A DNA stretch of 64,000 nucleotides, taken from a virus (taxonomy: Duplodnaviria; Heunggongvirae; Uroviricota; Caudoviricetes). The DNA lies in IMG/VR virus record IMGVR_UViG_3300029850_000274, positions 76,794-140,793 of that record. One strand, written 5' to 3'. Positions 1 through 64,000 of this stretch are shown piece by piece (the stretch's first letter is position 1; every line of letters starts with the position of its first letter). The notes beneath the pieces are model-generated. The model was not told the origin of the DNA and made no database searches. It saw only the letters and a program-made list of their open reading frames with translations. The translations under genes were made by a program, and so were the position numbers.

Positions 1-143
1 CTGTGATTATTATTATTTAGTGTTCTTGCAATGTTTGGTTGAGATACTCCAACACGTCTTGCAAGTTCACTGTTACTTATATTATTATTTTTCATTTGCA
101 TTTTTAACAATGTGATAATATCACTTTGATTTTTAACAATCAT
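1..143 (-). CDS. XRE-family HTH repressor (cI-like), N-terminal part; CDS continues beyond window start
   Basis: Minus-strand ORF starts at ATG 143..141 with an AAAGGAA RBS. Translation MIVKNQSDIITLLKMQMKNNNISNSELARRVGVSQPNIARTLNNNNH carries a classic HTH (SELARRVGVSQPNIAR). It lies divergent to the twin rightward promoters. Confidence 0.6.
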   Translation of the reverse strand, partial: MIVKNQSDIITLLKMQMKNNNISNSELARRVGVSQPNIARTLNNNNH

Positions 144-226
144 ATTTATATAATTCCTTTTCTTTCTATATAATAAGGTAATTTTTCTTTTTTGTAATAT
201 ATTTGTATTATAACACAAAAAACGTA

Positions 227-255
227 TTGACAACATATATCAAATATGATATAGT
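227..255 (+). promoter_or_regulatory. Sigma-A type promoter P1 with embedded operator-like inverted repeat
   Basis: TTGACA (227-232), 17-nt spacer, TATAGT (250-255) preceded by TG at 247-248 (extended -10). The inverted repeat TATCA-N4-TGATA (238-251) sits inside the spacer. Confidence 0.6.
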
Positions 256-326
256 ATAAGTGTCTTAAAGATAAGGCATTAAAACAAAAGCCTTTGATTT
301 AAAAACAAAAAAGAGTTTAAAAACTC

Positions 327-355
327 TTGACAAGGTATATCAAATATGATATACT
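327..355 (+). promoter_or_regulatory. Sigma-A type promoter P2 (tandem copy of P1, exactly 100 bp downstream) with the same operator-like inverted repeat
   Basis: TTGACA (327-332), 17-nt spacer, TATACT (350-355) with TG at 347-348. TATCA-N4-TGATA at 338-351. Shares the 16-mer TATATCAAATATGATA with P1. Confidence 0.6.
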
Positions 356-477
356 TAAAACAAGTTAAGAGATAAGCCACTAAGGGCAAGGATAACAACC
401 GATACTTGAAACCTTGACTTAACCGCTAATCAATTAACAAGTAACTTATAATCAGACTTTTAAAGGAGCTGATAAAA

Positions 478-501
478 ATGAAAAAAATCTATACAATTTA
501 A
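478..501 (+). other. 7-codon upstream ORF (MKKIYTI) with strong SD; possible leader peptide
   Basis: AAAGGAG at 463-469 with 8-nt spacing to ATG 478; stop at 499-501. No long ORF follows for ~670 nt. Confidence 0.25.
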
Positions 502-1170
502 TACATCACTCATTAAGATATGAGTTACTTAAGTAAAGAAAAAAGAAGATTGCTACAGTCGTGATGATTGCAACAACCTTCATAAGATATTGATATACCT
601 TTACTTCGCAACTAAAGTATATCAAAAATCATTCTTTGGTGTCAAGTTTCTTTTGGCACATTTCCCAAACGGCTATACACAATTCCAAAGGTTGGTTACA
701 CAAGAAGTGACCAGGGTTGGTTGCAATACCCTAAAGGGTGAAGCGAAATACGTGTGAACCCTATGATTAATTAGTTGGATCTAAGCCAAAGTATTAACGG
801 CATTCATAGTTCGTTTGAGAAAATCACGCCACGTTGAAAAAGTAGACACTTATCAGAAGCAACATAGACTTAACATTGTACGGAATGACTAAGCACATAA
901 TAACAAGACTTTATACACCTTGTATGTGCTGATTAAATCTTTTTTGAATAAAACATCAAAACCAAAAGATTAACAATGAATCAACCAGTCATAAAGCTGG
1001 TTAAGATATCATAATTCTTTTATAGGTCGATGATGGGGTACAAATTAACGCCTTGCATGGTATGCACTCGAAAGACAAGCCACTGTCCATGACACTGTTA
1101 TTTGTATCCATTCATGAACTTATAAAAAATCCAGCCTTGAAAAGCTGGTCGTAGTGATAGGAGGTAAACA
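502..1170 (+). ncRNA. ORF-free, structured 5' leader / candidate non-coding RNA downstream of the twin promoters
   Basis: No ORF of 60 aa or more on either strand in a genome that is otherwise tightly packed. The region is locally GC-richer and has many complementary segments (GGTTGGTT x2, CCAGGG/CCCTAAAGGG/GGGT..ACCC). A hairpin plus T-run lies near 895-956. Confidence 0.25.
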
Positions 1171-1173
1171 ACT

Positions 1174-1356
1174 ATGAAAAGAATGAAATACTATATTGAT
1201 TATGTCGATAAAAAAACAAATGTGGAACATTCGACTAGTTTTGAAACAAAAATTGAATGTTGGGCTTTTATTCGAAAGAATGAAAAGGATATTCATTTAA
1301 CTAAAAAACCATATACAAGTGAGTTTCTTGATTGGTTTTTTAGTGAAGGAATATAG
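1174..1356 (+). CDS. hypothetical protein (60 aa)
   Basis: ORF with AGGAGG RBS 8 nt upstream of the ATG. Confidence 0.5.
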   Translation: MKRMKYYIDYVDKKTNVEHSTSFETKIECWAFIRKNEKDIHLTKKPYTSEFLDWFFSEGI

Positions 1357-1370
1357 CGTAAACCACAAAG

Positions 1371-1403
1371 GCACGATCTAAAAAAGATTGTGTCTTTTTT
1401 ATT
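1371..1403 (+). terminator. Rho-independent terminator
   Basis: Stem ACGATCT/AGATTGT (one G-U pair), loop AAAAA, followed by a TTTTTT run. Confidence 0.45.
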
Positions 1404-1461
1404 GTAACTATTTAAAATCCCGCTTTTATGTAGGGTAACTTAAGAAAGAAGGTATATTATT

Positions 1462-1824
1462 ATGAAAAAACTAACAATCGCAGAAAGAAGAGAAAAAGAA
1501 CTAGATATATTAATTAGTTATAAAACTAGCAACCCAACACCAGCGGATTATAAAGAAGCACGTAAAATAATGAATTCTTATTATCGTTTGTGTGGATTAG
1601 CTAATAGGAATTTAATGCTTACAAACAATGAAAATACTTATAATCGAGTAAGCACTCATAAGAGTGAAGAACGAGAAAGTAAATGGTTTAAACGATTACA
1701 AAAAACTTTCAAAGAAATCTATGGACTAGATCTTTTTTATGTGTCATGGTATCCATTAATTGGTGCAAAAGATACAACAAATGGAGGCATACAAGAATTA
1801 GTTCATGCTATTTTCTATAATTAG
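1462..1824 (+). CDS. hypothetical protein (120 aa)
   Basis: ORF. Its RBS context GAAAGAAGGTATATTATTATG repeats at 1845. Confidence 0.55.
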   Translation: MKKLTIAERREKELDILISYKTSNPTPADYKEARKIMNSYYRLCGLANRNLMLTNNENTYNRVSTHKSEERESKWFKRLQKTFKEIYGLDLFYVSWYPLIGAKDTTNGGIQELVHAIFYN

Positions 1825-1844
1825 ATTTAGAAAGAAGGTATATT

Positions 1845-2243
1845 ATGAGTATTACATATAACAAAGAAATCAACAAAAAAATCAGAATCTATTTAACGGA
1901 ATCAATCAAAGATTGGTTAGAAGCACACGAGTATGATAAAAAGGACTGTGAAAACAGTCCTTTTCTTACTTACTGGAATATCATAACAGATGAAATCAAC
2001 GGCGGTATTTATGATAAATACACCAACTTTGAAAAGTGGAAACATTTCCACATGGGGTTGCGTGGTTTTGGTGCTGATATTTATTGTCTATACAAAGATG
2101 ATGAAAGAGTATCAAGTATTATCATGAAAGACTGGACTGGAAGAGAAGTTGTTGACGTGGAAGAAACGGCAAACTTAATGGATTATCTTTGCTTTAGGGA
2201 GTTTAGAAAGCTACTTAAAAAAGAAAGTAATATTATTATTTAG
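1845..2243 (+). CDS. hypothetical protein (132 aa)
   Basis: ORF with the same GAAAGAAGGTATATTATG translation-initiation cassette as the preceding gene. Confidence 0.55.
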   Translation: MSITYNKEINKKIRIYLTESIKDWLEAHEYDKKDCENSPFLTYWNIITDEINGGIYDKYTNFEKWKHFHMGLRGFGADIYCLYKDDERVSSIIMKDWTGREVVDVEETANLMDYLCFREFRKLLKKESNIII

Positions 2244-2256
2244 GAGGTTATTAATC

Positions 2257-2472
2257 ATGAAAATAATACATACAAACAACGATAGTTTATTTACAATCAA
2301 AGAAACGCCAAACGGGATTTTTGTTAAAGGGTTTGGTAATGACGATAATGAAATGTGTATACCCGATCATGAAATAGTAATGTTGTTAAATTATTACCAT
2401 AATTGTAAAGAAGGGTTAGAATCACAAGATTATATTAACGATAAACCATATACACTAAACGATATTAAATAA
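2257..2472 (+). CDS. hypothetical protein (71 aa)
   Basis: ORF with TAGGAGG RBS. Confidence 0.5.
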   Translation: MKIIHTNNDSLFTIKETPNGIFVKGFGNDDNEMCIPDHEIVMLLNYYHNCKEGLESQDYINDKPYTLNDIK

Positions 2473-2487
2473 AAGGAGTGTTTTAAA

Positions 2488-2850
2488 ATGGAACAATATT
2501 TATATGCTGATGAATATGATGATAATGAGATTAAAATTCTAACGGTTGGGCAACTGTTAGAATTTTTTAATAAATCGGATGATAAAAAGAACGGTTCAAG
2601 TTTAGATGATTATATTAAAGACAATATAAGAATGGATCTTATTGAACCGTTTTGCCCACATAAAGAAGCAGAAACGGTTGTTTGTGATTTACAACCATTA
2701 GCAAAACAGTATATCTTGCAAGAAGCTGAGAAGGTTTTTAATGGTATGCCGTGGGTAGATACTCAAGAAGAACTTGACAATGTATATCATGAGAAAATCA
2801 AGAACTTATATGATACGGTTGATTTTTCAGAGTTTGTGGCGTATTTATAG
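2488..2850 (+). CDS. hypothetical acidic protein (120 aa)
   Basis: ORF with AAAGGAG RBS. Confidence 0.55.
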   Translation: MEQYLYADEYDDNEIKILTVGQLLEFFNKSDDKKNGSSLDDYIKDNIRMDLIEPFCPHKEAETVVCDLQPLAKQYILQEAEKVFNGMPWVDTQEELDNVYHEKIKNLYDTVDFSEFVAYL

Positions 2851-2862
2851 ATTGAATATTAT

Positions 2863-2896
2863 AGACAAGTCAAAACACGACTTGTCTATTTTATTG
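2863..2896 (+). terminator. Rho-independent terminator
   Basis: AGACAAGTC ... GACTTGTCT stem (9 bp), then ATTTTATT. Confidence 0.55.
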
Positions 2897-2943
2897 AACT
2901 TATAAAGAAATAAAGTCCCGTAAAGGGCAGAAGGAAGGATATT

Positions 2944-3195
2944 ATGACAAAATATAAAGTGATTTTTGGTTATTTCAGCGAACTTGTAACAGTTGACGAA
3001 CCTACAACGGATTATGGTGCAATCTTAGATCTTGCGATCGATCAACTAGAATCTAATGGAAATATGGGCGTATTTGTTTCAGATGAAGATATAGAACGTG
3101 ATGGGATCACTGATGATATGTATATCACTGGTGGAAATCACGGACTGAACTTATATCACGGTGGTAATTTTATGATAGAAAGAGTTGACGAGTAG
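2944..3195 (+). CDS. hypothetical protein (83 aa)
   Basis: ORF with GAAGGAAGGA RBS. Confidence 0.5.
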   Translation: MTKYKVIFGYFSELVTVDEPTTDYGAILDLAIDQLESNGNMGVFVSDEDIERDGITDDMYITGGNHGLNLYHGGNFMIERVDE

Positions 3196-3210
3196 GAGGA
3201 GGAAAGAACA

Positions 3211-3402
3211 ATGGAAAAAACACAATTACATAAACCACAAACGATAGATATAGCCGTTGCGATTGTAGGAATTGCAATGGCTATTATTGCGTTTATAAAG
3301 ATCCCGCAAGCCTTTATATTAGAAGCGTTGTTGGTAATGATTACCGCTGTCTATATGCTTGCTTGCGTTGGATTTTTTGATGATGATACAGATACAGAAT
3401 AA
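3211..3402 (+). CDS. small membrane protein (63 aa)
   Basis: ORF with GGAGGAGG RBS. Hydrophobic core IAVAIVGIAMAIIAFI. Confidence 0.5.
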   Translation: MEKTQLHKPQTIDIAVAIVGIAMAIIAFIKIPQAFILEALLVMITAVYMLACVGFFDDDTDTE

Positions 3403-3421
3403 GAAAGAATGTAAACACACA

Positions 3422-4030
3422 ATGAGAACAAAACAGAACAAAACAATCAAGATCCTATTAGCCGTAGTACTCATATTTACGGCTTTTTTAATCTTTGGAA
3501 ATACTGTACACGCAAAGACAAAAAGAAGCACGTACAGAACGATAAACGGTATTTATAACAGTGACGGCACAATAGATACGGCAGATGGTTATTGTTGGAA
3601 AGTTCGCAAGGAATCGTATGCCTATCCAGGGACTACACTCGCAACTATAAAATTTAACACACACGGCACTAGAAACAAGCTCGATGATTCTATTGTAAAG
3701 ATCACGGCAAAGAACAGAAATATTCAGCTTGTAAACGATTATATACGACATGAATACGATCTAAATGCCTATAGAGTAAAGTATATCAGCACTGGCAAAT
3801 TAACCGATAAAATGATCCGTGAACGTGCTGTAAAGCATACGATTTATGTGGAAATTATTAAAAGTGTTTCTGCCGGAGGTAAACATGGAACGTATGGAAA
3901 AGGTTACTACCTTGCGTATAACAAACGTGTAAGAAAAGGAAAGCACGTGACAAGTTATTGTGTATGGAATCCTTGTAACGCCTATTGTGATGATGTAGAA
4001 GCCGTGGCAGATAATGGAAAAATCAGATAG
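3422..4030 (+). CDS. secreted protein with N-terminal signal peptide (about 203 aa), function unknown
   Basis: Internal Met at 3422 gives MRTKQNKTIKILLAVVLIFTAFLIFGNTVHA-KTK, which is signal-peptide-like. The 3359 start in the ORF track would overlap the previous gene. Confidence 0.5.
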   Translation: MRTKQNKTIKILLAVVLIFTAFLIFGNTVHAKTKRSTYRTINGIYNSDGTIDTADGYCWKVRKESYAYPGTTLATIKFNTHGTRNKLDDSIVKITAKNRNIQLVNDYIRHEYDLNAYRVKYISTGKLTDKMIRERAVKHTIYVEIIKSVSAGGKHGTYGKGYYLAYNKRVRKGKHVTSYCVWNPCNAYCDDVEAVADNGKIR

Positions 4031-4047
4031 AAAGAAGGTTGGAAGAA

Positions 4048-4284
4048 ATGAAACTTATAGCACAAACAATCAAAGGATATGAATATATGCACTCTAAAGA
4101 ACTTGCATTTTTTGTACCGAATGCAAGTGCAGATAAGATCTGTAAAATCATGAATGACGTTAGGTTCAGACTGAAAAACGAAAATGAAATCTATCATGTA
4201 TATGAATACGACAGTATGCAAGATTATTATGTTATGAACCGATTAAGTATGTATAAAGGTGTTGTAAAATTAAAAGCATTATAA
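4048..4284 (+). CDS. hypothetical protein
   Basis: ORF. ATG at 4048 follows GAAGGTTGGAAGAA. The 4039 start in the track is TTG. Confidence 0.45.
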   Translation: MKLIAQTIKGYEYMHSKELAFFVPNASADKICKIMNDVRFRLKNENEIYHVYEYDSMQDYYVMNRLSMYKGVVKLKAL

Positions 4285-4302
4285 ACCAGGAGGAACAATA
4301 GA

Positions 4303-4575
4303 ATGGAAATTTTAAAGATGACAAGAACAAACATGGTAGTGATTCAGACAGTGGAAAAGGAAGAACGTAACACTTTTGACATTGGAAAAATCAGAGTCTC
4401 AGCCTTGCCACCGATCGCAAAGAAAGATCTTATCGCAGAACTTAAAAGCAAAGGCTTCTGCGAAGGAATGATTTATACGGTATTACAATGCAAGCTGGAA
4501 GATCTAAACGGATATGTGAACGTATGGAAGTATGTAGCATATATCCTTGCTGTAGAACTGATGGAAAGATTATAA
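4303..4575 (+). CDS. hypothetical protein (90 aa)
   Basis: ORF with CAGGAGG RBS. Confidence 0.5.
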   Translation: MEILKMTRTNMVVIQTVEKEERNTFDIGKIRVSALPPIAKKDLIAELKSKGFCEGMIYTVLQCKLEDLNGYVNVWKYVAYILAVELMERL

Positions 4576-4592
4576 GAAAGTAGGTGGAAATT

Positions 4593-4769
4593 ATGATAGT
4601 AAGAAATGAATATCCTGACGGTAGAACGGAAATTTTCTGTAACACGCCTGATGAGTATAACGACTTATGCTGTGAGTACGATCTTGAAGGTTGCGGTAAC
4701 AGTGGAAAATATGTTGGATCTAGTTGGTCACACGATGATAAGAACAATGTAGATGTTTATTATAGATAG
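4593..4769 (+). CDS. hypothetical protein (58 aa)
   Basis: ORF with RBS AGGTGG and spacer AAATT to the ATG. This is the recurring AGGTGGAAATTATG cassette. Confidence 0.45.
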   Translation: MIVRNEYPDGRTEIFCNTPDEYNDLCCEYDLEGCGNSGKYVGSSWSHDDKNNVDVYYR

Positions 4770-4785
4770 AAAGGAATAGAGAATC

Positions 4786-5457
4786 ATGGAAAACGCAGAA
4801 AAGATTATCAATAAAATTAAGAAGGTACTGGAACTATCAAAGAACAATCCATCGGAAAAAGAAGCCCAGGCGGCAGCCTTAAAGGCACAGAAATTGATGG
4901 CAGAGTACCATATTTCTATGGAAGAAGTCAGCGGTATTGAAGATTCTGAAAATATTTCAGAAGAATGTACTAATGTAGGAACTGGGAACAAATGGAAATA
5001 TAGATTATCTACGATCATTGCAAGAAACTTTAGATGCCAACATTTTTATTATGGAAAATCCACTGTTGTATTTTATGGATACAAAACAGATGCAGAAATT
5101 GCAACAGAAACTTTCAAGTATCTTTTTAATATGGGTAATAAATTAGCAACTAAATTTTACAATAAGAAGAAAAAGGAATGTAAAGAAATTGGAATCAGTT
5201 TTTACGGGAAAGGCATTAAGAACTGTTTTCTTATTGGATTTTTAGATGGTATTGCAGAAATTTTGGAAAAACAATGTACAGCATTGATGATCGTGACACC
5301 AAAAGAAGTAGAAGAAGCCTTTAAGGAAAGAACAAAAGATTGTAAAACTACAAAAAACAGACTAAACACAAGAAGTTACTACGCAAAAGAATCATGGGAA
5401 GAAGGTAAACGTAGTGGAAAAAATGCTATCGGAAGTAGACAGCTTGCAATGGCATAG
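4786..5457 (+). CDS. hypothetical protein (223 aa); N-terminus resembles the DUF2786-type KI..KI.KLL.L...N.EaEAaaAl.kAq.Lm motif
   Basis: ORF with RBS. N-terminus KIINKIKKVLELSKNNPSEKEAQAAALKAQKLMAEYHI. Confidence 0.5.
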   Translation: MENAEKIINKIKKVLELSKNNPSEKEAQAAALKAQKLMAEYHISMEEVSGIEDSENISEECTNVGTGNKWKYRLSTIIARNFRCQHFYYGKSTVVFYGYKTDAEIATETFKYLFNMGNKLATKFYNKKKKECKEIGISFYGKGIKNCFLIGFLDGIAEILEKQCTALMIVTPKEVEEAFKERTKDCKTTKNRLNTRSYYAKESWEEGKRSGKNAIGSRQLAMA

Positions 5458-5473
5458 AAAGTAGGTGGAAAGA

Positions 5474-5722
5474 ATGAGTCGCAGAACGACTATGGAAGCA
5501 TTAGCGTGTCACATTGAACGAAAGTACAACACACTGTACTACACGGAAAATCCTCCGAACGCTGGAATTGATGATAGCTTACATGGTTACAAATACTTCT
5601 TATTATTCAAGAACACGTTCGGAATTTTTCGGAAGTATAGAACACAAGAAGAAGCAATTAACAGCATGACGGAAATTTTAAAAGAAGATCCGTCAGAATT
5701 ATTTAGTTACATAGCCAATTAA
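5474..5722 (+). CDS. hypothetical protein
   Basis: ORF. ATG sits after GTAGGTGGAAAGA, a variant of the repeated cassette. Confidence 0.45.
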   Translation: MSRRTTMEALACHIERKYNTLYYTENPPNAGIDDSLHGYKYFLLFKNTFGIFRKYRTQEEAINSMTEILKEDPSELFSYIAN

Positions 5723-5892
5723 AGGCTTTTACTACTCATGATGATATGAGTATACACCCTAACGGAAAGACTCGACTATTGAAGCTAATAGTTACTTTAA
5801 ATGAACGGAATGACTGTACTACTGGTTGATGGTAGTGACGTATTGGAACGGAAAAACGGTGGCGTATGGTAGATAAAAGAGTGCTTTTATCA

Positions 5893-5917
5893 GGCGGTTC
5901 AATTCCGCCCCTCGCCA
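5893..5917 (+). other. tRNA 3'-half-like element (T-arm plus 3' acceptor strand) without a matching 5' half
   Basis: GGCGG-TTCAATT-CCGCC forms a canonical T-stem and T-loop (TTCRANY). It is followed by CCTCGCC-A. No complementary GGCGAGG, D-arm or anticodon arm lies upstream within plausible distance. Confidence 0.3.
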
Positions 5918-6000
5918 CTTTTCACGATGGAAATTATCGTGTATAATATAAGAGAACTGTTAATATTTTAAAGTCCTGAATAGGCAGAAAGAAGGAAATT

Positions 6001-6480
6001 GTGTACGAGTTTAAAGAATTGATCTTGCCTGAACATTTTAGACACGCCTCATACGGAGGATTTTGTGTAAAACCTGGAATGTTTTATGGTGTAGAGAAAG
6101 AAACTGGAAAATTAGTTGCTACAACGGGCTGGAATGTAAATGGATTAACAAACATTTATATCCAACACGAGCCAAAGTCACAATGGAACAACGACTTATG
6201 GGAAGATCTTTACGATGATTATGGAAAACCTTTAATCACGATTGAAGAGAATGACTTGAAACGGATTAGTGATAAGGTTAAAGATTTTCAGAAGTCGGCA
6301 ATGGATTTTGAAACGTGGGCAGACGAAAACGGATATGATGAAGAATATTGTGAAGATCTTACTAGAGAAGAACTAGATCAGATAGAAGAATCTTATGAAT
6401 ATTATTACTTTATGGAATATCCTGAGTTTGTAATTCAGCTTTTAAAAGAACGTTGGGATTTAGAAAATTATGAAGAATAG
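6001..6480 (+). CDS. hypothetical acidic protein (159 aa), GTG start
   Basis: ORF. AGAAGGAAATT precedes the GTG. Confidence 0.45.
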   Translation: MYEFKELILPEHFRHASYGGFCVKPGMFYGVEKETGKLVATTGWNVNGLTNIYIQHEPKSQWNNDLWEDLYDDYGKPLITIEENDLKRISDKVKDFQKSAMDFETWADENGYDEEYCEDLTREELDQIEESYEYYYFMEYPEFVIQLLKERWDLENYEE

Positions 6481-6493
6481 GAAGGTGGAAATT

Positions 6494-6823
6494 ATGAAAT
6501 CATATAAAGAATACGATAGAGAATTTATCGGAGATAGTGATATTGCAGCTTTAATTTTTGTAGGCACAACAAAAGATGGATTGAAGGCAAACATCTTAAA
6601 TTTTGGCTCTGATGGAAGATATAATGCTTATGTTGTGGATGAGAACGCAAAGATCGGAGATCACTATACCTTAGAGATGGAGTTTGAAACGTCATCAGGT
6701 TTTAAGGCATGGCTTAAAATTTATGATGATGAAGGATTGACAGCAGATTATAGTGCAGACAAAATTAGAGTATATCGTGCTGGAGATTTTGGTTGTATTA
6801 TTCAGCTTATCGGAAAGAAATAA
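6494..6823 (+). CDS. hypothetical protein
   Basis: ORF with GGAAGGTGGAAATTATG cassette. Confidence 0.5.
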   Translation: MKSYKEYDREFIGDSDIAALIFVGTTKDGLKANILNFGSDGRYNAYVVDENAKIGDHYTLEMEFETSSGFKAWLKIYDDEGLTADYSADKIRVYRAGDFGCIIQLIGKK

Positions 6824-6913
6824 TAACGGAAAATTTAATACAAGAACAAAGTAATCTAGGAAGATGCAGAAATGTATCTTCCTTTTTTAATGGAAAGATA
6901 TGAGGTGGAAATT

Positions 6914-7351
6914 ATGAACAAATATAGAGATTATTATAGTGCAATTGTAGAAACAGAAAACGGATTAGATATTGATGTTTTGGAATTAGTTGATTGTGAG
7001 TTAGAACGACAGAAATATGGAGAACAACCAATCGTCGGAATGATTGCAAGTGATATTATCAATGAATTCAAAGAACATCAATTTACATGGCGTGACATTG
7101 TAGAGGTTCATGGAAAATATTATGCAGAGGAGTTCCCGATTAGCGGTATCATGGATGGTTCTGACGCATATCAGATTGATGATTTTTTAGATGCTGTAGC
7201 TGAAAAATACAATGTTGATCTTAGAAAAGAACAAATTAAAACTTATGTGATGGATAATATTGACTTCAATCCTGAGGAAGTAGAATTTGAGGCAGAGGAT
7301 TGTGGTTGCTATATTGATGGAAAACCTGAATGGTTTGATATAGAAGAATAG
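6914..7351 (+). CDS. hypothetical acidic protein
   Basis: ORF with GAGGTGGAAATTATG cassette. Confidence 0.5.
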   Translation: MNKYRDYYSAIVETENGLDIDVLELVDCELERQKYGEQPIVGMIASDIINEFKEHQFTWRDIVEVHGKYYAEEFPISGIMDGSDAYQIDDFLDAVAEKYNVDLRKEQIKTYVMDNIDFNPEEVEFEAEDCGCYIDGKPEWFDIEE

Positions 7352-7362
7352 AGGTGGAAATT

Positions 7363-7533
7363 ATGGTATGGAATCATATTAAATTTGAAGATGGATCTAA
7401 TCCATATATTTGTAAAACTGATAAAGAGCTGGAAAGAATGAAACGGAAATATGACCTTGTGCAGCTTGACGGAAATTTTTGGTTAGCAAAAGATCATAAG
7501 GCAAAAGCAGACTTAGGTGGATTAATGTTTTAA
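7363..7533 (+). CDS. hypothetical protein (56 aa; below the 60-aa cut-off of the ORF track)
   Basis: AGAGGTGGAAATTATG cassette followed by an intact 56-codon ORF (MVWNHIKFEDGSNPYICKTDKELERMKRKYDLVQLDGNFWLAKDHKAKADLGGLMF). Confidence 0.4.
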   Translation: MVWNHIKFEDGSNPYICKTDKELERMKRKYDLVQLDGNFWLAKDHKAKADLGGLMF

Positions 7534-7551
7534 AGATTAGGAGGAATGAAT

Positions 7552-7836
7552 ATGCAGACAGTAAAATTTGCAACAAAGGAAAATGATAAAGCAATATGTT
7601 GGTGTACGACAAATGATCTTGTCACATTCAGAGATTTTATGCAATACATTCTTGATAATACGAATAATCCACATGATTTTATGATTATTGATACCAAAAA
7701 AGATCTTGTCTATGACTTTTATAGAGTTGCAACGGAACAGTATGGCATGAGAAAAAGAACTTTTGAAGAAAGAATGAATGGTGTTCAGACTGGAAAATGG
7801 AGTAAGTATACAAAAGAAGAATTGAAAGCCTTATAG
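7552..7836 (+). CDS. hypothetical protein
   Basis: ORF. AGGAGG lies 7 nt before ATG 7552. The 7546 ATG is too close to the RBS. Confidence 0.5.
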   Translation: MQTVKFATKENDKAICWCTTNDLVTFRDFMQYILDNTNNPHDFMIIDTKKDLVYDFYRVATEQYGMRKRTFEERMNGVQTGKWSKYTKEELKAL

Positions 7837-7866
7837 AAAGTTTTATTACAGATAGGAGTGGAAATT

Positions 7867-8142
7867 ATGAAAGAAAATTATATTGTAGTTACATCAGGCG
7901 GAACAGTACGTGCAACATTAACAAGTAGAGTAGAAGAAATCTTAACTGAATTCAAGCCAAAAGGATGTCCGTTTGGAAATTATTCACTGTTAAATTTATT
8001 ACAAGATTGGGTTGGTATGTATGCATGGCAGTTGCCAAAGAATAAACCTATGTCAGTAGTTGAATGTATTGAACGATTGGATATGGATGGAACATCTATT
8101 TATAAAGAATCAATGATTCGATTGATTGAAGCAGTAGCATAA
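7867..8142 (+). CDS. hypothetical protein
   Basis: ORF with ATAGGAGTGGAAATTATG cassette. Confidence 0.5.
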   Translation: MKENYIVVTSGGTVRATLTSRVEEILTEFKPKGCPFGNYSLLNLLQDWVGMYAWQLPKNKPMSVVECIERLDMDGTSIYKESMIRLIEAVA

Positions 8143-8179
8143 AAGAAAAGTTTTATTACATGAATAGGAGTGACGAACA

Positions 8180-8524
8180 ATGGAAAATAAAACAAGATTA
8201 ATTACTTTATCTGATAGTCCTGGAATGGATGGAGAGTTAGTTATTTTTAGAACAAACGCACCTGCGGAAAGATTGAAAGCGTTAGAAGTAGAAAGCTGTA
8301 AAGCATATACAAACAATACTGATATTCCAGTTTGGGCAGGTGTATTGGAAAAAGAAGGTTATATATGCGATATTGTAGATTCGCACAGTCATGTAACACC
8401 ATATGAAACATCTTTTGTATGGAAAACAAAGTGTTATCCTTATATTACAGAATGTTATGACATTGATAATGTTATAAGTCTTATTAACGGATCAGAAGAA
8501 GAGAGAATTGCAAATTTTATTTAA
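8180..8524 (+). CDS. hypothetical protein (114 aa)
   Basis: ORF with ATAGGAGTGACGAACAATG. Its upstream intergenic stretch AAAGTTTTATTACA...ATAGGAGTG is duplicated at 7836-7866. Confidence 0.5.
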   Translation: MENKTRLITLSDSPGMDGELVIFRTNAPAERLKALEVESCKAYTNNTDIPVWAGVLEKEGYICDIVDSHSHVTPYETSFVWKTKCYPYITECYDIDNVISLINGSEEERIANFI

Positions 8525-8525
8525 T

Positions 8526-8711
8526 ATGTCTTTAGATATGGATTATGATAGCTCTGTTGATGACTACAGAGAGGATATGGAAATGCTGACTAAAAGCATT
8601 GGAAATTTATCTATAATAGATGATCCTCTGTTCCATGTATTACAGAATATTGCAGACAACAACGCAGAAATGGAAAACAAACTTGTCAATGCAGATGGAT
8701 CTATTAACTAA
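8526..8711 (+). CDS. hypothetical acidic protein
   Basis: ORF without a clear RBS. The alternative TTG start at 8508 overlaps the upstream gene. Confidence 0.3.
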   Translation: MSLDMDYDSSVDDYREDMEMLTKSIGNLSIIDDPLFHVLQNIADNNAEMENKLVNADGSIN

Positions 8712-8764
8712 TTAAATGTCAATTTTATTAAAATAATATTGTGTAAAAAGTGTGTAAAACATTA

Positions 8765-8792
8765 TTGACATTGTGTAGATATTGTGTATAAT
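8765..8792 (+). promoter_or_regulatory. Promoter of the hicAB operon with four GTGTA-containing repeats
   Basis: TTGACA (8765-8770), 16-nt spacer, TATAAT (8787-8792). ATTGTGTA or GTGTGTA repeats occur at 8738, 8750, 8770 and 8781. The ATG follows at 8818 after AAAGGAGA. Confidence 0.55.
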
Positions 8793-8817
8793 ATAAGTAA
8801 GCAAAGGAGACAATACA

Positions 8818-8991
8818 ATGAAGCAGAAAGATTTAATCAAGAAGCTTAAAGCAGGCGGATTTATCTTCGATAGGCATGGTAGTAACCATGATATCTACAC
8901 CAAAGGAGATATATCAGAATCAGTTCCACGGCACAAGGAAGTTGATGAAAGACTTGCTAGAGGTATTCTAAGAAGGAATGGGCTGTTATAA
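8818..8991 (+). CDS. hicA: HicA-family mRNA interferase toxin (57 aa; below the 60-aa cut-off of the ORF track)
   Basis: MKQKDLIKKLKAGGFIFDRHGSNHDIYTKGDISESVPRHKEVDERLARGILRRNGLL fits the HicA/YcfA pattern (K.L.k.GW...r.kGSHh.f.......v.vP.h.kel..g.l..il). Strong SD. Sits immediately upstream of hicB. Confidence 0.7.
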   Translation: MKQKDLIKKLKAGGFIFDRHGSNHDIYTKGDISESVPRHKEVDERLARGILRRNGLL

Positions 8992-9049
8992 AACAGCCTA
9001 TCCTTGGAAAATCTTATTTGCAATCATATATAAGAATAGAGGTGAAAAT

Positions 9050-9484
9050 ATGAAAGCAGTATATCCTGTATTATTTACAAAAACCGACGACGGAAAATAT
9101 TTAATTGAGGCACCAGATTTAAATGTATTAACGGAAGGAAAAGATATGTCAGATGCTATTAAAATGGCACGAGACGCAATGGAATTAACTTGTGTTTCTA
9201 TGGAAGATAGAGAGGTGGAAATTCCTAAACCAACAAATATTACAGATATCGATATTGCGAAAAGCACATTTTTTGATGAAGGAGAAACTATTATTTCATT
9301 GGTTGATATTGATTCAACAGAATATCGAAGAAAAATTGATACAAAATCTGTAAGAAGAAATGTTGCATTACCTAGTTGGTTAAATTATGAAGCAGAACAT
9401 TCTGGAATTAATGTTTCTAAAGTGTTACAAGATGCACTTATTCAAGTATTGAATGTTACTGATAGACCAAATTATAATAAATAA
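9050..9484 (+). CDS. hicB: HicB-family antitoxin (RNase-H-like N-domain plus C-terminal ribbon-helix-helix)
   Basis: MKAVYPVLFTKTDDGKYLIEAPDLNVLTEGKDMSDAIKMARDAMEL matches the HicB/UPF0150 pattern. C-terminal RRNVALPSWLNYEAEHSGINVSKVLQDALIQVL is RHH-like. RBS AGAGGTGAAAATATG. Four-base overlap with hicA. Confidence 0.65.
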   Translation: MKAVYPVLFTKTDDGKYLIEAPDLNVLTEGKDMSDAIKMARDAMELTCVSMEDREVEIPKPTNITDIDIAKSTFFDEGETIISLVDIDSTEYRRKIDTKSVRRNVALPSWLNYEAEHSGINVSKVLQDALIQVLNVTDRPNYNK

Positions 9485-9515
9485 TATATATAAAAACGAT
9501 TAATTTATTGTCAAT

Positions 9516-9543
9516 AGGCACTTTTAATAGTGCCTATTTTTTA
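9516..9543 (+). terminator. Rho-independent terminator after hicB
   Basis: TAGGCACT-TTTAAT-AGTGCCTA followed by TTTTTT. Confidence 0.6.
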
Positions 9544-9561
9544 GCAAAGGAGAGTAAAATT

Positions 9562-9732
9562 ATGCCATTGGTTTTATTATTAATAATTATATTTATTGTT
9601 CCAGAGGATAGTTTAGAATATATGTTAGGAGCTATCTTAGGTGGTGGCTATGGAATTTTAATGGTTATAGCATTTGTTGCTATTCTGTATGGAATTTATA
9701 AGTTCTTTTCCGATCTTTGGAACGGAAGATAG
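9562..9732 (+). CDS. small membrane protein (56 aa)
   Basis: ATG after AAAGGAGAG. Two hydrophobic helices. The 9508 start in the track lies inside the terminator. Confidence 0.4.
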   Translation: MPLVLLLIIIFIVPEDSLEYMLGAILGGGYGILMVIAFVAILYGIYKFFSDLWNGR

Positions 9733-9823
9733 AATGGAAAATATCATTTGATATGAATCATTCTGACACACCAGAAATTGATGAACTAGAATTAGAGTGA
9801 ATACAAATTAATATAGGTAACTA

Positions 9824-9858
9824 GGACACTTATGGAAAATTCCAGAGTGTCTTTTTTA
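9824..9858 (+). terminator. Rho-independent terminator
   Basis: GGACACT ... AGTGTC stem (inner GGAAAATTCC palindrome) followed by TTTTTT. Confidence 0.55.
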
Positions 9859-9893
9859 ATACAAATTTTTACATAAGAAAGGTGGAATTGATT

Positions 9894-11246
9894 ATGAATC
9901 TAAACGAAATGGAAATCCCTTGCGATCCAATTTTGGACAAAGAAAAGAGGGATGAGTTGGTGCAGAACACAGAACTTTTAAAACAGGTTACAATCAAGCC
10001 GATCCCGTGGCTTCCTGGACGAGATTATATTACTACGGAACAGGTGGCACGATTCTTTGATGGAGATGTTGATGAAGTCAAGAGGTTGTGTACGAAGTAT
10101 CGTAAAGAGTTTTTAGCAGATGGAATGGAAGTTAAGACAGTGCAGGAGATCATTGATGGTCAGGACGCAACAGCAGAAAAACAGAAGGGAAGAATCATGG
10201 TAACGTATCCGAACGGATTAAATATCTCATTCGGTTACAAGGGTGCTAAGGTGTTTACTCTTAAATGTTTGATCAGATTGTCTTTACTGATGGAAACTTC
10301 AAGCCTTGCTGAGAACGTAAGACATTATGTTTTTATTAACGATTATATCACGATAGAAGAGCAGAGAGAACAAGAACAGGTAGAGGCAGGCGTTAAACTT
10401 GTTGATACAACGGAAATTTTAGGCAGACGAATTGACTTATACAGAAGCATTGAAGATCCGTTATTCTTAGCAAGAGATGTTGCAGAATGGATTGATTACA
10501 GCAAACGTCCTGATGGCAGTTATAAAACAGATATGATGTTACAGGCGATTGATTCAGAGGAAAAATATAAGACCAAAATCTTAACCGCCAATAATGTTGG
10601 CGGGTCAAATTTAGGTCAGATTGATTCTACGGGAAAGACTATTAATCCATTTTGGTTTCTGACAGAAGATGGACTCTATGAAGTATGTATGCAATCACGT
10701 AAGCCGATTGCAAAGCAGATGAAGAAACAGATTAAAGAATATCTTAAAAACATCCGTAAGACAGGCGGTGCAGTTGACTTTGGGAAAGAGTCACAGTTCA
10801 TTGAACACTACTTCCCGTCATTTTCTGAGGATGTCAAGCTTGCTATGGTAACCGATCTGCGAACACAAAATAAAGAACTTAAAGAAGAGAATCAGAAGTT
10901 GCAGAATGATAACAAGTTATTAGCAGCGGAAATTTTAACATGGGATGATCGCAATAAGATGAACGCTGGGATTAGGAAGTTGGCTGCGGTAACAGGAACG
11001 CAATTCTCTGTTATGTGGAATGAGCTTTATAAGAACTTACAGTATAAATATCAGATTGATGTTAAGAAACGTGGAAAGAAACCATTTCTTCAGTGGATTC
11101 AAGAACATGAATGGGATAAGGTATTGAAAGTCTTTTGTGCAATGTGCGAGGCTAGAAACCTATCTCCAACAGATATGTTCCAACAGACGGCACCTGTGGA
11201 AAATTTATATGATAATGAAGATGAGGATGATGAAGTATGGAATTAG
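9894..11246 (+). CDS. phage anti-repressor-like protein with Bro-N-like domain (about 450 aa)
   Basis: Central region ARDVAEWIDYS...FLTEDGLYEVCMQSRKPIAKQMKKQIKEYLKNIRKTG follows the Bro-N pattern (fvakDVa..L.y...E.GLY.L...S..p.A..F..W....L..IRKtG). ATG at 9894 after AAAGGTGGAATTGATT. Confidence 0.5.
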   Translation: MNLNEMEIPCDPILDKEKRDELVQNTELLKQVTIKPIPWLPGRDYITTEQVARFFDGDVDEVKRLCTKYRKEFLADGMEVKTVQEIIDGQDATAEKQKGRIMVTYPNGLNISFGYKGAKVFTLKCLIRLSLLMETSSLAENVRHYVFINDYITIEEQREQEQVEAGVKLVDTTEILGRRIDLYRSIEDPLFLARDVAEWIDYSKRPDGSYKTDMMLQAIDSEEKYKTKILTANNVGGSNLGQIDSTGKTINPFWFLTEDGLYEVCMQSRKPIAKQMKKQIKEYLKNIRKTGGAVDFGKESQFIEHYFPSFSEDVKLAMVTDLRTQNKELKEENQKLQNDNKLLAAEILTWDDRNKMNAGIRKLAAVTGTQFSVMWNELYKNLQYKYQIDVKKRGKKPFLQWIQEHEWDKVLKVFCAMCEARNLSPTDMFQQTAPVENLYDNEDEDDEVWN

Positions 11247-11473
11247 AACAGATTATTCGGTATTCAGATGTATTTGTAGGAGTAATGATTACATTAGAGA
11301 CTATTGTTTTTATTGTTAATGCAGCTCTGAAATTAATTGATGAATATTACAATACAAACTTAAAGAAATATACTGACTTACTAGATGATACAATAGGAGT
11401 TATTGATAAACCAACTACTATTATTTTATGGACTTGGTTTATTATAAAAATAGGAACGGCATTTATTAAATAA
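11237..11473 (+). CDS. small membrane protein (78 aa)
   Basis: ORF with two predicted TM helices. Overlaps the upstream stop. Confidence 0.4.
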   Translation: MELEQIIRYSDVFVGVMITLETIVFIVNAALKLIDEYYNTNLKKYTDLLDDTIGVIDKPTTIILWTWFIIKIGTAFIK

Positions 11474-11494
11474 TTCCATATAATAATTTTGGCA

Positions 11495-11526
11495 AAGAAC
11501 CGAACGGAAGGTTCTTTTTATTTTAC
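11495..11526 (+). terminator. Rho-independent terminator
   Basis: AGAACC-GAACGGA-GGTTCT followed by TTTTTATTTT. Confidence 0.6.
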
Positions 11527-11540
11527 GGAAATATTTGGCA

Positions 11541-11570
11541 GGAACCGATTTGGCAGGTCGGTTCTTTGTC
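11541..11570 (+). terminator. Second hairpin, possible tandem terminator
   Basis: GAACCGA ... TCGGTTC stem followed by TTTGTC. The T-run is weak. Confidence 0.3.
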
Positions 11571-11599
11571 AAATTTATTATACACAAATTAATGATTAA

Positions 11600-11760
11600 C
11601 TAAGCATAGAATTGTTAATAGGTAAGGTGTTGATTATATAGAGAACTAATAGGAATAGAATAGGTTTCTATTAGGATTGGCACACTAATAGTTGGAATTA
11701 AATGTTGATTTTATTCCTATTGGTTTACGGAATACAGTTATACAAAAATAATGAGTGTAG
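11600..11760. repeat. Iteron-like cluster of AATAGG / CCTATT repeats
   Basis: CTAATAGGAATAGAATAGGTTTCTATTAGGATTGG ... CTAATAGTTGG ... TTATTCCTATTGG. Direct and inverted copies of (C)TAATAGG(A) lie in a 200-nt non-coding gap. Confidence 0.4.
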
Positions 11761-11795
11761 AGAAAAATAAGACAGTTTAGAAAGGAAGATGAAGA

Positions 11796-12890
11796 ATGAA
11801 CCTACAGTTAGTAAAAACGGAAAATTTTAACGATATAGCGTGTGATTTTTATAGTGCTGAGGATCAGTTGTGGATGAGCAGACAACAGATTGGGCTTGCA
11901 TTAGAATATAAAGATCCTAGAGTCGCCATTGCAAAAATTCACGATGCTAATAAAGAAAGACTAGATAGAGATTCAGTTGTTACCAAATTGGAAACAACTG
12001 ATGGAAAATCTTATTCTAGTTATATCTATAATGAACGTGGCATTTATGAAATTTGTAGAAGAAGTAGACAACCCAAGGCTGATGCCTTTATGGATTGGGT
12101 ATGGGATGTGATTGGAGCTTATCGTCATGGAAATTTAAGAACAGGAACTCCCGTAACAACAGTGGAGCAATTTCTTACAGAACAGACAGAACTTATGAGG
12201 CAGATGGAAAGAAACAATGAACGCCTATACAATGTTACTATCAAAGGTTTCAATCAGTTGGCGGACATTGTAAAAGAGATGAAAACCGAACGAAAAGAAC
12301 TATATAAGCAGATCGGTAAACCTACGAAAGATATTCCAGTAGTAGATACTGAAAGTGTTATTGCAGAATACAAACTTAACGAATGGAAATCCAACGTATA
12401 TTCTATCATTAATGATATTCTAAAAGAATCTGATGAATTAGGAACTACTACGAGAGATATTCTAAAAGAAGTATACAGGTATCTCACTAACACATATGGA
12501 ATTGTGTGGGAACAGGATCGAAAAGAATACAAAGAGAAGTATAATATTGGAGAAAGAGGTAATGTTCCAACAATTGACCTTTGCTATGATAAATACCCTG
12601 ATCTGCTAGTTAATTCATTGGAAAAACTTCTGCGACAGTTCAGAAAAGAAAATGCACAGCCTGATTGGGAAGAAATGAAGATCAAGATTACCAATTATGC
12701 TAATCATATTGGAAATAAGTCTAAAGGTGGAACGTCTGTTTATCGGAAAATCTACACTAAGATGACAGAGAATGGAGTTAACTGGGATGAATATGCTCAT
12801 GGGTTGTCTAAATCTCAGCTTATTCAAACTAATGCAACTTTGTACAACAGATTTTACGAAGCAGCGGTGGAAATTATTTCAGAAGAATAG
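11796..12890 (+). CDS. BRO-N domain anti-repressor-like protein (364 aa)
   Basis: N-terminus FNDIACDFYSAEDQLWMSRQQIGLALEYKDPRVAIAKIHDANKERL ... ERGIYEICRRSRQPKADAFMDWVWDVI matches Bro-N (PF02498-like). RBS AAAGGAAGATGAAGA. Confidence 0.65.
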   Translation: MNLQLVKTENFNDIACDFYSAEDQLWMSRQQIGLALEYKDPRVAIAKIHDANKERLDRDSVVTKLETTDGKSYSSYIYNERGIYEICRRSRQPKADAFMDWVWDVIGAYRHGNLRTGTPVTTVEQFLTEQTELMRQMERNNERLYNVTIKGFNQLADIVKEMKTERKELYKQIGKPTKDIPVVDTESVIAEYKLNEWKSNVYSIINDILKESDELGTTTRDILKEVYRYLTNTYGIVWEQDRKEYKEKYNIGERGNVPTIDLCYDKYPDLLVNSLEKLLRQFRKENAQPDWEEMKIKITNYANHIGNKSKGGTSVYRKIYTKMTENGVNWDEYAHGLSKSQLIQTNATLYNRFYEAAVEIISEE

Positions 12891-12939
12891 AGAGGTGTGA
12901 TATAATTATGACACAAAACGAAAAAGGAGTTGTCTCAAA

Positions 12940-13209
12940 ATGAATAAATTGGAAAACCGAAAAGAAGAAGCTAAAGAATATAGGAAATTAGTTGATAAAT
13001 GTTTAGCTTTAATGGATAAATACGTTGGAGTAACATTTGGAATTCCTGTATGGGTAGATCGTGGCTCTCATACACTAGAGTTTAAAAAGAATGGAACTGA
13101 TGAATGGAGACTCCTAACAAAAGAAGAAGTGTCTAATATTATTGAAAAATATGAGATGTTAGATTCTGTAGCAGCAAAGATTACAAAAGAAACTAATATG
13201 GGGTATTGA
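12940..13209 (+). CDS. hypothetical protein (89 aa)
   Basis: ORF with AAAAGGAG RBS. Confidence 0.5.
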   Translation: MNKLENRKEEAKEYRKLVDKCLALMDKYVGVTFGIPVWVDRGSHTLEFKKNGTDEWRLLTKEEVSNIIEKYEMLDSVAAKITKETNMGY

Positions 13210-13247
13210 AATGAAACAAATATTCGATCAGAAGGAGTGATAGAAAA

Positions 13248-13604
13248 ATGAATATATTAACATTAAAAGGGAACGGAAAATCTAAATTTCTCAGTGATTT
13301 TATTGATAGTTCTCGATCAGAAAAATGTTTTGTAATCATATTTGAAGATGAAAACATTTCTCGCAGTCTGTTTTCAAGATGTGATAATTTTATTTTAGAT
13401 GATTCGCAGAGCATTAAAGAGGAAATGGAAAAATATTTAGGAATTGTTGAGAATTGGAGTGACAAACTGGAATATTTAATAATATATAGTATAGATAAAT
13501 CCGAAAAAGATATGATCAATTTGGATGTATATTATTTATTAAATCAGATTAAAGATCAACCGTTCTTTAAAGAGCTAACTTGCATTGTAGCTTGTAAGGA
13601 ATAA
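13248..13604 (+). CDS. hypothetical protein (118 aa)
   Basis: ORF with CAGAAGGAG RBS. Confidence 0.5.
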   Translation: MNILTLKGNGKSKFLSDFIDSSRSEKCFVIIFEDENISRSLFSRCDNFILDDSQSIKEEMEKYLGIVENWSDKLEYLIIYSIDKSEKDMINLDVYYLLNQIKDQPFFKELTCIVACKE

Positions 13605-13628
13605 AGTAATTAAAAAGGAGTGATTAAA

Positions 13629-14123
13629 ATGGAAAAATCTAAAGCATATACATCAGAAAAACCATATATGTGTGTTTACGAAACAAAAGAAGATGGTATT
13701 GGCTATGCGACATTTGATAATGAACAGAGTTTATTAGAATTGTTAAATGAGTGTAGAGAAAACGGAGATAAGATTTTAGATGCCTGCAAGGTTGAGGATC
13801 GTTATGAATTCAAAGATGGAAAATTTGAGTCTAAATATCAAAGAATGTATGGATATACAATTATCAAAGCGCTTAAAGATAAGAATAAGGAATTAGGTAA
13901 TAAACTAAGAAAAGTAATTGATGAAAGGATCGCCATAGAAGAAAAACTAGCAGATACAAACATGCCGTATCAAAAATATATGTATTTATTGCGTGATAAA
14001 GAGGATATTGAAAAAACAGAAGCAAAGTTAAGTCAAAGGAAACAAATCGTAAGAGATATGTTAGATGTCTGCTATGAAGCGGTATGGGAATGTGACGATC
14101 ATATAGATAAAATGAAACTTTGA
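13629..14123 (+). CDS. hypothetical protein
   Basis: ORF with AAAAGGAGTGATTAAA before the ATG. Confidence 0.5.
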   Translation: MEKSKAYTSEKPYMCVYETKEDGIGYATFDNEQSLLELLNECRENGDKILDACKVEDRYEFKDGKFESKYQRMYGYTIIKALKDKNKELGNKLRKVIDERIAIEEKLADTNMPYQKYMYLLRDKEDIEKTEAKLSQRKQIVRDMLDVCYEAVWECDDHIDKMKL

Positions 14124-14143
14124 TAGAAAGGAAAGGGGTAAGT

Positions 14144-15133
14144 ATGGCTAAATATGAAGGTACTTACGCTTGTGGGCATGATGGCGTAGTAAATGTGATT
14201 GGAAAAATGAGTGAAAGACAGAGAAAAGCTGACTATGCTTTTTCTCATTTATGTCCGAAATGTGCAAAAGAAGAAAAAGAAAGAAAAATTGCAGAAGAAA
14301 ACAAAAAGTCTAAAGAATTATCAGAAGAATACGGATTTCCAAACCTAACAGGAACGGAAAAACAAGTAGCATGGGGTAATACAATTCGATTGGGTTTTTA
14401 CAATGAGTTTGAAAACGACAGAACGGCACAATCTATTATTGAGAATGAAACGGCAGCTTCTTTTTGGTTAGACTTAGACCGATTTATTAGTAAACAAGAT
14501 TTTCTGCGAAAATATAAACGAACTAAGAGGGAGAAAGAGCGTCGAGAAAGAATCATTAGTATTGATGCTGTGGCACCAGAAAGATTGGAACATGAAGGTG
14601 TTGTGGAAATTGTTAAAAAACTTGATAAAATATGCCTGTTTTACCTGAAAGATCAGGACTTCATCAATTTGGTTAAATCAAAAGATTATAGATGGAATGA
14701 AGATGATTGTTGTTGGTGTCGTTGTCTGACCGAGAAAAGTGGAAATTATGCTGATAGAGTAGCAGAAATTGGACATGGCTTATTGCAGAATGGATTTGCA
14801 ATTTGTATTCACGATAGTGAAATTACAGAAATGGCAATCAGTGGAAACTATAAAAAAGAAAACACTCGTTGGATTAATTACGATTCAGAAGATAAAGTTC
14901 TAACATTGCGTTGGAGCGCAAGGAGTAATGAAATTTACAATGCTGCAAGGAAAATTATGAATAATCGGTATAGTCGGGATAAAGGGTGCGTGGAAGTACC
15001 TATAGCCAATTACAGGTCTGTAAATAACTTTGCGAAAAAGTATGATTTTTGTTATACTGAAAATGCACTTGATGCTATCGAACAGTATAAAAAAGAAGTC
15101 AGAGAAATGAGAAGGGTTAAGGTGGACAAGTAA
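14144..15133 (+). CDS. hypothetical protein with N-terminal Cys/His cluster (zinc-ribbon-like)
   Basis: ORF. GAAAGGAAAGGGG precedes ATG 14144. CGHDG...HLCPKCAK. Confidence 0.5.
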   Translation: MAKYEGTYACGHDGVVNVIGKMSERQRKADYAFSHLCPKCAKEEKERKIAEENKKSKELSEEYGFPNLTGTEKQVAWGNTIRLGFYNEFENDRTAQSIIENETAASFWLDLDRFISKQDFLRKYKRTKREKERRERIISIDAVAPERLEHEGVVEIVKKLDKICLFYLKDQDFINLVKSKDYRWNEDDCCWCRCLTEKSGNYADRVAEIGHGLLQNGFAICIHDSEITEMAISGNYKKENTRWINYDSEDKVLTLRWSARSNEIYNAARKIMNNRYSRDKGCVEVPIANYRSVNNFAKKYDFCYTENALDAIEQYKKEVREMRRVKVDK

Positions 15134-15918
15134 TGGAATATATTAATCATTATACTCTGTTGACAGGGCATATGAGAAAATCTTATTCAGAGGAAATCAG
15201 TAGTGAAATAAGAACTAGAATGAGAGAACTTATTGAATTTGATAGGAATGTATCATCTAATTACACAGTACCGTTTATGGATGGAACTAAATTGCATATT
15301 ACTGCGGATGGAGACTTCTATTGTGCCGAAGTTATATTAGAAGCTGAAGGCGAAAATATTGTATTGCTGACAACAGTAGGATGTAAAGATAAAAGTGAGT
15401 TATCCCTTGCTATGAAATCAATAGAGTGTGCTTACAAAGATTTGTTTGGAAAATCCTTAGGCGAATATCATCCTGAATTGCCATTTATTGTAGATATTCC
15501 AACGCCATTTTGTGTGATAATTTCAGACTGGTCAGGAGATTTTTGTAGAACATTGGCATGGTCGATCTTCGATGATAAAGATGATCAACCGACAGAGGAA
15601 AAGGTAGAAATAAATACAATTCGTAGAAGTGTAGAAGGTCTTCATGGAGTAAAGAAAGATAATTACGAAGGACTTCCAGAGGAATTAAAAGAATTCAATT
15701 ATTACTTTGCGGATTGTGGACATTCTATTCTTGCAATTCCAGAATGTAAGTTAGACGAAGCAATTAAAGATGGAGATTTGGATATGTTTGAATGTCCGTT
15801 CCCTGTAAAATATGTTCTTGAAAAAGGATATAGAATATATAAAGATCATGTAGTTTGCGAGGCAGAATATCATCCTGCATTTGGGTTAATAATTGATGAA
15901 GAATGGGATGAATTTTAG
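15133..15918 (+). CDS. hypothetical protein (261 aa)
   Basis: ORF with AAGGTGGA RBS. The ATG overlaps the upstream stop. Confidence 0.5.
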   Translation: MEYINHYTLLTGHMRKSYSEEISSEIRTRMRELIEFDRNVSSNYTVPFMDGTKLHITADGDFYCAEVILEAEGENIVLLTTVGCKDKSELSLAMKSIECAYKDLFGKSLGEYHPELPFIVDIPTPFCVIISDWSGDFCRTLAWSIFDDKDDQPTEEKVEINTIRRSVEGLHGVKKDNYEGLPEELKEFNYYFADCGHSILAIPECKLDEAIKDGDLDMFECPFPVKYVLEKGYRIYKDHVVCEAEYHPAFGLIIDEEWDEF

Positions 15919-16005
15919 AATAACTTAATAAGATAGAACAGATTAAAGCATATCATTTTTTGGTATGCTTTAAATAAAACGAAAATTTGATAGGTGGTGG
16001 TACGA

Positions 16006-16380
16006 ATGGTGGATTTAAATGACCATAAGTGTATGTTTGAATATACGGACGAAGAACTGTTGGAGCAGGGAAAGTTAGACATTCAAGCAAGATCACATGG
16101 AATAAGAGATGATAGAACTTTTTTTGAACAATATATAGTTTTGAAAGAAATCGGCAAACGATGGATTCGAGAACATGAAAATATGAAGAAAGAAAATTTC
16201 GCAAAGAATCAATACAAAGACTGGAGCGATGATAAGTTGTTAAAGTTTTACAAAGAACGTAAAGAGGTTTATAATGGAAATTTTCCTGTTTTGTATATTA
16301 ATATGTTGACTGAAATTTCTGATCGTTGGATTAAACAGAATGAAATTGAAGAGATAAAATTAGAAGGAGGTGCTAAATGA
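16006..16380 (+). CDS. hypothetical protein
   Basis: ORF. ATG 16006 lies 5 nt after TAGGTGGTGG. Confidence 0.45.
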   Translation: MVDLNDHKCMFEYTDEELLEQGKLDIQARSHGIRDDRTFFEQYIVLKEIGKRWIREHENMKKENFAKNQYKDWSDDKLLKFYKERKEVYNGNFPVLYINMLTEISDRWIKQNEIEEIKLEGGAK

Positions 16381-16622
16381 GAAAATCAATAACAAAATGT
16401 CCGCACTGCGGAAGTGATCGTGGAATGGCTGTTAGGTTTAAAGCTACTGGAACCGATATATATAGTTTTGATGGACATTTTCAAGATGAAGAAATTATTG
16501 AATACTGTACATATAATAAATGTATGACATGCTGTGACTGTGGAAAACGTATAATGAGTTATGATGAATTTATGACACATTATGCAATCGATGAATTAAC
16601 AGGTAAGCATTTAAAACAGTGA
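16377..16622 (+). CDS. small zinc-ribbon protein (81 aa)
   Basis: CPHCGS...C..C..CCDCGKR. AGGAGG RBS. Confidence 0.5.
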   Translation: MRKSITKCPHCGSDRGMAVRFKATGTDIYSFDGHFQDEEIIEYCTYNKCMTCCDCGKRIMSYDEFMTHYAIDELTGKHLKQ

Positions 16623-16662
16623 AAGGAGAATTTTATTTCCACATATAGAGGGGAGTGATGCC

Positions 16663-17388
16663 ATGAGTAACACAGGATGGATTAAACTCCATCGGAAAAT
16701 TACAGATCACTGGTTATGGGAAGATAAACCATTTGCAAGAGGACAAGCAATGATTGACTTATTGATTCTCGCAGGATATAATGATCAATCGAAATACATT
16801 GATGGAAATTTAGAAACAGTTAAGCGAGGATCGGTGGTTACTTCGATCAGAAAGTTATGTGATCGATGGGGTTGGAGCAATTCGAAGGTTGTCAAATTTT
16901 TAAAGATACTGGAAAACGACAGTATTATACATGTAAAAAGCGACGCTAAAAAGACAGTCATAACCATAGTAAATTACGGTGTTTATCAAGGATTTGTGGA
17001 TGAAAAAACTACACAGAAACGACACCAAAACGACGCAGAAGCGACACATAAAAAGAAAGTAAAGAATAATAATAAATATAATTATAATAATAATATAAAG
17101 CGGTTCAGACCGCCTAATTGCGAGCAAGTCTCCAGATATTGCCAACAGAGACACAATGGAATTGATCCAGAAGAGTTTGTAGATTACTACACAGCCAAAG
17201 ATTGGATGGTTGGCAGAAGCAAGATGACAGACTGGAAGGCAGCAGTACGAAACTGGGAACGTAATCAAGCTAAGAAGATCGCTAAACAAAAGTCCAAGGT
17301 AACAAACCTTGCACACTTGGAGTGTGATCGTAACTATGATTTCGATGCGTTGGAAAGACAGCTTTTTGAGAAGCAGATGGCAGGATGA
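16663..17388 (+). CDS. putative replication initiation / replisome-organizer protein (DnaD-like winged-helix N-domain)
   Basis: N-terminus MSNTGWIKLHRKITDHWLWEDKPF is typical of the GWIKLHRK...W class of Firmicutes phage/plasmid replication proteins. C-terminus has DnaD-like WxxxxW spacing (DWKAAVRNWERNQ). Confidence 0.4.
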   Translation: MSNTGWIKLHRKITDHWLWEDKPFARGQAMIDLLILAGYNDQSKYIDGNLETVKRGSVVTSIRKLCDRWGWSNSKVVKFLKILENDSIIHVKSDAKKTVITIVNYGVYQGFVDEKTTQKRHQNDAEATHKKKVKNNNKYNYNNNIKRFRPPNCEQVSRYCQQRHNGIDPEEFVDYYTAKDWMVGRSKMTDWKAAVRNWERNQAKKIAKQKSKVTNLAHLECDRNYDFDALERQLFEKQMAG

Positions 17389-17434
17389 ACCTGTATGACA
17401 GATGATGATTTGCAAACTGAATAATGGCAATTTT

Positions 17435-17464
17435 GAGAAGCTTATAGGCTTCTTTTTGTTTTGC
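17435..17464 (+). terminator. Rho-independent terminator
   Basis: GAGAAGC-TTATAG-GCTTCT followed by TTTTTGTTTT. Confidence 0.55.
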
Positions 17465-17565
17465 CTAAATTTAGAGAATAGGAGTGAGAATTATGGAATT
17501 AATCGAGGTAGAAATTAGACCAGAAGTACGAGAACAGTGCAACAACTAAGAGAGGTGAGATTATC

Positions 17566-18516
17566 ATGGCAGCAACACAGTTTGAAGTTATTGAAGCAGT
17601 AAATAATAACAACGCAGAAGAATCTGAAACAAAGATTAAAAGACGCAAGGACGGAAATCCTAAATGGACTCGATCTAACAAGCAGAAAGGCGTATCATCT
17701 TTAGTGTATCCGATCAAGGACAGAAAACAATTTGCAGCCTTTAATGCATATTTTAGAGACCAGATTGATAAATCGTACACAGAGTACAAACGATATGTAG
17801 CTGCCAGAAACAATCTTTTGGTTACAGTTGGAAACAATACAGCGTATCGTATTTCTGACATTGTTAGACTCAAATGGGGCGATTTATTAGACGATAAGAC
17901 TCGTAAACAGGAAAAGAAAACAAAGAAATTTAGAACTGTATACTTTAACGACTTAGTAACCGAAGCAGTGGATATTTTCTTTGAAGCTGTCGCAGGAACT
18001 AAATATGATGTCAAGATTGATGGTGAAGTGCCAATGGATGATTATGTTTTCGGAACATGTAAATCTGGATCAGGACACATGACAGAAGCAAATGCTTTAG
18101 ACTTTGTTAAAAAAGGTGCTAAAGCAGTTGGAATCGAGGATAACATTGGTACACATACACTACGAAAGAACTTTGTGTATTGGACACTTGTTGATCATAA
18201 AGATGATCAGAACGTATTGTATACACTTATGAGATTATTGAATCATAGCAGTCCTGCAATGACGTTTTTATATGCTACAATTACAGAAGAGGAAACTCAT
18301 GTATTGTTTGATGATATTGCTCAGACATATAAGGATATTATCAGCGGAGCATTTAACGGATTAAAGGAAAATGTTATTAATGTGAGTTATGATAGAGTTA
18401 TGGAGATTATCAAGTGTGCTTATGAGACTGGCAAGGATGATGCAGATCAAAATGATAGGGTACATGAGGATAATATGCAGGCACTAAAAGAGTTGTTGGA
18501 AGGAGTTATTTTATGA
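17566..18516 (+). CDS. tyrosine recombinase (phage integrase family catalytic domain)
   Basis: Catalytic residues are arranged R (ISDIVRLKWGD) ... HxxR (THTLRKNF) ... H (LNHSSPAM) ... Y (TFLYA). Confidence 0.6.
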   Translation: MAATQFEVIEAVNNNNAEESETKIKRRKDGNPKWTRSNKQKGVSSLVYPIKDRKQFAAFNAYFRDQIDKSYTEYKRYVAARNNLLVTVGNNTAYRISDIVRLKWGDLLDDKTRKQEKKTKKFRTVYFNDLVTEAVDIFFEAVAGTKYDVKIDGEVPMDDYVFGTCKSGSGHMTEANALDFVKKGAKAVGIEDNIGTHTLRKNFVYWTLVDHKDDQNVLYTLMRLLNHSSPAMTFLYATITEEETHVLFDDIAQTYKDIISGAFNGLKENVINVSYDRVMEIIKCAYETGKDDADQNDRVHEDNMQALKELLEGVIL

Positions 18517-19259
18517 TTTATGTAACAGGAGATACACATGGAGACTGGATGACTCGATTAAACAGTCGTTCTTTCCCTGAAGGAGTAGAGTTAACTAAAG
18601 ATGATTACGTGATCATTTGCGGAGATTTTGGATTGTGGCATGACACAAAAGAAGAACGACATAATCTGGAATGGTTGGATAACAAACCATTTACTACTTT
18701 GTTTGTATGTGGGAACCATGAAAATTATGATCGGCTGTACGAATATCCTGTAGAAGAATGGAATGGCGGAAAGATTCATAAGATTCGTGATTCTATTTTT
18801 CATCTCATGCGAGGGCAGATATTTGATATCCAGGGAAAGAGATTCTTCACATTTGGCGGAGCAAGTTCCCATGATGTTCAGGATGGAATTTTAGAACAAG
18901 ACGATCCAAGAATTAACGAATGGTACAGAGATTACGACAAAATGTTTAGGATCAATCATACGTCATGGTGGAAAGAAGAGCTTCCTTCAGAGGAGGAAAT
19001 GACAGAAGGTATGATGAATCTGAAGCAGAATGGATTGCAAGTGGATTATATAATTACACATAGTCCATACGCATCTGTATTATGTCAAATTGATCAAGGA
19101 TCAGGAGTGTATAAAACAGATATATTGACGGATTATTTGCAAGAGATTAAAGAATCTGTTGAATATAAAAAGTGGTTCTTTGGACATATGCATGTGAACC
19201 AGAACTTTCCAGGAGATAATGCGATTGCAATTTACGAACAAATTATTAGGATTTTATAG
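18513..19259 (+). CDS. metallophosphoesterase (calcineurin-like Ser/Thr phosphatase or diadenosine tetraphosphatase fold)
   Basis: Motifs GDTHGD, GDFGLW and GNHENYD match GDxHG / GDxxDRG-like / GNHE. Confidence 0.65.
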   Translation: MIYVTGDTHGDWMTRLNSRSFPEGVELTKDDYVIICGDFGLWHDTKEERHNLEWLDNKPFTTLFVCGNHENYDRLYEYPVEEWNGGKIHKIRDSIFHLMRGQIFDIQGKRFFTFGGASSHDVQDGILEQDDPRINEWYRDYDKMFRINHTSWWKEELPSEEEMTEGMMNLKQNGLQVDYIITHSPYASVLCQIDQGSGVYKTDILTDYLQEIKESVEYKKWFFGHMHVNQNFPGDNAIAIYEQIIRIL

Positions 19260-19270
19260 GAGAATTTTGT

Positions 19271-19591
19271 ATGAAGATAAATACGATTAGACAAAATAAG
19301 GAAGAAAAGAAAGCAAACCAGAATCTTATGTGGATTTCAGCAGAGATTCCACCACTAAAACCAGATAACGCATCACGTTATATGAGATATAAAACATATC
19401 CTGTAATCGTGGATTACAAATATAATGATGGATGTGTGGACGAAGTGCTTGATTTCTGTGACTATGATTTTGAAGAAAAGAAATGGAAATTAGACAAGCC
19501 GCATAAAATCAGACAGTATTTTCCACTTCCAAGCAAGCACAAGGTAAAGCGTTCGAACAAAAAGAGAACACTTGTTCGAAAAATATCTTGA
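19271..19591 (+). CDS. hypothetical basic protein (106 aa)
   Basis: ORF with TAGGAGAA RBS. Confidence 0.45.
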   Translation: MKINTIRQNKEEKKANQNLMWISAEIPPLKPDNASRYMRYKTYPVIVDYKYNDGCVDEVLDFCDYDFEEKKWKLDKPHKIRQYFPLPSKHKVKRSNKKRTLVRKIS

Positions 19592-19663
19592 TTTTGTTCT
19601 GTAGTAGCATTATAATAAGAAGTGTAGAGATTCTTTGTTCACAACAAAAATTAACTTTCTTTC

Positions 19664-19701
19664 TTGCACCTATTGACAGGGTGCAAAAAGTATGGTATAT
19701 T
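19664..19701 (+). promoter_or_regulatory. Promoter with a palindromic operator flanking the -35 box (copy A)
   Basis: TTGCACC-ta-TTGACA-g-GGTGCAA. TTGACA at 19673-78, 17-nt spacer, TGgTATATT extended -10 (19693-19701). A near-identical 55-nt element recurs at 60229-60284. Confidence 0.55.
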
Positions 19702-19750
19702 TAATTCATGAAAATAAAAAATGCAACTGGGGAAAGTTGAGGGACGTAAA

Positions 19751-20200
19751 ATGAACGGATATACTAACAAAGAAAGAAAAGGAAACGATAACAGAAAAAG
19801 AAAAGAATATGTATATGGCAAATATCAAAATCCTCAAGTTTGGGGAATATATTTTGCAGATTTGCCGAAAATTGAAGGTAGTCACATCTTGCATGGGAAA
19901 AGACCAGTCATCGTATATTCTAATAATATTTGTAACAATACGAGCACAGAGATTAACGTGTATCCAATTACAAAAAAATTAAGGAACTGGATACCAACAC
20001 ATGTAACCATTTATCCAAATACCAGTAATGGATTAAAAATGGTATCGCAGGTGTATTTAGAGCAAGGAAGAACAATTCCAAAGAATAATCTTTTAGAGTA
20101 TTGGGGAAGAATATCTGATCTATCTTTAATGTTAAAAATAGGACATGGCATTTTAATACAAAACGGCATGTTATCGTACATGAATGCAATGGCATCCTAG
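19751..20200 (+). CDS. MazF/PemK/EndoA-family endoribonuclease toxin homolog, no adjacent canonical antitoxin
   Basis: GIYFADLPKIEGSHILHGKRPVIVYSNNICNNTSTEINVYPITKKLRNWIPTHVTIYP...YLEQGRTIPKNNL aligns with B. subtilis EndoA ([28 protein letters not shown]...AAIT...LPTHVEI...LLEQIRTIDKQRL). ATG 19751 follows GAGGGA. Confidence 0.6.
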   Translation: MNGYTNKERKGNDNRKRKEYVYGKYQNPQVWGIYFADLPKIEGSHILHGKRPVIVYSNNICNNTSTEINVYPITKKLRNWIPTHVTIYPNTSNGLKMVSQVYLEQGRTIPKNNLLEYWGRISDLSLMLKIGHGILIQNGMLSYMNAMAS

Positions 20201-20214
20201 AAATGGAGAATATT

Positions 20215-21231
20215 ATGAATAATAAAGAATTGATACAAAATTATATAGATTCTCATGTATCAGAATCACGTCGCCCAACATGGAATTGGTTATTAGATTC
20301 TGATATTGCGGACGACAATGAATCTGGGTTAACGTATGCACCAGGTACAATCCAAGAGGCTATATTATCAGATACTAGAGGTAAAAAAACCAAAAGTATG
20401 AATTCTATTAAAAAAAGATATGACCAGCTCGTTAAACTATATACTTATGCATATGAACAAAATTACATTAAATATAATCCATTTGTTAATGATAAATTTA
20501 TAAACTTGCAATTAGCAGTTGATATATATTTCTCAAATAGAGTTGGTGTTAATTATGTTACACCAGATAAAATAAATGCGTTTATTTCTAATTTGATGTC
20601 GTGTAATGCATCAACTGATACCAAATTGAATACTAGATTTCACATTGTGAGTTTATATAATGGGATAAATGGAAAGGAGCTAAGAAATCTAAAATTCTCA
20701 GATATTAATCAAAATGATTTAACAATTTTTGGGAAACCAGTCTCCAAAGATTTTATTGAGACATTGAATGAATATAAATTGAACATGGGAGATACGAATA
20801 TATATGATGATTTTGTATTAATACCACGGGAAAAATGTAATAATATAGAAGAATATCAAGCGGAACAAAAGAGGATATATAGTAACGTGCAGTCTCAATT
20901 AGAATTAACTGGCAACACTTTATCCTATAAGAAATTGACAACCATTGATGTTATTAATTCTGGTTTTATACAATATTTAAAATCTAAAATGGATATCAAA
21001 GCAATTGCAGATTTATATTATGTTAAATCAAAAGAAGGAATTGCACGATCTGTAATCGCACGTCAATTTAGTGATATTGCAATTGATTTTTATTATAATT
21101 ATTATATATCATATCGATTAAAAAAGAAGCAATTTAGTGATCGTCAAACTGTAATTGGTAAAACTATCGGTTATTTATATAACGATGAAGACTATAAGCA
21201 GTATCGTGTACGTCAAACTATGACAGAATAA
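20215..21231 (+). CDS. hypothetical protein (338 aa), N/Y/K-rich, downstream of the MazF-like gene
   Basis: ORF starts 3-15 nt after the MazF-like stop. ATG 20215 follows GGAG. Local AT content is higher than the surrounding DNA. Confidence 0.5.
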   Translation: MNNKELIQNYIDSHVSESRRPTWNWLLDSDIADDNESGLTYAPGTIQEAILSDTRGKKTKSMNSIKKRYDQLVKLYTYAYEQNYIKYNPFVNDKFINLQLAVDIYFSNRVGVNYVTPDKINAFISNLMSCNASTDTKLNTRFHIVSLYNGINGKELRNLKFSDINQNDLTIFGKPVSKDFIETLNEYKLNMGDTNIYDDFVLIPREKCNNIEEYQAEQKRIYSNVQSQLELTGNTLSYKKLTTIDVINSGFIQYLKSKMDIKAIADLYYVKSKEGIARSVIARQFSDIAIDFYYNYYISYRLKKKQFSDRQTVIGKTIGYLYNDEDYKQYRVRQTMTE

Positions 21232-21249
21232 AGGAAGGGAATTTTATAT

Positions 21250-21615
21250 ATGGACAATCAAATATTAAAAACATTGGTAGCGAATCAATCAAATCAAATG
21301 CGTGTTGATGTACTTGATTTGCACTCGTCAGAAATGTCATCTTGGTTTCTGAGTGAATATAAGATTCGAGCAGATGACGGAAAGATGAAGATCTATGGCA
21401 AAGATAAAGATCTTTCATATCATTGGATCGAGTTTATTCAAGATGACAATTTGTTCTCTCATATTAAGCAGGACGACATATTTGACATAATCAAATGCCT
21501 GCAATTTACATACAAAGAGAGATACAATGTTGGAATTAAAATACAGACAATAAAAAAGAAAGTAGAAGTCTTTGGTAAAACTTCTACTTTCACACAAACT
21601 AATAATTCTAACTAA
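21250..21615 (+). CDS. hypothetical protein (121 aa)
   Basis: ORF with AAAGGAAGGGAA RBS. Confidence 0.5.
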   Translation: MDNQILKTLVANQSNQMRVDVLDLHSSEMSSWFLSEYKIRADDGKMKIYGKDKDLSYHWIEFIQDDNLFSHIKQDDIFDIIKCLQFTYKERYNVGIKIQTIKKKVEVFGKTSTFTQTNNSN

Positions 21616-21690
21616 ACAAATAATAAATAACAAAAAAAGATTTTTTGAATCTACCGTGTTGGCAGCACGATAGAAAATCGAATTAAGTAT

Positions 21691-21751
21691 TTAGAATTGT
21701 TTAATAGATAAGGATATTATTATCCTTAAAACCATTATAACAATTCTAAAC
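21691..21751. repeat. Nested inverted repeats (cruciform-capable) at the end of the MazF-like cassette
   Basis: Outer arms TTTAGAATTGTT and AACAATTCTAAA (12 bp) flank an inner hairpin AAGGATA-TTAT-TATCCTT. A further CATGTT-N5-AACATG inverted repeat follows. Confidence 0.5.
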
Positions 21752-21808
21752 ATGTTCGTCAACATGAAAATTTTTCCAAAAAACTACAATTAAATATAGG
21801 AGTGATGT

Positions 21809-22459
21809 ATGAAATACATAATTACGAATGAAGAGTTCTATGTAAAAAGAGATCATGCAAGAAATAAATACGTTCGTGATAATCGTAAGTCTGAAGCTAC
21901 TCAGTTTACATCCAAGCAAGCAAAGCACATTTTAGGCTTGAAGCATAAATATACGTGGATGAAAGACGGATTTCATGCCAGAGAAATTGAGCTAGGTAAA
22001 GTTGGAAAACCTATGGAATCTAGTGAAATAATGCGTAAAGGTAATGGAAATTGCTTTATGGATTGGGAATGTGATAATACATTGATCGACAATATAGAGA
22101 CTGAGGAAAGAGCTATAGTAGGGCTTTTAGCATATGACTCAGATCAATTAGGAGAAAAGAAATTTGAGTTAGAACAGGCATTATCATATGCCGATTCTGC
22201 CAGAAGTGATATTCTTCATGCAATTGAGTTTAAAAAGATTGATGCTGCGAAACGTGCCGTGATTGTTGGGTATCTTAAAACCTTACAAGAATTGCATAGA
22301 AAGATCAAGAATTGTATTCGATACATAGAAGTGATGCAGAATTGCATGGATAATCAGAAAGATATATGTACTTTGAAGAAAGAATTAAAAGATGCAGAAC
22401 ATAAGTCGTATGTCGGCAGGACAAAGTATTATGAGCTTATCCAGAATATAATTGGGTAG
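21809..22459 (+). CDS. hypothetical protein (216 aa)
   Basis: ORF with ATAGGAGTGATGT before the ATG. Confidence 0.55.
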   Translation: MKYIITNEEFYVKRDHARNKYVRDNRKSEATQFTSKQAKHILGLKHKYTWMKDGFHAREIELGKVGKPMESSEIMRKGNGNCFMDWECDNTLIDNIETEERAIVGLLAYDSDQLGEKKFELEQALSYADSARSDILHAIEFKKIDAAKRAVIVGYLKTLQELHRKIKNCIRYIEVMQNCMDNQKDICTLKKELKDAEHKSYVGRTKYYELIQNIIG

Positions 22460-22655
22460 AGTTTCTTCCTTATTATATGTAATGACTCGCACAGGCATTT
22501 GTGCAAAATTAAAATGTAAATATTATGTTAGAAAGGAGATAAATTCCAGTACCGTCTTGGTACCTGAGATGGGTACGCAGGTATTGAGTGTCGATGAATA
22601 TCGATACAATGAAAAATGTAAAGTAACAAATTGATATATTAGAGAGGAAAATTAT

Positions 22656-23993
22656 ATGGATGAAAATAAAACGGGCGTTTGGGTACGCTGTATGAATGGC
22701 AAAGAAGTTAAATATAATCCACGAGATGGTATGGCGCCATTTAATGTAGGAGATGTTGTTGAGGTAGAGAATAATGATGTATATGCGATGTTTAAAATTG
22801 AAACAGTAGAATTCAAAGGAGATCTTCCAATAACCGAAACTTATATGATAAAGCCACATGCCAAAGTTGCTAAAACAACGCAACCTTGGCACGATATTAC
22901 ATTTGATGATGCTGAGTCGATTGAAATGGATGTGTATAGAGATGGTAAAGTAAATATTATTGTTCCATATTGGTATGAAAAACTGCGATATAGACTACAA
23001 AGTATAAAGTCGACAGAGGCAACTATTATAATCATAAGAAAAGGAGAAACAATGAATGAAAAATGCGAGATTAAGACAGGTACGATTCTAGCTGACAAAA
23101 TACAGGTTGATACATCAACTCTACCGCCACTTTCAGAAAGAAGAGTATCTGCTCTGTCACACTATCAACAAAAACCAATTACTGCAACGTCAGAACCAAT
23201 AAAGAATGAGGTTGGTGAGCTTTCAGCCACAGGGAAATCATGGATGATACATGACGACCGTGGGTTGAGTCCTTATGCACCAACACATATTGATTGGAAT
23301 GGTGAAATGAGTGCAACTTTAACATTTGCGCCAGAAAAATTGGATGAAATCATGAGTGAACTTACAGGAAACGAAGAGGAGAAAGAAATGTATACAAAGA
23401 ATTTAAAAGAAATGATTAAGAAACCGATTTATGTTGACAAAGAAATTACTGTGAAGGAACCAATGTTAGATAACAACGGTAAACAGATCGAAAAAGATGG
23501 TAAGCCAGTGTTTAAAGTAAAACATTATCATGGAATGGTTAAAATCTTATGGGTTAGTGGAGCAGAAACTGTTGCGTATGTAGAAGGAAATGATGTGTAT
23601 GACAGAGAAAACGGTTTCAAAACCTGTGTATTAAAATACCTTTGCGGCAACGCAGGTGCTCATGATGCAGTTGATTTTTGGACAAACAAATATGTGAAAT
23701 ATCCAAGTAGTTGCATTGAAGTGACAGAGAACCTGTGTAAATTAGAAGAGATCATGGAGAAGGATAAGTATAGAAAAGATGATCAGAAAGGTTTGCCTCA
23801 TGCAAAATTCTTAAGAAGAATAGGTTTGCTTTCAGGTGGTTCTGTTGCGGGTAAACTGATTTACAAAAAATGTGATATGAAATATGTCAATGAATTCAAA
23901 AAACTTGCCAAGAAATATTTTCCAGAACTTAAGTGTAAAGAAATTTATGTGAATGGTAACAAGAACGATGAAATTTTTGTAGCAATTAAATAA
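22656..23993 (+). CDS. hypothetical protein (445 aa)
   Basis: ORF with AGAGAGGAAAATTAT before the ATG. Confidence 0.55.
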   Translation: MDENKTGVWVRCMNGKEVKYNPRDGMAPFNVGDVVEVENNDVYAMFKIETVEFKGDLPITETYMIKPHAKVAKTTQPWHDITFDDAESIEMDVYRDGKVNIIVPYWYEKLRYRLQSIKSTEATIIIIRKGETMNEKCEIKTGTILADKIQVDTSTLPPLSERRVSALSHYQQKPITATSEPIKNEVGELSATGKSWMIHDDRGLSPYAPTHIDWNGEMSATLTFAPEKLDEIMSELTGNEEEKEMYTKNLKEMIKKPIYVDKEITVKEPMLDNNGKQIEKDGKPVFKVKHYHGMVKILWVSGAETVAYVEGNDVYDRENGFKTCVLKYLCGNAGAHDAVDFWTNKYVKYPSSCIEVTENLCKLEEIMEKDKYRKDDQKGLPHAKFLRRIGLLSGGSVAGKLIYKKCDMKYVNEFKKLAKKYFPELKCKEIYVNGNKNDEIFVAIK

Positions 23994-24014
23994 TACATAA
24001 AAAGGAGATAAATT

Positions 24015-26084
24015 ATGTGTACGCCAATGAATGAAAACTGGAGCAATTTTTTAAACAAATTGTCAGAGCGTTTAAATAAAATGCTCGATTATGTAGAGAA
24101 AAACAATTCTACATTGTATGAAACCGATATTGATAAAGATGAACTTTGGGAAGTATATCTGAGTAGTTTCCCCGAAGGAACTAACAAGATGTATCGCAAG
24201 CGAAGAGAATACGATTGTGGTCATTGCCGAAACTTTATTAAAACAATCGGTGGAGCTGTGGCAATTGTTGACGGCAAGATTCATACAATCTGGGAGATCG
24301 ACACAGATGATGTAGTATTTCAGCCAGTAGTTGATGCCTTAAGAACATATGTCGAATCAAAGCCGATCAAAGATATTTGGAGACATTTTACAAATACAGT
24401 TGGTACAAAAACCACAAATGAGTATACAGAAGATAAGCAGATTATCAAATGGACTCATATGTATACACCGATTCCAGAGAGGTTATTGGAAAGGAAATCT
24501 GATATTCCTACAATTAAAGCAAAAGTGAGAGATCGAAAGAATGTGTTTAAAAGATCACTTGATGAAATTACAGAAGAAGCTGTTGATACAGTATTAGAAC
24601 TGATTGCTTCAAATACTCTTTATAGAGGACAGGAATGGGAAAGAGTATTAAAAGATTTTAGAAAATATCAGCGAGAATACAACGGTTTGTCAGATGAAGA
24701 AAAAGATACATACACATGGACAAAAGCCATGACGATCGGAGATGTAATTGGTCGTATTAGAAACCATAGTATCGGTACATTACTTGTGAATATCAGCGAA
24801 GGTATGGATTTAGATAATGCAGTAAAAGCTTATGAAAATGTTGTAGCTCCTGCGAATTACAAACGACCAAAGGCAATTTTTACTAAGAAAATGCTTGAGG
24901 ATGCAAAGAAAACTGTAACGGATTTAGGATATATGGATTCATTGCAGCGTAGATTTGCAAGACTTGATGATATTACAGTAAACAATATTCTGTTTTGTAA
25001 TCGTGATGCAGCACCACGTATTCAGGGTGGCTTAGATATTTTTGATGAGATGAGTAAGGAAGTCGCTGTAAATCCTAAGAAATTCTCTAAAGTAGAAGAG
25101 ATCAGTGCAGAGAAATTTGTATCAGATGTTCTTCCAACCGCAAAAGAATTAGAAGTCTTGTTTGAAAATCGACATAAGAAGAACATGGTTTCACTGATCG
25201 CACCTGTAAACAAAGATGCCAAGAACATGATGAAGTGGAGCAATCCTTTCAGTTGGGCATATTCAGGAAATATGACAGATAGCGAGATGAAAGAACGAGT
25301 TAAGAACGCAGGCGGAGCAGTTGATGGTGTCTTAAGATTTTCAATCCAGTGGAACGCAGGAAAAGATTGGAACAGAGATGACTTTGACGCACATTGTAAA
25401 ACACCTTGTCAGCATATTTTCTTTAGTCATATGTTTGATTCTGGAACACGAGGCAGACTTGATGTTGATGTGATTAATCCAGTAAAGGGGAAACCTGCTG
25501 TAGAAAATATTACATGGGCGGATAAATCCAAGATGGTTGATGGAGATTATGAATTTTTCGTACACAATTATTGCCATAGCAACGGTACATCAGGATTTAC
25601 AGCAGAGATTGAATTTGATGGTCAGATTTATGAATTTGAATACGATCAGCCTTTGCGACAGGGACAAAACGTGCCAGTGGCTACAGTTACATTAAAAGAT
25701 GGAGTATTCACAATCAAAGAGAAACTTCCATCTACAACATCTTCAAGAGAAATCTGGGGTGTCAATACAAATCAGTTTGTGCCAGTAACAGTAATGTGTT
25801 ATTCGCCTAACTATTGGGATGAACAGACAGGTATTGGACACAAACATTATCTGTTCATGTTAAACGGATGTGTAAATGAAGATACTCCAAATGGATTCTT
25901 CAATGAGTTCTTGAAACAGGAATTAGTACAGCACAAGAGAGTATTCGAGGCTTTAGGAAGTAAGATGCATGTCGCAGATGATCAAAACCAGTTATCAGGA
26001 ATTGGTTTCAGTTCTACAAAACGAGATGATGTGATCGTTAAAGTCAAGGGTGCAACAGAAAGAGTTCTTAAAATTAAATTTTAA
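24015..26084 (+). CDS. hypothetical large protein (689 aa)
   Basis: ORF with AAAAGGAGATAAATT before the ATG. No recognisable motif. Confidence 0.55.
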   Translation: MCTPMNENWSNFLNKLSERLNKMLDYVEKNNSTLYETDIDKDELWEVYLSSFPEGTNKMYRKRREYDCGHCRNFIKTIGGAVAIVDGKIHTIWEIDTDDVVFQPVVDALRTYVESKPIKDIWRHFTNTVGTKTTNEYTEDKQIIKWTHMYTPIPERLLERKSDIPTIKAKVRDRKNVFKRSLDEITEEAVDTVLELIASNTLYRGQEWERVLKDFRKYQREYNGLSDEEKDTYTWTKAMTIGDVIGRIRNHSIGTLLVNISEGMDLDNAVKAYENVVAPANYKRPKAIFTKKMLEDAKKTVTDLGYMDSLQRRFARLDDITVNNILFCNRDAAPRIQGGLDIFDEMSKEVAVNPKKFSKVEEISAEKFVSDVLPTAKELEVLFENRHKKNMVSLIAPVNKDAKNMMKWSNPFSWAYSGNMTDSEMKERVKNAGGAVDGVLRFSIQWNAGKDWNRDDFDAHCKTPCQHIFFSHMFDSGTRGRLDVDVINPVKGKPAVENITWADKSKMVDGDYEFFVHNYCHSNGTSGFTAEIEFDGQIYEFEYDQPLRQGQNVPVATVTLKDGVFTIKEKLPSTTSSREIWGVNTNQFVPVTVMCYSPNYWDEQTGIGHKHYLFMLNGCVNEDTPNGFFNEFLKQELVQHKRVFEALGSKMHVADDQNQLSGIGFSSTKRDDVIVKVKGATERVLKIKF

Positions 26085-26104
26085 CATAAAAAGGAGATTA
26101 AATT

Positions 26105-26494
26105 ATGACAACAGAAAAGTTATTCGAAATGGCAACAAGAAGCAAATTGAGATTCCCATCAACAAAGGGAGAATTATCCGTAGAAGATTTATGGGATTTA
26201 TCTGATAAAGATTTAGACGTGGTTTATAAAAATCTGAAAGATCAGGAAGTTAAATCTTCAGAAGAAAGTCTGTTGGATGATGCAAATGTTGATCCAAAAT
26301 TAACGGCTGCGATTGGTATTGTGAAGTATATCTTTACAACAAAACGTAATGAGAGACTTGCCGAGAAGGAACGTATTAATAAGAAACTTACACAGAGAAA
26401 ATATATTGATGCTCTTTCCAAGAAACAGGATGAGGCTATTGAGAATATGTCAGAAGCAGAATTACGTGCAATGATTGATTCGTTAGAAGATTAA
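26105..26494 (+). CDS. hypothetical protein (129 aa)
   Basis: ORF with AAAAGGAGATTAAATT before the ATG (near-copy of the preceding gene's initiation region). Confidence 0.5.
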   Translation: MTTEKLFEMATRSKLRFPSTKGELSVEDLWDLSDKDLDVVYKNLKDQEVKSSEESLLDDANVDPKLTAAIGIVKYIFTTKRNERLAEKERINKKLTQRKYIDALSKKQDEAIENMSEAELRAMIDSLED

Positions 26495-26507
26495 GATGAT
26501 ACACCTT

Positions 26508-26525
26508 CCCGTCAAATTTGACGGG
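26508..26525. promoter_or_regulatory. Perfect 18-bp palindrome CCCGTCAAATTTGACGGG
   Basis: Perfect palindrome with no loop and no T-run, 26 nt upstream of the next start codon. Candidate protein-binding site or RNA hairpin. Confidence 0.35.
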
Positions 26526-26551
26526 TTGGTGCTTAAAGAAAGGAGACTGGA

Positions 26552-27019
26552 ATGATTTATAAATTAGAATTAGGCGATTGGTCGGAAGATGGGCATAAAA
26601 TATCAGAAAGTTTTTTATTTGATTGTAACTATGATATTCATAAAATTCGACAAGCGTATAAAGACAGTTGTAAAAAGCTAGGAGTAGCTTTTAATTACAA
26701 TGAAGATTATACGGGTCTAGGTCTTGGTTATAGAAGTGAGAGACTGATTTGGACAGAGTATCAAGAATCAGAAATGAGCGAAACAGCATTTGAAATTTTA
26801 AATAATTCTGGGTGTTTTAAAGAGGTTGATTTCTATAAAGAAGATGGCGTGTATTATATCGAAGAAAGGAAAGACTGTGCAAAACTTATTATGAATTTTA
26901 TCGCACTGTCTATGCCTAAAGATTTTCGATATAAGCTTGTCCAAGAGCCAAAAGTTGAATCGATTAATAGTTGGAATCATGAACTGAGACAGCACTTTGG
27001 GTATGGATTATTTGATTAA
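26552..27019 (+). CDS. hypothetical protein (155 aa)
   Basis: ORF with AAAGAAAGGAGA RBS. Confidence 0.5.
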   Translation: MIYKLELGDWSEDGHKISESFLFDCNYDIHKIRQAYKDSCKKLGVAFNYNEDYTGLGLGYRSERLIWTEYQESEMSETAFEILNNSGCFKEVDFYKEDGVYYIEERKDCAKLIMNFIALSMPKDFRYKLVQEPKVESINSWNHELRQHFGYGLFD

Positions 27020-27050
27020 TAAAACAGTAATTTAATGGAAGGAGAAAACA

Positions 27051-27647
27051 ATGGACGTTAATAAATTATTGGTTGTCGTCGATATGCAGAATGATTTCAT
27101 CGACGGAAGCCTTGGGACCAAAGAAGCACAGGAAATTGTTCCCAAAGTAATTGAGAAAATTAAAAATTTTGATGGCATTATTGTTGCAACAATGGACACA
27201 CACGATGAAAATTATTTATCTATACAGGAAGGAAAGAATCTTCCAGTAAAGCATTGCATCTGCGGAGAAGATGGATGGCATTTAAATGAAGAAGTTAGAA
27301 AGGCATTATTATCGTCAGAGATGTTTTGTCGCAATGACAAGCAAGAAAATGCTATTTGGCTTCTTGAGAACTATTGTAAAGAAACATTTGGGTCATTAGA
27401 ACTTATGGACGATTGTTCTGATGAATTCGGTGAAGATGGTCGGTCTCATCCAGAAGATGTTGAAATTACCTTAATTGGTCTTTGTACAGATATTTGTGTA
27501 ATCTCAAATGCAATGTTGTTAAAAGCAGCGTTACCAGAAGCAAAGATTGTCGTAGATGCATCTTGTTGTGCGGGTGTAACACCAGAGAGTCACAAGAACG
27601 CACTCGAAGCAATGAAGATGTGTCAAATTGAAATAATTAATGAATAA
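27051..27647 (+). CDS. isochorismatase-family cysteine hydrolase, nicotinamidase (PncA)-like
   Basis: LLVVVDMQNDFIDG (nicotinamidase-type VDxQNDF), metal/His region ATMDTHDENY, catalytic Cys context LIGLCTDICV. Confidence 0.6.
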   Translation: MDVNKLLVVVDMQNDFIDGSLGTKEAQEIVPKVIEKIKNFDGIIVATMDTHDENYLSIQEGKNLPVKHCICGEDGWHLNEEVRKALLSSEMFCRNDKQENAIWLLENYCKETFGSLELMDDCSDEFGEDGRSHPEDVEITLIGLCTDICVISNAMLLKAALPEAKIVVDASCCAGVTPESHKNALEAMKMCQIEIINE

Positions 27648-27662
27648 AGGGGGTGATAAAGC

Positions 27663-28499
27663 ATGATTAGTATTAATGGAGTCCCAGTTGTTCCAGAATC
27701 TTTTCCAGATGGAACGCAAAAAATTGATTTTTCGTTAGGTGTGATATCTCAAGAAATCATAGAAAACAAGACAGTGTATATCACATGGTTATATGAGTCA
27801 GATAAAGAGTTGTTTTCCTTGTTGTGTATTTCTAAAAATATTAAAGAACATTTTCCGTGGTTACAACAAGCATTAGTGATGCCGTATATACCAAATGCAA
27901 GATTTGACAGAGTAAAAGAGCCAAGCGAATGCTTTACATTAAAATATTTTGCAGAAATTATTAATAGTCTTGGATTTATAAGAGTTATTGTAACTGATCC
28001 ACATTCCGATGTATCTACTGCATTGATTGATCATGTAGAAGTAATCCGTGGAGCATCATATATTACACAAACTTGTAGCAAAGTCGTTAAAGCAGAACCA
28101 TCAAGAAATCTTGTAATTTATTTCCCAGATAGCGGATCACTAAAAAGATATTCTGAATTTGTATCAGATGATTATCCGATTGTCTATGGAATTAAAAATC
28201 GTGATTGGAAGACAGGAGAAATTCTTGGTATTGAGATTCATGGAGATACAGATAAATTAGACGAAAATACGGCAATCCTTATGATTGATGATATTTGTAG
28301 TAAGGGTGGCACATTCTATTATGGATCAAAAGAATTAAACAAATACGGTTGTAAAGATATGTATTTATATGTTAGTCACTGTGAAAATACAATTCTTGAT
28401 GGAGAATTATTAAAGAAAGATAGTTTGTTTAAAAAAGTGTATACGACACGTAGTATTTTTACAAAAGAACATGAGAAAGTTGAGGTGTTAGATTTATGA
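27663..28499 (+). CDS. ribose-phosphate pyrophosphokinase (Prs)-like type-I PRTase; candidate ADPR-pyrophosphate synthetase (Adps-like)
   Basis: PRPP-binding loop LMIDDICSKGGTF (DD..D.GGT). Two-PRT-domain length (278 aa). Four-base overlap with the NAMPT-like gene. Confidence 0.6.
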   Translation: MISINGVPVVPESFPDGTQKIDFSLGVISQEIIENKTVYITWLYESDKELFSLLCISKNIKEHFPWLQQALVMPYIPNARFDRVKEPSECFTLKYFAEIINSLGFIRVIVTDPHSDVSTALIDHVEVIRGASYITQTCSKVVKAEPSRNLVIYFPDSGSLKRYSEFVSDDYPIVYGIKNRDWKTGEILGIEIHGDTDKLDENTAILMIDDICSKGGTFYYGSKELNKYGCKDMYLYVSHCENTILDGELLKKDSLFKKVYTTRSIFTKEHEKVEVLDL

Positions 28500-29965
28500 A
28501 ACAAACAAATCCAATGTTATTAATTGATTTTTATAAAGCAGTTCATGCTGAAATGTTACCAAAAGGTATTACAAAATCTGTTTCTTATTTTACTCCACGT
28601 ATGAGCAGAGTAAAACGATGGAATGAAGTAGCCATGTTTGGATTACAAGGATTCATTAAAGAGTATTTGGTCGATTATTTTAATGAGTATTTTTTCTTTG
28701 AATATAGAAACAAAGCAATTGGTACTTATAAGACAGTAATGGATGCAACTCTTGGAGAAGGTACATATGGATTACAGAAAATCGAAGATTTATATGATCT
28801 TGGCTATCTTCCAATTGAGATTAAGGCTCTTCCTGAAGGAACTTTAGTACCAATGCATGTGCCGATGTTTAGTATTGAGAATACACATAAAGATTTTGCA
28901 TGGTTGCCACAGGCATTAGAAAGCTTAATTTCCGCAGAAATGTGGCATCCGATGATCGCTGCAACTGTCGGGCATACATATAGACAGATCGTTAATAAGT
29001 TTTATGAAATGACTTGCGATGACAATGCCGTAAAAGCTAGAGCATTAGGAGCTTTTGATTTTCGTGGAGAAGAGTGTTTACAGTCTGCGGTTAAAGCAGG
29101 GGCAGGATGGTGTTTATCATTCTTAAATACAGCTACGGTTCCAACAATTCCATATTTAGAGAGAAATTATAATTGTGATTGTACGAAAGAACCAGTTGCT
29201 TTTGGTAGCCCGTCTACTGAGCATTCGGTTGCGTGTAGTAATTATGCGATTGACGGAGATGAAGAGACTCTGATTAAAAGATTACTTACAGAGATTTATC
29301 CAAACACAAGCTTCTCCGCAGTATTGGATTCATATGATTATTGGAACGTTGTAGAGAATATTCTTCCAAAACTCAAGAATGAGATCATGAATCACAATGG
29401 ATGTTTTCTTGTAAGAGGAGATTCAGGAGATTGTGTAGATGTAGTAACCAGAACGGTATTCAAGTTATGGGAAGAATTTGGCGGAACTACGAATAGTAAA
29501 GGATACAAAGTATTAGATCCTCATATAAAAGCAATTTACGGAGATTCAATTACAGTGCAGAGATGTGAGCAGATTTATGACATCTTAGAGAAAAATGGAT
29601 TCGCAGCAAGCAATGTTGCACTTGGCGTTGGATCATTCTCATTCCAGTGCATCGAAGAAGATGGAATTTTAAAACCATTTACAAGAGATACATTTAGCAG
29701 TTGTATTAAAGCAACGTATTGTGAGATTGATGGTAAACCATATCCAATTTTTAAGAATCCAAAAGATGGCGGATTTAAGAAATCTCAGAGAGGTTTATGT
29801 CATGTCTATAAAGGATCAGACGGTAAATTGACATTTAAAGATGGATATACTTCAGAAAATCTTCCAATGAATAATCTGCTTGAGACAGTATTTAGAGATG
29901 GCAAATTGGTAAAGGAACAGTCATTACAGGAAATTAGGAGAGTTTTAAACGAAGGAGAATTTTAA
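28496..29965 (+). CDS. nicotinamide phosphoribosyltransferase (NAMPT/NadV)-like; candidate Namat-like NAD+ reconstitution enzyme
   Basis: N-terminus NPMLLIDFYKAVHAEMLPKGITKSVSYFTPR parallels NAMPT NPILL.DSYK.tHy.qyP....v.SYfe.R. VRGDSGD motif. 489 aa, which is NAMPT-sized rather than PncB-sized. Confidence 0.65.
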   Translation: MKQTNPMLLIDFYKAVHAEMLPKGITKSVSYFTPRMSRVKRWNEVAMFGLQGFIKEYLVDYFNEYFFFEYRNKAIGTYKTVMDATLGEGTYGLQKIEDLYDLGYLPIEIKALPEGTLVPMHVPMFSIENTHKDFAWLPQALESLISAEMWHPMIAATVGHTYRQIVNKFYEMTCDDNAVKARALGAFDFRGEECLQSAVKAGAGWCLSFLNTATVPTIPYLERNYNCDCTKEPVAFGSPSTEHSVACSNYAIDGDEETLIKRLLTEIYPNTSFSAVLDSYDYWNVVENILPKLKNEIMNHNGCFLVRGDSGDCVDVVTRTVFKLWEEFGGTTNSKGYKVLDPHIKAIYGDSITVQRCEQIYDILEKNGFAASNVALGVGSFSFQCIEEDGILKPFTRDTFSSCIKATYCEIDGKPYPIFKNPKDGGFKKSQRGLCHVYKGSDGKLTFKDGYTSENLPMNNLLETVFRDGKLVKEQSLQEIRRVLNEGEF

Positions 29966-30375
29966 TGGATTTTTACTTAGATAAAGACCATTGCTATCAG
30001 CGACTTGAAGATGAATTTAAGAAATATGGAAAATTAATTTTCTGTGTAGATTTTGATGATACATTATATGATTTTCACAAAGTTGGTAGAACTTATGACG
30101 ATGTGATGAATTTGCTTCGAGAATGGGAAGATTATTCTGAAGTGATTATTCTGACAGGTAATGGATCAGACAAATATGATATGATCGCAAATTATTTACA
30201 GAATCATAAGATTAAATACAAAGGTATCAACTGTGACAGTTCAATTCCCGTAGGCGGTCGCAAGGCATATGCAAATGTATATATTGATGACAGAGGTGGC
30301 TTGCCTTTAGTCTATAAACACTTAAAAATACTTATTTCAAGAATTAAGAGAGGAGATATAAAACATGAGTTTTAA
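29965..30375 (+). CDS. small HAD-superfamily phosphatase-like protein (136 aa)
   Basis: HAD motif I VDFDDTLYD (DxDxT). Overlaps both neighbours, consistent with translational coupling inside the NAD island. Confidence 0.45.
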   Translation: MDFYLDKDHCYQRLEDEFKKYGKLIFCVDFDDTLYDFHKVGRTYDDVMNLLREWEDYSEVIILTGNGSDKYDMIANYLQNHKIKYKGINCDSSIPVGGRKAYANVYIDDRGGLPLVYKHLKILISRIKRGDIKHEF

Positions 30376-31135
30376 TGCAGTAGAAACCAAAGACAGATTA
30401 GTGCAGTGGATCAAAGATTGGTTTGAAATTAATGGTAAAGGATGCAATTCCATTGTAGGAATTTCAGGAGGTAAAGATTCATCAGTTGTCGCTGCCTTAT
30501 GTGTCGAAGCACTAGGTAAAGATCAAGTTATTGGTGTTATGATGCCACAGGGAGATCAGTCAGACATTGAATATTCAAGAATGTTATGTGATCACTTAAG
30601 AATTGATAACTATACGGTTAATATCTACGAGCCATGTTTAAGTATCAAGCATGAAGTATCAAGCGTATTAAATGGTAAATGGAGTAAACAGAGTGCCACA
30701 AATTTACCTGCTCGTATCCGAATGGCTACATTGTATGCTTTTGCACAGAGTATGAATGGAAGAGTAGCAAATACATGTAATTTATCTGAAGATTGGGTCG
30801 GATATGCAACAAGATATGGAGATTCAGCCGGAGATTTTAGTCCATTAAGTGATCTAACTGTGACAGAAGTTAAAGCAATTGGTAGAGTTCTGGGACTTCC
30901 AACAGAGTTAATCGAAAAAACTCCTACTGATGGGTTATGTGGCAAGACAGATGAAGATAATCTTGGATTTACATACGAAGTGTTGGATGAATATATCAGA
31001 ACAGGTGAATGCAAGGATAAAGCAGTGAGACAGATCATTGATGAAATGCATGAGAAGAATGTATTTAAACTTGCTCCAATGCCTAAATTTATATCTGGCA
31101 TGTGGATCGAGGCAGGAATGGAGTTGGATGATTAA
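30365..31135 (+). CDS. nadE: NH3-dependent NAD+ synthetase
   Basis: PP-loop ATP pyrophosphatase motif IVGISGGKDSSVVAAL (SGGxDS). 256 aa. Confidence 0.7.
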   Translation: MSFNAVETKDRLVQWIKDWFEINGKGCNSIVGISGGKDSSVVAALCVEALGKDQVIGVMMPQGDQSDIEYSRMLCDHLRIDNYTVNIYEPCLSIKHEVSSVLNGKWSKQSATNLPARIRMATLYAFAQSMNGRVANTCNLSEDWVGYATRYGDSAGDFSPLSDLTVTEVKAIGRVLGLPTELIEKTPTDGLCGKTDEDNLGFTYEVLDEYIRTGECKDKAVRQIIDEMHEKNVFKLAPMPKFISGMWIEAGMELDD

Positions 31136-31137
31136 AC

Positions 31138-31470
31138 ATGAAAGTTAAAGCAAAATGGGCAGGTCGTGGTTTTGCACTCTGTATTGGGGAATGGAAGCTT
31201 TATGTTGATGGCAAAGATGCTACAGATAAGATTCCAGAAGACTTACGCACAGAATCTATGAATACATATAAAAAATATGAACGATGGTATTTTAAGGGTT
31301 GGGACGTAGAATGGGAATCATATTATGACGGACTAAAGCAAGATGAATGGATTGAGTCTAATAAATATTGGTTAGATGAAATCACAACAGATATTGAAAT
31401 TCAACGTCAAATTTTCAAAGCAATTAATGAACAAGATTTTCGCCATAACTCATGTGGTGGGTGTATTTAG
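31138..31470 (+). CDS. hypothetical protein (110 aa) ending in ...NSCGGCI
   Basis: ORF starts 3 nt after the nadE stop. Confidence 0.45.
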   Translation: MKVKAKWAGRGFALCIGEWKLYVDGKDATDKIPEDLRTESMNTYKKYERWYFKGWDVEWESYYDGLKQDEWIESNKYWLDEITTDIEIQRQIFKAINEQDFRHNSCGGCI

Positions 31471-31564
31471 TAACTAGGTTATAACATCTATATATGATGT
31501 TGTGATAAATAAATACAATCTATCTGTTAAACTCAAAAACAAAGAAAGTAGAGGAATTTTATAG

Positions 31565-32440
31565 ATGTTGATGTTTTTATTTAGAGGATTATTATTGATT
31601 GGTACTGCCGTACTGATTGGAGTTGGATGCTATGATTTTCAGGAAGAAAATTTTAAGCCATTCAAAAAAATGTTATATGCTTTAATCCCATTCGTATTAT
31701 GGGTACTTACATTATGTATTGTATATGTACCGTCTAATAACGTAGGAATTCGTTGGTCAGCATTCAGTGGAACTAGCAGCAAGACATTAAATGAAGGAAT
31801 TACATTCAAGAGTCCAATTGATAAGGTATTTCTTATTCCAACTACTGTAGAAGAGAGATCAATTAAGAATGTAAATGTTCAGACCAAAGATGCACAGTTT
31901 GTAAAAGCTGAGGTAAATGTCAAGTTTCGTGTTAACCAGAAAGATGCATTTAAGGTATACAAGAGATACACAACACTTGACAACTTAAAGCAGAATATTA
32001 TTAGCAACTATGCCCAGAAGAGTATTGAAACAGTAGTTACTCAGTACAATGTGATTGATACTCTTGGGGCTAAGAAAAATGAGATTTATTCTTTAGCTAC
32101 AAAAGATTTACAGAACATGCTTAAAGATGAAGGTGTCGAGCTTGTGCAGCTGACTATTAAAGATATGAACGCAGGAGACGAAATTGAGAAAGCGATCGCT
32201 GATGAAGCAGTCGCTAAGAAACGTGTAGAAACAGCAGAGCAGAATCGTCTTAAAGCAAAGAAAGATGCTGAGACTAAGGTAGTTAATGCTAAAGCAGAGG
32301 CTGATGCAAATAAAATCTTAGAGAAACAGCTAACAAACAAAATCTTAATTCAGCAGTGGATTGAAAAATGGAACGGAGAGGTTCCTAAAGTATCTGGTGA
32401 TAGCAAGTCTATGATCAATATTCAGGATTTGATGAAATAA
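31565..32440 (+). CDS. SPFH/band-7 (prohibitin/flotillin-like) membrane protein
   Basis: N-terminal TM helix, then SPFH-like core (GIRWSAFSG...KDAQFVKAEVNVKFRV) and an Ala/Lys-rich coiled-coil tail. Confidence 0.55.
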   Translation: MLMFLFRGLLLIGTAVLIGVGCYDFQEENFKPFKKMLYALIPFVLWVLTLCIVYVPSNNVGIRWSAFSGTSSKTLNEGITFKSPIDKVFLIPTTVEERSIKNVNVQTKDAQFVKAEVNVKFRVNQKDAFKVYKRYTTLDNLKQNIISNYAQKSIETVVTQYNVIDTLGAKKNEIYSLATKDLQNMLKDEGVELVQLTIKDMNAGDEIEKAIADEAVAKKRVETAEQNRLKAKKDAETKVVNAKAEADANKILEKQLTNKILIQQWIEKWNGEVPKVSGDSKSMINIQDLMK

Positions 32441-32494
32441 TTTAAAAAATTACATATTAGCAGATAGTATTTGTATTAAAACTGGCATTTTATG

Positions 32495-32558
32495 ACACTA
32501 TAAACAACAACATATAGTGTTTATTCAATTATTAAACCACTATATATAGTTGTATAAA
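32495..32558 (+). promoter_or_regulatory. Paired palindromes plus -10 element upstream of the tRNA gene
   Basis: ACACTATA-N10-TATAGTGT (32495-32520) and ACTATATATAGT (32539-32550), then TATAAA (32553-32558) 11 nt before tRNA position 1. Confidence 0.4.
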
Positions 32559-32569
32559 GTGCCAGTCAT

Positions 32570-32712
32570 GGAAACATAGCTCAGTTGGTAGAGCAGGCAA
32601 TACATAACATTCATTTTTCTGCCTCCATATAAGTATTTTTATATTATTTACATTTTAATTTTTCATCACATATAAATTGCCGACACAGGTTCGATTCCTG
32701 TTGTTTCCACTA
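32570..32712 (+). tRNA. tRNA gene interrupted by a ~68-nt AT-rich insertion in the anticodon loop (anticodon possibly CAU)
   Basis: Acceptor GGAAACA/TGTTTCC (7 of 7 pairs), D-arm GCTC-AGTTGGTA-GAGC, anticodon stem GGCAA (32596-600) pairing TTGCC (32677-81), T-arm ACAGG-TTCGATT-CCTGT, discriminator A. 76 nt lie between the anticodon-stem halves where 7 are expected. Confidence 0.5.
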
Positions 32713-32749
32713 AAAAAGACCTCAACCTAAATGGTCAAAGTCTTTTTGA

Positions 32750-32953
32750 TTAATCGTTTGGTATGACCTCAATAACATCTTCAACTTTGCAATCAAGATA
32801 TAAGCAAATTTTATCGATGTTTTCGAGACTGATATACTGATTCTTTGCCATCTTGGCAATTGTACCAGACCCCATATTTAAAGCGGTTCGTAAATCAGAT
32901 TTTGTCATACCATTTTTCGCTAAAGTTACGAAAAGCGGTTTATAACTTATCAT
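32750..32953 (-). CDS. XRE-family HTH transcriptional regulator (68 aa), minus strand
   Basis: MISYKPLFVTLAKNGMTKSDLRTALNMGSGTIAKMAKNQYISLENIDKICLYLDCKVEDVIEVIPND. GGAGG RBS 7 nt upstream on the minus strand. One of only two minus-strand genes. Confidence 0.6.
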   Translation of the reverse strand: MISYKPLFVTLAKNGMTKSDLRTALNMGSGTIAKMAKNQYISLENIDKICLYLDCKVEDVIEVIPND

Positions 32954-33034
32954 ATGATATACCTCCACATCTATATTGTAGCATATTACATACAGGATGT
33001 AAAATAAAATATTCAAGAAGTTGAAGATTTTGTA

Positions 33035-33063
33035 TTGACACTATCTGCAAGAAGTGGTATATT
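33035..33063 (+). promoter_or_regulatory. Sigma-A promoter for the rightward block, divergent from the XRE regulator
   Basis: TTGACA (33035-40), 17-nt spacer, TGgTATATT extended -10 (33055-33063). Confidence 0.55.
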
Positions 33064-33118
33064 ATATTCAACAAATGAGAGATAAACTTTAAGAAATGAA
33101 ATATGAAGGAGCGATAAA

Positions 33119-33526
33119 ATGTCAAATAAAATTTACAGATATTATCAACCAAACGATAAAGATACAAAAGACAATCATTCAGATTGCGTGATCAGAGCAT
33201 TAACAAAAGTGCTTGATAAAGAATGGTTAGCAACATTTGATGATTTATTACCATACGCAAGAGACATGCAGTGTATGCCATCAGAACGAAGATGTTATGA
33301 GGAATATTTATTCGATAATGGATTTGCTTATCAAGGTATTAGCAACCGAAAAGGATCTAAACGACCAACAGTTGAAAGTTTTGCAAAAGATCATAAGCAA
33401 GGCAATTACTTGGTAAATGTTGCGAATCATGTAGTTGCAATTTCAGACGGTTGTTATTACGACACATGGGATTCTGGAGATTGTTGCTTGTATGGATATT
33501 ACTATAAGGAAGAAGGAGAGAAATAA
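33119..33526 (+). CDS. papain-like (C39-like) cysteine peptidase-fold protein
   Basis: Cys context NHSDCVIRALTKVL, His context ANHVVAISDGCYY, then DTWDSGD. This Cys-His-Asp order and spacing is typical of Peptidase_C39-like domains. Confidence 0.4.
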   Translation: MSNKIYRYYQPNDKDTKDNHSDCVIRALTKVLDKEWLATFDDLLPYARDMQCMPSERRCYEEYLFDNGFAYQGISNRKGSKRPTVESFAKDHKQGNYLVNVANHVVAISDGCYYDTWDSGDCCLYGYYYKEEGEK

Positions 33527-33811
33527 ATGAGAAAGAAAATTTTAGCAACAGTATTAGGAGTAACGATTTGCTTAGGATCAATGACAGGATGTGCAGGATT
33601 CAAAAGAGAAATCGTTGATATGAAAAGCGATTGGAATGGCGGTATGAAAAGAGTCATTACAGTATATACAGCAGATGGTAAAAAGATTGCTGAATATAAA
33701 GGGAAAATTGACATTGATACAAATGACGGTGGGTATGTCAAGTTTGACTACAAAGGAAAGAGATACATTTACTACAACTGCTTCGTAGAAAGTATCGCAG
33801 AAATTGATTAG
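33527..33811 (+). CDS. small lipoprotein (94 aa)
   Basis: Signal peptide with lipobox LGSMTGC. Confidence 0.5.
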   Translation: MRKKILATVLGVTICLGSMTGCAGFKREIVDMKSDWNGGMKRVITVYTADGKKIAEYKGKIDIDTNDGGYVKFDYKGKRYIYYNCFVESIAEID

Positions 33812-33825
33812 AGAGGAGAAGACAA

Positions 33826-34221
33826 ATGAATTTAGAAGAAACTATCAAATGCGCAAATGATATGGCAACAAAGAAATACACAGAAGCCATGTTGTGTCAT
33901 GCGAATCCAGACGATGAAGAACTTGACAGGCTTATTGGCTGCGCCTTAAATCATGAGCAGCTTGCAAAGTGGCTGGGAGAACTCAAAGAGCTAAAAGAAT
34001 ATAAAGAAAAGTATAGATGGCATGACTTAAGAAAGAGTCCTGATGATCTGCCAGAAGATAGCAAAGATGTTTTAGTAACCGTAAAGGGTGGTTGTGTAAA
34101 CAGAACATGGCATGATTCTTGTGGATGGAGAAATGCGACAGCTAAAAGAGCAAGCTACTATAGCGACAAAAGTGTTCTGGCATGGAAAGAAATTGAAGAG
34201 TTTGAAAGCGAGGGAGAATAG
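33826..34221 (+). CDS. hypothetical protein (131 aa)
   Basis: ORF with AGAGAGGAGAAGA RBS. Confidence 0.5.
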   Translation: MNLEETIKCANDMATKKYTEAMLCHANPDDEELDRLIGCALNHEQLAKWLGELKELKEYKEKYRWHDLRKSPDDLPEDSKDVLVTVKGGCVNRTWHDSCGWRNATAKRASYYSDKSVLAWKEIEEFESEGE

Positions 34222-34223
34222 AA

Positions 34224-34736
34224 ATGAGTACAGAAAAAACAATTGACATTTCAGTATTGCCAGAGGCAGAACAGGATCTGATAAAAGCATTATTTGATAA
34301 ATGCTGCGAAAGAGCGAAACCAAAAGAAAAAACTAATTCAGGGTCTAAAGTTTGGAAACCAAAATACGGTGAAAGATATCATTACATTGATGGTAGCGGA
34401 TCTATTTATAGTGCAATATGGTTTAATAGTATTGTCGATAACGGTAGATGGGTATTAGGCAACGTATTTAAAACACAAGAAGAAGCAGTATTTGCAAGAA
34501 AGAAAAGAAAAGTAGAAGTTGAACTTGAGCGGTATGCAAAGGAACACAACGGCACAGAATTTGCCAATCGTTGTTATTGTATTCGATGTGAAGAAGACGG
34601 AAAAAGACTTCTTTGCGATACATGGGCTACAACAAAAATACAGGGTACAGTTATGTTTACATCAAAAGATGTTTTAGTTGATGCAATTGAAGCAATCGGA
34701 AGAGACAGAATCATTAAATACATCTTTGATGCGTAA
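34224..34736 (+). CDS. hypothetical protein (170 aa)
   Basis: ORF tightly packed after the upstream gene. Confidence 0.5.
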   Translation: MSTEKTIDISVLPEAEQDLIKALFDKCCERAKPKEKTNSGSKVWKPKYGERYHYIDGSGSIYSAIWFNSIVDNGRWVLGNVFKTQEEAVFARKKRKVEVELERYAKEHNGTEFANRCYCIRCEEDGKRLLCDTWATTKIQGTVMFTSKDVLVDAIEAIGRDRIIKYIFDA

Positions 34737-34753
34737 AGTGAGGGAAATGAGTA

Positions 34754-35077
34754 ATGAGTACATATAAAATCGGAGAAATATTAGTATCAAAAAGAGAAAC
34801 AGAAGTTGAAACAATTTTTGGACGAAAAGAGGTAATCCCTAAAGGAAACAAAATTATTATTACAGCTCATAGGCTTGGGCATCATATCAGGAATGGCATG
34901 AAACAACCTTTACAGAAAGAAGATGTTGTAGAAGGCTATGACACAGAAGGACTTGCAGAGTATTTGTTTACATGTATGAAAAGAGATCTTCCGATGGATG
35001 ATATGATGTATGATTATGACTTAACACAAGCAGATGTTCAGGAAGTTATTGAAGAAGCATTGGATGAGATTTTCTAG
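34754..35077 (+). CDS. hypothetical protein (107 aa)
   Basis: ORF with AGTGAGGGAAATGAGTA before the ATG. Confidence 0.5.
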   Translation: MSTYKIGEILVSKRETEVETIFGRKEVIPKGNKIIITAHRLGHHIRNGMKQPLQKEDVVEGYDTEGLAEYLFTCMKRDLPMDDMMYDYDLTQADVQEVIEEALDEIF

Positions 35078-35093
35078 GAGAGGAGGATGGATA

Positions 35094-35558
35094 GTGCTGA
35101 TAACAATACTTGTAATTACTATAATTGCTTCAATAACCTATTATCATCATGCTAAAAACAAGGGTTACTCCTCTGGTGATCTTGATGTTCTTAGTGTTGT
35201 ATTAATTCTGATTAACTTTGTTATTATCGTACTTTTATGTTGGCTACTGAGTAATCTATATGAAAATCAAGGTGCCAATCAGAAAATCAAAATGTATGAA
35301 ACACAAAATCGGCAACTTGAAAGAAAAATTGATGTGGCTGTTCAGAGTTACATGGATCATGAAAAGGATACATACAAAGAATTTAAAGCTGGTGATGGAA
35401 TGGCATTGATTACAACATATCCTGAATTAAGAAGCAATGAACTTGTTAAAGAACAGCTGAATACATACCAAAGCAATAATCGTAAGATTGCAAAACTAAA
35501 AGAAAAAGAAATTGATTGCAATGTTACTAAGTGGTGGATTTATTTTGGAGGGGAATGA
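35094..35558 (+). CDS. membrane protein (about 155 aa), GTG start
   Basis: AGGAGG (35081-86) lies 7 nt before GTG 35094. Two TM helices, then a coiled-coil. Confidence 0.4.
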   Translation: MLITILVITIIASITYYHHAKNKGYSSGDLDVLSVVLILINFVIIVLLCWLLSNLYENQGANQKIKMYETQNRQLERKIDVAVQSYMDHEKDTYKEFKAGDGMALITTYPELRSNELVKEQLNTYQSNNRKIAKLKEKEIDCNVTKWWIYFGGE

Positions 35559-35560
35559 TT

Positions 35561-35761
35561 ATGAAAGTTTTATATCATGCAAAACCATATAAAGTGTATG
35601 GAGTTTGCACAGACAAATGTGATTCTAGCAGTTGTGGAGACACTTATACAGCCTTTTTGATTTATCTTGATGAAGCGTTTAGATGGTCATGGGTTAATGT
35701 TTGTGATTGTACGCCATATAAGAAGAAAAAACATAAGAAGAAAGGGTGTAAACAATATTAG
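35561..35761 (+). CDS. small Cys-rich basic protein
   Basis: ORF with GGAGGGGAATGATT before the ATG. CTDKCDSSSCGD...CDC. Confidence 0.4.
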   Translation: MKVLYHAKPYKVYGVCTDKCDSSSCGDTYTAFLIYLDEAFRWSWVNVCDCTPYKKKKHKKKGCKQY

Positions 35762-35855
35762 ATACGCACTTAGAGATGTTTCGCTATTTGCACTTAGTGA
35801 CGATACAACTGATGAAGAAAAAATAATATTTACAATTCAAGGGAGCAAGGCTGAT

Positions 35856-36176
35856 ATGAATTACAATCTAACATTCCCTGTCGTAGTTCTGAAAGATGAA
35901 AATGACTCAGTTCCATATATGGCATATATCCCATATTTTGATGTAATGACGCAGGGATATGATGAAGAAGAATTGCAGATGATGATCAAAGATTTGTTGA
36001 ATCTCTGCTTAGAAGATAAGGAATCTTACACAATTCCAGGTTGGGCATATCATTATTTCAATGAAGACGATGTCAAAGAACGAGGCAGAAAATATTTTAA
36101 AGAACTTGATGACGGAGACGATACATATTTTCAAAAGAATTTTTACACAGTATGGTGGTTTGATTTTAAAGGATAG
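35856..36176 (+). CDS. hypothetical protein, possibly HicB/UPF0150-like fold
   Basis: ATG 35856 follows AAGGGAGCAAGG. N-terminus LTFPVVVLKDENDSVPYMAYIPYFDVMTQGYDEEELQMMIKDLL loosely follows the HicB N-domain pattern. Confidence 0.35.
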   Translation: MNYNLTFPVVVLKDENDSVPYMAYIPYFDVMTQGYDEEELQMMIKDLLNLCLEDKESYTIPGWAYHYFNEDDVKERGRKYFKELDDGDDTYFQKNFYTVWWFDFKG

Positions 36177-36199
36177 TAGAAGAAAAGGAGAAAGATAAA

Positions 36200-36382
36200 A
36201 TGGACGTTTTATTTTACATAATTTGGGTATTGGCGTTTATGGTGATCGTAGCGATCGGCATTGGAGTACCGTACATGACTTATTACAATTACAAAAGAAT
36301 TAAGGCAATGGATAAGAAACTTACAGGAATGTGTACAGGTCTTGGGATTATGCTAAGACCAGAAGAGGGTGATGAAGAATGA
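36200..36382 (+). CDS. small membrane protein (60 aa)
   Basis: ORF with AAAAGGAGAAAG RBS. Confidence 0.45.
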   Translation: MDVLFYIIWVLAFMVIVAIGIGVPYMTYYNYKRIKAMDKKLTGMCTGLGIMLRPEEGDEE

Positions 36383-36687
36383 TAGATATGAGAAACACTC
36401 CAATTAAAAATGGGAATTTGTGTTTTAGATCAAGAATGGTAAATGGAGAAACCTTGATGGGATATGCATTAGTTATCTCAAACAAGCTGTTTTGGAAAGA
36501 CAGATGGAATGACTATATTTCTAGTCATGACAAACTTAATTCTAAACAATTAATTGTCATCGAACATCTAAATGATGATGAAAATAAAATGAGAAAAGAG
36601 TGGTTAGAGTTTATGGCAACAACAAAATCAAAAAAGGTTAAAGACGAAGATAGAGAAATTGTAAAAGGATTACTTAGTGAAATATGA
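36379..36687 (+). CDS. hypothetical protein (102 aa)
   Basis: ORF overlapping the upstream stop. Confidence 0.45.
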   Translation: MIDMRNTPIKNGNLCFRSRMVNGETLMGYALVISNKLFWKDRWNDYISSHDKLNSKQLIVIEHLNDDENKMRKEWLEFMATTKSKKVKDEDREIVKGLLSEI

Positions 36688-36702
36688 GGTACAAGGTATT
36701 AG

Positions 36703-36870
36703 ATGAGAAGATTAATTTGGTATATCAGGTCTTGTTTCTGTAAACATGATTGGGAGCAGATATTTGATTCTGAAATATATTATAACAACAGATCGACAAG
36801 ACCTTATAGGTGTGAGAAGGTTTATCGTTGCAAGAAATGTGGTTGTGAGAAAAGATATGTAATAGAGTAA
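36703..36870 (+). CDS. small Cys-rich protein (55 aa; below the 60-aa cut-off of the ORF track)
   Basis: MRRLIWYIRSCFCKHDWEQIFDSEIYYNNRSTRPYRCEKVYRCKKCGC... has zinc-ribbon-like Cys pairs. Confidence 0.3.
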   Translation: MRRLIWYIRSCFCKHDWEQIFDSEIYYNNRSTRPYRCEKVYRCKKCGCEKRYVIE

Positions 36871-36903
36871 AATCTGAGTTTTATGTAAAGGGAGGTGATT
36901 AAT

Positions 36904-37203
36904 ATGGGAGCTAATATTGAGTTTGCCATTGGGTTTTGTATCGTTGGAGTGATTGTATTTCTAAGATATGAAAGAAAGTTAGATCGGATGAGACAGACAA
37001 ATGTAAATCTGATCTTAGATAAAATGTCATTCATGGCTGATGCGAACGACAAAGAAAATGGTACATATAATAAGGAAGAAACTCGTTCAGATGTTAAGGA
37101 TGCAGTGAAGTATGCAATGAAGAAAAGTCATCCAGACAATGGTGGTAGTGCGGATGATTTTAGAAAATTTAGAGAGCTTTATGAAGAAATGGAAGGTAAG
37201 TAA
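36904..37203 (+). CDS. membrane-anchored J-domain (DnaJ-like) protein
   Basis: N-terminal TM helix (FAIGFCIVGVIVFL). C-terminal VKDAVKYAMKKSHPDNGGSADDFRKFRELYEEM carries the HPD tripeptide and flanking J-domain helices. RBS AAGGGAGGTGA. Confidence 0.55.
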   Translation: MGANIEFAIGFCIVGVIVFLRYERKLDRMRQTNVNLILDKMSFMADANDKENGTYNKEETRSDVKDAVKYAMKKSHPDNGGSADDFRKFRELYEEMEGK

Positions 37204-37485
37204 ATGCTAAAGGTCGGAGATAGAGTTTATATTTATAGAATGAAGCCAGCGGCTAAAGGAGGTTTGGTTAGAAATAACGACAAAGGTACAATTACTCGCA
37301 TCGGAACAGATGAGATTGGTCGTAGATATGGGTATAGATATATGACCGTTAAATTTGACAAACCAGTAAACATCTCTAATCGTGATATTTACTCTTTAGA
37401 ATTTTTTGAAAACAAGGATGATCGTAAGATAGGTAGAATACGAGATCTTGGATTCTTACTATATGGTAGAAAATGTGAGGAATAA
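37204..37485 (+). CDS. hypothetical protein (93 aa)
   Basis: ORF starts 1 nt after the upstream stop. Confidence 0.45.
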   Translation: MLKVGDRVYIYRMKPAAKGGLVRNNDKGTITRIGTDEIGRRYGYRYMTVKFDKPVNISNRDIYSLEFFENKDDRKIGRIRDLGFLLYGRKCEE

Positions 37486-37490
37486 GACTC

Positions 37491-37676
37491 ATGAGTAAAC
37501 AAGAATCATTGAAGTTTTTGCAAGGTTTGATTGACGAAGTAGAAAATTGGACAAAAGAAGATATTGAACGAGCGCAGAAGTTGATGGAGAAAATAGATAA
37601 AGAAGAGCCAAAAGAAGTTGAAAATAGTGATGGGTATTGGGAATTTATAATGCCAGATGGTAAGGTAGTGAAGTAG
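37491..37676 (+). CDS. hypothetical protein (61 aa)
   Basis: ORF. Confidence 0.4.
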   Translation: MSKQESLKFLQGLIDEVENWTKEDIERAQKLMEKIDKEEPKEVENSDGYWEFIMPDGKVVK

Positions 37677-37678
37677 AT

Positions 37679-37894
37679 ATGGCTAAGAAACAAAATAAAA
37701 ATTTTAAAATACTTGGTGTGTTTTGGGAATATATAAAATATTCTGCTCAAATAATATTGAGTACGCCAAAAGTGAGGCTTACTATAGCACTCACTAAAAT
37801 CTATGTTATATTGTCGGATTTATGTTATTTGGGGTTTGACAACTATAAAAATAACATAGGTACAAAACTAGATTGCTGGATCAGATGCTTATGA
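37679..37894 (+). CDS. questionable ORF (71 aa) overlapping a direct-repeat regulatory region
   Basis: ORF in track. Its 3' part contains the GGTTTGACAACTATAAAAA repeat. Confidence 0.25.
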   Translation: MAKKQNKNFKILGVFWEYIKYSAQIILSTPKVRLTIALTKIYVILSDLCYLGFDNYKNNIGTKLDCWIRCL

Positions 37895-37918
37895 ATTGGT
37901 TTGACAACTATAAAAAAT
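37832..37918 (+). repeat. Two direct copies of GGTTTGACAACTATAAAAA(A)TAA, 63 bp apart
   Basis: Copy 1 near 37832-37855 and copy 2 near 37895-37918. Each contains TTGACA. Confidence 0.45.
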
Positions 37919-37928
37919 AAAGGAAAAT

Positions 37929-38072
37929 TATGAAAACAAGACAAGAACGTAAACAGGAAATAAAACGATTCTTTGATCGGTTGAGTCCGCAGGAATTGGA
38001 CGAACTGTTAGAAAGAAATGGAATCAATGACAAAGAGCCCAATGAGGCTCTTGCATATAAAATTATTAAATA
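37929..38072 (+). CDS. small hypothetical protein (47 aa; below the 60-aa cut-off of the ORF track)
   Basis: AAAGGAAAATT precedes the ATG. MKTRQERKQEIKRFFDRLSPQELDELLERNGINDKEPNEALAYKIIK. Confidence 0.35.
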
Positions 38073-38097
38073 AGAAATTGAGAAAGGAGAAATGCAA

Positions 38098-38436
38098 ATG
38101 GGGAAAACATTAGTCATTGTATTAACTGATAAAGGCATTAAATTAGATGATAAATCACCGCTTATTTCTATTAATGTCAATGATATGAAACCGTTGGAAG
38201 TAGAAGAGTGTAAACATATTCTGACAATGGTCGATGACGAATATCCAACTGAAAAAAGTGTAACAAGGGCGATTAACATTTTAATAAATTATTTTTATGC
38301 TACCGATGAAGTTTGTAGAACTATTGACGTTACTGACCTTAATCGCCAATTAGCTCCACCGACAGAAATGACGGTTGCAGAAATTGAAAAGGAACTTGGT
38401 TATAAAGTTAAGATTGTAAAGGAGAAAGAAGAATGA
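38098..38436 (+). CDS. hypothetical protein
   Basis: ORF. GAAAGGAGAA lies 8 nt before ATG 38098. Confidence 0.45.
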   Translation: MGKTLVIVLTDKGIKLDDKSPLISINVNDMKPLEVEECKHILTMVDDEYPTEKSVTRAINILINYFYATDEVCRTIDVTDLNRQLAPPTEMTVAEIEKELGYKVKIVKEKEE

Positions 38437-39386
38437 AATGTTTTTATCACGTAGATCAAGATGGGATTGTGTCTGGTTTCTATGTTAGAAAAGCTTGCGA
38501 ACAGCGAGGCTTGGCATTTAAACCAGAAGACTTTCGAAAAATTAATTACGGCATGAAATTCCCGTTTCATGACATTGAGCAGGATGAATTTGTGTTTATT
38601 GTAGACTACAGTATTGAGCCAGAAGAGATGTGGCAGTTGCTCAGTATTACAAAGAATGTATTTTGGATCGACCATCATCAGTCTACGATTGAAGCGTATA
38701 AAGATTTCAAGTGTGATGTAAAAGGAATCAGAATTACTGGAGCGGGTATTTCAGGAGCGAATTTGACATGGTTATATTTTAAATATATGTGCGATGAAAA
38801 TTGGGAGCAAATTGAGAGGACGGATGAGAAAAATGTAAAAAGATTACTCAATATATATAAATATAAAGCAGATTATCCAAAACTGGCAGAATATACAGCC
38901 ATGTGGGATACATTTTATTTTGGTGAAACGTCAAAACAATTCGTAAAAGCATTTCACTATGCATTTGAATCGTATGATTTTGATGCGTTAAGTCCATTGC
39001 TAAACACGTTAAATAAAGATCAAGGAATTTATGAAGCAACAAAAAATATTGGTGATATGGTAGCAGATGGCTTATCAATTATTGAGTATTTAGCAGCAAA
39101 TGCAGAACAATATCTTAGAGCATATGGTTTTGAAACCATATTTGAGGGACATAAAGTCTATGCAATCAACCGAGCATTAATCAATTCTGATTTCTTTGAA
39201 TCTATTGATGCTTCTAAATATGATATGTTCATTGGTTTTTCGTTCAATGGAAGTATGTGGGAATATCAGTTGCGATCCGCAGAACAGGATAAAGTAAATG
39301 TGTATGAGCTTGCTGTGAAATATGGTGGCGGTGGTCATCCAAATGCAGCTGGGTTCAGGAGTAAGAAATATGTATTAGGAGTGTGA
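38433..39386 (+). CDS. DHH-DHHA1 phosphoesterase, NrnA-like (nanoRNase / pAp phosphatase family)
   Basis: DHH motifs: I YHVDQDGIVSG (H.D.DG), III WIDHHQS (DHH), IV GGGGHPNAAG (DHHA1 GGGH). 317 aa is NrnA-sized. Confidence 0.65.
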   Translation: MKCFYHVDQDGIVSGFYVRKACEQRGLAFKPEDFRKINYGMKFPFHDIEQDEFVFIVDYSIEPEEMWQLLSITKNVFWIDHHQSTIEAYKDFKCDVKGIRITGAGISGANLTWLYFKYMCDENWEQIERTDEKNVKRLLNIYKYKADYPKLAEYTAMWDTFYFGETSKQFVKAFHYAFESYDFDALSPLLNTLNKDQGIYEATKNIGDMVADGLSIIEYLAANAEQYLRAYGFETIFEGHKVYAINRALINSDFFESIDASKYDMFIGFSFNGSMWEYQLRSAEQDKVNVYELAVKYGGGGHPNAAGFRSKKYVLGV

Positions 39387-39393
39387 GATAACG

Positions 39394-40146
39394 GTGAATG
39401 GCATTAACGTAGAACTATATAAAAATCGAGAGTTTGACATTGCTACAGGTGCTTGTATCGGAGATGAATCAACAAAAATTACTTCTATTATAAGCAATAA
39501 AGAGATAGATCGTATGTTGTTCGACTTTGATTATAAGGAGTACGTTGTAAGCACTCAATTTTCTTCTTGCAAAAATAAAGATTATGTAAAAATTGAAGAG
39601 TTGAGAGAAGTGTCTCCAATGATATTATCTTGCAAAGAAATAAAATTAAAGGATGGCACAAAGTTTCATATCGATAATACACAAATAGATATTTCTAATG
39701 ATTGTGAAGTATATAAACTGTATTCGAACAGCACATATTTAGATAAAACATATTACAATCAAACAAAAGAAATGGTTTCTGAGTGGGTGCGTGTAGATTT
39801 GCAAAGAATTCACAAGATAATGACTAATATTGCAAATGAAATTTATGATCAATCAGTCCTTGAGTATAAAAACAGTAGTAGGCTCTATCGTTTTTTTAAT
39901 ACTCCAGATCTCCCTGATTTACAATTAGTTTATTCTACATTAGATTTATACAGAATGACATCATTAGGAACATTAACATATGATATTCGTAATCGTATAG
40001 AAAAAAATGTTTCAAATTTGAAATATGTAAAAAATTGGTGGGAGCCAATGAGACAACGCAAGTATTATTTAGCATTAGACTATAGAGAAAAAATCAACAA
40101 CTTTATTAAAGAACAGGAGGCTAAGAAATGTGAAGAAACTAAATGA
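39394..40146 (+). CDS. hypothetical protein (250 aa), GTG start
   Basis: ORF with TAGGAGTG 9 nt before the GTG. Confidence 0.45.
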   Translation: MNGINVELYKNREFDIATGACIGDESTKITSIISNKEIDRMLFDFDYKEYVVSTQFSSCKNKDYVKIEELREVSPMILSCKEIKLKDGTKFHIDNTQIDISNDCEVYKLYSNSTYLDKTYYNQTKEMVSEWVRVDLQRIHKIMTNIANEIYDQSVLEYKNSSRLYRFFNTPDLPDLQLVYSTLDLYRMTSLGTLTYDIRNRIEKNVSNLKYVKNWWEPMRQRKYYLALDYREKINNFIKEQEAKKCEETK

Positions 40147-40663
40147 TGAACAGCGAAAGCTGATTGAAGATAATTATTCTTTAATTTGGCATTTGCACGA
40201 AGAGTATTTTACAAAGTTTACAGATTTTGATACATATATGGATCTTGGTCGTATGGCGATTTGCAAAGCGGCATTAAAATGGGACGAGTCTAAAGGAGCT
40301 TTTGGTACATATCTCTTCTGGGTATTACGTTCAGAAGTGAATCAATATTATACAAAATGGCACAGACCAACAGAAAAAATGAATAGGAATGCTGAATCGT
40401 TAGATACGCCATTGGCAGGATATGAACCAGAAGATGATATTACAATCGGAACAACACTGATGAGTGGGGATAACGTAGAAGATGAGGTACTTACAAAGGT
40501 ACATTTTCAAAATGAGTTTGATAAATTGGCACCGAGAAATAAAAAGATTATTGTTTTAAAACAGAAAGGTTTAACACAAAGACAAATTGCAAATCAACTT
40601 GGAATCACTCATCAGTGGGTTAGTCAAAATATTGTACAGTTTAAGAAAGCATTATGTGGTTAA
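40130..40663 (+). CDS. sigma-70 family RNA polymerase sigma factor (small, group 4/5-like), copy 1
   Basis: Region-2-like MDLGRMAICKAALKWDESKGAFGTYLFWVLRSEV and region-4 HTH LTQRQIANQLGITHQWVSQNI. Paralogous to 46422..46964. Confidence 0.6.
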   Translation: MKKLNDEQRKLIEDNYSLIWHLHEEYFTKFTDFDTYMDLGRMAICKAALKWDESKGAFGTYLFWVLRSEVNQYYTKWHRPTEKMNRNAESLDTPLAGYEPEDDITIGTTLMSGDNVEDEVLTKVHFQNEFDKLAPRNKKIIVLKQKGLTQRQIANQLGITHQWVSQNIVQFKKALCG

Positions 40664-40676
40664 GAGAGGTGAGACC

Positions 40677-41510
40677 ATGACAATTGAAGAAGTAAAGGAT
40701 TACATAAATTCGTCTACAGAGTATGACTTTTTGCGAGATTATCCGCACAAAATCGCTTTTCTCACGTTAGGTGGAAGTTATGCCTACGGAACAAACACAG
40801 AGGATTCTGACATTGATTTACGTGGTGTTTTTCTTAGTGATAAAAGAGAGATTTTGTTGAATAATAATCCAAATAATCTTGAAAAGACAGACGATCATAA
40901 AGATGTTGATACTGTGTTACATTCGCATATTAAGATGATCAATATGCTTGCAAAGGGTAATCCTACGTTTTTAGAGCTGTTATATTTTGCACCAGACCGC
41001 TATTTATATATATCTGATATTGGTATGGAACTGATCAAAAATAGAGATATGTTTTTATCTAAGAGAGTTTATCATGCATATAAAGGATATATATGTGATT
41101 GCCTGACTCGAACGAGTTTTAAGTATTATAAAAATAAAGATTCAGAGAAAGAAAAGCAAAAGGCGGAACGATACGCTAATAAATCAATGATGCACGCAGT
41201 TCGATTATTGTTACAGGGTATTGAATTATTACATAACGGAACAATGTTTGGATCTATGGATGACATAGGAAAAGATCTTGTAAAGATCAAAGAAGGGTAC
41301 AATAGTACGCATAAAACATATAGATTTGGCAAACACAATGAGCATACAGAATATTTCCCAAATCAGTCATACGATGTTTTTATTGAAGGATTACTTTATC
41401 AATTTGATTATGATTATATGAATACTGATTTGCCAGACGAACCAGACTGGGATCGTATCAATAACTTCTTGATGACAACAAATGAACGAATTGTGAGAGG
41501 AATGGTGTAA
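40677..41510 (+). CDS. Pol-beta-superfamily nucleotidyltransferase (KNTase / RlaP-like minimal NTase fold plus helical C-domain)
   Basis: LTLGGSYAYGTNTEDSDIDLRGVF matches the GS...DxD nucleotidyltransferase signature. ATG 40677 follows AAGAGAGGTGAGACC. Confidence 0.55.
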   Translation: MTIEEVKDYINSSTEYDFLRDYPHKIAFLTLGGSYAYGTNTEDSDIDLRGVFLSDKREILLNNNPNNLEKTDDHKDVDTVLHSHIKMINMLAKGNPTFLELLYFAPDRYLYISDIGMELIKNRDMFLSKRVYHAYKGYICDCLTRTSFKYYKNKDSEKEKQKAERYANKSMMHAVRLLLQGIELLHNGTMFGSMDDIGKDLVKIKEGYNSTHKTYRFGKHNEHTEYFPNQSYDVFIEGLLYQFDYDYMNTDLPDEPDWDRINNFLMTTNERIVRGMV

Positions 41511-41512
41511 AA

Positions 41513-41782
41513 ATGTATGTAAAGATTGGAGACGAAATTGCTTTTCATCCTGGCGAATGCTTAGAAGAATTTGTTGAATCTTGCAGGATGACTCCTTATC
41601 AGCTTGCGAGTAAAATTGGCATGGATGTTGATTATGTTCAAGGGTTGATTGACGGATCACAAAGTGTTACAAAAGAATTTGCGAAAACAATGGCAGACCA
41701 TTATGGGTTTGCTGATGATGGGCAGTTCTGGTTAAATTTGCAAGAAACATTTGATAAGAAAGTAGGTGATAGGGATGTTTAA
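41513..41782 (+). CDS. HigA-family (XRE-HTH) antitoxin-like protein
   Basis: IAFHPGECLEEFVESCRMTPYQLASKIGMDVDYVQGLIDGSQSVTKEFAKTMADHYGFADDGQFWLNLQ parallels HigA HPGEiLreEFLeP.gls...LA..lGV....I.eIv.GkR.it.d.AlrLarYFGts.eFWLNLQ. Starts 3 nt after the NTase stop. Confidence 0.65.
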   Translation: MYVKIGDEIAFHPGECLEEFVESCRMTPYQLASKIGMDVDYVQGLIDGSQSVTKEFAKTMADHYGFADDGQFWLNLQETFDKKVGDRDV

Positions 41783-42308
41783 ATTAATAAAACGTCCACG
41801 TTCTGATAACGATAAATATACTAAATATGATGTTGTGCTTGATAAAGAATATACTGTAGAAGAATTTATTGATGCGATTGCAGATGGAAGAAATGGAACG
41901 CATGGTCAAATTACAATAAAAAATGATAAAGAAGCCATTGAATCACTTGTCTATAATATCGAGAGTATTGATTATAGACATTGTGTACTTCAAAATGCTG
42001 AAGAAAAAATTAAACAAGTATGGGCAAATGGTAGCTGGTTAAAAATCAATTATACTATTTTACTTGAAAATAAAAAGGAAACACAAAAAAGTGCGCTCAG
42101 ATTTATTGTTAAGAAACCAGATGGAGAAGAATCAGTGGTTGTTATTTTTAGGAACAAGTCAGATAGCACATATTCATTTGTTAATTTGACCAAAGAGCAT
42201 ATTTGTTCATGTAAATTTAAAACAATCGATGAAGCCATTCAGGATATGAATGACCGACTAAAGAAAGGATTGATTGAGTCCTATGTTATGAAAGGAGAAA
42301 GAAAATAA
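41775..42308 (+). CDS. hypothetical protein
   Basis: ORF. ATG 41775 follows GGTGATAGGG. Confidence 0.45.
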   Translation: MFKLIKRPRSDNDKYTKYDVVLDKEYTVEEFIDAIADGRNGTHGQITIKNDKEAIESLVYNIESIDYRHCVLQNAEEKIKQVWANGSWLKINYTILLENKKETQKSALRFIVKKPDGEESVVVIFRNKSDSTYSFVNLTKEHICSCKFKTIDEAIQDMNDRLKKGLIESYVMKGERK

Positions 42309-42646
42309 TGGATGTACATATTGGAGATTTTTGGCAGAGTAAATGTAATCCAAAAGTAATTCAACATGTAGTTAATTTTTCATTTAGCATGGGTGGATTT
42401 CCAAGTAGTAAAGATATGCTACTGATCTGTGAAGAATTTCATTATACAAAGATAGGTGAGAATCCTGCCTCTGTCGAAGAAGATTCCAGATTCTTCTCAC
42501 ATATTACAGTGGATAATTTTAAAAAGATGAATCAATGTATTCTAAGTGCTGAGAGGATTATGAAAGATACTCAGGCATTTAAAACAGATAAAGATATTTT
42601 GGATTATTTAACAAAGAAAGTGGAGGAGAAATTAAATGCAAAATAA
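42308..42646 (+). CDS. hypothetical protein (112 aa)
   Basis: ORF overlapping the upstream stop. Confidence 0.45.
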   Translation: MDVHIGDFWQSKCNPKVIQHVVNFSFSMGGFPSSKDMLLICEEFHYTKIGENPASVEEDSRFFSHITVDNFKKMNQCILSAERIMKDTQAFKTDKDILDYLTKKVEEKLNAK

Positions 42647-43109
42647 TGTATTTCAGATTTATCTTGCAGGCGGTATGCAGGATTTATCATTTGAAGAGCA
42701 GAATACTTGGAGAGAAAGAATTTGCAATCAAATTATTGCTATGCGTAGAATACTTAATGTTAATATGAAAGAAGTCAACATTATTAACCCCGTTGATTAT
42801 TACAATTTTCAAACAGAGTTACATGATACAGAAAAAGAAGTAATGAGATTTGATACAAATTTTGTTAGACATAGTGATCTTGTTGTGGTAAATGCGAATG
42901 ATCCGAAGAGTATTGGTACATCTATGGAGATTGCAATTGCATATGAACGTCATATTCCTGTACTGATTTTGAATACAGAAAAGAAAAGATTGCATGCTTG
43001 GTGGGTGCAAATGTCTGACAAGATATTTGACGATGAGAAAAAATTATGTACATATATATATGACTTTTATCTCAGGATGAATCATAGTAGTATTCGAGCA
43101 TGGGTGTAA
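42636..43109 (+). CDS. nucleoside 2-deoxyribosyltransferase-like (NDT/Rcl/DNPH1 fold) protein
   Basis: IYLAGGM (NDT YLAGPFF-type N-terminal motif). Catalytic-Glu block SIGTSMEIAIAYERHIPVLIL matches d.GT.fElG.A...gkPv. Confidence 0.55.
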   Translation: MQNNVFQIYLAGGMQDLSFEEQNTWRERICNQIIAMRRILNVNMKEVNIINPVDYYNFQTELHDTEKEVMRFDTNFVRHSDLVVVNANDPKSIGTSMEIAIAYERHIPVLILNTEKKRLHAWWVQMSDKIFDDEKKLCTYIYDFYLRMNHSSIRAWV

Positions 43110-43139
43110 ATGCAATGATATGAAATAGGAATTTGATGT

Positions 43140-43173
43140 TAAAAATAACCACAATATATAGTATGCCTATAAA
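43140..43173. repeat. 11-bp perfect inverted repeat ATATATAGTAT / ATACTATATAT flanking a 12-bp spacer
   Basis: Seen in the 215-nt AT-rich gap before 43325. Confidence 0.4.
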
Positions 43174-43324
43174 TATTATATACTATATATTGCTGTAGAA
43201 AAGGAGTTGAAACACTATTACAGCAGAAAAACAAGGCAAGTTTATTATTTTCCATCTGGATGATGGTAAAACTTGCAAATATGATTTATCAAATGGTGAT
43301 TGTTATGGCAAAAGTGGTAAGAAA

Positions 43325-44356
43325 GTGAAAGCTTTAAATAATATTCTGTCTGGACATTCAGCTGATGAATTGGATAAATTGTTTGTGTCCGATCCACATT
43401 ATGCAGAGTTTCTAAAATATGTAAATTGGCGAAGAAATTGTGAAATGGGAAGAACTACATGTGGCTTCATTGATTATAATTTGGGAACTTTGTTTGAATA
43501 TGCAAGTCAATATTCAGTATGTGAGCAGTTCTTCGCTATAGGGTTTACGCACAAACAAATTGCAGAAGATTTCAGATATTCAATTAATGAAGTACCAAAA
43601 TGGTTAAGAAATTATTGTATTGGTGTGAAGATGAACCGCTTATTAAATAACAAGTTTGTTGATTTTTACAAAAAATATCCAGATTATGTTCAAACAATTC
43701 TTCAAACACAATATATGACAGTGACTCAATCCGACTTAATGTTCTTTTTTGCTAATCGTAGCACAGATTATTATATGGAAATATTAACGTCTTTAAATAA
43801 GGATTATGGATATAATCTCGCAGATGTATTTGTTTATATGGATAAGATAATGACGTTTGAAGCAATTGTTGCTATAAATTGGTTGCTCAGAGAATTGCGT
43901 GATTATGCCCGTATGATGGACGCAATCAGTCATAAATTTGATAGATATCCAAGACATTTCAAAACAACAATGGATATTGTCACAAGAAATTACAAAAGAT
44001 TACAAAAAGAATTTTCGGAAGAAGTCTTTAAGAGCCGTATTAATAAAGAATACGAATTTACATATAAAGGACTGAGATTCTTTTATCCAGACTCCACTCA
44101 AGACATTAAAGACGAAGCGGTACAGCAGAATAATTGTGTGGCAAGTTACATAGATCGAGTCATTGATGGCGAATGCCATATTATGTTCTTGAGAAGAGTA
44201 AAAGAACCAGAAAAATCGTTAGTGACGATTGAAATACAAAATGGACGAATCGTACAAGCACTGCAAAGATTCAATGATCCTCTAACCGCTGATCAGCAAG
44301 AAGCGGTCGATGCATGGAATGAACATTTTAGCAAGAAAGGTAAGGTGGCAGTATGA
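43325..44356 (+). CDS. hypothetical protein (343 aa), GTG start; C-terminal region loosely PcfJ-like
   Basis: ORF. In-frame upstream extension has no ATG. C-terminal NNCVASYIDRVIDGECHIMFLR...NGRIVQALQRFNDP. Confidence 0.4.
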   Translation: MKALNNILSGHSADELDKLFVSDPHYAEFLKYVNWRRNCEMGRTTCGFIDYNLGTLFEYASQYSVCEQFFAIGFTHKQIAEDFRYSINEVPKWLRNYCIGVKMNRLLNNKFVDFYKKYPDYVQTILQTQYMTVTQSDLMFFFANRSTDYYMEILTSLNKDYGYNLADVFVYMDKIMTFEAIVAINWLLRELRDYARMMDAISHKFDRYPRHFKTTMDIVTRNYKRLQKEFSEEVFKSRINKEYEFTYKGLRFFYPDSTQDIKDEAVQQNNCVASYIDRVIDGECHIMFLRRVKEPEKSLVTIEIQNGRIVQALQRFNDPLTADQQEAVDAWNEHFSKKGKVAV

Positions 44357-44895
44357 TTAATATTAATGAATTGACAACAGACCATAAGATTAAATTAAAG
44401 AAACCAATGGGATGCTTCGATAATCTTGGCGAGGTATGTGAGATTGTTAAGATTGATACAGATGAAAATGTTATTAATTTTAGATTTGGTGTAGATGGTG
44501 TACATCTTGGCGTGATGTCAGGAGATGAATTGGAAAAATATTTTGATGTCATTGAACCAGCTGTTGTACCAGATGATTATGATTGGCATCCATATGGTTT
44601 TATTGAAGATAATCAGGTTATGTATCATGCTCTTAAGAATGGTAGTATTTCGATGGAGACTACATATGATGGAGATGGAACAATTTCTGTTGTGTATGAG
44701 CACCCTGAAAATCCTTATCGGCAAATTAAAAATGGGCAAAGAGGTAAGTTTTATGAAGATGATTTAAAAATGGCATTTTTCAAATTAAAGAAAATGTATT
44801 ATGGCACATTATACGAAGGTATGCAAAAAGAAGTCATGTTAGATTTTGTTAAAAATAAAGACAAATTAGAGCCAGTTGAAGCAGATGAATGGTAG
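44353..44895 (+). CDS. hypothetical protein (180 aa)
   Basis: ORF overlapping the upstream stop. Confidence 0.5.
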   Translation: MININELTTDHKIKLKKPMGCFDNLGEVCEIVKIDTDENVINFRFGVDGVHLGVMSGDELEKYFDVIEPAVVPDDYDWHPYGFIEDNQVMYHALKNGSISMETTYDGDGTISVVYEHPENPYRQIKNGQRGKFYEDDLKMAFFKLKKMYYGTLYEGMQKEVMLDFVKNKDKLEPVEADEW

Positions 44896-44901
44896 GATGC
44901 G

Positions 44902-45105
44902 ATGATAGATAATGTCAAACTAGCAATTAGAATATTTTCAATTACTATGTGCGTATTGGTATATGTAATTGTTTGGGTTTGGTTCATAGTTACTGGTTGT
45001 GATGATTCATATAATTGGGATTTAACTGAATGTAGGATATTTTTCTTATGGGTTATGCTCCATGTATCATGCTTAATTGGAGTAATTTTGTGGGCTTGGT
45101 GTTAG
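44902..45105 (+). CDS. small membrane protein (67 aa)
   Basis: Two TM helices. Trp- and Cys-rich. Confidence 0.4.
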   Translation: MIDNVKLAIRIFSITMCVLVYVIVWVWFIVTGCDDSYNWDLTECRIFFLWVMLHVSCLIGVILWAWC

Positions 45106-45120
45106 AAAGAGGTGATAAAG

Positions 45121-45519
45121 ATGGGCAATGTCAAAGTTGGAGACGAAGTGTATTTTGCTTGGTACGATGAACCATATACTGTTAAGTCTGGAATTATTAC
45201 CGAGATTAAATGTCTTGGCGATCTAACATATATAATGATACAAGATAGTACAACGCATGGTTTATATATGGTTCTTTTAGAAGAGATATATCGCACTGAA
45301 TCAGAAATAAAAGCGGTTCTAAAACGAGAGTTTTATGGCAAGGTAAATGAGGTTAAAAAAGACATTCATACCTTAGAAGATTTGCTGAAATTTATGTATG
45401 ACAATGATCTCACAAATTGGTCATCACCACATATAAATGGTTGGCAGACAGATTGGGTAAGTCGTGTTGCAGCACGAGAACTGGCAAAAGAAATTTGCGG
45501 TATTGAGTTAGGAGAGTAA
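45121..45519 (+). CDS. hypothetical protein
   Basis: ORF with GAAAGAGGTGATAAAG before the ATG. Confidence 0.5.
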   Translation: MGNVKVGDEVYFAWYDEPYTVKSGIITEIKCLGDLTYIMIQDSTTHGLYMVLLEEIYRTESEIKAVLKREFYGKVNEVKKDIHTLEDLLKFMYDNDLTNWSSPHINGWQTDWVSRVAARELAKEICGIELGE

Positions 45520-45525
45520 ATTCTT

Positions 45526-45930
45526 ATGAATAAACTTTATCAAGACAATGGAATGTATTGTCGAGCACAAAACCAATGTGATAATAAATGGTTTGTCGGA
45601 ACATATATCGGCAATGAGTGGTTGTTATTCCCAAGAACAGATAATACTGCTGTGTACGGATGTCAAATTAATCCAGAGTCTATCTGTAGATCAACAGGCA
45701 GAGAAAATGAGTTTGAATATGATGTAGTACAGTTGGTCGACGATGACGAAGACGTATATTTGATTATTTATAATGATGAAGATTTGGCGTGGCAGATGTT
45801 ATCTGTTTATGGTTCTGATATGATTGACTTAGGAGAAATCAAGCCCAGTCAATATGTTAAACTTGGCAATATCAAAGAAGATGATTATTGGAGAAAGGAA
45901 TGGGAAAGACAGAGTGAAGAAAGAAAATAA
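45526..45930 (+). CDS. hypothetical protein (134 aa)
   Basis: ORF. Confidence 0.5.
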   Translation: MNKLYQDNGMYCRAQNQCDNKWFVGTYIGNEWLLFPRTDNTAVYGCQINPESICRSTGRENEFEYDVVQLVDDDEDVYLIIYNDEDLAWQMLSVYGSDMIDLGEIKPSQYVKLGNIKEDDYWRKEWERQSEERK

Positions 45931-46141
45931 GCAATATACACCTGAAGAAATTTTAAATGCATTGCATGTAATTCAGGATACATGTGAGTATTATCTTCAT
46001 GGCAATGATGAAGATTGCAAAAAATGCCCATTATGTACAATGACAGGGAGAGCGCCAAGTTGCACAATTAGAGATTCTGATCCTTATGTTTGGGAGATTG
46101 ATGACAATCCAGATACTACGTGGCGAGCATTTAAGAAGTAG
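45881..46141 (+). CDS. small Cys-rich protein; paralog of 46155..46391 (start uncertain)
   Basis: YTPEEILNALHVIQDTCEYY...CKKCPLC parallels YTKEEVAVALKTIQDICDFNGDSCGCNITCPF in the next gene. Confidence 0.4.
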   Translation: MIIGERNGKDRVKKENKQYTPEEILNALHVIQDTCEYYLHGNDEDCKKCPLCTMTGRAPSCTIRDSDPYVWEIDDNPDTTWRAFKK

Positions 46142-46154
46142 GAGATGAAGATTT

Positions 46155-46391
46155 ATGGATGAGAAAAATTATGGAGAGTATACAAAGGAAGAAGTGGCTG
46201 TTGCACTAAAAACAATTCAAGATATTTGTGATTTTAATGGAGATAGTTGTGGTTGTAATATCACATGTCCATTTTTAGAATTACTGGATGGAGGAACTAG
46301 GCAAATATGTCATATCTCCTATAATTATCCTGATAACTGGAAATTAAACAAATTTCCATCTGAGCAATGGGAGCCTTTCTACAAGGGATAA
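46155..46391 (+). CDS. small Cys-rich protein, tandem paralog of the preceding gene
   Basis: See the preceding gene. GTAGGAGATGAAGATTT precedes the ATG. Confidence 0.45.
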   Translation: MDEKNYGEYTKEEVAVALKTIQDICDFNGDSCGCNITCPFLELLDGGTRQICHISYNYPDNWKLNKFPSEQWEPFYKG

Positions 46392-46421
46392 TTACATAAA
46401 CACAAGTAAATAAAGGAGTAA

Positions 46422-46964
46422 ATGTCGTTGAAATTAAATGACGAACAGAGAAAATTAGTAGAACAAAATCATAATTTGATTTACTCTGCTATGCGGAAAT
46501 TTGGTATCCGCAGACAAGATTTTGATGACTATTATGGATTCGCTGCTATTGGGTTGTGTAAGGCAGCAATTGATTATGATAAAACACGATCTAAATCATT
46601 TTCGACATATGCATATTTATGTATACAAAATGAGATAATGGTATATAACAAATATAGATTTCGGCAGAGAAGAAAAGGTGATATGAATACTATTTCATAT
46701 AATCATATGTTAGATGATTGGGATGAAGACAAAAATGAAAATTCATTTCTTTTAAAGGATGAAGAAAATTTTGAAAAAAATATTATTTTCAAGTTGAATT
46801 TTCAAGATAAATGTTACACACTAAATAATAAGGACAGAATGATTGTTGATTTAAAATCAAAAGGTTATACATATCAAGAAATCGCAAAAATGTTTGGTAC
46901 ATCATTTCAAGCGATACAACAAAAGATTAAAAGAATGCGATCAACAACATTTTCCAGATTATAA
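46422..46964 (+). CDS. sigma-70 family RNA polymerase sigma factor, copy 2
   Basis: MSLKLNDEQRKLVEQNHNLIY... parallels the copy-1 N-terminus MKKLNDEQRKLIEDNYSLIW. Region-4 HTH YTYQEIAKMFGTSFQAIQQKIKRMR. AAGGAG RBS. Confidence 0.6.
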   Translation: MSLKLNDEQRKLVEQNHNLIYSAMRKFGIRRQDFDDYYGFAAIGLCKAAIDYDKTRSKSFSTYAYLCIQNEIMVYNKYRFRQRRKGDMNTISYNHMLDDWDEDKNENSFLLKDEENFEKNIIFKLNFQDKCYTLNNKDRMIVDLKSKGYTYQEIAKMFGTSFQAIQQKIKRMRSTTFSRL

Positions 46965-47000
46965 AAGTTGAATAACGCAAACAACTTTTATTATTTTTTT
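46965..47000 (+). terminator. Rho-independent terminator after the second sigma gene
   Basis: AAGTTG-N11-CAACTT followed by TTATTATTTTTTT. Confidence 0.6.
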
Positions 47001-47173
47001 GACGCATTTGTTATAAACGTAATAGAACGATTATAACAATATAAGCCGATCAGATAAAATTATTTTTTGTTCCTGTTGGCTTTGGCAGAGTTGACAGTGG
47101 ATATAAATTGATGACTTATTTACAAACTAAAAACTAACTAAACAAATTTAATAACAGAAAGAGGTAAATTTAT

Positions 47174-48274
47174 TTGGCAGAAAACACAAAATCTAAAAGA
47201 CTTTTCAACTTACCAGAAACTAAAGGTACATTTCAGTTAGAAGGATTAATCACTGATTGTGCGAAAGATGACTTTTATAAGGAAGGTAAAACGCAGAAAG
47301 GCAAAGATAAACGAACATTATCTTTCGGAGTTAAAGTAGAACCTGACGTAAAAGTTGGATGTAAAATTCAGGCATTTGAAAAACCTACAGTATGTTTTAT
47401 CAAACGAGAGAAAGATGGTACATACAAAACTAAAAAAATTCCTTGGGCGGATCGTTTTAAATCGACTGAAGAATTAGGACTTGGCGAAGGTTGGGCAATT
47501 ATTGGTTCAAGAGCAGGTCTTGAAAAAGAGACCAATGATAAAGGACAGGTTGTTAATAAGAAAGTTGTCTTAGATCCATTTGATTTAACAAAATATACTT
47601 CAGAACATATGGCAGACAACCAGAGTGTATTTATCAAAGGAGATATTGAATATGGAAGTTTTACTGGGGAAGACGGTACTAAACGTCAGTGGTCAAGGAT
47701 GTCTCCAACACAGATTAGTTTAACAAGTAAAGAAATTGATCTTGATGATGAAGAACGTAAAGTAAGATCTGATTTCAAACAGACAATGGTATTCACAAAT
47801 ATCGAACAGGAAAAAGAAAATGATGTGCCAACAGGACGTTTTATCGTTTATGGAAAGATTATTGGTTATTCATCTGTTGATGACGCTGAATTCTATATGA
47901 CAAATAAGAAATTAGCAAAAACTTTTAAGAAAAATGTGAAGCCATATTCATCTATTGAAGTTTGGGGACATATCAAGACAGAAATTCAGACAGAAGAAGT
48001 TGATGGATGGGGAGAAGCAGATCCTACAAAGAGAGTCGTAAATTCTGCAAGAAAAGAACTTATTATCACTGGCGCAAGCAAAGACAGTATTGATTCAGAA
48101 ACATACACCAGAGAAGCAATTGATGCAGCGATTGAAGCTATTAAAAAGGCAGAAGCAGCAAGAAGTGATTTCGGTGAGTCTGATGATAAACAGACAAGTA
48201 GTTCTTCTACAGATGATGAATGGGGATCTGGTTTTGATGATTCTTCAGATGATACTGAAGGCGATGTTTGGTAA
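47174..48274 (+). CDS. putative ssDNA-binding/annealing partner protein with acidic C-terminal tail, TTG start
   Basis: Lies immediately upstream of the Sak4-like ATPase. C-terminus ...SSSTDDEWGSGFDDSSDDTEGDVW resembles the acidic tails of phage SSBs. Function is inferred from position. Confidence 0.35.
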   Translation: MAENTKSKRLFNLPETKGTFQLEGLITDCAKDDFYKEGKTQKGKDKRTLSFGVKVEPDVKVGCKIQAFEKPTVCFIKREKDGTYKTKKIPWADRFKSTEELGLGEGWAIIGSRAGLEKETNDKGQVVNKKVVLDPFDLTKYTSEHMADNQSVFIKGDIEYGSFTGEDGTKRQWSRMSPTQISLTSKEIDLDDEERKVRSDFKQTMVFTNIEQEKENDVPTGRFIVYGKIIGYSSVDDAEFYMTNKKLAKTFKKNVKPYSSIEVWGHIKTEIQTEEVDGWGEADPTKRVVNSARKELIITGASKDSIDSETYTREAIDAAIEAIKKAEAARSDFGESDDKQTSSSSTDDEWGSGFDDSSDDTEGDVW

Positions 48275-48339
48275 GAGCAATTCTAAATCATTTCACAAAT
48301 AAATAACAAAAACAATATATACATAAAGGAGTTTTACAT

Positions 48340-49554
48340 TTGGCAAAAGCAAGAAAAGCAGCAAAAACACAGAGTAAATTGATGACTATTATTTATGGAG
48401 AACCTTTTACTGGTAAAAGTACACTGGCAATGCAGTTAGCGTATTTTAAACGCCCAGATGGGAAACCTTTCAGAGTCTTATATTTAGACTCTGAATCAGG
48501 AAGTATTGATGATTATTTACCAGAATTAGAGGAAAATGGTGTAAATCTCGAAAACATTTACATTGTTTACACTCAGAGCTTAGGAGAAGTAAGACATTAT
48601 ATTGATACAGTTAAAACAAACGGTGACTTCTACGAGCTTGATGACGATGGAGAAGAAACTGATGATATAGTTTTAGATGCAGATGGTCTTCCATTTAGAG
48701 CTGATGCAATCGTTGTAGATGGATCAACAATCTTAAATCTGACTACAAAACAGGGATTGATTGAGTTCTCTAAGAAAAGAAATCGTGTAAAAGCGGATGC
48801 TGCAAATATGACAGGTGAAGCCAGACTTGTCAAGATTGAAGGTGCAGGTATGGAATTAAAAGATTACCAGACTGTAAACTTCAAAGGTCAGGATTTAATT
48901 CTTGATTTATTAGCTTCTGGAGCACATTGTGTTGTAACAGCAAGAGAAAAAGATGAAACAGAATCTAAGATGATTGATGGTAAAAGAGAAACTGTTACAA
49001 CAGGTCGTAAAATTATTGACGGATTTAAAGGTATGGATTATAACGCCAAAACAGTAATTCGTACATTCGTTGATAGTGAAACTGATATGGTTTGTGCTCA
49101 GATATTGAAAGATAGAACACATACATATAAAAAGAACGAGATTGTAGAAGATCCACAGATGTTAGATTGGCAGAAAGTTATTGATAATTCTGTTGGGAAC
49201 AAAGAGTTTACACTTGGTAATGCTCTTACAAAAGCAGTAGATGTTGAACAGAAAATCTATAAGAGAGAAATTCTTGGAGAAGCAGGTAAGCCAGTTTCCG
49301 AAGAGGAAGCAGAAAAAGAAGAATCTGGTGTGTTATCCAGTGGCTCATCTAGCAAAAAAGATTCTGTTCAGGATGTAAAAAAACGAATTTCTGACAGAAT
49401 TAAAAAATTAGCCCCTCCAAAAAGACAGGAAATGAAAGATAAGCTCGCAAAAGAAGGATTACCTACCGCCTTTAGTCGTCTTAATGATCTTGATCAGCTA
49501 AAGAAGATAGAAGAAATCTTAGTGAAAAAAATCAAAGAAGATCAGGAAGGATAA
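48340..49554 (+). CDS. Sak4-like RecA-fold ATPase (AAA_24 family) with C-terminal extension, TTG start
   Basis: LMTIIYGEPFTGKSTLAMQL matches the AAA_24 / Sak4 Walker A context (ilIYG.sGsGKTtla). Walker-B-like IVVDGST. Confidence 0.55.
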   Translation: MAKARKAAKTQSKLMTIIYGEPFTGKSTLAMQLAYFKRPDGKPFRVLYLDSESGSIDDYLPELEENGVNLENIYIVYTQSLGEVRHYIDTVKTNGDFYELDDDGEETDDIVLDADGLPFRADAIVVDGSTILNLTTKQGLIEFSKKRNRVKADAANMTGEARLVKIEGAGMELKDYQTVNFKGQDLILDLLASGAHCVVTAREKDETESKMIDGKRETVTTGRKIIDGFKGMDYNAKTVIRTFVDSETDMVCAQILKDRTHTYKKNEIVEDPQMLDWQKVIDNSVGNKEFTLGNALTKAVDVEQKIYKREILGEAGKPVSEEEAEKEESGVLSSGSSSKKDSVQDVKKRISDRIKKLAPPKRQEMKDKLAKEGLPTAFSRLNDLDQLKKIEEILVKKIKEDQEG

Positions 49555-49633
49555 GGTGAAATTACAAAAGGGTTTATATGGTAGCCATTTTGGCTACCTA
49601 ATCCTTTGATATTTGACGAGGAGTAACTGTAAT

Positions 49634-50329
49634 ATGGCAGATGTTTTAACAGTAAAATGCGCTTATTGCAAAGAAGTAATTGAACTTGATTTAGATAAAG
49701 TGCAAGAGATTGTTAAATATGACAATAGTTATTATCACAAAGAATGTTTCCGCAAAATGTGTGAAGCAAAATTATTATCCAAAAATACTAAACATGACAA
49801 ATGGTTATCTGCATTGTCTAAGATTGATGAATATAATCAGAAAGCACGAGTGTTACTTGAACCAAGATTGTTAGAAGACAAAGTATATCGGTTTATTCTT
49901 GATAATTATAACTACATTGGTTCTGTACCAGCATATGTTTTTACAAAATTGAAAAGTATTTATAAAGGTACATATCGTGGTCTGGCGAAACCAATTCCAC
50001 CAAGTGATCTTTTAGATATGTGGAAGCGTCAAATGAAATATCTTAAGAAAAATCGAACATTTTTGATACAAAAAGGAACGATGGATGAAGATAATCCAAC
50101 ACATCAGGTTAATTATGATTTGGCAGTTTTAGTAGGAAAGTATGATAGTTATTTACGATGGAAAGAGAAACAGAAATTAAATGAAGTAGACAAAAAGAAT
50201 AATGAAAAATTTGCAAAATCTTTTGTTGAAACAAATAATATCACAACTCAAAAAACTGTAGTAACAGCCACACAAGACGATAACATGGATGACATTTTAA
50301 GTGATATTTTTGGTGAGGGACTTGATTGA
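49634..50329 (+). CDS. hypothetical protein with N-terminal zinc-finger-like CxxC...HxxC
   Basis: ORF with GAGGAGTAACTGTAAT before the ATG. CAYCKEVIE...YHKECF. Confidence 0.45.
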   Translation: MADVLTVKCAYCKEVIELDLDKVQEIVKYDNSYYHKECFRKMCEAKLLSKNTKHDKWLSALSKIDEYNQKARVLLEPRLLEDKVYRFILDNYNYIGSVPAYVFTKLKSIYKGTYRGLAKPIPPSDLLDMWKRQMKYLKKNRTFLIQKGTMDEDNPTHQVNYDLAVLVGKYDSYLRWKEKQKLNEVDKKNNEKFAKSFVETNNITTQKTVVTATQDDNMDDILSDIFGEGLD

Positions 50330-51879
50330 CAGAAGAAACAGTAGAACGTAAAAGTGTAACTAACATTCAGAGTGAAATGATGTTTATCGGTGCTTTGTAT
50401 AAACAACCAGATTTATATGTTTCTTATGGTGGATATATGAGAAGCCAGTATGATTTCAGTGATGAGGCATGTAAATTTTTCTATGATATGTTTGAGATTA
50501 TGTACAAAACATTTACTCAAACGATTGAGGAAGACAAGGTAAATATGTTCATGAGTCAATCAGATGAAAGACTTAGGACGTATAAAAGATACAAAGGGTG
50601 GAAAACAATTTCATCATGGATGCAGGTTGCAGATTGTGATGATTTTAAAAAATATTATAATCTCGTTAAGAAATATTCTCTTGTAAGGGAGTATGACAGA
50701 AATGGATATCCTGTTCAACGAATTTTAAACCATAGGTTATTTGAAAAATGGGAAGCAAAAGATATTTATAGAGTGATTCGATCTCAGGCAGACAAAATTA
50801 ACACTGTTATTAGTGCAGGCGAAGATTCTGTCTTATTGAATAGTGGTGTTGAATCACAGGTTGAATCATTTTTATCAAAACCAGATTTAGGGATTCCGTT
50901 ACCTTGGGCGATTCTCAATAAGATGTTTAGAGGATGTCGTCTTGGAAAGGTAATTTTTAATGGATTCTTAAGTAATGAAGGAAAATCAAGAAATATGATG
51001 TTGTTGATTGCATATATCGTATTGGCAATGGACGAGAAATTTTTATTACTCAGTAACGAGATGGATGAAGACGATTTACGAAATTGCTTAGTCGTTACAG
51101 TGATCAATAACAAATGTTTCAAAGAGCTTCATGGGATTGATATTGAAAAGCCAGAAGAAGAAATAGTTCTTGGTATTTACAGAGATAACAATGGCAATGT
51201 GATTGAAAGAAAAACAAATGAAAATGGAGACTTTATCGAAACAGAAGAGGAATACAAACATAGAGTAGCTACTACGTCAGATGAGTTTCAGAAAGTTATG
51301 CAAGTTGCAAAATGGGTTGATCAGAAACGGCAAGGGAAATTATATTTCAAAGATGTTGGCTCTGATTACTCAGATTCGGCATTAGAGTTTGAATTTAGAA
51401 AACATCGTATGTTATATGATGTGAAATATTGTGGTTATGACACGTTAAAAGGTTATCGTATTGATGATTGGCAAACAGTGAAACAGACAGCCACAAAAAT
51501 TAAAGAACTTATGAAAGAGATCCATATGTTTTGCTTCTCTGTATTCCAGTTAACTGATGATACGGTGTATACAGATATATTCCAGCTAAGTAGTAATAAT
51601 ATTGCCAATGCAAAACAGATTAAGCACGTTGCTGACATCTTAATGCTTGGTAAAAGATTACATCCTGACGAATATTACAAATATCAGTATATATCAATTA
51701 GCGATTGGGGAGAACCACAGGCGCACGATCTAAAAAAAGACAAGACATATTTCTGTATTAAGGTTGATAAAAACCGAGGTGGTAACAAGAATGTTATTCC
51801 AATTTTTGAAATCAATTTGGATTTAAATACTTGGGACGAAATAGGATATGTCATTAAACGAGAGAAAAACGGAGCGTAG
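50326..51879 (+). CDS. DnaB-like replicative helicase
   Basis: DnaB N-domain pattern SEMMFIGALYKQPDLY...FYDMFEIMY. RecA-like domain GKVIFNGFLSNEGKSRNMMLLIAYIVL parallels GdLiiiAARPsmGKTafalniA. TTG start after GAGGGA. Confidence 0.55.
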   Translation: MTEETVERKSVTNIQSEMMFIGALYKQPDLYVSYGGYMRSQYDFSDEACKFFYDMFEIMYKTFTQTIEEDKVNMFMSQSDERLRTYKRYKGWKTISSWMQVADCDDFKKYYNLVKKYSLVREYDRNGYPVQRILNHRLFEKWEAKDIYRVIRSQADKINTVISAGEDSVLLNSGVESQVESFLSKPDLGIPLPWAILNKMFRGCRLGKVIFNGFLSNEGKSRNMMLLIAYIVLAMDEKFLLLSNEMDEDDLRNCLVVTVINNKCFKELHGIDIEKPEEEIVLGIYRDNNGNVIERKTNENGDFIETEEEYKHRVATTSDEFQKVMQVAKWVDQKRQGKLYFKDVGSDYSDSALEFEFRKHRMLYDVKYCGYDTLKGYRIDDWQTVKQTATKIKELMKEIHMFCFSVFQLTDDTVYTDIFQLSSNNIANAKQIKHVADILMLGKRLHPDEYYKYQYISISDWGEPQAHDLKKDKTYFCIKVDKNRGGNKNVIPIFEINLDLNTWDEIGYVIKREKNGA

Positions 51880-51882
51880 GTT

Positions 51883-52911
51883 ATGGATGTAGCACAGCTA
51901 AAAGAATATATATACGACAATAATTATGTAGAAAATATTCTGAAAGATATAGGCTGTCATCATATTAAATATCATTCGTCTGGATATTGGAGCTGTGCAA
52001 ATAAAGATGGGGATAATGAATCCGCAGTTATTACATATAACAACGAAAACCTAAATTGCACAAATTATACAAGAAAAATGACAGCAAAAGAAAGACAGAC
52101 AGATTTAATTGACTTGGTATGCTTTACAAAAAGTCTGTCTTTCCCAGACGGTTTAAAATATCTAGCCAATTTGATCGGCATAGATTATTATCATGATTTT
52201 AATGAGCAACTGCCAGAAAGTTTGCAGATCACTCAATTGATTCATGATATGAAAGAAAATATAGAAACCGAAGAAGATAAACCCGTCAAACCAATTTCAA
52301 AACGAATTCTTTCTTATTATAAGGATTATGTAAACGATTTATTTTACGATGATCATATTAGTTATTTAACGCAGAAGGAATTTAATATTGGCTATGACGA
52401 AGATACAAACAGAATTACAATACCTATTTTTTCTGAAATTGGTGATTTGGTAGGTGTTAAAGGACGATTGTTCAAGAAAAAGTTAGATAAACATGATTTG
52501 AAATATTTATATATTGAGCCATGCGCTAGACAAAGAATCTTATACGGATTGAATAAAACTCTACCTTATATACAAAGGGCTGGGAGAGTATATGTTGCAG
52601 AAGCAGAAAAAGCTGTCATGCAGCTATGGTCATATGGATATCAAAATGTTGTGGCGACTGGCGGCAAGCAAGTTTCAAGACAGCAAATTGACATGTTAAC
52701 AAGACTCGGAGTTGAAGTAGTATTTATTTTTGACAAAGATGTTGAATTAGAAGAGATTCAAAAGCTTGGCGATCGTTTTATTGATGGAGTTCCGATTTCA
52801 TACATTATGGATAACTCAGAAGAAGGAATCCTTGATGAAAAAGAATCACCTACTGATGACCCTAAAAAATGGGAACTATTGTTAAATAACTATTTGTATA
52901 CACTTAAATAA
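51883..52911 (+). CDS. DnaG-like DNA primase (zinc-binding N-domain plus TOPRIM)
   Basis: CHHIKYHSSGYWSC...C zinc motif. TOPRIM acidic residues: E in YVAEAEKAVM, DxD in VVFIFDKDVE. Confidence 0.55.
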   Translation: MDVAQLKEYIYDNNYVENILKDIGCHHIKYHSSGYWSCANKDGDNESAVITYNNENLNCTNYTRKMTAKERQTDLIDLVCFTKSLSFPDGLKYLANLIGIDYYHDFNEQLPESLQITQLIHDMKENIETEEDKPVKPISKRILSYYKDYVNDLFYDDHISYLTQKEFNIGYDEDTNRITIPIFSEIGDLVGVKGRLFKKKLDKHDLKYLYIEPCARQRILYGLNKTLPYIQRAGRVYVAEAEKAVMQLWSYGYQNVVATGGKQVSRQQIDMLTRLGVEVVFIFDKDVELEEIQKLGDRFIDGVPISYIMDNSEEGILDEKESPTDDPKKWELLLNNYLYTLK

Positions 52912-52978
52912 GAACAGGCAGGTTATACATATAAAATACAAATTATATGAAGGTGGCACAAATGATACCTCTAATGTT

Positions 52979-54727
52979 GTGCCAGAAATTTTAAGAAATA
53001 GAGGGATTGATGATTATGAAACGTATTTGAACCTCGATGATAGCGTAATTCAAGATTATGCCGATTTAGAGGGTATCAAAAACGCAGTAAATACAACGAT
53101 TTTTGCACTTGAAAATGGACATAAAATCGGTATTTTAATTGACGAGGACGTAGACGGATTTTGCTCGGCTTCGATGGCATATATGTACTTAAATCGCATT
53201 AATAATGAACTTTATGATGGTAAGAGTAACATTTGTTACTTATTACATAAAAAAGCAAAAGCTCATGGATTAAGTGAAGATATTACTATACCTGAAGACG
53301 TAAAACTTCTAATAATTCCAGATGCAGGCACCAATGATGTAGCACAATGTACAGAACTTGTCGACCGTGGCGTACAGATTGTAATTCTTGATCACCATGA
53401 AAAAGAAGAATCTGAAGAAATAATGCCAGAGGAAGTTGTAATTGTAAATAATCAGTGTAGTCCACGATATAGAAATAAAGACTTATGTGGGGCTGGGATT
53501 GTTTATAGATTTTTACAGGCAATGGATGATGAATTATGGATTAATTATGCAGATGATTATTTAGATTTATGTGCATTAGCGAATATCGGTGATGTCATGG
53601 ATATGAGATCATTTGAGACACGTCGATTAGTGGATAAAGGGCTTCAGAATATTCAGAATAAATGCTTTAAAGCACTAATTCAGGCACAAGATTATTCAAT
53701 GCATAGTATTGTAAATATCCATAATATTCAATGGTATATTGTTCCAATTATCAATGGTATGGTACGATTTGGTTCTTTGAAAGATAAAGAATTAGTTTTT
53801 AGAGCATTTATTGAAGACTATGAGGTATTTGACTATAAGAAAAGAGCAACAAAAAACAACCCTGCGGAAGTAATCAAAGAGAATATTTACGATCGTGCTG
53901 CTCGATTATGCAAAAATGCTAAAGGCAAACAGGATCGTCAAAAGAAAAAGATGGTTCCGATTATTATGAAAGAGGCAGAAAAAGATAAAGATAGTAAGAT
54001 TACTATTCTTGATGTTACAGAAACATTAGATAGCAGTTTGACAGGATTGGTTGCTATTAAGATTGCTGAAGATATGAACAGACCATGTTTGTTATTACGA
54101 AAACATATTAATCCAGAAACAGGATTAGTAGAAATGAGTGGTAGCGCAAGGAATGTAGACCATAGCCCGATTGATAGTTTGAAAGATGTGATATCCGAAA
54201 CAAATTCATTTTTATGGGCAAAAGGTCACGCCAATGCATTTGGATGTTCGACAGATAATATCTCTGGAGCAATCACAGAATTAAACGACAAGCTGAAAGA
54301 TATTAAATATGATGCAACTTATAGAGTTGATTTCATTGTAGATGCTTGTAGATTAGATTTTGAACTACTACAGGAAATATCTAAATTGGATGATATTCGT
54401 GGGCAGGGCATTGATGATCCGATGATTGCTGTCGAGAATATCACATTAAATAAGGAAGAAATTAATGTTGTTGGTAAGAAAATGGATACAATACAATTCA
54501 AGATTAATGATATTCCATGCGTGATGTTTAGATGTAATGAAAAAAATAAGATTTATGATTGGATTATGAACGATTTTTCTGACGAAGGCACAGTTACATT
54601 TGAATTAGTAGGAACTGCACAGACTAATATCTTTAACGGAATTAGACAATATCAAATTGCAGTTGATGATCTTAATGTTCTGAGCATTACAGCAGATGAA
54701 GAATTAGACGAAGATATTTGGGATTGA
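52979..54727 (+). CDS. RecJ-like DHH-DHHA1 single-strand DNA exonuclease, GTG start
   Basis: DHH motifs ILIDEDVDGFCS, IIPDAG, IVILDHHEKEE (DHH), RecJ-like DLCGAGIVYRFL, DHHA1 KGHANAFG. Confidence 0.55.
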   Translation: MPEILRNRGIDDYETYLNLDDSVIQDYADLEGIKNAVNTTIFALENGHKIGILIDEDVDGFCSASMAYMYLNRINNELYDGKSNICYLLHKKAKAHGLSEDITIPEDVKLLIIPDAGTNDVAQCTELVDRGVQIVILDHHEKEESEEIMPEEVVIVNNQCSPRYRNKDLCGAGIVYRFLQAMDDELWINYADDYLDLCALANIGDVMDMRSFETRRLVDKGLQNIQNKCFKALIQAQDYSMHSIVNIHNIQWYIVPIINGMVRFGSLKDKELVFRAFIEDYEVFDYKKRATKNNPAEVIKENIYDRAARLCKNAKGKQDRQKKKMVPIIMKEAEKDKDSKITILDVTETLDSSLTGLVAIKIAEDMNRPCLLLRKHINPETGLVEMSGSARNVDHSPIDSLKDVISETNSFLWAKGHANAFGCSTDNISGAITELNDKLKDIKYDATYRVDFIVDACRLDFELLQEISKLDDIRGQGIDDPMIAVENITLNKEEINVVGKKMDTIQFKINDIPCVMFRCNEKNKIYDWIMNDFSDEGTVTFELVGTAQTNIFNGIRQYQIAVDDLNVLSITADEELDEDIWD

Positions 54728-54738
54728 GGTGAAAGTTA

Positions 54739-57700
54739 GTGAGCAGTTCATTACATACACATTCGCATTATTCATTATTAGATGGATATGCATTACCTGA
54801 AGAAAACTTACAAAGAGCAGAAGAGATAGGACTAAAAGCACTGGCTATCACAGAACATGGCAATGAGTATAGTTGGTGCTATTATGATAAGCTTCATGAG
54901 AAATATCCAAGTGTTAAATTGATTTTTGGAGTTGAATTTTATGAATGCTTTGATATGACCGAACAGAATAAGGATAGCAAATATTTCCATTTAATTGTAT
55001 TGGCAAAGAATGAGAATGGTAGAAAAGCAATTAATCAATTGGTAACTGATTCAAATTTTCATGGATTTTACTACAAGCCACGAATTGATCTGAATGCGTT
55101 GAAACCATATGCTAAGGATCTGATTGTGAGTAGTGCTTGTTTAGCATCTAAACTTGCCAGAGAGCCAGATTATCAGAAATGTGTTAAATATGTTCGTGAA
55201 TACAAAGAGATTTTTCCACATTTTTATTTAGAAATGCAGTCACATTCACATCAGGATCAAATGGTATATAATCAGAAAATCTTACAGCTTTCAGTAGACA
55301 CTAATACACCATACATTATCACAACTGATAGTCACGCTGCTAGAAAAGAAGATCTGTATTACCAGAACTGGCATGTAAAGCTTGCTCACGATACTGAAAC
55401 CGCAGCAGAAATTTACGAAGGATGTTATTTGCAATCTGATGATGAAATTCATGCAATTATGGATAGCCAAATTGGAGAAGACGCAGTGACTAAAGGGCTT
55501 GAAGAAACTGATAGGATTGCAGATTTAATTGATGAAATTCACATGCCATTTCAAGCACCTCAGTTACCATCTTTCCCATTACCAGAAGGATTTGAAGATA
55601 ATTATTCTTATTTAAAGTATCTGATTGATACAGGGTGGGTAAAACGAGGATTCGATAAATTACCAGAAGATGAGCAGAAACTCAGAAAAGAAAGAATTGA
55701 TTATGAGTTAGATATTATTCATTCAATGGGATTCGATGGATACTTCTTGATTGTTTGGGATTTTATCAATTTTGCAAGAGAAAATGGTATTCCAATTGGT
55801 GCTGGTCGAGGTAGTTGTGCAGGTAGTTTGGTGTGTTACACGATTACAATTACAGACTTAGATCCTATCAAATATGGACTGATTTTTGAAAGATTTTTAA
55901 ATCCAGAGCGAATTTCAATGCCAGATACAGATACAGATGTTGGTACACGAGATGAGATTATCCAATATTTGATCGATAAGTATGGCGAAAACAGAGTATG
56001 CCAGATTATCAATTTCAGTTTTATTACTCCAATTGTGGCAATCAAAGATGTTGGTAAGGTCTTAGGGTTCAATTATCACGAGATGGACAAATTAAGTAAA
56101 AAATTCGTATATGACACAATTGAAGAATCTTTGTGGAATAACAGAGATTTAGCAGAAAACCCAAGATATGAAGAACTTTTTGATGTTGCATCACATCTTG
56201 CAGGCAGAGTCAAAACAGTATCTTCTCATGCAGGTGGTGTAGGAATTGTTGATACAGATATTAGCGATTATATGGCAATGAAACTTGGAACTGATGGCGA
56301 ACACGTCATTCAAGTAGATAAACGTATCGTTGAAGAGATTGGGATTATCAAATTTGATATTTTGGGTGTTGCTACATTAAACACTGTAAAAGAAGCCGAA
56401 ATTGACGCAGGGTTAACTGAGTTTGATGTAAATATTAATAATCCAAAGTTTGAAATGGATAAAGGATCATATGAATTATTGCGTAGTGCAATGACGAATG
56501 GTGTTTTTCAGGTCGAAAGTGCTGGTATGAAGGACTTGCTGGTTAGGTTACAGGTATCAAATATGGAAGAATTAGCTGCCGTATTGGCATTGTATAGACC
56601 AGATGCAATGGACGTCTTGGAAGAATTCATTGAATATAAACATCACCCAGAGAAAATTACATATATCCATCCAGATATGGAGCCGATCTTAAAGGAAACG
56701 TATGGATGTATGATTTATCAAGAGCAATTACTTGATATTGTGCGTAAATTTGGTGGTCGAAGTTATGGAGGAGCCGACTTATTCCGTAAGGCGATTGGTA
56801 AAAAGAATATTGAACTTGTGAAGTCTGAATCTAAAAAGCTTTATTACGAGATTATTGAAAATGGATACCCCGAAGAAATTGCAAAACAGATTAGCGAGAC
56901 GTTATCCCAAAAAGGGGGATACTTATTCAATAAAAGTCATGCGTACTCCTACGCTGTATTATGCTTGCAAACAGCGTTTTTAAAGAAACATTATGCGTTG
57001 TGTTTTTTTAAGGCATTATTGAATCGCAATAAAGATAAGGCAGGAATGGTAAATAAATATATTCTTGATGCCAAGGCGTTTAAGATTCAAGTGTTACCAC
57101 CAAACTTAAATAAATCAATGATGAATTTCAGTATTGACGATGTGTATATATTGTTTGGATTATCGGCTATCAGTGGTATTGGAGAAAAAATTGCAAAGGT
57201 AATTCTTGAAGACCGTGATAAAAATGGTAAATTCATAGGATTTGAAAACTTTTGCGAACGTATTAATCCAAGTAAATCACAGGTTATTCAGTTGATCAAA
57301 GCAGGTGCAATTCCAACAAAGAATAAACGTAAAACTTTAATTCAGTATTTGAAATCTATGTATCAGCCAACAACATTCAAGCCAGTTGCAAAAGCACCGA
57401 GTTACAAACAATTACTTATTAAATGGGATATTGACGCTGAAGATTACCGTATAGGTGATAAGAAATATGATTACGACAAAGATGCAATATTGAAAGCTTA
57501 TAACGATAAAAAGTATGAATTGTACAAAGATAAGGAAAAAGAACGATTTCAGAAATTTATCGCACAGAATCAAAAATATCTCGAGAATGAAGATTTTTGG
57601 GAATTTGAAGCATTGCAAATCTTTATCAACGATAACCCATTTGATCAGGCATACAAGTATATGTCAAAACAATTTCAAGATGTTGAAAATGGAGATGATT

Positions 57701-57972
57701 GCACTGTGGTTGCAGTGATCGCTAAAGTTGATAAAAAGAAAGACAAAAATAAAAAGACATTTGCGTATGTGAATTTATATTCTAGTTTTGGATTGACTGA
57801 GGCAATCGTCTGGCATTCGCAATTAAAAGAATATGAAGATATGATTACCAAAGGAAATCAGATTGCGATGTTATGCAGAAAAGATTCAGAAGAGAAGGTT
57901 ATCGCAAAGAAAATTAAACCATATAAACAATGGCTAGAAGATATTAAGAAAGTGAAGGGGGTTGTCGCCTAA
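54739..57972 (+). CDS. dnaE: DNA polymerase III alpha subunit (DnaE-type)
   Basis: PHP domain LHTHSHYSLLDGYALPEE. Polymerase core FDGYFLIVWDF, DLDPIKYGLIFERFLNPERISMPDTDTD. 1077 aa. GTG start after GAGGTGAAAG. Confidence 0.8.
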   Translation: MSSSLHTHSHYSLLDGYALPEENLQRAEEIGLKALAITEHGNEYSWCYYDKLHEKYPSVKLIFGVEFYECFDMTEQNKDSKYFHLIVLAKNENGRKAINQLVTDSNFHGFYYKPRIDLNALKPYAKDLIVSSACLASKLAREPDYQKCVKYVREYKEIFPHFYLEMQSHSHQDQMVYNQKILQLSVDTNTPYIITTDSHAARKEDLYYQNWHVKLAHDTETAAEIYEGCYLQSDDEIHAIMDSQIGEDAVTKGLEETDRIADLIDEIHMPFQAPQLPSFPLPEGFEDNYSYLKYLIDTGWVKRGFDKLPEDEQKLRKERIDYELDIIHSMGFDGYFLIVWDFINFARENGIPIGAGRGSCAGSLVCYTITITDLDPIKYGLIFERFLNPERISMPDTDTDVGTRDEIIQYLIDKYGENRVCQIINFSFITPIVAIKDVGKVLGFNYHEMDKLSKKFVYDTIEESLWNNRDLAENPRYEELFDVASHLAGRVKTVSSHAGGVGIVDTDISDYMAMKLGTDGEHVIQVDKRIVEEIGIIKFDILGVATLNTVKEAEIDAGLTEFDVNINNPKFEMDKGSYELLRSAMTNGVFQVESAGMKDLLVRLQVSNMEELAAVLALYRPDAMDVLEEFIEYKHHPEKITYIHPDMEPILKETYGCMIYQEQLLDIVRKFGGRSYGGADLFRKAIGKKNIELVKSESKKLYYEIIENGYPEEIAKQISETLSQKGGYLFNKSHAYSYAVLCLQTAFLKKHYALCFFKALLNRNKDKAGMVNKYILDAKAFKIQVLPPNLNKSMMNFSIDDVYILFGLSAISGIGEKIAKVILEDRDKNGKFIGFENFCERINPSKSQVIQLIKAGAIPTKNKRKTLIQYLKSMYQPTTFKPVAKAPSYKQLLIKWDIDAEDYRIGDKKYDYDKDAILKAYNDKKYELYKDKEKERFQKFIAQNQKYLENEDFWEFEALQIFINDNPFDQAYKYMSKQFQDVENGDDCTVVAVIAKVDKKKDKNKKTFAYVNLYSSFGLTEAIVWHSQLKEYEDMITKGNQIAMLCRKDSEEKVIAKKIKPYKQWLEDIKKVKGVVA

Positions 57973-60235
57973 AGTGGTGGATAGTACAAAAGAATATGAG
58001 TTTGAGATTGTCCCATTATATCAGATTTATTATAATGAAGAATCTTTATTTGGGATTTACACATTCTGTACAGCAGATGATTTACCAGAATGTAAACCAT
58101 ATAATAATAATGATTTTGATGACTTATCCGATAAAAAAATGAATAAATGTGGCAAATTGGTTGGTAATATGCAGGAGTTGTATTTAGGAACGAAATATAA
58201 GGTTAAAGCCAATATGACATATTCTAAGAAATACAATGAATACCAATATAAACCACTTTCTATAGTTGCTGAAGTTCCCAAAACTTTTGAAGCACAAAAG
58301 ATATTTTTAAAAACACAGACGAACGCAGTGATCGCAGATCAGTTAATTGCGAAATATCCTAATGTTGTTGAAGATGTAATGAATGGTCAGTTAGAGATGA
58401 TTGACCATTCAGAAATCAAAGGACTAGGAGATAAAACTTGGAAGAAGCTTAGAGATAAAATTATTAAAAACTATGTGATTTCTGATATTGTTGTAATGTT
58501 ACAACCATATGGGGTTACGTTACCAACGATTGAAAGATTATTGAAATCCGAACCTAATCCAAGTGTTTTAAAAAAACAGATTGAACAAAATCCATATATA
58601 CTAACTAGGGTAAAGGGCATGGGTTTTAAACGAGTTGATGATATTGCACTCAAATTGAAACCAGAATTGCGATGTTCAAATCAACGGTTAAATGCATTTA
58701 TTTACTATGACTTGCATCAAGTTGGTGATAATGATGGACATACATATGTGTATATCAAAAATTTAAGAAGCAATATTAGTAATGCAGCGTCTGAATGCTT
58801 ACCTATATTTGACGAATGGTTTGATGAAGAATCAGATAAAAAATTACCAAATTATTTATATACATCTGGAGATAAAATTGGTCTGAAATCGTATTATAAA
58901 ATTGAAATGGATATTTACGAATTGATTAAAGATATGGAGAAATATTCATTTGGGAATACAACAGATTACGAACCAATAACAGATAGTGAGATTAGTCAGA
59001 CGATTTCTGAAGTTGAAGATGAAGAAGGGTTTATGTTTTCAGAAGAGCAAATTACAGGAGTTAACAAAGCATTAAATTGCCAAGTTGTGTTTATTTCTGG
59101 AGAAGCTGGAACTGGTAAAACAACAATTCTGAAACCAATTATTAAATGCTACCAAAAAAGAAATAATAGCATTGTTGCGTGTGCCTTATCTGCAAAAGCA
59201 GCCCAAAGAATTAAAGAAGCAACAGGTTTGGACTCACGGACTATTCATAGGTTACTTGTAGCAGAAGGTATTGATAGTTTTTGTTATAACCAAGATAACC
59301 CATTACCTGCTGATGTAGTAATCATGGATGAAAGTAGCATGACAAATGCGAGCCTTTTCTATAATTTTTTATTGGCAATTCGACCAGGAACACGATTAAT
59401 TTTTTGTGGTGACTATATGCAGTTGCCACCGATTGGATTTGGTAATATTTTCTCGGATCTGTTAAAAAAGAAAGGTTTAAATAGTGTACAGCTTACCAAA
59501 CCGATGAGACAAGCAGAAAAATCTGGTATTTTAACGGATGCAAGAAAGATTCGCAGAGGGATTAATCCATTGGATAGCCCACAATTAAAAATTGTTCATG
59601 GTGAACTAAATGATATGTTTTATTTGTTCAGGAAGAATAGAGAATCATTGTTCAATATGGCAGTAAAGCAGTATATCAAATCTGTCAAAGAGGAAGGGCT
59701 TGACAATGTTGTGATTATTTCTCCACGAAGAAGTAATTGTATGAACAGCACAGATGAATTGAACAAAGCAGTACAGAAAGAATTATTTGCTAGTAGTAAC
59801 AAACCATTTGTTGAATTCAAAGATCGTAAATACTATTTAGGAGATAAGGTATTACAGACTTCAAATGATTACGAGCGAGATGTATTCAATGGTGATATTG
59901 GATACATTACAGAGATTGACAAAGAAAAAGAAATATGTTTGGTGTCTATGAATGCAAATATTGAAGAAAAGCTGATTGAATATTCTTTCGCTCAGTTAGG
60001 ACAACTGCAATTAGCATATGCATTAACCACGCATAAACTTCAAGGATCAGCTGCGCAAACTGTGATCGGTATTATTGACAATACACATTACAAATTGCTT
60101 GATAACTGTATGTTATATACAATGTTGACACGAGCTAAGAAAAGATTTGCACTCCTTGCAGAGCCAGAAGCGTTTAAGAGATGTATTATGACCAATCATA
60201 ACAAGAGACGCACATGGTTAAGCTTAAAAAATTAA
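57962..60235 (+). CDS. recD2: RecD2-like SF1 DNA helicase (N-terminal HhH plus AAA_30/UvrD_C_2)
   Basis: HhH RVKGMGFKRVDDIAL. Walker A VVFISGEAGTGKTTIL. Walker-B-like VVIMDESSM. Motif VI YALTTHKLQGSAAQTVI. Confidence 0.7.
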   Translation: MSPKVVDSTKEYEFEIVPLYQIYYNEESLFGIYTFCTADDLPECKPYNNNDFDDLSDKKMNKCGKLVGNMQELYLGTKYKVKANMTYSKKYNEYQYKPLSIVAEVPKTFEAQKIFLKTQTNAVIADQLIAKYPNVVEDVMNGQLEMIDHSEIKGLGDKTWKKLRDKIIKNYVISDIVVMLQPYGVTLPTIERLLKSEPNPSVLKKQIEQNPYILTRVKGMGFKRVDDIALKLKPELRCSNQRLNAFIYYDLHQVGDNDGHTYVYIKNLRSNISNAASECLPIFDEWFDEESDKKLPNYLYTSGDKIGLKSYYKIEMDIYELIKDMEKYSFGNTTDYEPITDSEISQTISEVEDEEGFMFSEEQITGVNKALNCQVVFISGEAGTGKTTILKPIIKCYQKRNNSIVACALSAKAAQRIKEATGLDSRTIHRLLVAEGIDSFCYNQDNPLPADVVIMDESSMTNASLFYNFLLAIRPGTRLIFCGDYMQLPPIGFGNIFSDLLKKKGLNSVQLTKPMRQAEKSGILTDARKIRRGINPLDSPQLKIVHGELNDMFYLFRKNRESLFNMAVKQYIKSVKEEGLDNVVIISPRRSNCMNSTDELNKAVQKELFASSNKPFVEFKDRKYYLGDKVLQTSNDYERDVFNGDIGYITEIDKEKEICLVSMNANIEEKLIEYSFAQLGQLQLAYALTTHKLQGSAAQTVIGIIDNTHYKLLDNCMLYTMLTRAKKRFALLAEPEAFKRCIMTNHNKRRTWLSLKN

Positions 60236-60244
60236 CTTTCTTTC

Positions 60245-60282
60245 TTGCACCCGTTGACAAGGTGCAAAAAGTATGATAAGAT
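60245..60282 (+). promoter_or_regulatory. Promoter with palindromic operator flanking -35 (copy B of the 19664 element)
   Basis: TTGCACC-cg-TTGACA-a-GGTGCAA, 17-nt spacer, TGaTAAGAT (60274-60282). Preceded by the same AATTAACTTTCTTTC leader as copy A. Confidence 0.55.
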
Positions 60283-60312
60283 ACTAATATGTTAAGGAAA
60301 GGAGATGTGAAA

Positions 60313-60951
60313 ATGAGAAAAAGATTTTTAATGAAAGTTGTCTCGTTTAGTTTTTTAGCTATGTGTTCAGGGTTTATAACTCATACAGTTAAAGCAGAGG
60401 AGCGACCCTCGGTAGAGGTTTCAACCTTATCAACAGAGACAACTGTTACAGAAAATAAACAAGACAATGTGATTTCAAACAACCCAATTAACCAAAGCGT
60501 TGCATTAAAAGATGTTCATGAGCATTATCAGAAATGTAAGAAAGCTGATGAGGAGAAAGCAAGGCAGATTCGATTAGAAAAACTTCGAAAGAAACGATTG
60601 CGAATTAAACGACAACGGTTGAAGCGAAAGCAAGAACTTGAAAAGAGTTCACTTGGAACATTTTTGATCACGGCATATTGTCCATGTTATGAATGTTCTG
60701 AAGGATATGGATCTAAGATTGCTTGGAATCATGCAGGGCATAGATTTGCTCGACCGTATCATACGATTGCGGTTGATAAAAACATTATCCCTTATGGAAC
60801 AAGAGTCAAGATTGAGGGATACGGTGATACAATCTTTGTGGCAGAAGATTGTGGAGGCAAAGTAAAAGGAATGCATGTAGACGTGTTCAAATCAACACAT
60901 TCCGAAACAATAAATGTGCAACAGCACAGAAAAATATATGTAGTGAAGTAA
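60313..60951 (+). CDS. secreted 3D-domain protein (MltA / YuiC-like cell-wall-binding lytic-transglycosylase fold)
   Basis: Signal peptide MRKRFLMKVVSFSFLAMCSGFITHTVKA. Lys/Arg-rich linker. C-terminal 3D domain TAYCPCYECSEGYGSKIAWNHAGHR...TIAVDKNIIPYGTRVKIEGYGDTIFVAEDCGGKVKGMHVDVF. Confidence 0.6.
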   Translation: MRKRFLMKVVSFSFLAMCSGFITHTVKAEERPSVEVSTLSTETTVTENKQDNVISNNPINQSVALKDVHEHYQKCKKADEEKARQIRLEKLRKKRLRIKRQRLKRKQELEKSSLGTFLITAYCPCYECSEGYGSKIAWNHAGHRFARPYHTIAVDKNIIPYGTRVKIEGYGDTIFVAEDCGGKVKGMHVDVFKSTHSETINVQQHRKIYVVK

Positions 60952-61034
60952 TTGGCAGTTACTGAAAGACATAGAAACACAAATTAAAATAATTAACTAA
61001 ACAATATAAACAAGAAAAGGAAAATCCAAAAATT

Positions 61035-63020
61035 ATGAAAACTGAATATGTGAAAGAAATGAATGTCTTGATCGACAGAATCAATGATGCTTCATATGCG
61101 TATTACGCAGAGGATAATCCGATCATTTCAGATAAAGAATTTGACGATTTATGCGCTGCTTTAGAACGACTTGAGAGAGATTCTGGCGTTGTTTTGAATA
61201 ATTCGCCCATCCACCACGTTCAAGGATTTATAATTGATTCTCTTGCTAAAGTAAAGCATACACGCCCAATGTTATCAGCTCAGAAGACGAAGGATGTCAA
61301 TGAGGTCAAAAAATTTCTTGCGGATAAAATTGGTGTTTTATCGTGGAAAGAAGATGGTCTCAGTATTGTTCTCAGATACGAAAATGGACGCTTAAAACAA
61401 GCAATTACAAGGGGAAATGGCGAAATCGGTGAGGATGTCACTCACACGATGAAAATGGTACGAAATGTTCCACAGTCAATCCCTGAAAAGCGTTATCTTG
61501 AAATTCGTGGTGAAGCAGTTATTGGATATGATGATTTTGCTAAGATTAATGAAAAATTACATGGCAAATACAAAAATGCAAGAAATTTAGCAGCAGGTAC
61601 TGTTAGACAGTTAGACTCTAATGTGGCAAAAGACAGGAAGTTGGCTTACAAAGTATTTGAATTAGTCAAACTTGGAGACACACCTGAATCAGAAATGCCA
61701 AGCATTGCAGATAGCTTTAAATATCTTGCAGAACAAGGGTTTGATGTAGTAGAGCATCAGGTCGTTAACCGAGATAATGTTGAAGAGTATATGGCAACAT
61801 TTCAGCCAGAAGAATACAAATATCCTGTTGATGGTTTAATTATTTCCTACAACGATTATCAATATGGTAAATCGTTAGGAATGACGGGGCATCATCCATT
61901 ATCGTTGATCGCCTACAAATATAAAGATGACCTCTACGAAACAACAATCAGAGATATTGAATGGAATACATCTCGTACAGGGTTGATTAATCCAGTTGCA
62001 GTATTCGATCCAGTTGATCTTGATGGCGCAGAAACCACAAGAGCTACATTACATAATGTAAGTTACATTGAAGGGTTGGAACTTGGTGCAGGTGATACGA
62101 TTCAGGTTTATCGTAGTAATATGGTGATTCCAAAAGTACACGATAATCTGACAAGAAGCAATACATTCAAGATTCCAGATACTTGTCCAACCTGCGGTGG
62201 CGAAGCAAAAATCATCAATGAAAATGGTAGTAAAGTTTTAAAATGCATGAATCCTGACTGCAAGGCAAAACTATTAAGCAAGTTTGTGAACTTTGTTTCC
62301 AGAGATGCTATGAATATTCAAGGTTTATCTGAGGCAACACTGAAAAGATTTATTGATCTTGGATGGCTGAAAGATTATACAGATATTTATAATTTAGCAG
62401 AGCATAAATCTGAAATGAAGAACATTGATGGATTTGGTGCAAAAAGTGTTTCTTCCTTATTAAATAGCATCGAGGAAAGTCGCAGATGCAAACTGGTTAA
62501 TTTCGTAACAGCACTTGGTATTGAACTTGTCGGGAAGTCAACGGCAAAGGATATTTGCAAGCTTATTGATAAGATTTCTCTATCGAATAATGAAAATCCA
62601 TACGATGTATTTATTAAAAGAATCAAACAGAGAAAATATTTTGGACATATTGATGGTATTGGTATCAATACTTCATTGTCAATGGATGATTATTTCAAAG
62701 AAAATCTTGAAATGGTTGAGAAATTAGCCGAAGAACTTGAATTTGAAATGCCAGAAAGCAAGAAAGAATCTGCTGTTAACCTCACAGGAATGACTTTTGT
62801 TGTAACTGGTAAGGTAAATAAGTTTACCAATCGTAATGCCATTAAGGATGAGATTGAATCCAGAGGTGGGAAGGTTGCAGGATCAGTGTCAAAGAACACG
62901 AATTATCTTGTGAACAATGATGTGAATTCTACAAGTAGCAAGAATAAAAAGGCACAGCAATTAGGTATTCCAATTATTGACGAAGATGGACTGATCAAGA
63001 TTCTAAAAGGAGAAAATTGA
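61035..63020 (+). CDS. ligA: NAD+-dependent DNA ligase
   Basis: Adenylation motif SWKEDGLSIV (KxDG). Cys4 zinc finger CPTCGG...C..C. HhH region. C-terminal BRCT GMTFVVTGKVNKFTNRNAIKDEIESRGGKVAGSVSKNTNYLVNND. Confidence 0.8.
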   Translation: MKTEYVKEMNVLIDRINDASYAYYAEDNPIISDKEFDDLCAALERLERDSGVVLNNSPIHHVQGFIIDSLAKVKHTRPMLSAQKTKDVNEVKKFLADKIGVLSWKEDGLSIVLRYENGRLKQAITRGNGEIGEDVTHTMKMVRNVPQSIPEKRYLEIRGEAVIGYDDFAKINEKLHGKYKNARNLAAGTVRQLDSNVAKDRKLAYKVFELVKLGDTPESEMPSIADSFKYLAEQGFDVVEHQVVNRDNVEEYMATFQPEEYKYPVDGLIISYNDYQYGKSLGMTGHHPLSLIAYKYKDDLYETTIRDIEWNTSRTGLINPVAVFDPVDLDGAETTRATLHNVSYIEGLELGAGDTIQVYRSNMVIPKVHDNLTRSNTFKIPDTCPTCGGEAKIINENGSKVLKCMNPDCKAKLLSKFVNFVSRDAMNIQGLSEATLKRFIDLGWLKDYTDIYNLAEHKSEMKNIDGFGAKSVSSLLNSIEESRRCKLVNFVTALGIELVGKSTAKDICKLIDKISLSNNENPYDVFIKRIKQRKYFGHIDGIGINTSLSMDDYFKENLEMVEKLAEELEFEMPESKKESAVNLTGMTFVVTGKVNKFTNRNAIKDEIESRGGKVAGSVSKNTNYLVNNDVNSTSSKNKKAQQLGIPIIDEDGLIKILKGEN

Positions 63021-63583
63021 ATATGAGTAAAGAGAAAAGTACAGTATGGAAGATTCCAGTAATTATTCTAGTAGGAGTTGTGGCGGTATTTCTAGCCTGT
63101 ACATTTGGAGTTCAGAGTTCGCAGAACCATGCAATTTCATTAGAAGAACAGGTTGATAAAGCAAAATCTGACATTAATGTACAAGAGAAACGCAGGATTG
63201 ATCTGATTTATAACTTGGCAGATTGTGTGAAATCTTATGATAAACATGAGGCAAATACACTTAAAGAAATCGTTAAAGGACGTAGTTCTAAAGGAACTGT
63301 TGAAAATGCAAGTACAGCAATTGCAGCAGTTACAGAATCTTATCCAGAACTCAAGGCAGATAAGAACTATAAAAGGTTAATGAATGAATTATCTGTCACA
63401 GAGAATTTAATTGCCGAATATCGCAGTAACTATAATCAGCAGATCAAAGAATATAACAGATATGTAAAGAAATTTCCAACACGAATTTTCTTAAATAATC
63501 TTGGATATGAAACAAAAAATTATACTTATTTAGAATATAAGGATGCTCCCGAAACTGCCCCTCAGCATTTATTTGGAGAGTAA
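63017..63583 (+). CDS. lemA: LemA-family membrane protein
   Basis: N-terminal TM helix, then the LemA pattern ...QEKRRIDLIYNLADCVKSYDKHEANTLKEIVKGR...ITENLIAEYRSNYNQQIKEYNRYVKKFPTRIF. Confidence 0.6.
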   Translation: MNMSKEKSTVWKIPVIILVGVVAVFLACTFGVQSSQNHAISLEEQVDKAKSDINVQEKRRIDLIYNLADCVKSYDKHEANTLKEIVKGRSSKGTVENASTAIAAVTESYPELKADKNYKRLMNELSVTENLIAEYRSNYNQQIKEYNRYVKKFPTRIFLNNLGYETKNYTYLEYKDAPETAPQHLFGE

Positions 63584-63586
63584 TAT

Positions 63587-64000
63587 ATGAAGCAACACAA
63601 AGGATTGAATTTTGGTAATTATGAGATAACTCCAAGGGAAATCTTAGCGAGTGTAACATTGATCGCAGTCATGCTTGTGTTTGGAATCGTTATCAGTAGT
63701 AATATTGATAATTCCATCCTTGATAAAAATGAAGAATACAATCACGCCCTTAAGATAAAAAATGATGATGTTTTTCAATATGGTATGGAAACCAATGTAG
63801 GTAACGCTTTTGTTTATGGGAAGTTAGAACCTGTAGACACAGTTACATACAAAGAAATTGGTGGTAAGTATTATTATGTTAGAAAAGTCAGACAAGAGTA
63901 TCGCAGACATGAAAAAATTGAAAGAGTAAAAGGCAGTAAAGGAAAAGTCCATTACAGAAAGAGAGTTTGGTATTCGTGGGATGACATGTGGAGAGAAAGT
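63587..64000 (+). CDS. membrane protein, partial (continues beyond window end)
   Basis: ATG follows GGAGAG. TM helix ILASVTLIAVMLVFGIVI. Its position after lemA suggests the usual LemA plus TPM-like partner. Confidence 0.4.
   Translation, partial: MKQHKGLNFGNYEITPREILASVTLIAVMLVFGIVISSNIDNSILDKNEEYNHALKIKNDDVFQYGMETNVGNAFVYGKLEPVDTVTYKEIGGKYYYVRKVRQEYRRHEKIERVKGSKGKVHYRKRVWYSWDDMWRES

Follow-up and report, generated by a model that had tools for sequence, protein, structure and literature searches.

A MazF-like gene beside an integrase-fold protein in a putative lysis-lysogeny control operon of a large gut phage

SroF and MrpR (YopR) of SPbeta-like phages have the core-binding and catalytic-domain fold of tyrosine recombinases, with the catalytic residues lost (PMC10516654; bioRxiv 10.1101/2025.11.27.690993). 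Outside this group of Bacillus phages, no master repressor with an integrase fold has been described to date. Their biology is linked to MazF, an RNase of the host (bioRxiv 10.1101/2025.11.27.690993; PMC10516654; PMC10769878; bioRxiv 10.64898/2026.08.06.743204). In arbitrium phages, host MazF degrades phage mRNAs other than that of the sro repressor operon (bioRxiv 10.1101/2025.11.27.690993); in phi3T and SPbeta, SroA and SroB free host MazF from MazE, and AimX and YosL inhibit MazF (bioRxiv 10.1101/2025.11.27.690993; 10.64898/2026.08.06.743204; PMC10769878). Two other described systems are relevant here: the MazEF and PemIK (Kid-Kis) toxin-antitoxin modules, which include B. subtilis EndoA (MazF), and the heteroimmune phages lambda, 434 and 21, in which the repressor gene and its operators are swapped as a unit between otherwise near-identical genomes.

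We analysed a stretch of 64,000 nucleotides of phage DNA (the window) and suggest, with a probability of roughly 0.6, that the region collected in Table 1 serves as the immunity operon, controlling lysis and lysogeny, of an uncultivated gut phage of the Bacillota with a large genome of about 150-170 kb. The operon would be laid out as a LexA-type box, the promoter P1, an operator combined with the promoter P2, a mazF-like gene, the gene of an integrase-fold repressor and orf121, with a convergent antisense RNA at the 3' end. Such an operon would share with the SroF/MrpR systems a repressor with the core-binding and catalytic-domain fold, a large Bacillota phage genome in which operators lie at several widely separated promoters, more than one specificity type within a group of related phages, an SOS input (LexA box) nearby and, as we interpret it, a functional connection to a MazF RNase. 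It differs from them in that the 338-aa protein is only 12% identical to SroF/MrpR, a similarity that is undetectable by sequence, in that a phage-encoded MazF lies in the operon where the Bacillus phages have sroA-E, and in that the host is a gut member of the Bacillota and not Bacillus. The locus suggests that the same solution, without sequence similarity, is used in a ~160-kb phage family that is abundant in human-gut metagenomes.

Table 1. Features of the putative control operon and related sites (window coordinates; inverted repeats of the cassette types are given as left arm/right arm).
Feature	Position	Strand	Basis or remark
LexA (Cheo)-type box GAACACTTGTTC	19566..19577	.	10 nt upstream of P1 -35
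Promoter P1, TTGATT-17-TATAAT	19588..19616	+	promoter scan; backbone-encoded, upstream of swapped cassette
Allelically replaced segment	19639..21150	+	operator and P2, mazF-like gene, all but last ~28 repressor codons
Putative operator O1, TTGCACC-N9-GGTGCAA	19664..19686	.	inverted repeat; flanks P2 -35
Promoter P2, TTGACA-17-TATATT, TG extension	19673..19701	+	promoter scan, 11/12 matches
5'-UTR hairpin CAACU-N6-AGUUG	19724..19739	+	adjoins mazF Shine-Dalgarno sequence; cassette-type alignments
mazF-like endoribonuclease gene	19751..20200	+	149 aa; family matches in Pfam, PHROG and PDB; both catalytic residues present
Putative SroF/MrpR-like integrase-fold repressor gene	20215..21231	+	338 aa, catalytically dead; GGAG RBS; directly after mazF
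orf121, third operon gene	21250..21615	+	121 aa; directly after 338-aa ORF
Candidate antisense small RNA, ~180 nt	21548..21727	-	convergent with operon; covers orf121 3' end
Promoter for antisense RNA, TTGACG-17-TATAAT, TG-extended	21734..21762	-	11/12 matches
Putative operator O2, TTGCACC-N9-GGTGCAA	60245..60267	.	second copy, perfect arms, around promoter -35; 40 kb from O1
Promoter bracketed by O2, TTGACA -35	60254..60282		upstream of 60289..60951
Type A inverted repeat			TTGCACC/GGTGCAA
Type B inverted repeat			AAATGC/GCATAT
Type C inverted repeat			ATTGGCAC/GTGGCAAT
Type D inverted repeat			AACTAAAC/GTTTAGTT
Type E inverted repeat			ATTACCAATC/GATTGGTAAT

The first gene of the putative operon encodes a protein of the MazF/EndoA kind, as the original prediction had proposed from the letters. 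Its product matches the Pfam family PemK_toxin (PF02452) with an E-value of 1.7e-15 and 57.6 bits, against a curated cut-off of 23.1 bits, and belongs with PHROG 1936, 'MazF-like growth inhibitor'; residues 31-144 align with solved MazF/EndoA structures at 3e-10 to 2e-8 (PDB sequences), and identity to Bacillus MazF is ~40%. A check of the active site found both catalytic residues, the Arg of GKRPV and the Thr of YPIT (R25 and T48 in B. subtilis MazF), together with the LEQxRT motif. Of the five cassette types described below, four (A, B, C and E) have G[KL]RPV and YP[ILM]T as catalytic motifs; in type D the second motif is YPLS. The protein is probably an active sequence-specific RNase that is co-produced with the repressor. 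The basic N-terminal extension, which had been put at 10 residues, is in fact about 25-30 residues long. It begins with MNGYT, which is invariant, continues with a linker that is rich in K/R/N/E and differs in length between alleles, and closes with the conserved segment YxYG[KR][YF]xxPxVW. We take the start at 19751 to be correct because a GAGGG Shine-Dalgarno sequence precedes it and because one related locus (L001) has a 1-nt insertion between the ATG at 19721 and position 19751, yet encodes an identical protein; the same insertion rules out the upstream ATG as the start. The hairpin that adjoins the Shine-Dalgarno sequence is kept in all cassette types despite diverging flanks.

The locus resembles MazEF/PemIK in the MazF fold, the catalytic residues with LEQxRT, and a promoter of its own under operator control. 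In contrast to those modules, however, there is no MazE or PemI, the toxin gene comes first and carries the N-terminal extension, and the partner is a 338-aa integrase-fold protein that would also act at other promoters. The absence of a MazE/PemI-like ORF upstream of mazF had been predicted and holds: the product of orf106 (19271..19591) matches no family, and the gene shows no co-variation with the cassette and is missing from the related phages L108 and L109. A small ORF at 19588..19704 was rejected as a hidden antitoxin, as it spans both promoters and lies in a divergent, indel-rich part. No tandem repeats occur in 19200..19750, which excludes a ToxI-type RNA antitoxin and with it a type III toxin-antitoxin system (ToxIN/AbiQ). 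No Rfam family was found in 19400-22000, and a Phd/YoeB pair that is present in L108 is absent from the window. The predicted operator-controlled promoter ahead of mazF is likewise present, since P2 is a close match to consensus and the arms of O1 (TTGCACC at 19664-19670, GGTGCAA at 19680-19686) enclose its -35. The repeat around the -35 is fixed in position and changes in sequence with cassette type, a feature in keeping with type II autoregulation. P1, in turn, is conserved across all alleles and in distant loci.

The second gene was described in the original prediction as encoding an anonymous N/Y/K-rich protein. An AF2 model of this protein (pLDDT 73.8, pTM 0.62) instead has the core-binding and catalytic-domain architecture of tyrosine recombinases, and the top 23 Foldseek hits obtained with it are all tyrosine recombinases or YopR. 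An earlier model built from 8 sequences was unusable (pLDDT 54), and the addition of two distant members raised the score to its present value. Weak sequence matches of the family converge on the same answer (phrog_1 at 2e-9, Phage_int_SAM_5 in 5 of 10 members, and box I of XerA); a profile search of all PDB sequences for homology to SroF/MrpR gave only XerA, at an E-value of 0.23. The family does not have the R-K-H-R-H/W-Y set of active tyrosine recombinases. At the box I Arg position every member has N, S, D or E; the family lacks an invariant His, an HxxR box and the His/Arg of box II, and its only invariant Arg lies near the C-terminus. It is strongly supported that the 338-aa protein has an integrase-fold architecture of the SroF/MrpR kind without catalytic residues. 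The protein ends in an invariant acidic-aromatic tail, YLYKDEDYKKY. Its family is confined to this phage lineage, with 7 clusters among 5.8 billion proteins and 2 further representatives among 1.84 billion.

The same residues bear on whether the 338-aa protein might be an active tyrosine recombinase, an integrase or resolvase for which the inverted repeats serve as recombination sites. The fold is that of an integrase, and short inverted repeats with a 9-nt spacer look like core sites; nevertheless, we consider this extremely unlikely, given the replaced box I Arg, the missing box II residues and invariant His, and the position of the repeats, which at three loci always flank the -35 of a strong promoter. 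A separate recombinase gene with intact motifs (17566..18516) lies 1.2 kb upstream and also argues against this role. The 338-aa protein is not a recent paralogue of that integrase, to which profile comparison shows no similarity.

The operator is not limited to the operon itself. The promoter bracketed by O2 lies ahead of genes for a secreted 3D-domain protein (60289..60951) and an NAD-dependent ligase, and a third operator class is found ~2.9 kb left of the window, at a promoter driving the leftward gene arm. Type-A genomes contain three classes of operator-like site, and in each genome at least three sigma-A-type promoters have an inverted repeat flanking the -35; in type-B genomes a search with two patterns did not find the third operator. 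At the O1 position, each of the five cassette types has a different inverted repeat (Table 1), and the -35 and -10 are kept in all of them. Each of the five type-B genomes has the B-type operator at its distal promoter, and operator and cassette type agree in 13 of the 13 paired A and B genomes compared. This match between the distal operator and the cassette type argues that the cassette sets an immunity-like specificity and is not an acquired moron. From these sequence patterns we infer that the 338-aa protein binds O1/O2-type operators and would repress its own operon (autoregulation) and two other transcription units, those of the distal right promoter and the leftward-arm promoter, and that the cassette types would be heteroimmune. 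Five natural repressor/operator types would constitute a useful data set for the DNA-recognition code of integrase-fold proteins and for heteroimmunity among gut phages.

The limits of the exchanged unit can be read from nucleotide alignments. Identity to type-B loci is 93-100% up to ~19638, falls to 41-80% inside the segment and is above 85-95% from ~21150; the boundaries are sharp (~19639 to ~21150), with the right end inside the 338-aa gene, and a third type, C, has the same replacement pattern as type B. Comparison of types A, B and C (L104) gives identities of 94-97% for the neighbouring integrase, 71-83% for MazF and 57-67% for the repressor. This arrangement recalls lambda, 434 and 21, from which it differs in the fold of the repressor, in the RNase gene inside the exchanged unit and in the spread of the operators over more than 40 kb, so that distal sites must convert too. 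Several features argue against the immunity reading, among them the third operator not found in type-B genomes with the patterns used and the lack of any integrated copy in the genomes searched (see below). In addition, the operators are short symmetric repeats around the -35, in contrast to the 15-26-bp asymmetric box that SroF/MrpR reads as a monomer, and a promoter putatively controlled by LexA would feed the repressor gene, unlike what a simple induction model would have.

The block had originally been regarded as an acquired moron, more AT-rich than its neighbours and ending in nested inverted repeats. The AT-richness is marginal: the block has a GC of 0.287-0.297, compared with ~0.33 overall, and equally low values occur in several other 1-kb bins. 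Acquisition as a moron does not agree with the presence of the unit in every lineage member found, distant ones included. The inverted repeats do exist at 21690..21750, but the backbone DNA around them is better conserved than the genes on either side, and the replacement ends before them, inside the 338-aa gene, which rules out a moron delimited by these repeats. A megablast search with 17500-24000 as query found nothing similar in phage and plasmid collections, and no integrated copy or host was found among 185,579 species-representative genomes. Of three functional readings offered earlier, that of an immunity or exclusion module expressed from a prophage comes closest in spirit to ours; a prophage state is suggested by the repressor, the LexA-type box and Ant/Bro genes.

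The pairing of the two genes is conserved throughout. mazF and the 338-aa gene stand side by side in all relatives, even those whose integrase is only 70-76% identical, and are spaced by 7-14 nt or overlap; mazF keeps its position between the operator and the repressor gene in all five types, even where the upstream genes are different. In one of its readings, the original prediction had tied mazF functionally to the downstream gene, and we count a functional link as supported. With mazF placed between operator and repressor gene, however, hitch-hiking alone can explain why it varies together with both, and the shared variation proves no interaction.

One form that the tie could take is a reversed type II toxin-antitoxin module, with MazF as the toxin and the 338-aa protein as both antitoxin and autorepressor, perhaps acting through its C-terminal tail, for maintenance of the prophage or episome or for abortive exclusion. 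We hold this as a minority possibility. It would account for an intact MazF with no other candidate antitoxin, for the constant adjacency of the genes and for an operator on the operon's own promoter, as in type II autoregulation. Disruption was seen in one copy only, where mazF has a nonsense mutation and its partner is intact; a broken partner next to an intact mazF never occurred. In addition, the C-terminal 28 residues of the partner remain conserved across types, as does the MazF core. On the other hand, the operator is also found at two distant transcription units, which a self-contained module would not need; the partner, at 338 aa and folded throughout in the model, is unlike the small labile antitoxins; linkage explains the co-variation; and neither PADLOC nor NCBIfam, in which MazF, the 338-aa protein and orf121 all went without a hit, contains a model of a pair like this one. 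The toxin-antitoxin and repressor readings are compatible, and both can hold.

Linkage would equally suit a MazF that is a stand-alone RNase for host takeover or exclusion, placed between the operator and the repressor gene by chance and tied to them by co-transcription only. MazF-like genes are frequent single morons in other gut and Lactobacillus phages, where they have no ~340-aa partner; the PHROG 1936 genes in the phages examined, although of the same protein family, are single genes in replication modules without an integrase-fold partner. A chance position is nonetheless unlikely, since none of the five types departs from it and neither do phages with as little as 70-76% identity between backbone proteins, even with different genes upstream. 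The present locus counsels caution in labelling phage 'MazF-like growth inhibitor' genes as simple morons.

We also considered how an SOS signal might enter the operon. The LexA-type box is the only exact GAAC-N4-GTTC within the window, where 0.56 would be expected, so that its occurrence is not significant alone. Its half-sites are invariant while the central N4 is different in every lineage, and the box is retained in L108 and L109, where it is intergenic and orf106 is absent. In classical toxin-antitoxin systems, excess toxin frees the antitoxin from DNA (conditional cooperativity). A MazF-fold protein could correspondingly be an SOS-induced antirepressor, the counterpart of Sar, in which case LexA cleavage would fire P1 and a MazF-like dimer would strip the repressor from its operators. 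The conserved box just upstream of P1, with mazF as the first gene downstream, fits this idea. The LexA-controlled antirepressor of SPbeta-like phages co-evolves with SroF in specific pairs (bioRxiv 10.1101/2025.11.27.690993), and MazF here changes with the repressor type. As for a small antirepressor of the Sar kind elsewhere in the operon, orf121 does not co-vary between types A and B. We nevertheless regard an antirepressor role as quite improbable. P1 would also transcribe the repressor gene, so that the ratio of the two proteins is not obviously shifted; the conserved catalytic Arg and Thr (Ser for Thr in one type) favour a working RNase over a mere binder; and the box lies upstream of the -35 without overlapping the promoter core.

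For a working RNase within the proposed control operon, the distribution of potential cleavage sites is of interest. UACAU(A) is the Bacillus-type MazF motif and may not be that of this MazF. On the sense strand, the density of UACAU rises from 0.88 per kb on the left of position 21,500 to 2.24 per kb on the right, and that of UACAUA from 0.28 to 0.96 per kb, so that the sites are ~2.5-3.5 times rarer on the left. The maximum-likelihood change point is 21,500 for both motifs, whereas their reverse complements show no step. UACAUA is absent from mazF and the repressor gene in 5 of 6 cassettes, and one conserved UACAUA lies inside orf121 (21507). By likelihood ratio, the UACAU step ranks 11th of 176 comparable pentamers and is thus not exceptional. 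We suggest that MazF most likely serves as a post-transcriptional arm of the switch, which would cut late or replication transcripts of the phage, or transcripts of superinfecting relatives, while the site-poor lysogeny region would be spared. MazF may also be a toxin that the repressor neutralises, in which case the repressor would restrain it in the manner of an antitoxin.

Such an arrangement would parallel the co-option of host MazF by phi3T and SPbeta, in that a repressor operon appears to be wired to a MazF RNase that spares the mRNA of that operon; it would differ in that the putative RNase is encoded by the phage and within the repressor operon. A bolder version is that this phage, by incorporating a mazF gene into the operon of its repressor, made its own the MazF branch of the choice between lysis and lysogeny, for which Bacillus arbitrium phages rely on the host, such that UACAU-rich transcripts right of 21.5 kb, or those of heteroimmune superinfecting relatives, would be destroyed, the UACAU-poor lysogeny region would be spared and the repressor would double as antitoxin. 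We offer this as speculation, and think it rather doubtful in this complete form. If it is true, repressor/operator and toxin/antitoxin would amount to one switch made of two proteins, and the immunity types would be its diversified forms. The presence of mazF inside the operon bears in any event on why the lysis-lysogeny switches of Bacillota phages are wired to MazF.

The third gene, orf121, is present in all lineages and lies outside the A/B swap (92-95% identical); it has no Pfam, PDB or PHROG match, and its homologues are found only in this phage lineage. Convergent with the operon at this end is the candidate antisense small RNA, which matches no Rfam family. It would consist of a 5' hairpin, a hairpin with an invariant CUGCCAA loop and an intrinsic terminator (21591..21558) followed by a U-run. 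In 33 distinct sequences, 97.7% of the cells in the proposed helices can pair on the minus strand, compared with 88.1% on the plus strand, G.U cells number 94 on the minus strand and 2 on the plus strand, and 8 pairs have a compensatory change. The predicted promoter of this RNA shares sequence with the right arm (21739-21750) of the outer inverted repeat, whose left arm is 21690-21701, and the promoter's TTGAC and TGTTATAAT columns are invariant in the same 33 sequences.

The operon of the mazF-like gene, a gene for a 338-aa protein and orf121 includes a segment that is exchanged as a unit among related phages. Nucleotide identity between the window, which carries cassette type A, and type-B genomes is 93-100% up to ~19638, 41-80% from there to ~21150 and above 85-95% beyond; these sharp steps delimit a unit consisting of the operator and P2, mazF and the 338-aa gene minus its last ~28 codons. 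Outside the unit, orf106, orf121 and orf216 are 92-100% identical. When types A, B and C (the last from locus L104) are compared, MazF is 71-83%, the 338-aa protein 57-67% and the neighbouring integrase 94-97% identical. In more distant phages, with an integrase of 70-76% identity, mazF is still followed by a ~345-aa gene and then a ~113-135-aa gene, even with different upstream genes. The 338-aa family was not found outside this phage lineage (7 clusters among 5.8 billion proteins), and 1.84 billion proteins held two further full-length representatives.

Features of the operon and its surroundings (window positions)
Feature	Position	Strand	Remark
ORF-poor region	1-1460		also locus L262, 5200-9340
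Tyrosine recombinase	17566-18516	+	1.2 kb upstream of cassette
orf106	19271..19591	+	
LexA-type box	19566..19577		10 nt upstream of P1
P1	19588..19616		
Operator, type A	19664..19686		
P2	19673..19701		TTGACA-17-TATATT, TG-extended
5'-UTR hairpin	19724-19739		CAACU-N6-AGUUG
mazF-like gene	19751..20200	+	
338-aa gene	20215..21231	+	
orf121	21250..21615	+	
Candidate antisense RNA	21548-21762	-	RNA of ~180 nt; span includes its conserved promoter
Intrinsic terminator and U-run	21591..21558	-	within orf121 3' end
Intergenic region	21616..21808		
Nested inverted repeats	21691..21751		
Promoter of candidate RNA	21762..21734	-	TTGACG-17-TATAAT, TG-extended
Rfam tRNA match	32570-32709		140 nt
Second operator copy	60245..60267		perfect
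Distal promoter	60254..60282		
Ant/Bro anti-repressor genes, DnaD-like loader		+	
NAMPT		+	
DnaB-type helicase, Toprim primase-like protein		+	
RecJ-like exonuclease, Pol III alpha subunit, ExoV/Dda-like helicase		+	
NAD-dependent ligase		+	

Sequence matches of the 338-aa protein are weak, yet all point to tyrosine recombinases: phrog_1 at 2e-9, Phage_int_SAM_5 in five of ten family members, and XerA box I at E 0.23. With an AF2 model derived from the ten members (pLDDT 73.8), the top 23 PDB matches in Foldseek were all tyrosine recombinases or YopR. The box I arginine position is occupied by N, S, D or E in all members, no histidine is invariant, and the sole invariant arginine lies near the C-terminus. 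Given this fold and the loss of catalytic residues, the protein is integrase-fold and cannot be a recombinase. The same description fits MrpR/YopR/SroF, which act as master repressors in SPbeta-like phages and bind a repeated element present at several places between genes (PMC10516654; bioRxiv 10.1101/2025.11.27.690993).

P2 is the top sigma-A-type match within 7.5 kb, and its -35 element is flanked on both sides by the arms of TTGCACC-N9-GGTGCAA. The related genomes comprise five cassette types in which the -35 and -10 elements are constant and an inverted repeat stands at the same place, with a sequence that differs from type to type. This looks like the pattern expected of a protein-binding site that co-evolves in specificity with its protein.

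Operator arms in the five cassette types
Type	Left arm	Right arm	Spacer
A	TTGCACC	GGTGCAA	9 nt
B	AAATGC	GCATAT	9 nt
C	(TTA)ATTGGCAC	GTGGCAAT(TAA)	9 nt
D	AACTAAAC	GTTTAGTT	17 nt
E	ATTACCAATC	GATTGGTAAT	17 nt

The second operator copy surrounds the TTGACA of the distal promoter, upstream of the genes for a secreted 3D-domain protein and the ligase. At this promoter the A genomes carry an A-type operator, and all five type-B genomes examined carry the B-type operator AAATGC-TATTGACAA-GCACAT; cassette and distal operator types agree in 13 of 13 paired genomes. This agreement implies that a factor from the exchanged unit dictates which sequence a promoter at a distance of 40-50 kb must carry, and the integrase-fold protein is the only DNA-binding candidate within the unit. 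We infer that this protein represses a small regulon and that the cassette types would be immunity types; natural co-variation, as read from sequence, gives good support to the repressor and operator part. In its mode of action the locus would resemble both the SroF/MrpR repression system and a classical immunity region; by sequence it falls outside the SroF family.

When IMG/VR was scanned for the A-type pattern, a third site class came up in the same genomes, ~2.9 kb before the first base of the window, where an operator and promoter on the far side of a ~4-kb ORF-poor region between divergent arms drive the leftward gene arm. The ORF-poor region, inside which the window begins, contains repeated ~30-nt motifs, and the second gene of the leftward operon weakly resembles replication-initiator or wHTH proteins.

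Upstream of the exchanged unit lies P1, a second, backbone-encoded and conserved promoter that reads into operator/P2 and mazF, preceded by a Firmicutes-type LexA (Cheo) box (GAACACTTGTTC, GAAC-N4-GTTC). In all lineages the half-sites are invariant and the centre variable, and the box is kept where orf106 is absent. MazF might serve as an SOS-driven antirepressor.

By sequence the mazF-like ORF truly belongs to the MazF/PemK family, as the original prediction held: it scores 57.6 bits in Pfam against a cut-off of 23.1, matches PDB MazF/EndoA structures at 3e-10 to 2e-8, and has both the catalytic Arg and Thr. Its start is codon 19751, since a GAGGG ribosome-binding site precedes it and the protein is unchanged in a relative that has 1 nt inserted between an upstream ATG and codon 19751. 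An N-terminal extension of 25-30 residues, not found in canonical MazF, has three parts: MNGYT, which is invariant; a basic linker of low complexity that shows indels; and the conserved motif YxYG[KR][YF]xxPxVW. The 5'-UTR hairpin abuts the Shine-Dalgarno sequence; all five cassette types keep it in the midst of divergent sequence. An ORF search upstream of mazF found nothing MazE-like, which bears out the predicted lack of such an antitoxin there, and no ToxI-like repeat array is present upstream. The locus holds a MazF family member and is no canonical MazEF module; the other phage MazF-like genes inspected are single genes within replication modules.

What MazF does here is the most interesting question of the locus. 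A reversed toxin-antitoxin pair, in which the repressor also neutralises MazF, is possible; co-variation of the two proteins proves nothing, because mazF lies downstream of the operator and upstream of the repressor gene. The mazF gene is intact and in the same position in every cassette type save for one nonsense allele, in a type-B genome (L051 6001-6357; IMGVR_UViG_3300045988_120021) where TTA-to-TGA cuts MazF at residue 118; this allele has also lost 21 nt, in frame, from the N-terminal linker, and the repressor gene beside it is intact.

A tie between MazF and a repressor has a precedent: in phi3T and SPbeta, products of the sro repressor operon activate host MazF, which degrades phage mRNAs except that operon and so favours lysogeny (bioRxiv 10.1101/2025.11.27.690993; 10.64898/2026.08.06.743204; PMC10769878). 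We examined site distribution with the B. subtilis MazF motif as a stand-in, which may not be the motif of this MazF. On the sense (+) strand of the whole window the site is ~2.5-3.5 times rarer left of 21,500 (UACAU, 0.88 per kb left and 2.24 right; UACAUA, 0.28 and 0.96), and both motifs have their maximum-likelihood change point at 21,500, the operon end. The reverse complements show no step, and an equally strong step somewhere is found for 11 of 176 comparable pentamers. UACAUA ranks ninth of 4096 hexamers in over-representation; it is missing from mazF and the repressor gene in five of six cassettes, and one conserved copy lies within orf121. The motif step is suggestive only as a sign of MazF-selective targeting.

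The intergenic region downstream of orf121 is conserved above its flanking genes, the most distant relatives included. Its nested, cruciform-capable inverted repeats had been taken for the end of a mobile block; the minus-strand promoter and the hairpin pairing favour an antisense RNA instead. Across three hairpins in 33 distinct sequences, 97.7% of cells are paired on the minus strand vs 88.1% on the plus strand, G.U cells number 94 vs 2, eight pairs show compensatory change, and the terminator is 100% paired. From this strand-specific pairing, the G.U cells and the compensatory changes, the nested cruciform most likely represents, rather than the boundary of mobile DNA, the promoter together with the 5' hairpin of a candidate antisense small RNA, which would be convergent with the mazF-repressor-orf121 operon and overlap its 3' end. 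No Rfam family matched the candidate.

The whole window is the interior of one phage genome, with every sizeable ORF on the + strand. More than 50 near-identical contigs, 80-169 kb in length, are present in IMG/VR; judged by Pol III alpha, the closest relatives in culture are large phages of Bacillota, with ~33% identity. The tyrosine recombinase upstream of the cassette matches Pfam at 9.9e-14 and is Xer-like in NCBIfam; it retains the box I Arg, an HTLR box and a C-terminal His/Tyr, looks catalytically competent, and could be either the integrase of the phage or a resolvase of dimers. A more distant relative carries a Phd/YoeB toxin-antitoxin pair amid its Ant/Bro genes (L108 982-1491), with no counterpart in the window. 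The Rfam tRNA match covers the full model span at 46.2 bits, above the gathering score, and has no ARAGORN call; it could be a tRNA-like element that is interrupted or bears an intron. The left end (1-9100, + strand) is strikingly devoid of some G-rich pentamers (CCAGA, 0 in the first 9.1 kb vs 91 in the remainder; GGAGA, 0 in the first 6.5 kb vs 120), which suggests that this segment is compositionally distinct.

What the first reader, a model, noticed from the sequence alone, without database searches (positions are those of the whole stretch)
27051..31135. Five-gene phage NAD+ island: nicotinamidase-like, Prs/Adps-like, NAMPT/Namat-like, HAD phosphatase and NadE
Five consecutive genes, overlapping or tightly coupled, all map to NAD+ metabolism:
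- an isochorismatase-family hydrolase with nicotinamidase signatures (VDMQNDF, LCTDICV)
- a Prs-type PRTase (DDICSKGGT)
- a 489-aa NAMPT-like enzyme (NPMLLIDFYK...SYFTPR, VRGDSGD)
- a minimal HAD phosphatase (DFDDTL)
- a PP-loop NAD synthetase (SGGKDSS)
To my recollection, the adjacent Prs-like plus NAMPT-like pair is the architecture published for the phage NAD+ reconstitution pathway NARP1. In that pathway Adps converts ADP-ribose to ADPR-pyrophosphate and Namat joins it to nicotinamide, rebuilding NAD+ after Thoeris, DSR, SIR2 or TIR immune NADases. The three additional genes are not part of that two-gene description. Their presence suggests one of three things. One is a deamidated branch: Nam to nicotinate by the PncA-like enzyme, a nicotinate-ADPR adduct (NaAD) made by the NAMPT-like enzyme, and a final amidation by NadE. 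Another is a broader island that also salvages NMN/NaMN. The third is simple NAD+ supply for the phage's own NAD-dependent ligase. Any of these would be an unusual, extended anti-NAD-depletion or NAD-supply module.
Basis: partly seen in the sequence, partly recalled or inferred. Interest (0 to 1): 0.85.

Follow-up and report, generated by a model that had tools for sequence, protein, structure and literature searches.

The report
Phage NAD+ rebuilding operon, deamidated route
A gut phage carries a five-gene operon that most likely rebuilds NAD+ from its breakdown products by a previously undescribed detour through nicotinic acid, and it also contains an exchangeable extra phosphatase gene.

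Summary
The five ORFs exist exactly as described, and they overlap or lie within 16 bases of each other (27051-31135, + strand).

- **PncA-like:** it keeps the Asp/Lys/Cys triad and the Asp/His/His metal site.
- **Prs-like:** it is closer to validated Adps than to PRPP synthetase.
- **NadE:** it is ammonia-dependent.
- **Nampt-like enzyme:** it scores 389 bits against SPbetaL1 Namat and 175 against human NAMPT. However, the Asp that reads the nicotinamide amide (SPbetaL1 D215, human D219) is Ala213. The neighbouring pocket residues are also changed.

Across 306 loci typed at this residue, 229 carry Ala or Ser. PncA and NadE were tallied for 248 loci. There, 172 of the 173 Ala/Ser loci have NadE nearby and 164 have PncA. 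None of the 70 Asp loci has either.

Only one of the 229 Ala/Ser loci has an adenylyltransferase-like ORF, and that locus is bacterial.

Best reading: Nam to nicotinate (PncA); ADPR to ADPR-PP (Adps); nicotinate plus ADPR-PP to NaAD (altered Namat); NaAD to NAD+ (NadE).

The HAD phosphatase is not part of that branch. It sits in an exchangeable slot that holds a Poa1p-like Macro protein (Adpp-type) in sister phages. HAD homologues are embedded in ordinary NARP1 operons of Bacillus and crAss-like phages.

NrtR-linked copies of the four-gene core occur in gut Clostridia chromosomes. Nothing has been tested biochemically.

The parts
27051..27647 (+). PncA-like nicotinamidase (isochorismatase fold). 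Predicted reaction: nicotinamide to nicotinate plus NH3.
   Evidence: PF00857 at E 5e-18. The best solved relative is Pyrococcus horikoshii PncA, 1ILW, at 53.5 bits. It aligns D11, D49, H51, H68 and C149 to the catalytic and metal-binding residues. D11, D49, H51, H68 and C149 are invariant in 158-159 distinct homologues, and K110 is kept in 149 of 159. The full-length NCBIfam nicotinamidase equivalog NF008623 scores only 31.9 bits against a cut-off of 174.
27663..28499 (+). Adps-like PRPS-fold pyrophosphokinase. Predicted reaction: ADPR plus ATP to ADPR-PP plus AMP.
   Evidence: 36% identity over the full length to SPbetaL1 Adps (141 bits, E 3e-45). 35% identity to ICP1 Adps. The best true PRPS in the PDB scores only 51.8 bits. 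All PRPS NCBIfam models fall below their cut-offs. At 278 aa it matches Adps (ICP1, 280 aa) and lacks the PRPS C-terminal extension. F14, R80, H114, D156, K178, D209, D210 and F218 align to ICP1 F18, R87, H121, D161, K185, D212, D213 and F221 (PMC13586617).
28496..29965 (+). Namat-family transferase with a remodelled pyridine-base pocket (Ala213, Ser240, Asn211, Gly185). Predicted reaction: nicotinate plus ADPR-PP to NaAD plus PPi.
   Evidence: 389 bits to SPbetaL1 Namat (9w5x), against 175-178 bits to human NAMPT and 174 bits to a 'Pre-B cell enhancing factor related protein' entry (7yqo), which I take to be the Xanthomonas Nampt without having checked. The catalytic core is kept: D11, Y13, F187, R190, H243, R307, D309, G349-D350 and T396-R397-D398. 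The clamp residues R38 and F381 are kept, with a 9-aa insertion (385-393) before FTRD. SPbetaL1 D215 becomes Ala213 and A242 becomes Ser240.
29965..30375 (+). Capless HAD-superfamily phosphatase. It is the exchangeable accessory gene in the Namat|NadE slot, and its substrate is unknown. Best guess: a phosphorylated ADP-ribose derivative converted to ADPR.
30365..31135 (+). NH3-dependent NAD+ synthetase NadE. Reaction: NaAD plus ATP plus NH3 to NAD+.
   Evidence: PF02540 at 185.5 bits. TIGR00552 (nadE equivalog domain) scores 190 bits against a cut-off of 63.65. The SGGKDS PP-loop is present and there is no CN_hydrolase domain.

Best explanation
The operon is a deamidated variant of the phage NAD+ reconstitution pathway NARP1.

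When an NADase splits NAD+ into ADP-ribose and nicotinamide, four steps rebuild it:
1. PncA deamidates nicotinamide to nicotinate and releases NH3.
2. Adps pyrophosphorylates ADP-ribose with ATP to give ADPR-PP.
3. The Namat paralogue joins nicotinate to ADPR-PP and makes NaAD directly. Its base pocket has lost the amide-reading Asp (Ala213) and gained Ser240, Asn211 and Gly185.
4. The ammonia-dependent NadE amidates NaAD to NAD+.

The HAD phosphatase is a separate, exchangeable adaptor. It most likely dephosphorylates a non-canonical, phosphorylated ADP-ribose product, so that ADPR can enter step 2. This would parallel the Macro-domain Adpp of NARP1-AP.

Shown here: gene content, homologies, catalytic residues, pocket substitutions, co-occurrence statistics and slot exchange. 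Inferred: every substrate and product, and the counter-defence role.
For: 1. **Family placement.** The Nampt-like protein is far closer to validated Namat than to true Nampt. The Prs-like protein is far closer to validated Adps than to PRPS.
2. **Specificity residue.** The Asp equivalent to human NAMPT D219 defines nicotinamide specificity, and D219S switches the substrate to nicotinic acid (PMC7096376; PMC4919578, table 2). The window has Ala at this position. Six of six classical NARP1 Namats from unrelated phages have Asp.
3. **Linkage to PncA and NadE.** Among the 248 loci then held, 173 had Ala or Ser. Of those, 172 have NadE nearby and 164 have PncA. All 70 Asp loci have neither. The 57 Ala-type loci from genome databases follow the same pattern.
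4. **Independent pocket changes.** In 56 Ala/Ser and 109 Asp sequences, the positions that best separate the groups are SPbetaL1 215, 242 (Ala to Ser in 55 of 56, against Ala in 109 of 109), 187, 304, 213, 240 and 239. All lie at or next to published nicotinamide-pocket residues (PMC12774641).
5. **No adenylyltransferase.** No HxGH-type motif occurs in the 64-kb window. Only 1 of 229 Ala/Ser loci has such an ORF, and it is bacterial. The four enzymes therefore close the path from ADPR plus Nam to NAD+ only if NaAD is made directly.
6. **ADPR-centred neighbours.** The slot beside the transferase holds Poa1p-like Macro (80 of 134 cassettes), NADAR or HAD. Bacterial copies sit next to NrtR, a repressor released by ADPR (PMC2330246).
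7. **Clamp largely kept.** The adenine-clamp residues R38, F381 and TRD are kept, and a conserved P-[F/Y] precedes TRD.
Against: - There is no enzymology for any member of this subfamily.
- The Ala/Ser enzymes form essentially one clade, with Phass-1 as a deep branch. The association therefore reflects one or two evolutionary events, not many independent ones.
- Human D219A is listed as a loss-of-activity mutant (PMC4919578). Ala alone does not prove nicotinate use.
- The window enzyme has a 9-aa insertion in the selectivity-clamp helix motif. The aromatic at motif position 7 is Cys385, or its role is shifted to Phe395. Preference for ADPR-PP could therefore be altered.
- Validated Namat still uses PRPP in vitro (PMC12774641).
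- Bacterial carriers of the operon, like bacteria in general, should encode the essential NadD, so a PRPP/NaMN route is feasible there.
- The advantage of spending an extra ATP on a deamidated detour is not explained.
- For the HAD protein, the evidence is purely positional.
Confidence: 0.6

Rival explanations
1. This is a Preiss-Handler-type salvage that runs through PRPP. The Prs-like enzyme makes PRPP. The Nampt-like enzyme has become a nicotinate phosphoribosyltransferase and makes NaMN. The host NadD adenylates NaMN to NaAD, and the phage NadE finishes the pathway. PncA feeds nicotinate.
For: - The pocket changes argue for nicotinate, but they say nothing about the ribosyl donor.
- Namat retains PRPP activity in vitro (PMC12774641).
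- The SCH clamp carries a 9-aa insertion in the window enzyme.
- NCBIfam NF006629, named 'nicotinate phosphoribosyltransferase', scores 434 bits against a cut-off of 405.
- Bacterial hosts should encode NadD.
- prs-nadV operons were long read this way (PMC2330246).
Against: - The Prs-like protein fails every PRPS model cut-off. It aligns over its full length with biochemically validated Adps.
- The transferase keeps Namat's GS-F-S-F-Q start of the clamp motif and the Arg38 stacking residue, rather than Nampt's GSGGG.
- The slot next to it holds enzymes that handle ADPR (Macro, NADAR).
- Bacterial copies are linked to the ADPR sensor NrtR.
- The phage would depend on host NadD, although it carries every other step.
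Confidence: 0.2
2. This is ordinary NARP1 using nicotinamide, with two unrelated auxiliary genes (PncA, NadE) beside it. Those genes simply boost the host's own deamidating salvage. The Asp-to-Ala change is neutral or is compensated elsewhere.
For: Adps and Namat homology is clear. Phages elsewhere carry NadE without Namat, for example cyanophages and Pelagibacter phage HTVC008M.
Against: - No Asp-type locus has PncA or NadE (0 of 70). Apart from one locus without a detectable NadE hit, no Ala/Ser-type locus lacks NadE.
- Several pocket positions co-vary.
- Asp is invariant in 109 of 109 enzymes of the other group and in human NAMPT, where D219A is inactive (PMC4919578).
- PncA would destroy the very substrate that a nicotinamide-dependent Namat needs.
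Confidence: 0.05
3. The chemistry is the same, but the purpose differs. The module is a housekeeping recycling pathway for ADPR plus nicotinamide, taken from the Clostridia host. It sustains NAD+ for phage replication (NAD-dependent ligase) and is not a dedicated counter-defence. This is compatible with the best explanation's mechanism.
For: - 38 of 61 genome-database loci carry the core next to NrtR, including the complete Mogibacterium pumilum chromosome.
- Viral and bacterial sequences interleave in the tree.
- The phage encodes an NAD-dependent DNA ligase at 61035-63020.
Against: - Phage copies have lost NrtR.
- They have gained a slot that mostly carries Adpp-like Macro phosphatase. The only demonstrated role of that phosphatase is to overcome the aRES defence (10.64898/2026.01.28.702374).
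- Rapid exchange of slot cargo between 96-98% identical phages suggests arms-race selection.
Confidence: 0.3

Closest known systems
NARP1 (Adps + Namat; Osterman et al., bioRxiv 10.1101/2024.02.11.579819; structures in PMC12774641 and PMC13586617)
   Same: An adjacent, overlapping Adps-like and Namat-like pair. Identity to the validated SPbetaL1 proteins is 36% (Adps) and about 43% (Namat). The catalytic core and most adenine-clamp residues are conserved.
   Different: The base-specifying Asp215 is Ala and Ala242 is Ser. The clamp helix motif has a 9-aa insertion. The pair is always flanked by a nicotinamidase and an NAD synthetase, neither of which has a role in NARP1 as published.
NARP1-AP (NARP1 plus Macro-domain ADPR-1''-phosphate phosphatase Adpp; bioRxiv 10.64898/2026.01.28.702374)
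   Same: An extra phosphatase gene is embedded in the operon. Sister phages carry a Poa1p-like Macro protein at exactly the position where the window has its phosphatase.
   Different: The window's phosphatase has a HAD fold, not a Macro fold, and its substrate is unknown. The words HAD, haloacid and phosphoheptose are absent from that paper and from its four supplementary files held as text.
Preiss-Handler salvage operon nrtR-pncA-pncB-nadD-nadE of Clostridium acetobutylicum (PMC2330246, table 1)
   Same: It has the same first step (PncA) and last step (NadE). Bacterial copies have the same NrtR linkage. The deamidated intermediate NaAD is required by NadE.
   Different: The middle two genes, PncB and NadD, are replaced by Adps and a Namat paralogue. 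The ribosyl-AMP part would therefore come from ADP-ribose rather than from PRPP plus ATP.
Bacterial NARP1 (Paenibacillus foliorum pfAdps/pfNamat, PMC12774641) and NrtR-regulated prs-nadV operons (PMC2330246)
   Same: A chromosomal Prs-like plus NadV-like pair. Its regulation responds to ADPR.
   Different: I did not fetch or type these bacterial sequences. pfNamat is reported as 71.9% identical to the Asp-type SPbetaL1 Namat. As described in those papers, the operons hold only the Prs-like and NadV-like genes, with no PncA or NadE.
NARP2 (Nampt + Nmnat) and NARP3 (PnuC + NadR; PMC13464706)
   Same: These are phage-encoded routes that restore NAD+.
   Different: Both pass through NMN and need an adenylyltransferase. 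The window has none.

Membership tests
Namat (nicotinamide ADP-ribose transferase of NARP1) | Nampt-like fold with a conserved catalytic core (SPbetaL1 D13, Y15, F189, R192, catalytic His, R306, D308, G360-D361, R399). | tested here: met
   Window D11, Y13, F187, R190, H243, R307, D309, G349-D350 and R397 are invariant in alignment A1. Score is 389 bits to 9w5x.
Namat (nicotinamide ADP-ribose transferase of NARP1) | Asp215, which hydrogen-bonds the nicotinamide amide (equivalent to human NAMPT D219, the specificity determinant). | tested here: not met
   The window has Ala213 (NTAT instead of GTDT). Ala242 is also replaced by Ser240.
Namat (nicotinamide ADP-ribose transferase of NARP1) | Selectivity-clamp helix motif GS-X-phi-X-phi-X-phi-TRD with aromatics at positions 3 and 7, plus a stacking Arg/Lys/Tyr in the clamp loop. 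| tested here: inconclusive
   The window reads GSFSFQC-IEEDGILKP-FTRD. Positions 1-6 fit and F381 is kept. Position 7 is Cys, and a 9-aa insertion precedes a conserved Phe-TRD. Loop residue Arg38 (SPbetaL1 R40) is kept. About 9 Ala/Ser-type clusters, and Phass-1, lack the insertion.
Namat (nicotinamide ADP-ribose transferase of NARP1) | Enzymatic use of ADPR-PP plus nicotinamide to give NAD+. | not testable with these tools
   This needs an enzyme assay.
Adps (ADPR pyrophosphate synthetase) | PRPS-like fold without the C-terminal alpha11-alpha12 module; conserved acceptor residues and catalytic Lys; remodelled PP loop (DDIC..., Phe lid). | tested here: met
   The protein is 278 aa and co-linear with SPbetaL1 and ICP1 Adps. 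F14, R80, H114, D156, K178, D209, D210, C212 and F218 align with the ICP1 residues, and Y220 aligns with F223. PRPS models score below their cut-offs. ICP1 F92 is not conserved (Lys85), but it is not conserved in SPbetaL1 Adps either.
Adps (ADPR pyrophosphate synthetase) | Conversion of ADPR plus ATP to ADPR-PP. | not testable with these tools
   This needs an enzyme assay.
Nicotinamidase PncA (isochorismatase-like hydrolase) | Asp-Lys-Cys catalytic triad and Asp-His-His metal site. | tested here: met
   D11, K110 and C149 form the triad, and D49, H51 and H68 form the metal site. They align to P. horikoshii PncA D10/C133 and D52/H54/H71 and are conserved in about 159 homologues. The full-length NCBIfam equivalog NF008623 scores only 31.9 bits against a cut-off of 174. 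Membership therefore rests on the active-site residues and the best PDB relative, not on a curated model.
NH3-dependent NAD+ synthetase NadE | PP-loop ATP pyrophosphatase domain scoring above the curated nadE cut-off, with no glutaminase domain. | tested here: met
   TIGR00552 scores 190 bits against a cut-off of 63.65. PF02540 scores 185.5 bits. The SGGKDS motif is present, and at 256 aa there is no CN_hydrolase domain. Preference for NaAD over NaMN was not tested.
HAD-superfamily phosphatase | Rossmannoid HAD fold with motifs I (DxDxT), II (T/S), III (K) and IV (DD). | tested here: met
Adpp (ADPR-1''-phosphate phosphatase of NARP1-AP) | Poa1p-like Macro domain. | tested here: not met
   The window protein is HAD, not Macro, and there is no Macro homologue anywhere in the 64-kb window. 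It occupies the same operon slot as Macro proteins of sister phages, and the two never occur together. It may therefore work like Adpp, but it is not a member of that family.

The most novel reading that the evidence does not exclude
Three linked claims make up the most novel reading.
1. The Ala/Ser-type Namat paralogue is a nicotinate ADP-ribose transferase. It would catalyse a reaction not known in NAD biochemistry (ADPR-PP plus nicotinate to NaAD). This would define a fourth NAD+ reconstitution pathway, shared by gut Clostridia (under NrtR control) and their phages.
2. The embedded HAD protein is a new, non-Macro phosphatase. It would convert a non-canonical NAD+ breakdown product of an immune system into ADPR. 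That in turn implies that the host defence making this product remains to be identified.
3. Slot exchange between near-identical phages would then record an ongoing arms race over how NAD+ is cleaved.
Probability: 0.45. Interest if true: 0.88.

Novelty: new variant of a known kind. Interest (0 to 1): 0.78.

Why it matters
NAD+ depletion is one of the commonest bacterial anti-phage strategies, and NARP1 is the commonest known phage answer to it. If the reading is right, four things follow.

- **A new reaction and pathway.** NAD+ would be rebuilt through nicotinate and NaAD. The pathway has a simple sequence signature: Ala or Ser in place of Asp215, Ser in place of Ala242, and flanking PncA and NadE. 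Hundreds of genes now labelled 'nicotinamide/nicotinate phosphoribosyltransferase' and 'ribose-phosphate pyrophosphokinase' in gut phages and Clostridia could be re-annotated.
- **A bacterial origin.** The pathway exists in bacterial chromosomes under an ADPR-sensing repressor. This links a phage counter-defence to a host housekeeping recycling route.
- **A second accessory phosphatase family.** The HAD family is found in Bacillus, crAss-like, Lak and Clostridia phages. It hints at a further non-canonical mode of NAD+ destruction by defence systems.
- **Direct testability.** Each step can be tested with four or five purified proteins and LC-MS.

Tried and rejected
- **Megablast** of the island against GenBank phages found nothing. 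Protein-level searches were needed.
- **The search for homologous proteins** with the Namat-like protein returned only relatives at 79% identity or above among its 120 listed hits. That was useless for a family-wide survey, so I used the 50%-cluster representative search instead.
It was redone with permitted rows.
- **Promoter and terminator scans** over 23.5-33.5 kb found fewer sites than the shuffled controls and set no operon boundaries.
- **tRNA scan** of the window found none.
- **HAD as 'phosphoheptose isomerase'** (the PHROG and RefSeq label) was considered and rejected. The protein has HAD phosphatase motifs and fold and no SIS domain.
- **HAD as an exported NMN phosphatase**, like the class C acid phosphatases, was considered and rejected. 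Neither the window protein nor the megaphage homologue has a signal peptide.
- **The clamp insertion as the nicotinate determinant** was considered and rejected. Phass-1 and about 9 other Ala/Ser clusters lack it.
- **Literature:** I found no paper combining NARP1 with NadE or nicotinamidase.

Full report
**Observation**

Successive genes are separated by 15 bases or overlap by 4, 1 and 11 bases.

Profile searches gave these assignments:
- Isochorismatase (PF00857).
- A PRPS-like protein. It matches phrog_619 at 225 bits but falls below every curated PRPS cut-off (TIGR01251 gives 88.8 bits against 113).
- A NAPRTase/NAMPT_N protein (phrog_448, 530 bits).
- A 136-aa protein with no Pfam family.
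- NadE (TIGR00552, 190 bits against a cut-off of 63.65).

The window is phage DNA. All large genes are co-directional. It encodes a DnaB-like helicase, RecJ, a 1077-aa DNA polymerase, Ant-like anti-repressors and an NAD-dependent DNA ligase.

**Where it comes from**

- No DNA-level match exists in GenBank phages.
- At protein level, the closest records are unannotated human-faecal phage contigs. The complete gut phage Phass-1 has the same five-gene order.
- IMG/VR holds hundreds of relatives on 140-170 kb contigs from human gut samples.
- In the genome database, the Namat-like protein is 70-79% identical to genes in Lachnospiraceae and other Clostridia. The host is therefore very probably a gut member of the Clostridia.

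**The core pair is of the NARP1 type**

- The Nampt-like protein scores 389 bits against SPbetaL1 Namat (9w5x). It scores only 175-178 bits against human NAMPT and 174 bits against 7yqo, a 'Pre-B cell enhancing factor related protein' that I take to be the Xanthomonas Nampt without having checked.
- The Prs-like protein is 36% identical over its full length to SPbetaL1 Adps (E 3e-45) and 35% identical to the structurally characterised ICP1 Adps. Its best true PRPS in the PDB scores 51.8 bits.
- It has the Adps length of about 280 aa. It shares the residues that the ICP1 structure paper (PMC13586617) names for ADPR and ATP handling.

**The key new point: the base pocket**

In SPbetaL1 Namat, Asp215 hydrogen-bonds nicotinamide (PMC12774641). 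It corresponds to human NAMPT Asp219, which defines substrate specificity. The D219S mutant switches the enzyme to nicotinic acid (PMC7096376; PMC4919578, table 2).

The window enzyme has Ala213 at this position (NTAT instead of GTDT). Six classical NARP1 Namats all have Asp: SPbetaL1, ICP1, Staphylococcus SA3, Escherichia EC6, Pseudomonas JG004 and Mycobacterium Kahlid. Phass-1 has Ala.

- **Tally with neighbouring genes (248 loci held at that stage).** 173 have Ala or Ser. Of these, 172 have NadE nearby and 164 have PncA. All 70 Asp loci have neither.
- **Genome-database loci.** All 57 Ala-type loci follow the same pattern. The three Asp-type loci there have no partner genes.
- **Overall residue count.** After the genome-database loci were added, 306 loci were typed at this residue. 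They comprise 229 Ala/Ser, 74 Asp and 3 Glu.
- **Nearest cluster representatives.** Of the 150 nearest 50%-identity representatives, 96 have Asp, 34 Ala, 16 Ser, one Val and one Glu; two were not covered at this position.
- **Unsupervised comparison.** I compared 56 Ala/Ser with 109 Asp sequences. The best-separating columns are SPbetaL1 positions 215, 242 (Ser in 55 of 56 against Ala in 109 of 109), 187, 304, 213, 240 and 239. These sit at or beside the published nicotinamide-pocket residues F189, D215, A242 and R306.

The difference between the two groups is therefore concentrated in the pyridine-base pocket.

**Caveat on independence**

The Ala/Ser enzymes form essentially one clade, with Phass-1 as a deep branch. 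The association records one or two ancient events, maintained over at least 50 clusters at 50% identity. It does not record many independent events.

**Flanking enzymes**

- The isochorismatase-like protein aligns best to Pyrococcus horikoshii nicotinamidase. It has D11/K110/C149 and the Asp49/His51/His68 metal site.
- These residues are invariant or nearly so in about 159 distinct homologues.
- NadE is the single-domain, ammonia-dependent type.
- PncA releases one NH3 for each nicotinamide, and NadE consumes one.

**Why NaAD is probably made directly**

- NadE needs a deamidated dinucleotide.
- The window has no ORF with the HxGH adenylyltransferase signature.
- Only one of 229 Ala/Ser loci has such an ORF nearby, and that locus is bacterial.
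- With ADPR-PP as donor, the four enzymes close the path from ADPR plus nicotinamide to NAD+. With PRPP as donor, a host NadD would be required.
- The transferase keeps Namat's clamp features: Arg38, the GS-F-S-F-Q motif start and the TRD triplet.
- It carries a 9-aa insertion, which most but not all Ala/Ser-type enzymes share.
- The neighbouring genes are centred on ADPR (next section).

**The HAD gene sits in an exchangeable slot**

Contents of the space between Namat and NadE in 134 non-redundant viral cassettes:

| Slot content | Cassettes |
|---|---|
| Macro domain protein (150-170 aa) | 66 |
| Macro plus NADAR | 14 |
| HAD protein | 22 |
| Empty | 22 |
| Other (NADAR alone, RlaP-like, unidentified) | 10 |

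- The Macro proteins belong to the phage family that some GenBank records annotate as Poa1p-like ADP-ribose 1''-phosphate phosphatase. I take this to be the family of Adpp in NARP1-AP (10.64898/2026.01.28.702374). I did not compare them directly with a validated Adpp sequence.
- Phages 96-98% identical in Namat differ in slot content.
- The exchange is exact. The TAATG overlap is kept at the 5' junction, and GAGAGGAGATATAAAACATG is kept at the 3' junction.
- HAD and Macro never co-occur, and the whole window has no Macro gene.

Homologues at 31-36% identity lie in other phage NAD gene clusters:
- Inside Asp-type NARP1 operons of Bacillus Bastillevirinae: Adps-Namat-HAD in BPS13.
- Inside crAss-like operons: Namat-HAD-Adps with overlapping ORFs, in cr126_1 and DAC15.
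- Next to an Adps-like gene in Lak megaphage.
- In an NAD island of a 735-kb phage, together with PncB, NadE, PnuC, a NadR-like gene and PncA.

Among Bacillus phages, the HAD carriers listed share no phage name with the 37 Macro carriers listed. Only part of each set was listed: 3 of the 40 Macro records and about a dozen of the 54 HAD records were not shown.

The HAD family is therefore a recurrent NARP1 accessory, independent of the deamidated branch. I found no mention of it in the NARP1 papers or in the supplements held. Its substrate cannot be inferred from sequence. A phosphorylated ADPR species is my best guess, held with low confidence.

**Bacterial counterparts**

- 38 of 61 genome-database loci place PncA-Adps-Namat(Ala)-NadE next to an NrtR-family regulator. 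Six have a glutamine-dependent NadE instead.
- One locus lies in the complete Mogibacterium pumilum chromosome, among genes that do not look phage-derived.
- No viral locus has NrtR.
- NrtR is released from DNA by ADP-ribose, and it controls prs-nadV operons (PMC2330246).
- Viral and bacterial sequences interleave in a neighbour-joining tree. This points to repeated exchange.
- The C. acetobutylicum operon nrtR-pncA-pncB-nadD-nadE (PMC2330246, table 1) has the same first and last steps. There, PncB and NadD stand where this operon has Adps and the Namat paralogue.

**Verdict**

- The main rival is a route through PRPP and NaMN that relies on host NadD, at about 0.2.
- Whether the module serves counter-defence or general NAD+ supply is a separate question. 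The Adpp-type slot cargo and its rapid exchange favour counter-defence in phages. The NrtR-linked copies favour housekeeping recycling in bacteria.
- No paper in the searchable library links NARP1 with NadE or with a nicotinamidase.
- I classify this as a new variant of a known kind. It is of high interest to the field, and each step is directly testable.

Noticed in passing
window 61035-63020 (+): An NAD-dependent DNA ligase (phrog_3869, 615 bits). The phage has its own NAD+-consuming replication enzyme, which gives it a direct stake in the NAD+ pool.
   Followed up: partly
window 31565-32440 (+); L312 3116-3907 (-): An SPFH/Band 7 protein lies two genes downstream of the cassette. The crAss-like phage cr126_1 also has an SPFH protein two genes after its Namat-HAD-Adps operon. 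The two proteins are only about 20% identical (E 2e-4), so this may be coincidence.
   Followed up: no
window 40587-41510 (+); L148 4755-5522: An RlaP-like (RNA-repair type) nucleotidyltransferase. A homologue occupies the Namat|NadE slot in one relative (L148), and homologues lie within 6 kb of the cassette in about 45 others.
   Followed up: no
window 9882-11246 and 11796-12890 (+): Two Ant-like anti-repressor proteins. Exact copies of the Namat-like protein also occur on contigs of up to 431-514 kb. Both hint at a temperate or host-associated lifestyle.
   Followed up: no
L275 7672-9624 and 9893-10804; L303 4551-9446; L307: Bacterial versions of the cassette end with an NrtR-family regulator (Nudix plus winged helix). 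Some use a glutamine-dependent NadE of 650 aa. L307 adds NADAR, PnuC and an NMNAT-like ORF.
   Followed up: partly
L311 (LR756501.1 420000-435000), 3002-11475 (-): A 735-kb uncultured phage carries a different NAD island. It holds a PncB-type NAPRTase, NadE, a TonB-dependent receptor, a homologue of the window's HAD protein, PnuC, a NadR-like kinase/adenylyltransferase and an isochorismatase. It has no Adps or Namat.
   Followed up: partly
L312 5319-6830 (-); L313 2976-4499 (+): Namat of crAss-like phages cr126_1 and DAC15 has Glu (GSET) at the Asp215 position. It keeps Ala242 and has no PncA or NadE. This is a third state of the specificity residue.
   Followed up: no
window 29961-29967 and 30349-30367; L013, L009, L004 junctions: Slot cargos (HAD, Macro or none) are exchanged at identical junctions in near-identical phages. 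The stop/start overlap with Namat and the ribosome-binding stretch before NadE are both preserved. In the window, that ribosome-binding stretch is part of the HAD coding sequence.
   Followed up: yes
window 24015-26084, 26105-26494, 26552-27019, 31138-31470 (+): Four conserved proteins of unknown function flank the cassette (phrog_1735 at 689 aa, phrog_2018, phrog_20092 and phrog_20678). They are syntenic in the window's phage lineage but absent from Phass-1 and from the bacterial copies, so they are probably not part of the module.
   Followed up: partly
L129 5589-6002; L147 5583-5999: NADAR-domain proteins (PF08719, 95.6 bits) follow the Macro gene in the slot of 14 cassettes. This is another enzyme family linked to ADP-ribose, inside the same operon.
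   Followed up: partly

What the first reader, a model, noticed from the sequence alone, without database searches (positions are those of the whole stretch)
38433..39386. Phage NrnA-like DHH-DHHA1 phosphoesterase, a candidate degrader of nucleotide immune signals
All DHH signature motifs (H.D.DG, DHH, GGGH) are present in a 317-aa, NrnA-sized protein that is separate from the 582-aa RecJ-like DHH exonuclease of the replication module. Stand-alone NrnA/GdpP-type enzymes hydrolyse pAp, short oligoribonucleotides, and linear or cyclic dinucleotides. In a phage, such activity could destroy cyclic-oligonucleotide (CBASS/type III CRISPR), pApA or c-di-AMP-based signals, or simply recycle nucleotides.
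Basis: partly seen in the sequence, partly recalled or inferred. Interest (0 to 1): 0.55.

Follow-up and report, generated by a model that had tools for sequence, protein, structure and literature searches.

The report
Phage DHH nuclease tied to tRNA-repair
This phage gene encodes a real, conserved DHH/DHHA1 phosphoesterase, but its recurring gene neighbours (RlaP, CCA-adding enzyme, Thg1, RNA ligases, tRNA arrays) suggest it trims or heals damaged tRNA/RNA ends rather than destroying cyclic-nucleotide immune signals.

Summary
ORF 38433-39386 (+) encodes a 317-aa protein with every DHH/DHHA1 catalytic motif. These motifs are invariant across 40 relatives, dN/dS is about 0.12-0.19, and the AF2 model is confident (pLDDT 92). 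The protein is separate from the 582-aa RecJ at 52979-54727.

Nothing found here supports cyclic-nucleotide degradation. In the clade containing the target (at least 36% identity, 25 lineages), 11 lineages have an RNA-repair gene (RlaP, CCA-adding enzyme, Thg1, Pnk kinase, RNA ligase) within 3 kb and 5 have one adjacent. The distant clade scores 0 of 41.

In the reverse direction, 63 of 80 phage CCA-enzyme loci carry a DHH gene directly downstream. Two deeply diverged DHH types fill that slot. In the window the block DHH-x-sigma-RlaP is conserved down to 56% identity.

Best explanation (confidence about 0.45): an RNA/tRNA end-trimming or end-healing nuclease of a phage tRNA repair/maturation module. 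The substrate is inferred, not shown.

The parts
38433..39386 (+). Gene for the 317-aa stand-alone DHH/DHHA1 phosphoesterase. In the model the DHH domain is about aa 1-107, the helical linker/insert about aa 108-231 (including a 33-residue helix 199-231), and the DHHA1 domain about aa 232-317.
   Evidence: ORF; PHROG 4771 E=1.2e-35; AF2 pLDDT 92; DHH/DHHA1 fold; dN/dS 0.11-0.19
38420..38425 (+). Shine-Dalgarno AAGGAG 8 nt upstream of the ATG. The start codon overlaps the stop of the upstream ORF (ATGA at 38433-38436).
   Evidence: sequence read directly
38448..38465 (+). DHH motif I, H6-V-D8-Q-D10-G11 (metal ligands)
   Evidence: sequence; H6, D10, G11 invariant and D8 nearly invariant in A1
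38670..38678 (+). DHH motif III, D80-H81-H82
   Evidence: invariant in A1, A4, A5
39324..39338 (+). DHHA1 substrate-binding motif G298-G-G-G-H302
   Evidence: invariant; the only stretch that aligns to solved NrnA/TmPDE/DhhP sequences
38092..38436 (+). Upstream 114-aa ORF, probably translationally coupled to the DHH gene; no family match; restricted to the target lineage
39394..40146 (+). 250-aa protein of unknown function in the variable slot between DHH and sigma. It evolves fast: 44% identity in L347, where the DHH is 82% and RlaP 78% identical.
   Evidence: AF2 model failed (pLDDT 48)
40130..40663 (+). 177-aa sigma-70-family factor (regions 2 and 4), a conserved member of the DHH-x-sigma-RlaP block
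   Evidence: Pfam; homolog directly downstream of the DHH gene in L001/L041; block in 30/33 loci
40677..41510 (+). RlaP-family (PF10127) Pol-beta nucleotidyltransferase. The family is shown experimentally to add 1-2 NMPs to the 3'-OH of damaged RNA. The likely true start is the ATG at 40677 (MTIEEVKDY...), as called in L347.
   Evidence: Pfam E=2.8e-23, above GA; 41% identity to L004 RlaP; 78% to L347 RlaP; biochemistry in PMC12776372

Best explanation
The gene encodes an active, divalent-metal-dependent DHH/DHHA1 phosphoesterase. It belongs to a divergent, mostly viral family (PHROG 4771; COG2404-like). I propose that it works on RNA ends, most probably tRNA 3' tails. It would remove damaged, truncated-and-frayed or aberrantly extended terminal nucleotides, or a blocking terminal phosphate. 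That gives the phage's template-independent nucleotidyltransferases a clean 3'-OH to rebuild. The partner in this phage is RlaP, 1.2 kb downstream in the same co-directional block. Relatives also carry a CCA-adding enzyme, Thg1 (5'-end rebuilding), Pnkp-type kinase/phosphatase/ligase or RtcB. Together these keep tRNAs functional during infection. They would counter host defences that attack the translation apparatus, and in tRNA-encoding relatives they could also mature phage tRNA precursors. Shown: the ORF, its catalytic motifs and their conservation, the fold, purifying selection, and the gene neighbourhoods. Inferred: RNA as the substrate, exonucleolytic trimming, polarity (3'-to-5' by analogy with characterised NrnB proteins), and cooperation with RlaP.
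For: (1) In the window, the order DHH-x-sigma-RlaP is present in 30 of 33 loci of the target lineage. It is kept at 64% and 56% DHH identity although the upstream flanks differ. (2) Forward neighbourhood test, one locus per 70%-identity lineage with at least 12 kb of flank. In the clade at least 36% identical to the target (n=25), core RNA-repair genes (RlaP, CCA-adding enzyme, Thg1, RNA ligase, Pnk kinase) lie within 10 kb in 13 lineages, within 3 kb in 11, and adjacent in 5. With metallophosphatases the counts are 17, 15 and 7. Eight pooled control phage gene families are adjacent in 0 of 25, and DnaB is within 3 kb in 0 of 25. In the clade below 36% identity the core genes score 0 of 41. 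(3) An unbiased Pfam census of 148 ORFs within 2.5 kb of the DHH gene ranks RlaP (5), Metallophos (5) and CCA-enzyme domains (3) on top, followed by DUF6275 (3), Thg1 (2), Band_7 (2), AAA_33 kinase (2) and T4-type RNA ligase (1). (4) Several different tight arrangements occur: RlaP-(unk313)-CCA-DHH(-Thg1) with 0-4 bp gaps (L004, L057, L058, L089, L127); RlaP-DHH-Pnkp-like kinase/phosphatase/ligase fusion (L087); Pnk-HD...RlaP..DHH (L173). (5) Reverse test: 63 of 80 phage CCA-adding-enzyme loci carry a DHH gene directly downstream. Two DHH types only 22-24% identical fill the slot: the target type, and a type that GenBank annotators call NrnB. In the cultured Clostridioides phage AR1086-1, nrnB sits directly after rtcB. 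(6) tRNA gene arrays of 2-12 tRNAs lie just upstream of the DHH gene in six further lineages. (7) The partners are biochemically defined. RlaP adds 1-2 NMPs to damaged RNA 3' ends (PMC12776372). The L057 neighbour passes the NCBIfam equivalog cutoff for CCA tRNA nucleotidyltransferase (310 vs 290 bits). (8) The cassettes already contain adding, healing and sealing activities but no nuclease. DHH/DHHA1 stand-alone enzymes are exonucleases, and the characterised NrnB proteins degrade RNA from the 3' end (PMC12709177). (9) A 3' exonuclease (RNase PH) was used for in vitro repair of tRNA 3' ends extended by the toxin MenT3 (PMC11541572).
Against: No biochemistry exists for this family. The association is not universal: 12 of 25 lineages in the clade lack a core repair gene within 10 kb. 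The two lineages closest to the target outside its own (lin19 at 50% identity, lin12 at 46%) have only a sigma factor nearby. In the target phage, two genes separate the DHH gene from RlaP. The 64-kb window has no CCA-adding enzyme, Thg1, RNA ligase or tRNA gene. Phage accessory regions tend to gather unrelated counter-defence genes: NAD salvage genes in this window and Tad3 in one relative. Co-location could therefore reflect an 'island' rather than a shared pathway. Many loci come from related gut phages and are not phylogenetically independent, and a within-locus permutation was only marginal (p about 0.05). The protein lacks the C-terminal extension that NrnB needs to degrade long RNAs (PMC12709177), so it may act only on very short RNAs.
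Confidence: 0.45

Rival explanations
1. General nanoRNase/oligoribonuclease. The enzyme degrades 2-5-nt RNA fragments, and perhaps pAp, that accumulate when the phage or host degrades RNA. This recycles nucleotides for phage replication and relieves inhibition by nanoRNAs. It would have no specific link to tRNA repair.
For: Stand-alone DHH/DHHA1 proteins of this size (NrnA, NrnB clades B/C) preferentially degrade 2-4-nt RNAs (PMC12709177). The target lacks the C-terminal extension associated with long-RNA activity. Nucleotide-metabolism genes are in the area: nucleoside 2-deoxyribosyltransferase at 42636-43109 and NAD salvage at 28.5-31 kb. GenBank annotators call phage relatives 'oligoribonuclease'.
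Against: The census of neighbours is dominated by RNA-end repair enzymes, not nucleotide-salvage enzymes: thymidylate synthase and dCMP deaminase appear once each, against RlaP 5, Metallophos 5 and CCA 3. A housekeeping nanoRNase would not be expected to sit with 0-4-bp gaps between a CCA-adding enzyme and Thg1, or to occur in 63 of 80 CCA-enzyme loci.
Confidence: 0.22
2. One reading: a phosphodiesterase that destroys cyclic di- or oligonucleotide immune messengers (CBASS, type III CRISPR cOA, c-di-AMP/pApA) to blunt signalling-based defence.
For: Some DHH/DHHA1 enzymes do this: GdpP, Pde2/NrnA-like CnpB, TmPDE, and the Sulfolobus membrane-associated DHH-DHHA1 cA4 nuclease cited in PMC7824862. 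That review made the same prediction for jumbo-phage DHH enzymes. The gene lies in an accessory region with counter-defence-type genes (NAD salvage). One relative has a Tad3 anti-Thoeris gene within 2.5 kb, and two have GGDEF-domain neighbours.
Confidence: 0.12
3. A second, minimal RecJ-like ssDNA exonuclease used in phage recombination, DNA repair or host-DNA degradation.
Against: The phage already has a full RecJ with an OB domain in its replication module. The target lacks any OB or extra DNA-binding domain. DnaB is never within 3 kb in the 25-lineage clade. The neighbours are RNA enzymes.
Confidence: 0.08

Closest known systems
NanoRNase B (NrnB, COG2404; B. subtilis YngD and homologs)
   Same: Stand-alone DHH/DHHA1 protein with motif I at the extreme N-terminus and a long helical linker between the domains. 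JGI assigns two cluster members to COG2404. An HMM of the phage 'NrnB'-annotated type detects the target at 45 bits, E=1.7e-13. That type occupies the same slot downstream of the CCA-adding enzyme in phage cassettes.
NanoRNase A / pAp phosphatase NrnA, and NrnA-like cyclic-dinucleotide PDEs (GdpP catalytic domain, CnpB/Rv2837c, TmPDE, PggH)
   Same: Size (about 310-340 aa), two-domain DHH/DHHA1 architecture, all catalytic motifs, and the GGGH stretch aligns.
Archaeal RecJ/Cdc45 (GAN), RecJ2 and PF0399-type DHH nucleases
   Different: Those proteins are 430-470 aa with extra domains, are cellular, and function in replication or repair. Sequence identity is only 13-19%.
Phage and bacterial RNA-repair systems: T4 Pnkp/Rnl, bacterial Pnkp, RtcB, RlaP, phage CCA-adding enzyme and Thg1 (PMC7824862; PMC12776372)
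   Same: The target's conserved neighbours are exactly these enzymes. The proposed role completes the heal/add/seal logic with a trimming step, by analogy with RNase T/PH plus CCA-enzyme tRNA end turnover in bacteria (established knowledge) and with RNase PH trimming of MenT3-extended tRNA.
   Different: No DHH/DHHA1 component is described in those systems in the literature I could search. The jumbo-phage review files phage DHH enzymes under counter-signalling, not RNA repair.
PHROG 4771 'DHH phosphoesterase' and the uncharacterised DHH phosphohydrolases of jumbo phages and giant viruses
   Same: A direct family hit at E=1.2e-35. These are the best structural relatives overall, with TM 0.65-0.74: Klosneuvirus, Erwinia phage PhiEaH1, Pseudomonas phage PaBG, Ralstonia phage RP12.
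   Different: The name is descriptive only and no function has been tested. Identity is 16-20%.

Membership tests
DHH/DHHA1 phosphoesterase superfamily | Motifs I (DxD), II (D), III (DHH), IV (D) in the N-terminal domain and GGGH in DHHA1 | tested here: met
   H6/D8/D10, D58, D80-H81-H82, D159, G298-H302 read from the sequence; invariant or nearly invariant in 40 relatives
DHH/DHHA1 phosphoesterase superfamily | Two-domain DHH + DHHA1 fold | tested here: met
DHH/DHHA1 phosphoesterase superfamily | Pfam PF01368 and PF02272 above the curated gathering scores | tested here: not met
   20.6 vs 28.1 bits and 22.1 vs 25.9 bits. This is a divergent member; several relatives do carry precomputed PF01368/PF02272 hits
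NrnA (bifunctional oligoribonuclease / pAp phosphatase) | NCBIfam equivalog NF053633 at or above its cutoff | tested here: not met
   16 bits vs cutoff 350; only residues 263-307 match
NrnA (bifunctional oligoribonuclease / pAp phosphatase) | Closest structural neighbours are NrnA-type proteins, with a short inter-domain linker | tested here: not met
NrnA (bifunctional oligoribonuclease / pAp phosphatase) | 5'-3' nanoRNase and pAp phosphatase activity | not testable with these tools
   needs enzymology
NrnB (COG2404) | COG2404 assignment plus DHH and GGGH signatures (the criterion used in PMC12709177) | tested here: inconclusive
   JGI names two relatives COG2404 and the motifs are present. 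However, the profile of NrnB-annotated phage proteins hits at only 45 bits, and I had no authenticated B. subtilis NrnB sequence to compare
NrnB (COG2404) | C-terminal extension over 100 aa (clade A, general 3'-5' exoribonuclease) | tested here: not met
   the protein ends 15 residues after GGGH. It could still resemble the short clades B/C, which prefer short RNAs
NrnB (COG2404) | RNA degradation from the 3' end; no c-di-AMP activity | not testable with these tools
   published for the NrnB proteins of B. subtilis, B. licheniformis, B. thuringiensis and H. pylori only
RecJ ssDNA exonuclease | DHH/DHHA1 core plus an OB-fold/C-terminal DNA-binding domain | tested here: not met
   no RecJ_OB or other domain in the target, whereas the 582-aa protein at 52979 has DHH + RecJ_OB; the A1 family HMM does not detect that RecJ
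Cyclic-nucleotide-degrading DHH enzymes (GdpP, CnpB, TmPDE, PggH, archaeal MAD) and phage anti-signalling nucleases | Specific relatedness to a characterised cyclic (oligo)nucleotide phosphodiesterase | tested here: not met
Cyclic-nucleotide-degrading DHH enzymes (GdpP, CnpB, TmPDE, PggH, archaeal MAD) and phage anti-signalling nucleases | Hydrolysis of cyclic di/oligonucleotides; rescue from CBASS, type III CRISPR or Thoeris | not testable with these tools
   needs assays
Phage RNA/tRNA repair module (RlaP-associated) | Conserved, close, co-directional linkage with RNA-end repair enzymes across diverged lineages | tested here: met
   window block DHH-x-sigma-RlaP in 30/33 loci and at 56-64% identity; clade statistics 11/25 within 3 kb vs 0/41; 63/80 CCA-enzyme loci; RlaP-DHH-Pnkp in L087
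Phage RNA/tRNA repair module (RlaP-associated) | Demonstrated action on damaged RNA/tRNA ends together with the partners | not testable with these tools
   needs reconstitution

The most novel reading that the evidence does not exclude
Stand-alone DHH/DHHA1 nucleases are an unrecognised, integral 'trimming' component of phage tRNA end-repair/maturation cassettes. Two deeply diverged DHH families, the target's and an NrnB-like one, have been recruited to the same slot next to CCA-adding enzyme, RlaP, Thg1, Pnkp or RtcB. With these partners, phages could strip and rebuild tRNA acceptor ends that host defences have cut, phosphorylated or aberrantly extended. Candidate host systems are acceptor-stem RNases, CapRel-type pyrophosphokinases and MenT/AbiE-type nucleotidyltransferases.
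Probability: 0.35. Interest if true: 0.65.

Novelty: new variant of a known kind. Interest (0 to 1): 0.5.

Why it matters
Phage DHH phosphoesterases are currently annotated generically, and in the one comparative review they are guessed to be destroyers of cyclic-nucleotide immune signals. If they are instead the nuclease arm of tRNA repair/maturation cassettes, three things follow. (i) Phage RNA repair gains a trimming step beyond the known heal/add/seal steps. (ii) There is a concrete candidate counter-measure to defences that modify or extend tRNA 3' ends, for which no phage escape enzyme is known to me. (iii) It redirects which assays should be run on a family found in hundreds of gut phages, jumbo phages and giant viruses. 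It also warns against inferring anti-signalling function from fold class alone.

Tried and rejected
(1) Near-identical DNA in GenBank phages: none found. tblastn found only 25-29% identical hits.

(2) BLAST-level clustering of neighbours was too strict to see the pattern. I replaced it with iterative HMMs.

(3) A within-locus permutation of gene rank is a weak test and was only marginal (combined p about 0.05). I replaced it with clade stratification, control families and the reverse test.

(4) Pooling all 112 lineages dilutes the signal to 13/112. The association is clade-specific. Distant cellular homologs sit in housekeeping contexts such as TatD, MBL-fold hydrolases, MetRS and holB.

(5) I looked for a CCA-adding enzyme elsewhere in the target phage genome. 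None of the top 80 of more than 571 viral CCA loci lies on a target-lineage contig.

(6) CCA enzyme, Thg1, Pnk kinase, DUF6275 and unk313 are all absent from the 64-kb window by HMM, and there are no tRNA genes.

(7) For the 250-aa downstream protein: no Pfam hit, only 12 homologs, and the AF2 model failed at pLDDT 48, so it was not fold-searched.

(8) To authenticate 'NrnB-likeness' of the second DHH type I tried several routes. NCBIfam gave no NrnB match, there was no PDB sequence hit, and the paper supplements hold no sequences. I had to rely on GenBank annotators' labels. My recollection of the B. subtilis NrnB N-terminus is a lead only.

(9) The afdb50 fold library was unavailable.

(10) Burroughs & Aravind 2016 on RNA-repair systems could not be read.

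(11) Promoter and terminator scans around the gene were at chance level.
Full report
OBSERVATION. The ORF is exactly as described: 38433-39386 on the + strand, ATG start, 317 aa. It has an AAGGAG Shine-Dalgarno 8 nt upstream, and its ATG overlaps the stop codon of the preceding 114-aa ORF (ATGA). All DHH-superfamily motifs are present: H6-x-D8-x-D10-G11, D58, D80-H81-H82, D159 and G298-GGG-H302. In an alignment of 40 relatives reaching down to about 40% identity, these residues are invariant, with D8 nearly so. The gene is under purifying selection, with dN/dS 0.11-0.19 against relatives of 81-89% identity. PHROG 4771 'DHH phosphoesterase' matches at E=1.2e-35, and 451 homologs were found in public data.

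WHICH DHH PROTEIN IS IT? It is a divergent member. Both Pfam domains score below their gathering cutoffs. The NCBIfam NrnA equivalog scores 16 bits against a cutoff of 350, and the best (weak) NCBIfam hit for the N-terminal domain is archaeal RecJ. A family profile aligns to solved NrnA, Rv2837c, TmPDE and DhhP proteins only over about 33 residues around GGGH.

Among viral models, the best matches (TM 0.65-0.74) are uncharacterised 'DHH family phosphohydrolases' of jumbo phages and giant viruses. JGI labels two relatives COG2404, 'NrnB/cAMP/cGMP phosphodiesterase'. So 'NrnA-like' is not supported. The protein belongs to a mostly viral, uncharacterised branch nearer to the NrnB/RecJ-type long-linker enzymes.

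WINDOW CONTEXT. The whole window is co-directional, about 33% GC, and has no close GenBank relative. IMG/VR holds contigs of about 160 kb that are 98% identical at this gene. A homolog of the neighbouring 250-aa gene comes from Anaerostipes, and other family members come from Lachnospiraceae and Clostridium genomes. These point to a Firmicutes gut phage.

Downstream of the DHH gene lie a 250-aa unknown protein (39394-40146), a sigma-70-family factor (40130-40663), an RlaP-family nucleotidyltransferase (PF10127, E=2.8e-23; 40677-41510) and an HTH protein. Upstream, at 28.5-32.4 kb, are an NAMPT-like gene, NAD synthase and a Band_7 protein. Promoter and terminator scans are at chance level. The gene therefore sits in a long accessory/early-type gene array, not in the replication module.

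NEIGHBOURHOODS OF RELATIVES, FORWARD TEST. The first look-ups were already telling. In L004 (41% identity) the order is RlaP, a 313-aa unknown, a CCA-adding enzyme (PolyA_pol+HD), DHH, then Thg1, with gaps of 2-3 bp around the DHH gene. L006 has RlaP, an unknown and a CCA enzyme a few kb away, and Band_7 adjacent. L007 has Band_7, ADP-ribosylglycohydrolase and a metallophosphatase.

I then collected 264 loci from viral, genome and metagenome collections. I dereplicated them into 112 lineages at 70% DHH identity and searched the neighbours with iteratively built HMMs, using eight common phage gene families as controls. Pooled over everything, the signal is modest: core repair genes within 10 kb in 13 of 112 lineages.

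Stratified, the signal is sharp. Among lineages at least 36% identical to the target with at least 12 kb of flank (n=25), a core RNA-repair gene (RlaP, CCA-adding enzyme, Thg1, RNA ligase, Pnk kinase) lies within 10 kb in 13, within 3 kb in 11 and adjacent in 5. Adding two metallophosphatase families gives 17, 15 and 7. The eight pooled controls are adjacent in 0, and DnaB is within 3 kb in 0. Among the 41 lineages below 36% identity, core repair genes occur in 0.

An unbiased Pfam census of all 148 ORFs within 2.5 kb in the nearer lineages puts RlaP (5) and Metallophos (5) on top. CCA-enzyme domains (3), DUF6275 (3), Thg1 (2), Band_7 (2), AAA_33 kinase (2) and T4-type RNA ligase (1) follow. 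The distant, mostly cellular lineages show TatD, MBL-fold hydrolases, MetRS and holB instead.

The arrangements differ between lineages:
- RlaP-(unk313)-CCA-DHH in L057, L058, L089 and L127.
- RlaP-DHH-Pnkp-like fusion (kinase + metallophosphatase + Rnl-type ligase) in L087.
- Pnk-HD...RlaP..DHH in L173.
- Thg1...Metallophos...DHH-DUF6275...Metallophos in L051, L052, L154 and L090.

The target's own lineage keeps DHH-x-sigma-RlaP in 30 of 33 loci. The block persists at 64% and 56% DHH identity, where the upstream flank is different.

REVERSE TEST. Starting from the CCA-adding enzyme, 80 viral loci were fetched. Of these, 63 carry a DHH-family ORF directly downstream and 59 carry RlaP. The arrangements are RlaP-CCA-DHH (24), RlaP-unk313-CCA-DHH (20) and CCA-DHH (19). 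The reading frames typically abut or overlap.

The DHH in that slot is of two types only 22-24% identical. Six loci have the target type. Fifty-seven have a second type that GenBank annotators label nrnB or oligoribonuclease NrnB in cultured phages such as Clostridioides phage AR1086-1 and Bacillus phages AR9, PBS1, Goe21 and Nachito. In AR1086-1, nrnB follows rtcB, the RNA-repair ligase, directly. Two distant DHH families in one slot argues for a functional requirement rather than inherited synteny alone.

tRNA GENES. Six lineages have arrays of 2-12 tRNA genes just upstream of the DHH gene, with Thg1 right after the last tRNA. In those loci, which lack a CCA enzyme, 41 of 42 tRNAs encode CCA. 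In L127, which has the RlaP-CCA-DHH cassette, 0 of 3 do. The sample is small, but a 3'-trimming nuclease would be useful in both situations. The window itself has no tRNA gene.

MECHANISM. RlaP has been shown to add one or two NMPs to the 3'-OH of damaged RNA and to be needed to restore aminoacylation of over-damaged tRNA (PMC12776372). The cassette CCA enzyme passes the NCBIfam equivalog cutoff for CCA tRNA nucleotidyltransferase. Thg1 rebuilds tRNA 5' ends, and RlaP, CCA enzyme and Thg1 are described as the phage nucleotide-restoration toolkit (PMC7824862).

These cassettes thus contain adding, healing (HD, metallophosphatase, Pnk) and sealing (Rnl, RtcB) activities, but no nuclease. Stand-alone DHH/DHHA1 proteins are exonucleases. 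All tested NrnB-family enzymes attack RNA from the 3' end and do not cleave c-di-AMP, and B. subtilis NrnB has no pAp phosphatase activity (PMC12709177, PMC10570053). A 3' exonuclease (RNase PH) was used for in vitro repair of tRNA 3' ends extended by the toxin MenT3 (PMC11541572).

I therefore infer that the window protein trims, or possibly dephosphorylates, damaged RNA/tRNA ends so that RlaP can rebuild them. The chemistry, the polarity and the tRNA specificity are inferences, not results.

RIVALS. Three rivals remain.
- General nanoRNase for nucleotide recycling (0.22). It is consistent with the short C-terminus, but it explains the cassette geometry poorly.
- Cyclic-nucleotide signal degrader (0.12). 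Only the superfamily precedent, the accessory-island context and one Tad3 neighbour support it. Structural ranking, NrnB biochemistry and the neighbourhoods count against it.
- Minimal RecJ-like ssDNA exonuclease (0.08). A complete RecJ is already present, and the target has no DNA-binding domain or replication neighbours.

NOVELTY AND LIMITS. The protein family is catalogued (PHROG 4771) and the fold is ordinary. What appears new is the consistent embedding of stand-alone DHH/DHHA1 genes in phage tRNA/RNA-repair cassettes. I found no paper describing it in the searchable library, although Burroughs & Aravind 2016 could not be read.

The limits are these:
- About half of the lineages in the target clade lack a repair gene nearby.
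- The two closest outside lineages show only a sigma-factor neighbour.
- In the target phage, two genes separate the DHH gene from RlaP.
- Many loci are related gut phages and so are not independent.
- Counter-defence genes tend to cluster regardless of pathway.
- No substrate can be computed.

Hence my confidence in the mechanism is about 0.45, the novelty rating is 'new variant of a known kind', and the interest score is 0.5.

Noticed in passing
window 28496-32440: An NAMPT-like phosphoribosyltransferase (28496-29965), NAD synthase (30365-31135) and a Band_7/SPFH protein (31565-32440) lie together. This looks like a phage NAD+ salvage/reconstitution set, plausibly a counter to NAD-depleting defences. 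L347 has the same NAMPT-like gene followed by a faint Macro-domain protein.
   Followed up: partly
window 39394-40146: The 250-aa protein between the DHH and sigma genes evolves much faster than its neighbours: 44% identity in L347, where the DHH is 82% and RlaP 78% identical. In 5 of 33 loci of the lineage it is replaced by an unrelated ORF of about 175 aa. It has no family match, only 12 homologs, and the AF2 model failed (pLDDT 48).
   Followed up: partly
window 40130-40663 and 46422-46964: Two paralogous sigma-70-family factors of about 177-180 aa. A homolog sits next to the DHH gene in three separate lineages (target; L001/L041, directly adjacent; L078). The DHH-sigma pairing is conserved even where RlaP is absent, and this is unexplained.
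   Followed up: partly
window 18513-19259: A close homolog (E=1e-88) of the 'Metallophos A' calcineurin-like phosphoesterase that accompanies the DHH gene in other lineages. Here it is 19 kb away, next to an integrase-family gene (17566-18516).
   Followed up: no
L051, L052, L077, L154, L090, L007, L127: Phage tRNA arrays lie immediately upstream of Thg1/Metallophos/DHH. 41 of 42 tRNAs encode CCA where no CCA-adding enzyme is present. 0 of 3 encode CCA in L127, where the RlaP-CCA enzyme-DHH cassette follows the tRNAs.
   Followed up: partly
L089 7678-8634; L004 3701-4642; 25 of 80 CCA loci (L264-L343): A conserved protein of about 313-318 aa with no Pfam or NCBIfam match ('unk313') sits between RlaP and the CCA-adding enzyme in many cassettes. 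It is an uncharacterised candidate member of the tRNA-repair module.
   Followed up: partly
L052 10702-10965; L127 11198-11473; L090 9659-9982; L007 4993-5259: A small DUF6275 protein of about 90 aa recurs within 3 kb of the DHH gene in 6 lineages and is adjacent in 2. It may be a partner protein. It is absent from the window.
   Followed up: partly
L087 4020-6311; L173 6259-7221: L087 encodes a 763-aa kinase + metallophosphatase + T4-type RNA ligase fusion (bacterial Pnkp-like) right after the DHH gene. L173 encodes a polynucleotide-kinase + HD fusion near RlaP and DHH.
   Followed up: yes
one unidentified locus among the 21 representatives scanned: A Tad3 (type I Thoeris inhibitor) gene lies within 2.5 kb of a DHH homolog. 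Two GGDEF genes and one EAL gene also appear, probably cellular loci such as L088.
   Followed up: no
L115-L122 (alphaproteobacterial MAGs): Distant cellular homologs (27-29% identity) sit in a conserved housekeeping cluster with holB, metG, tatD and MBL-fold hydrolase genes. This context is entirely different from that of the phage clade.
   Followed up: partly
window 42636-43109 and 43325-44356: A nucleoside 2-deoxyribosyltransferase-like gene and a PcfJ-like gene follow the RlaP/HTH genes. The same order is kept in L347, L348 and L349.
   Followed up: no
contigs listed: Near-identical relatives occur on IMG/VR contigs of about 158-167 kb and also on Logan/ENA contigs of 314-316 kb, roughly twice that size. 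The longer contigs may be concatemer assemblies or a larger genome.
   Followed up: no
L345 (Bacillus phage Nachito) and L346 (Bacillus phage AR9): The NrnB-type DHH gene is preceded by a sigma factor and a triphosphate-tunnel metalloenzyme in Nachito. In AR9 it is flanked by an SF2 helicase and a DEDD 3'-5' exonuclease. These are other recurring nucleic-acid-processing partners.
   Followed up: no
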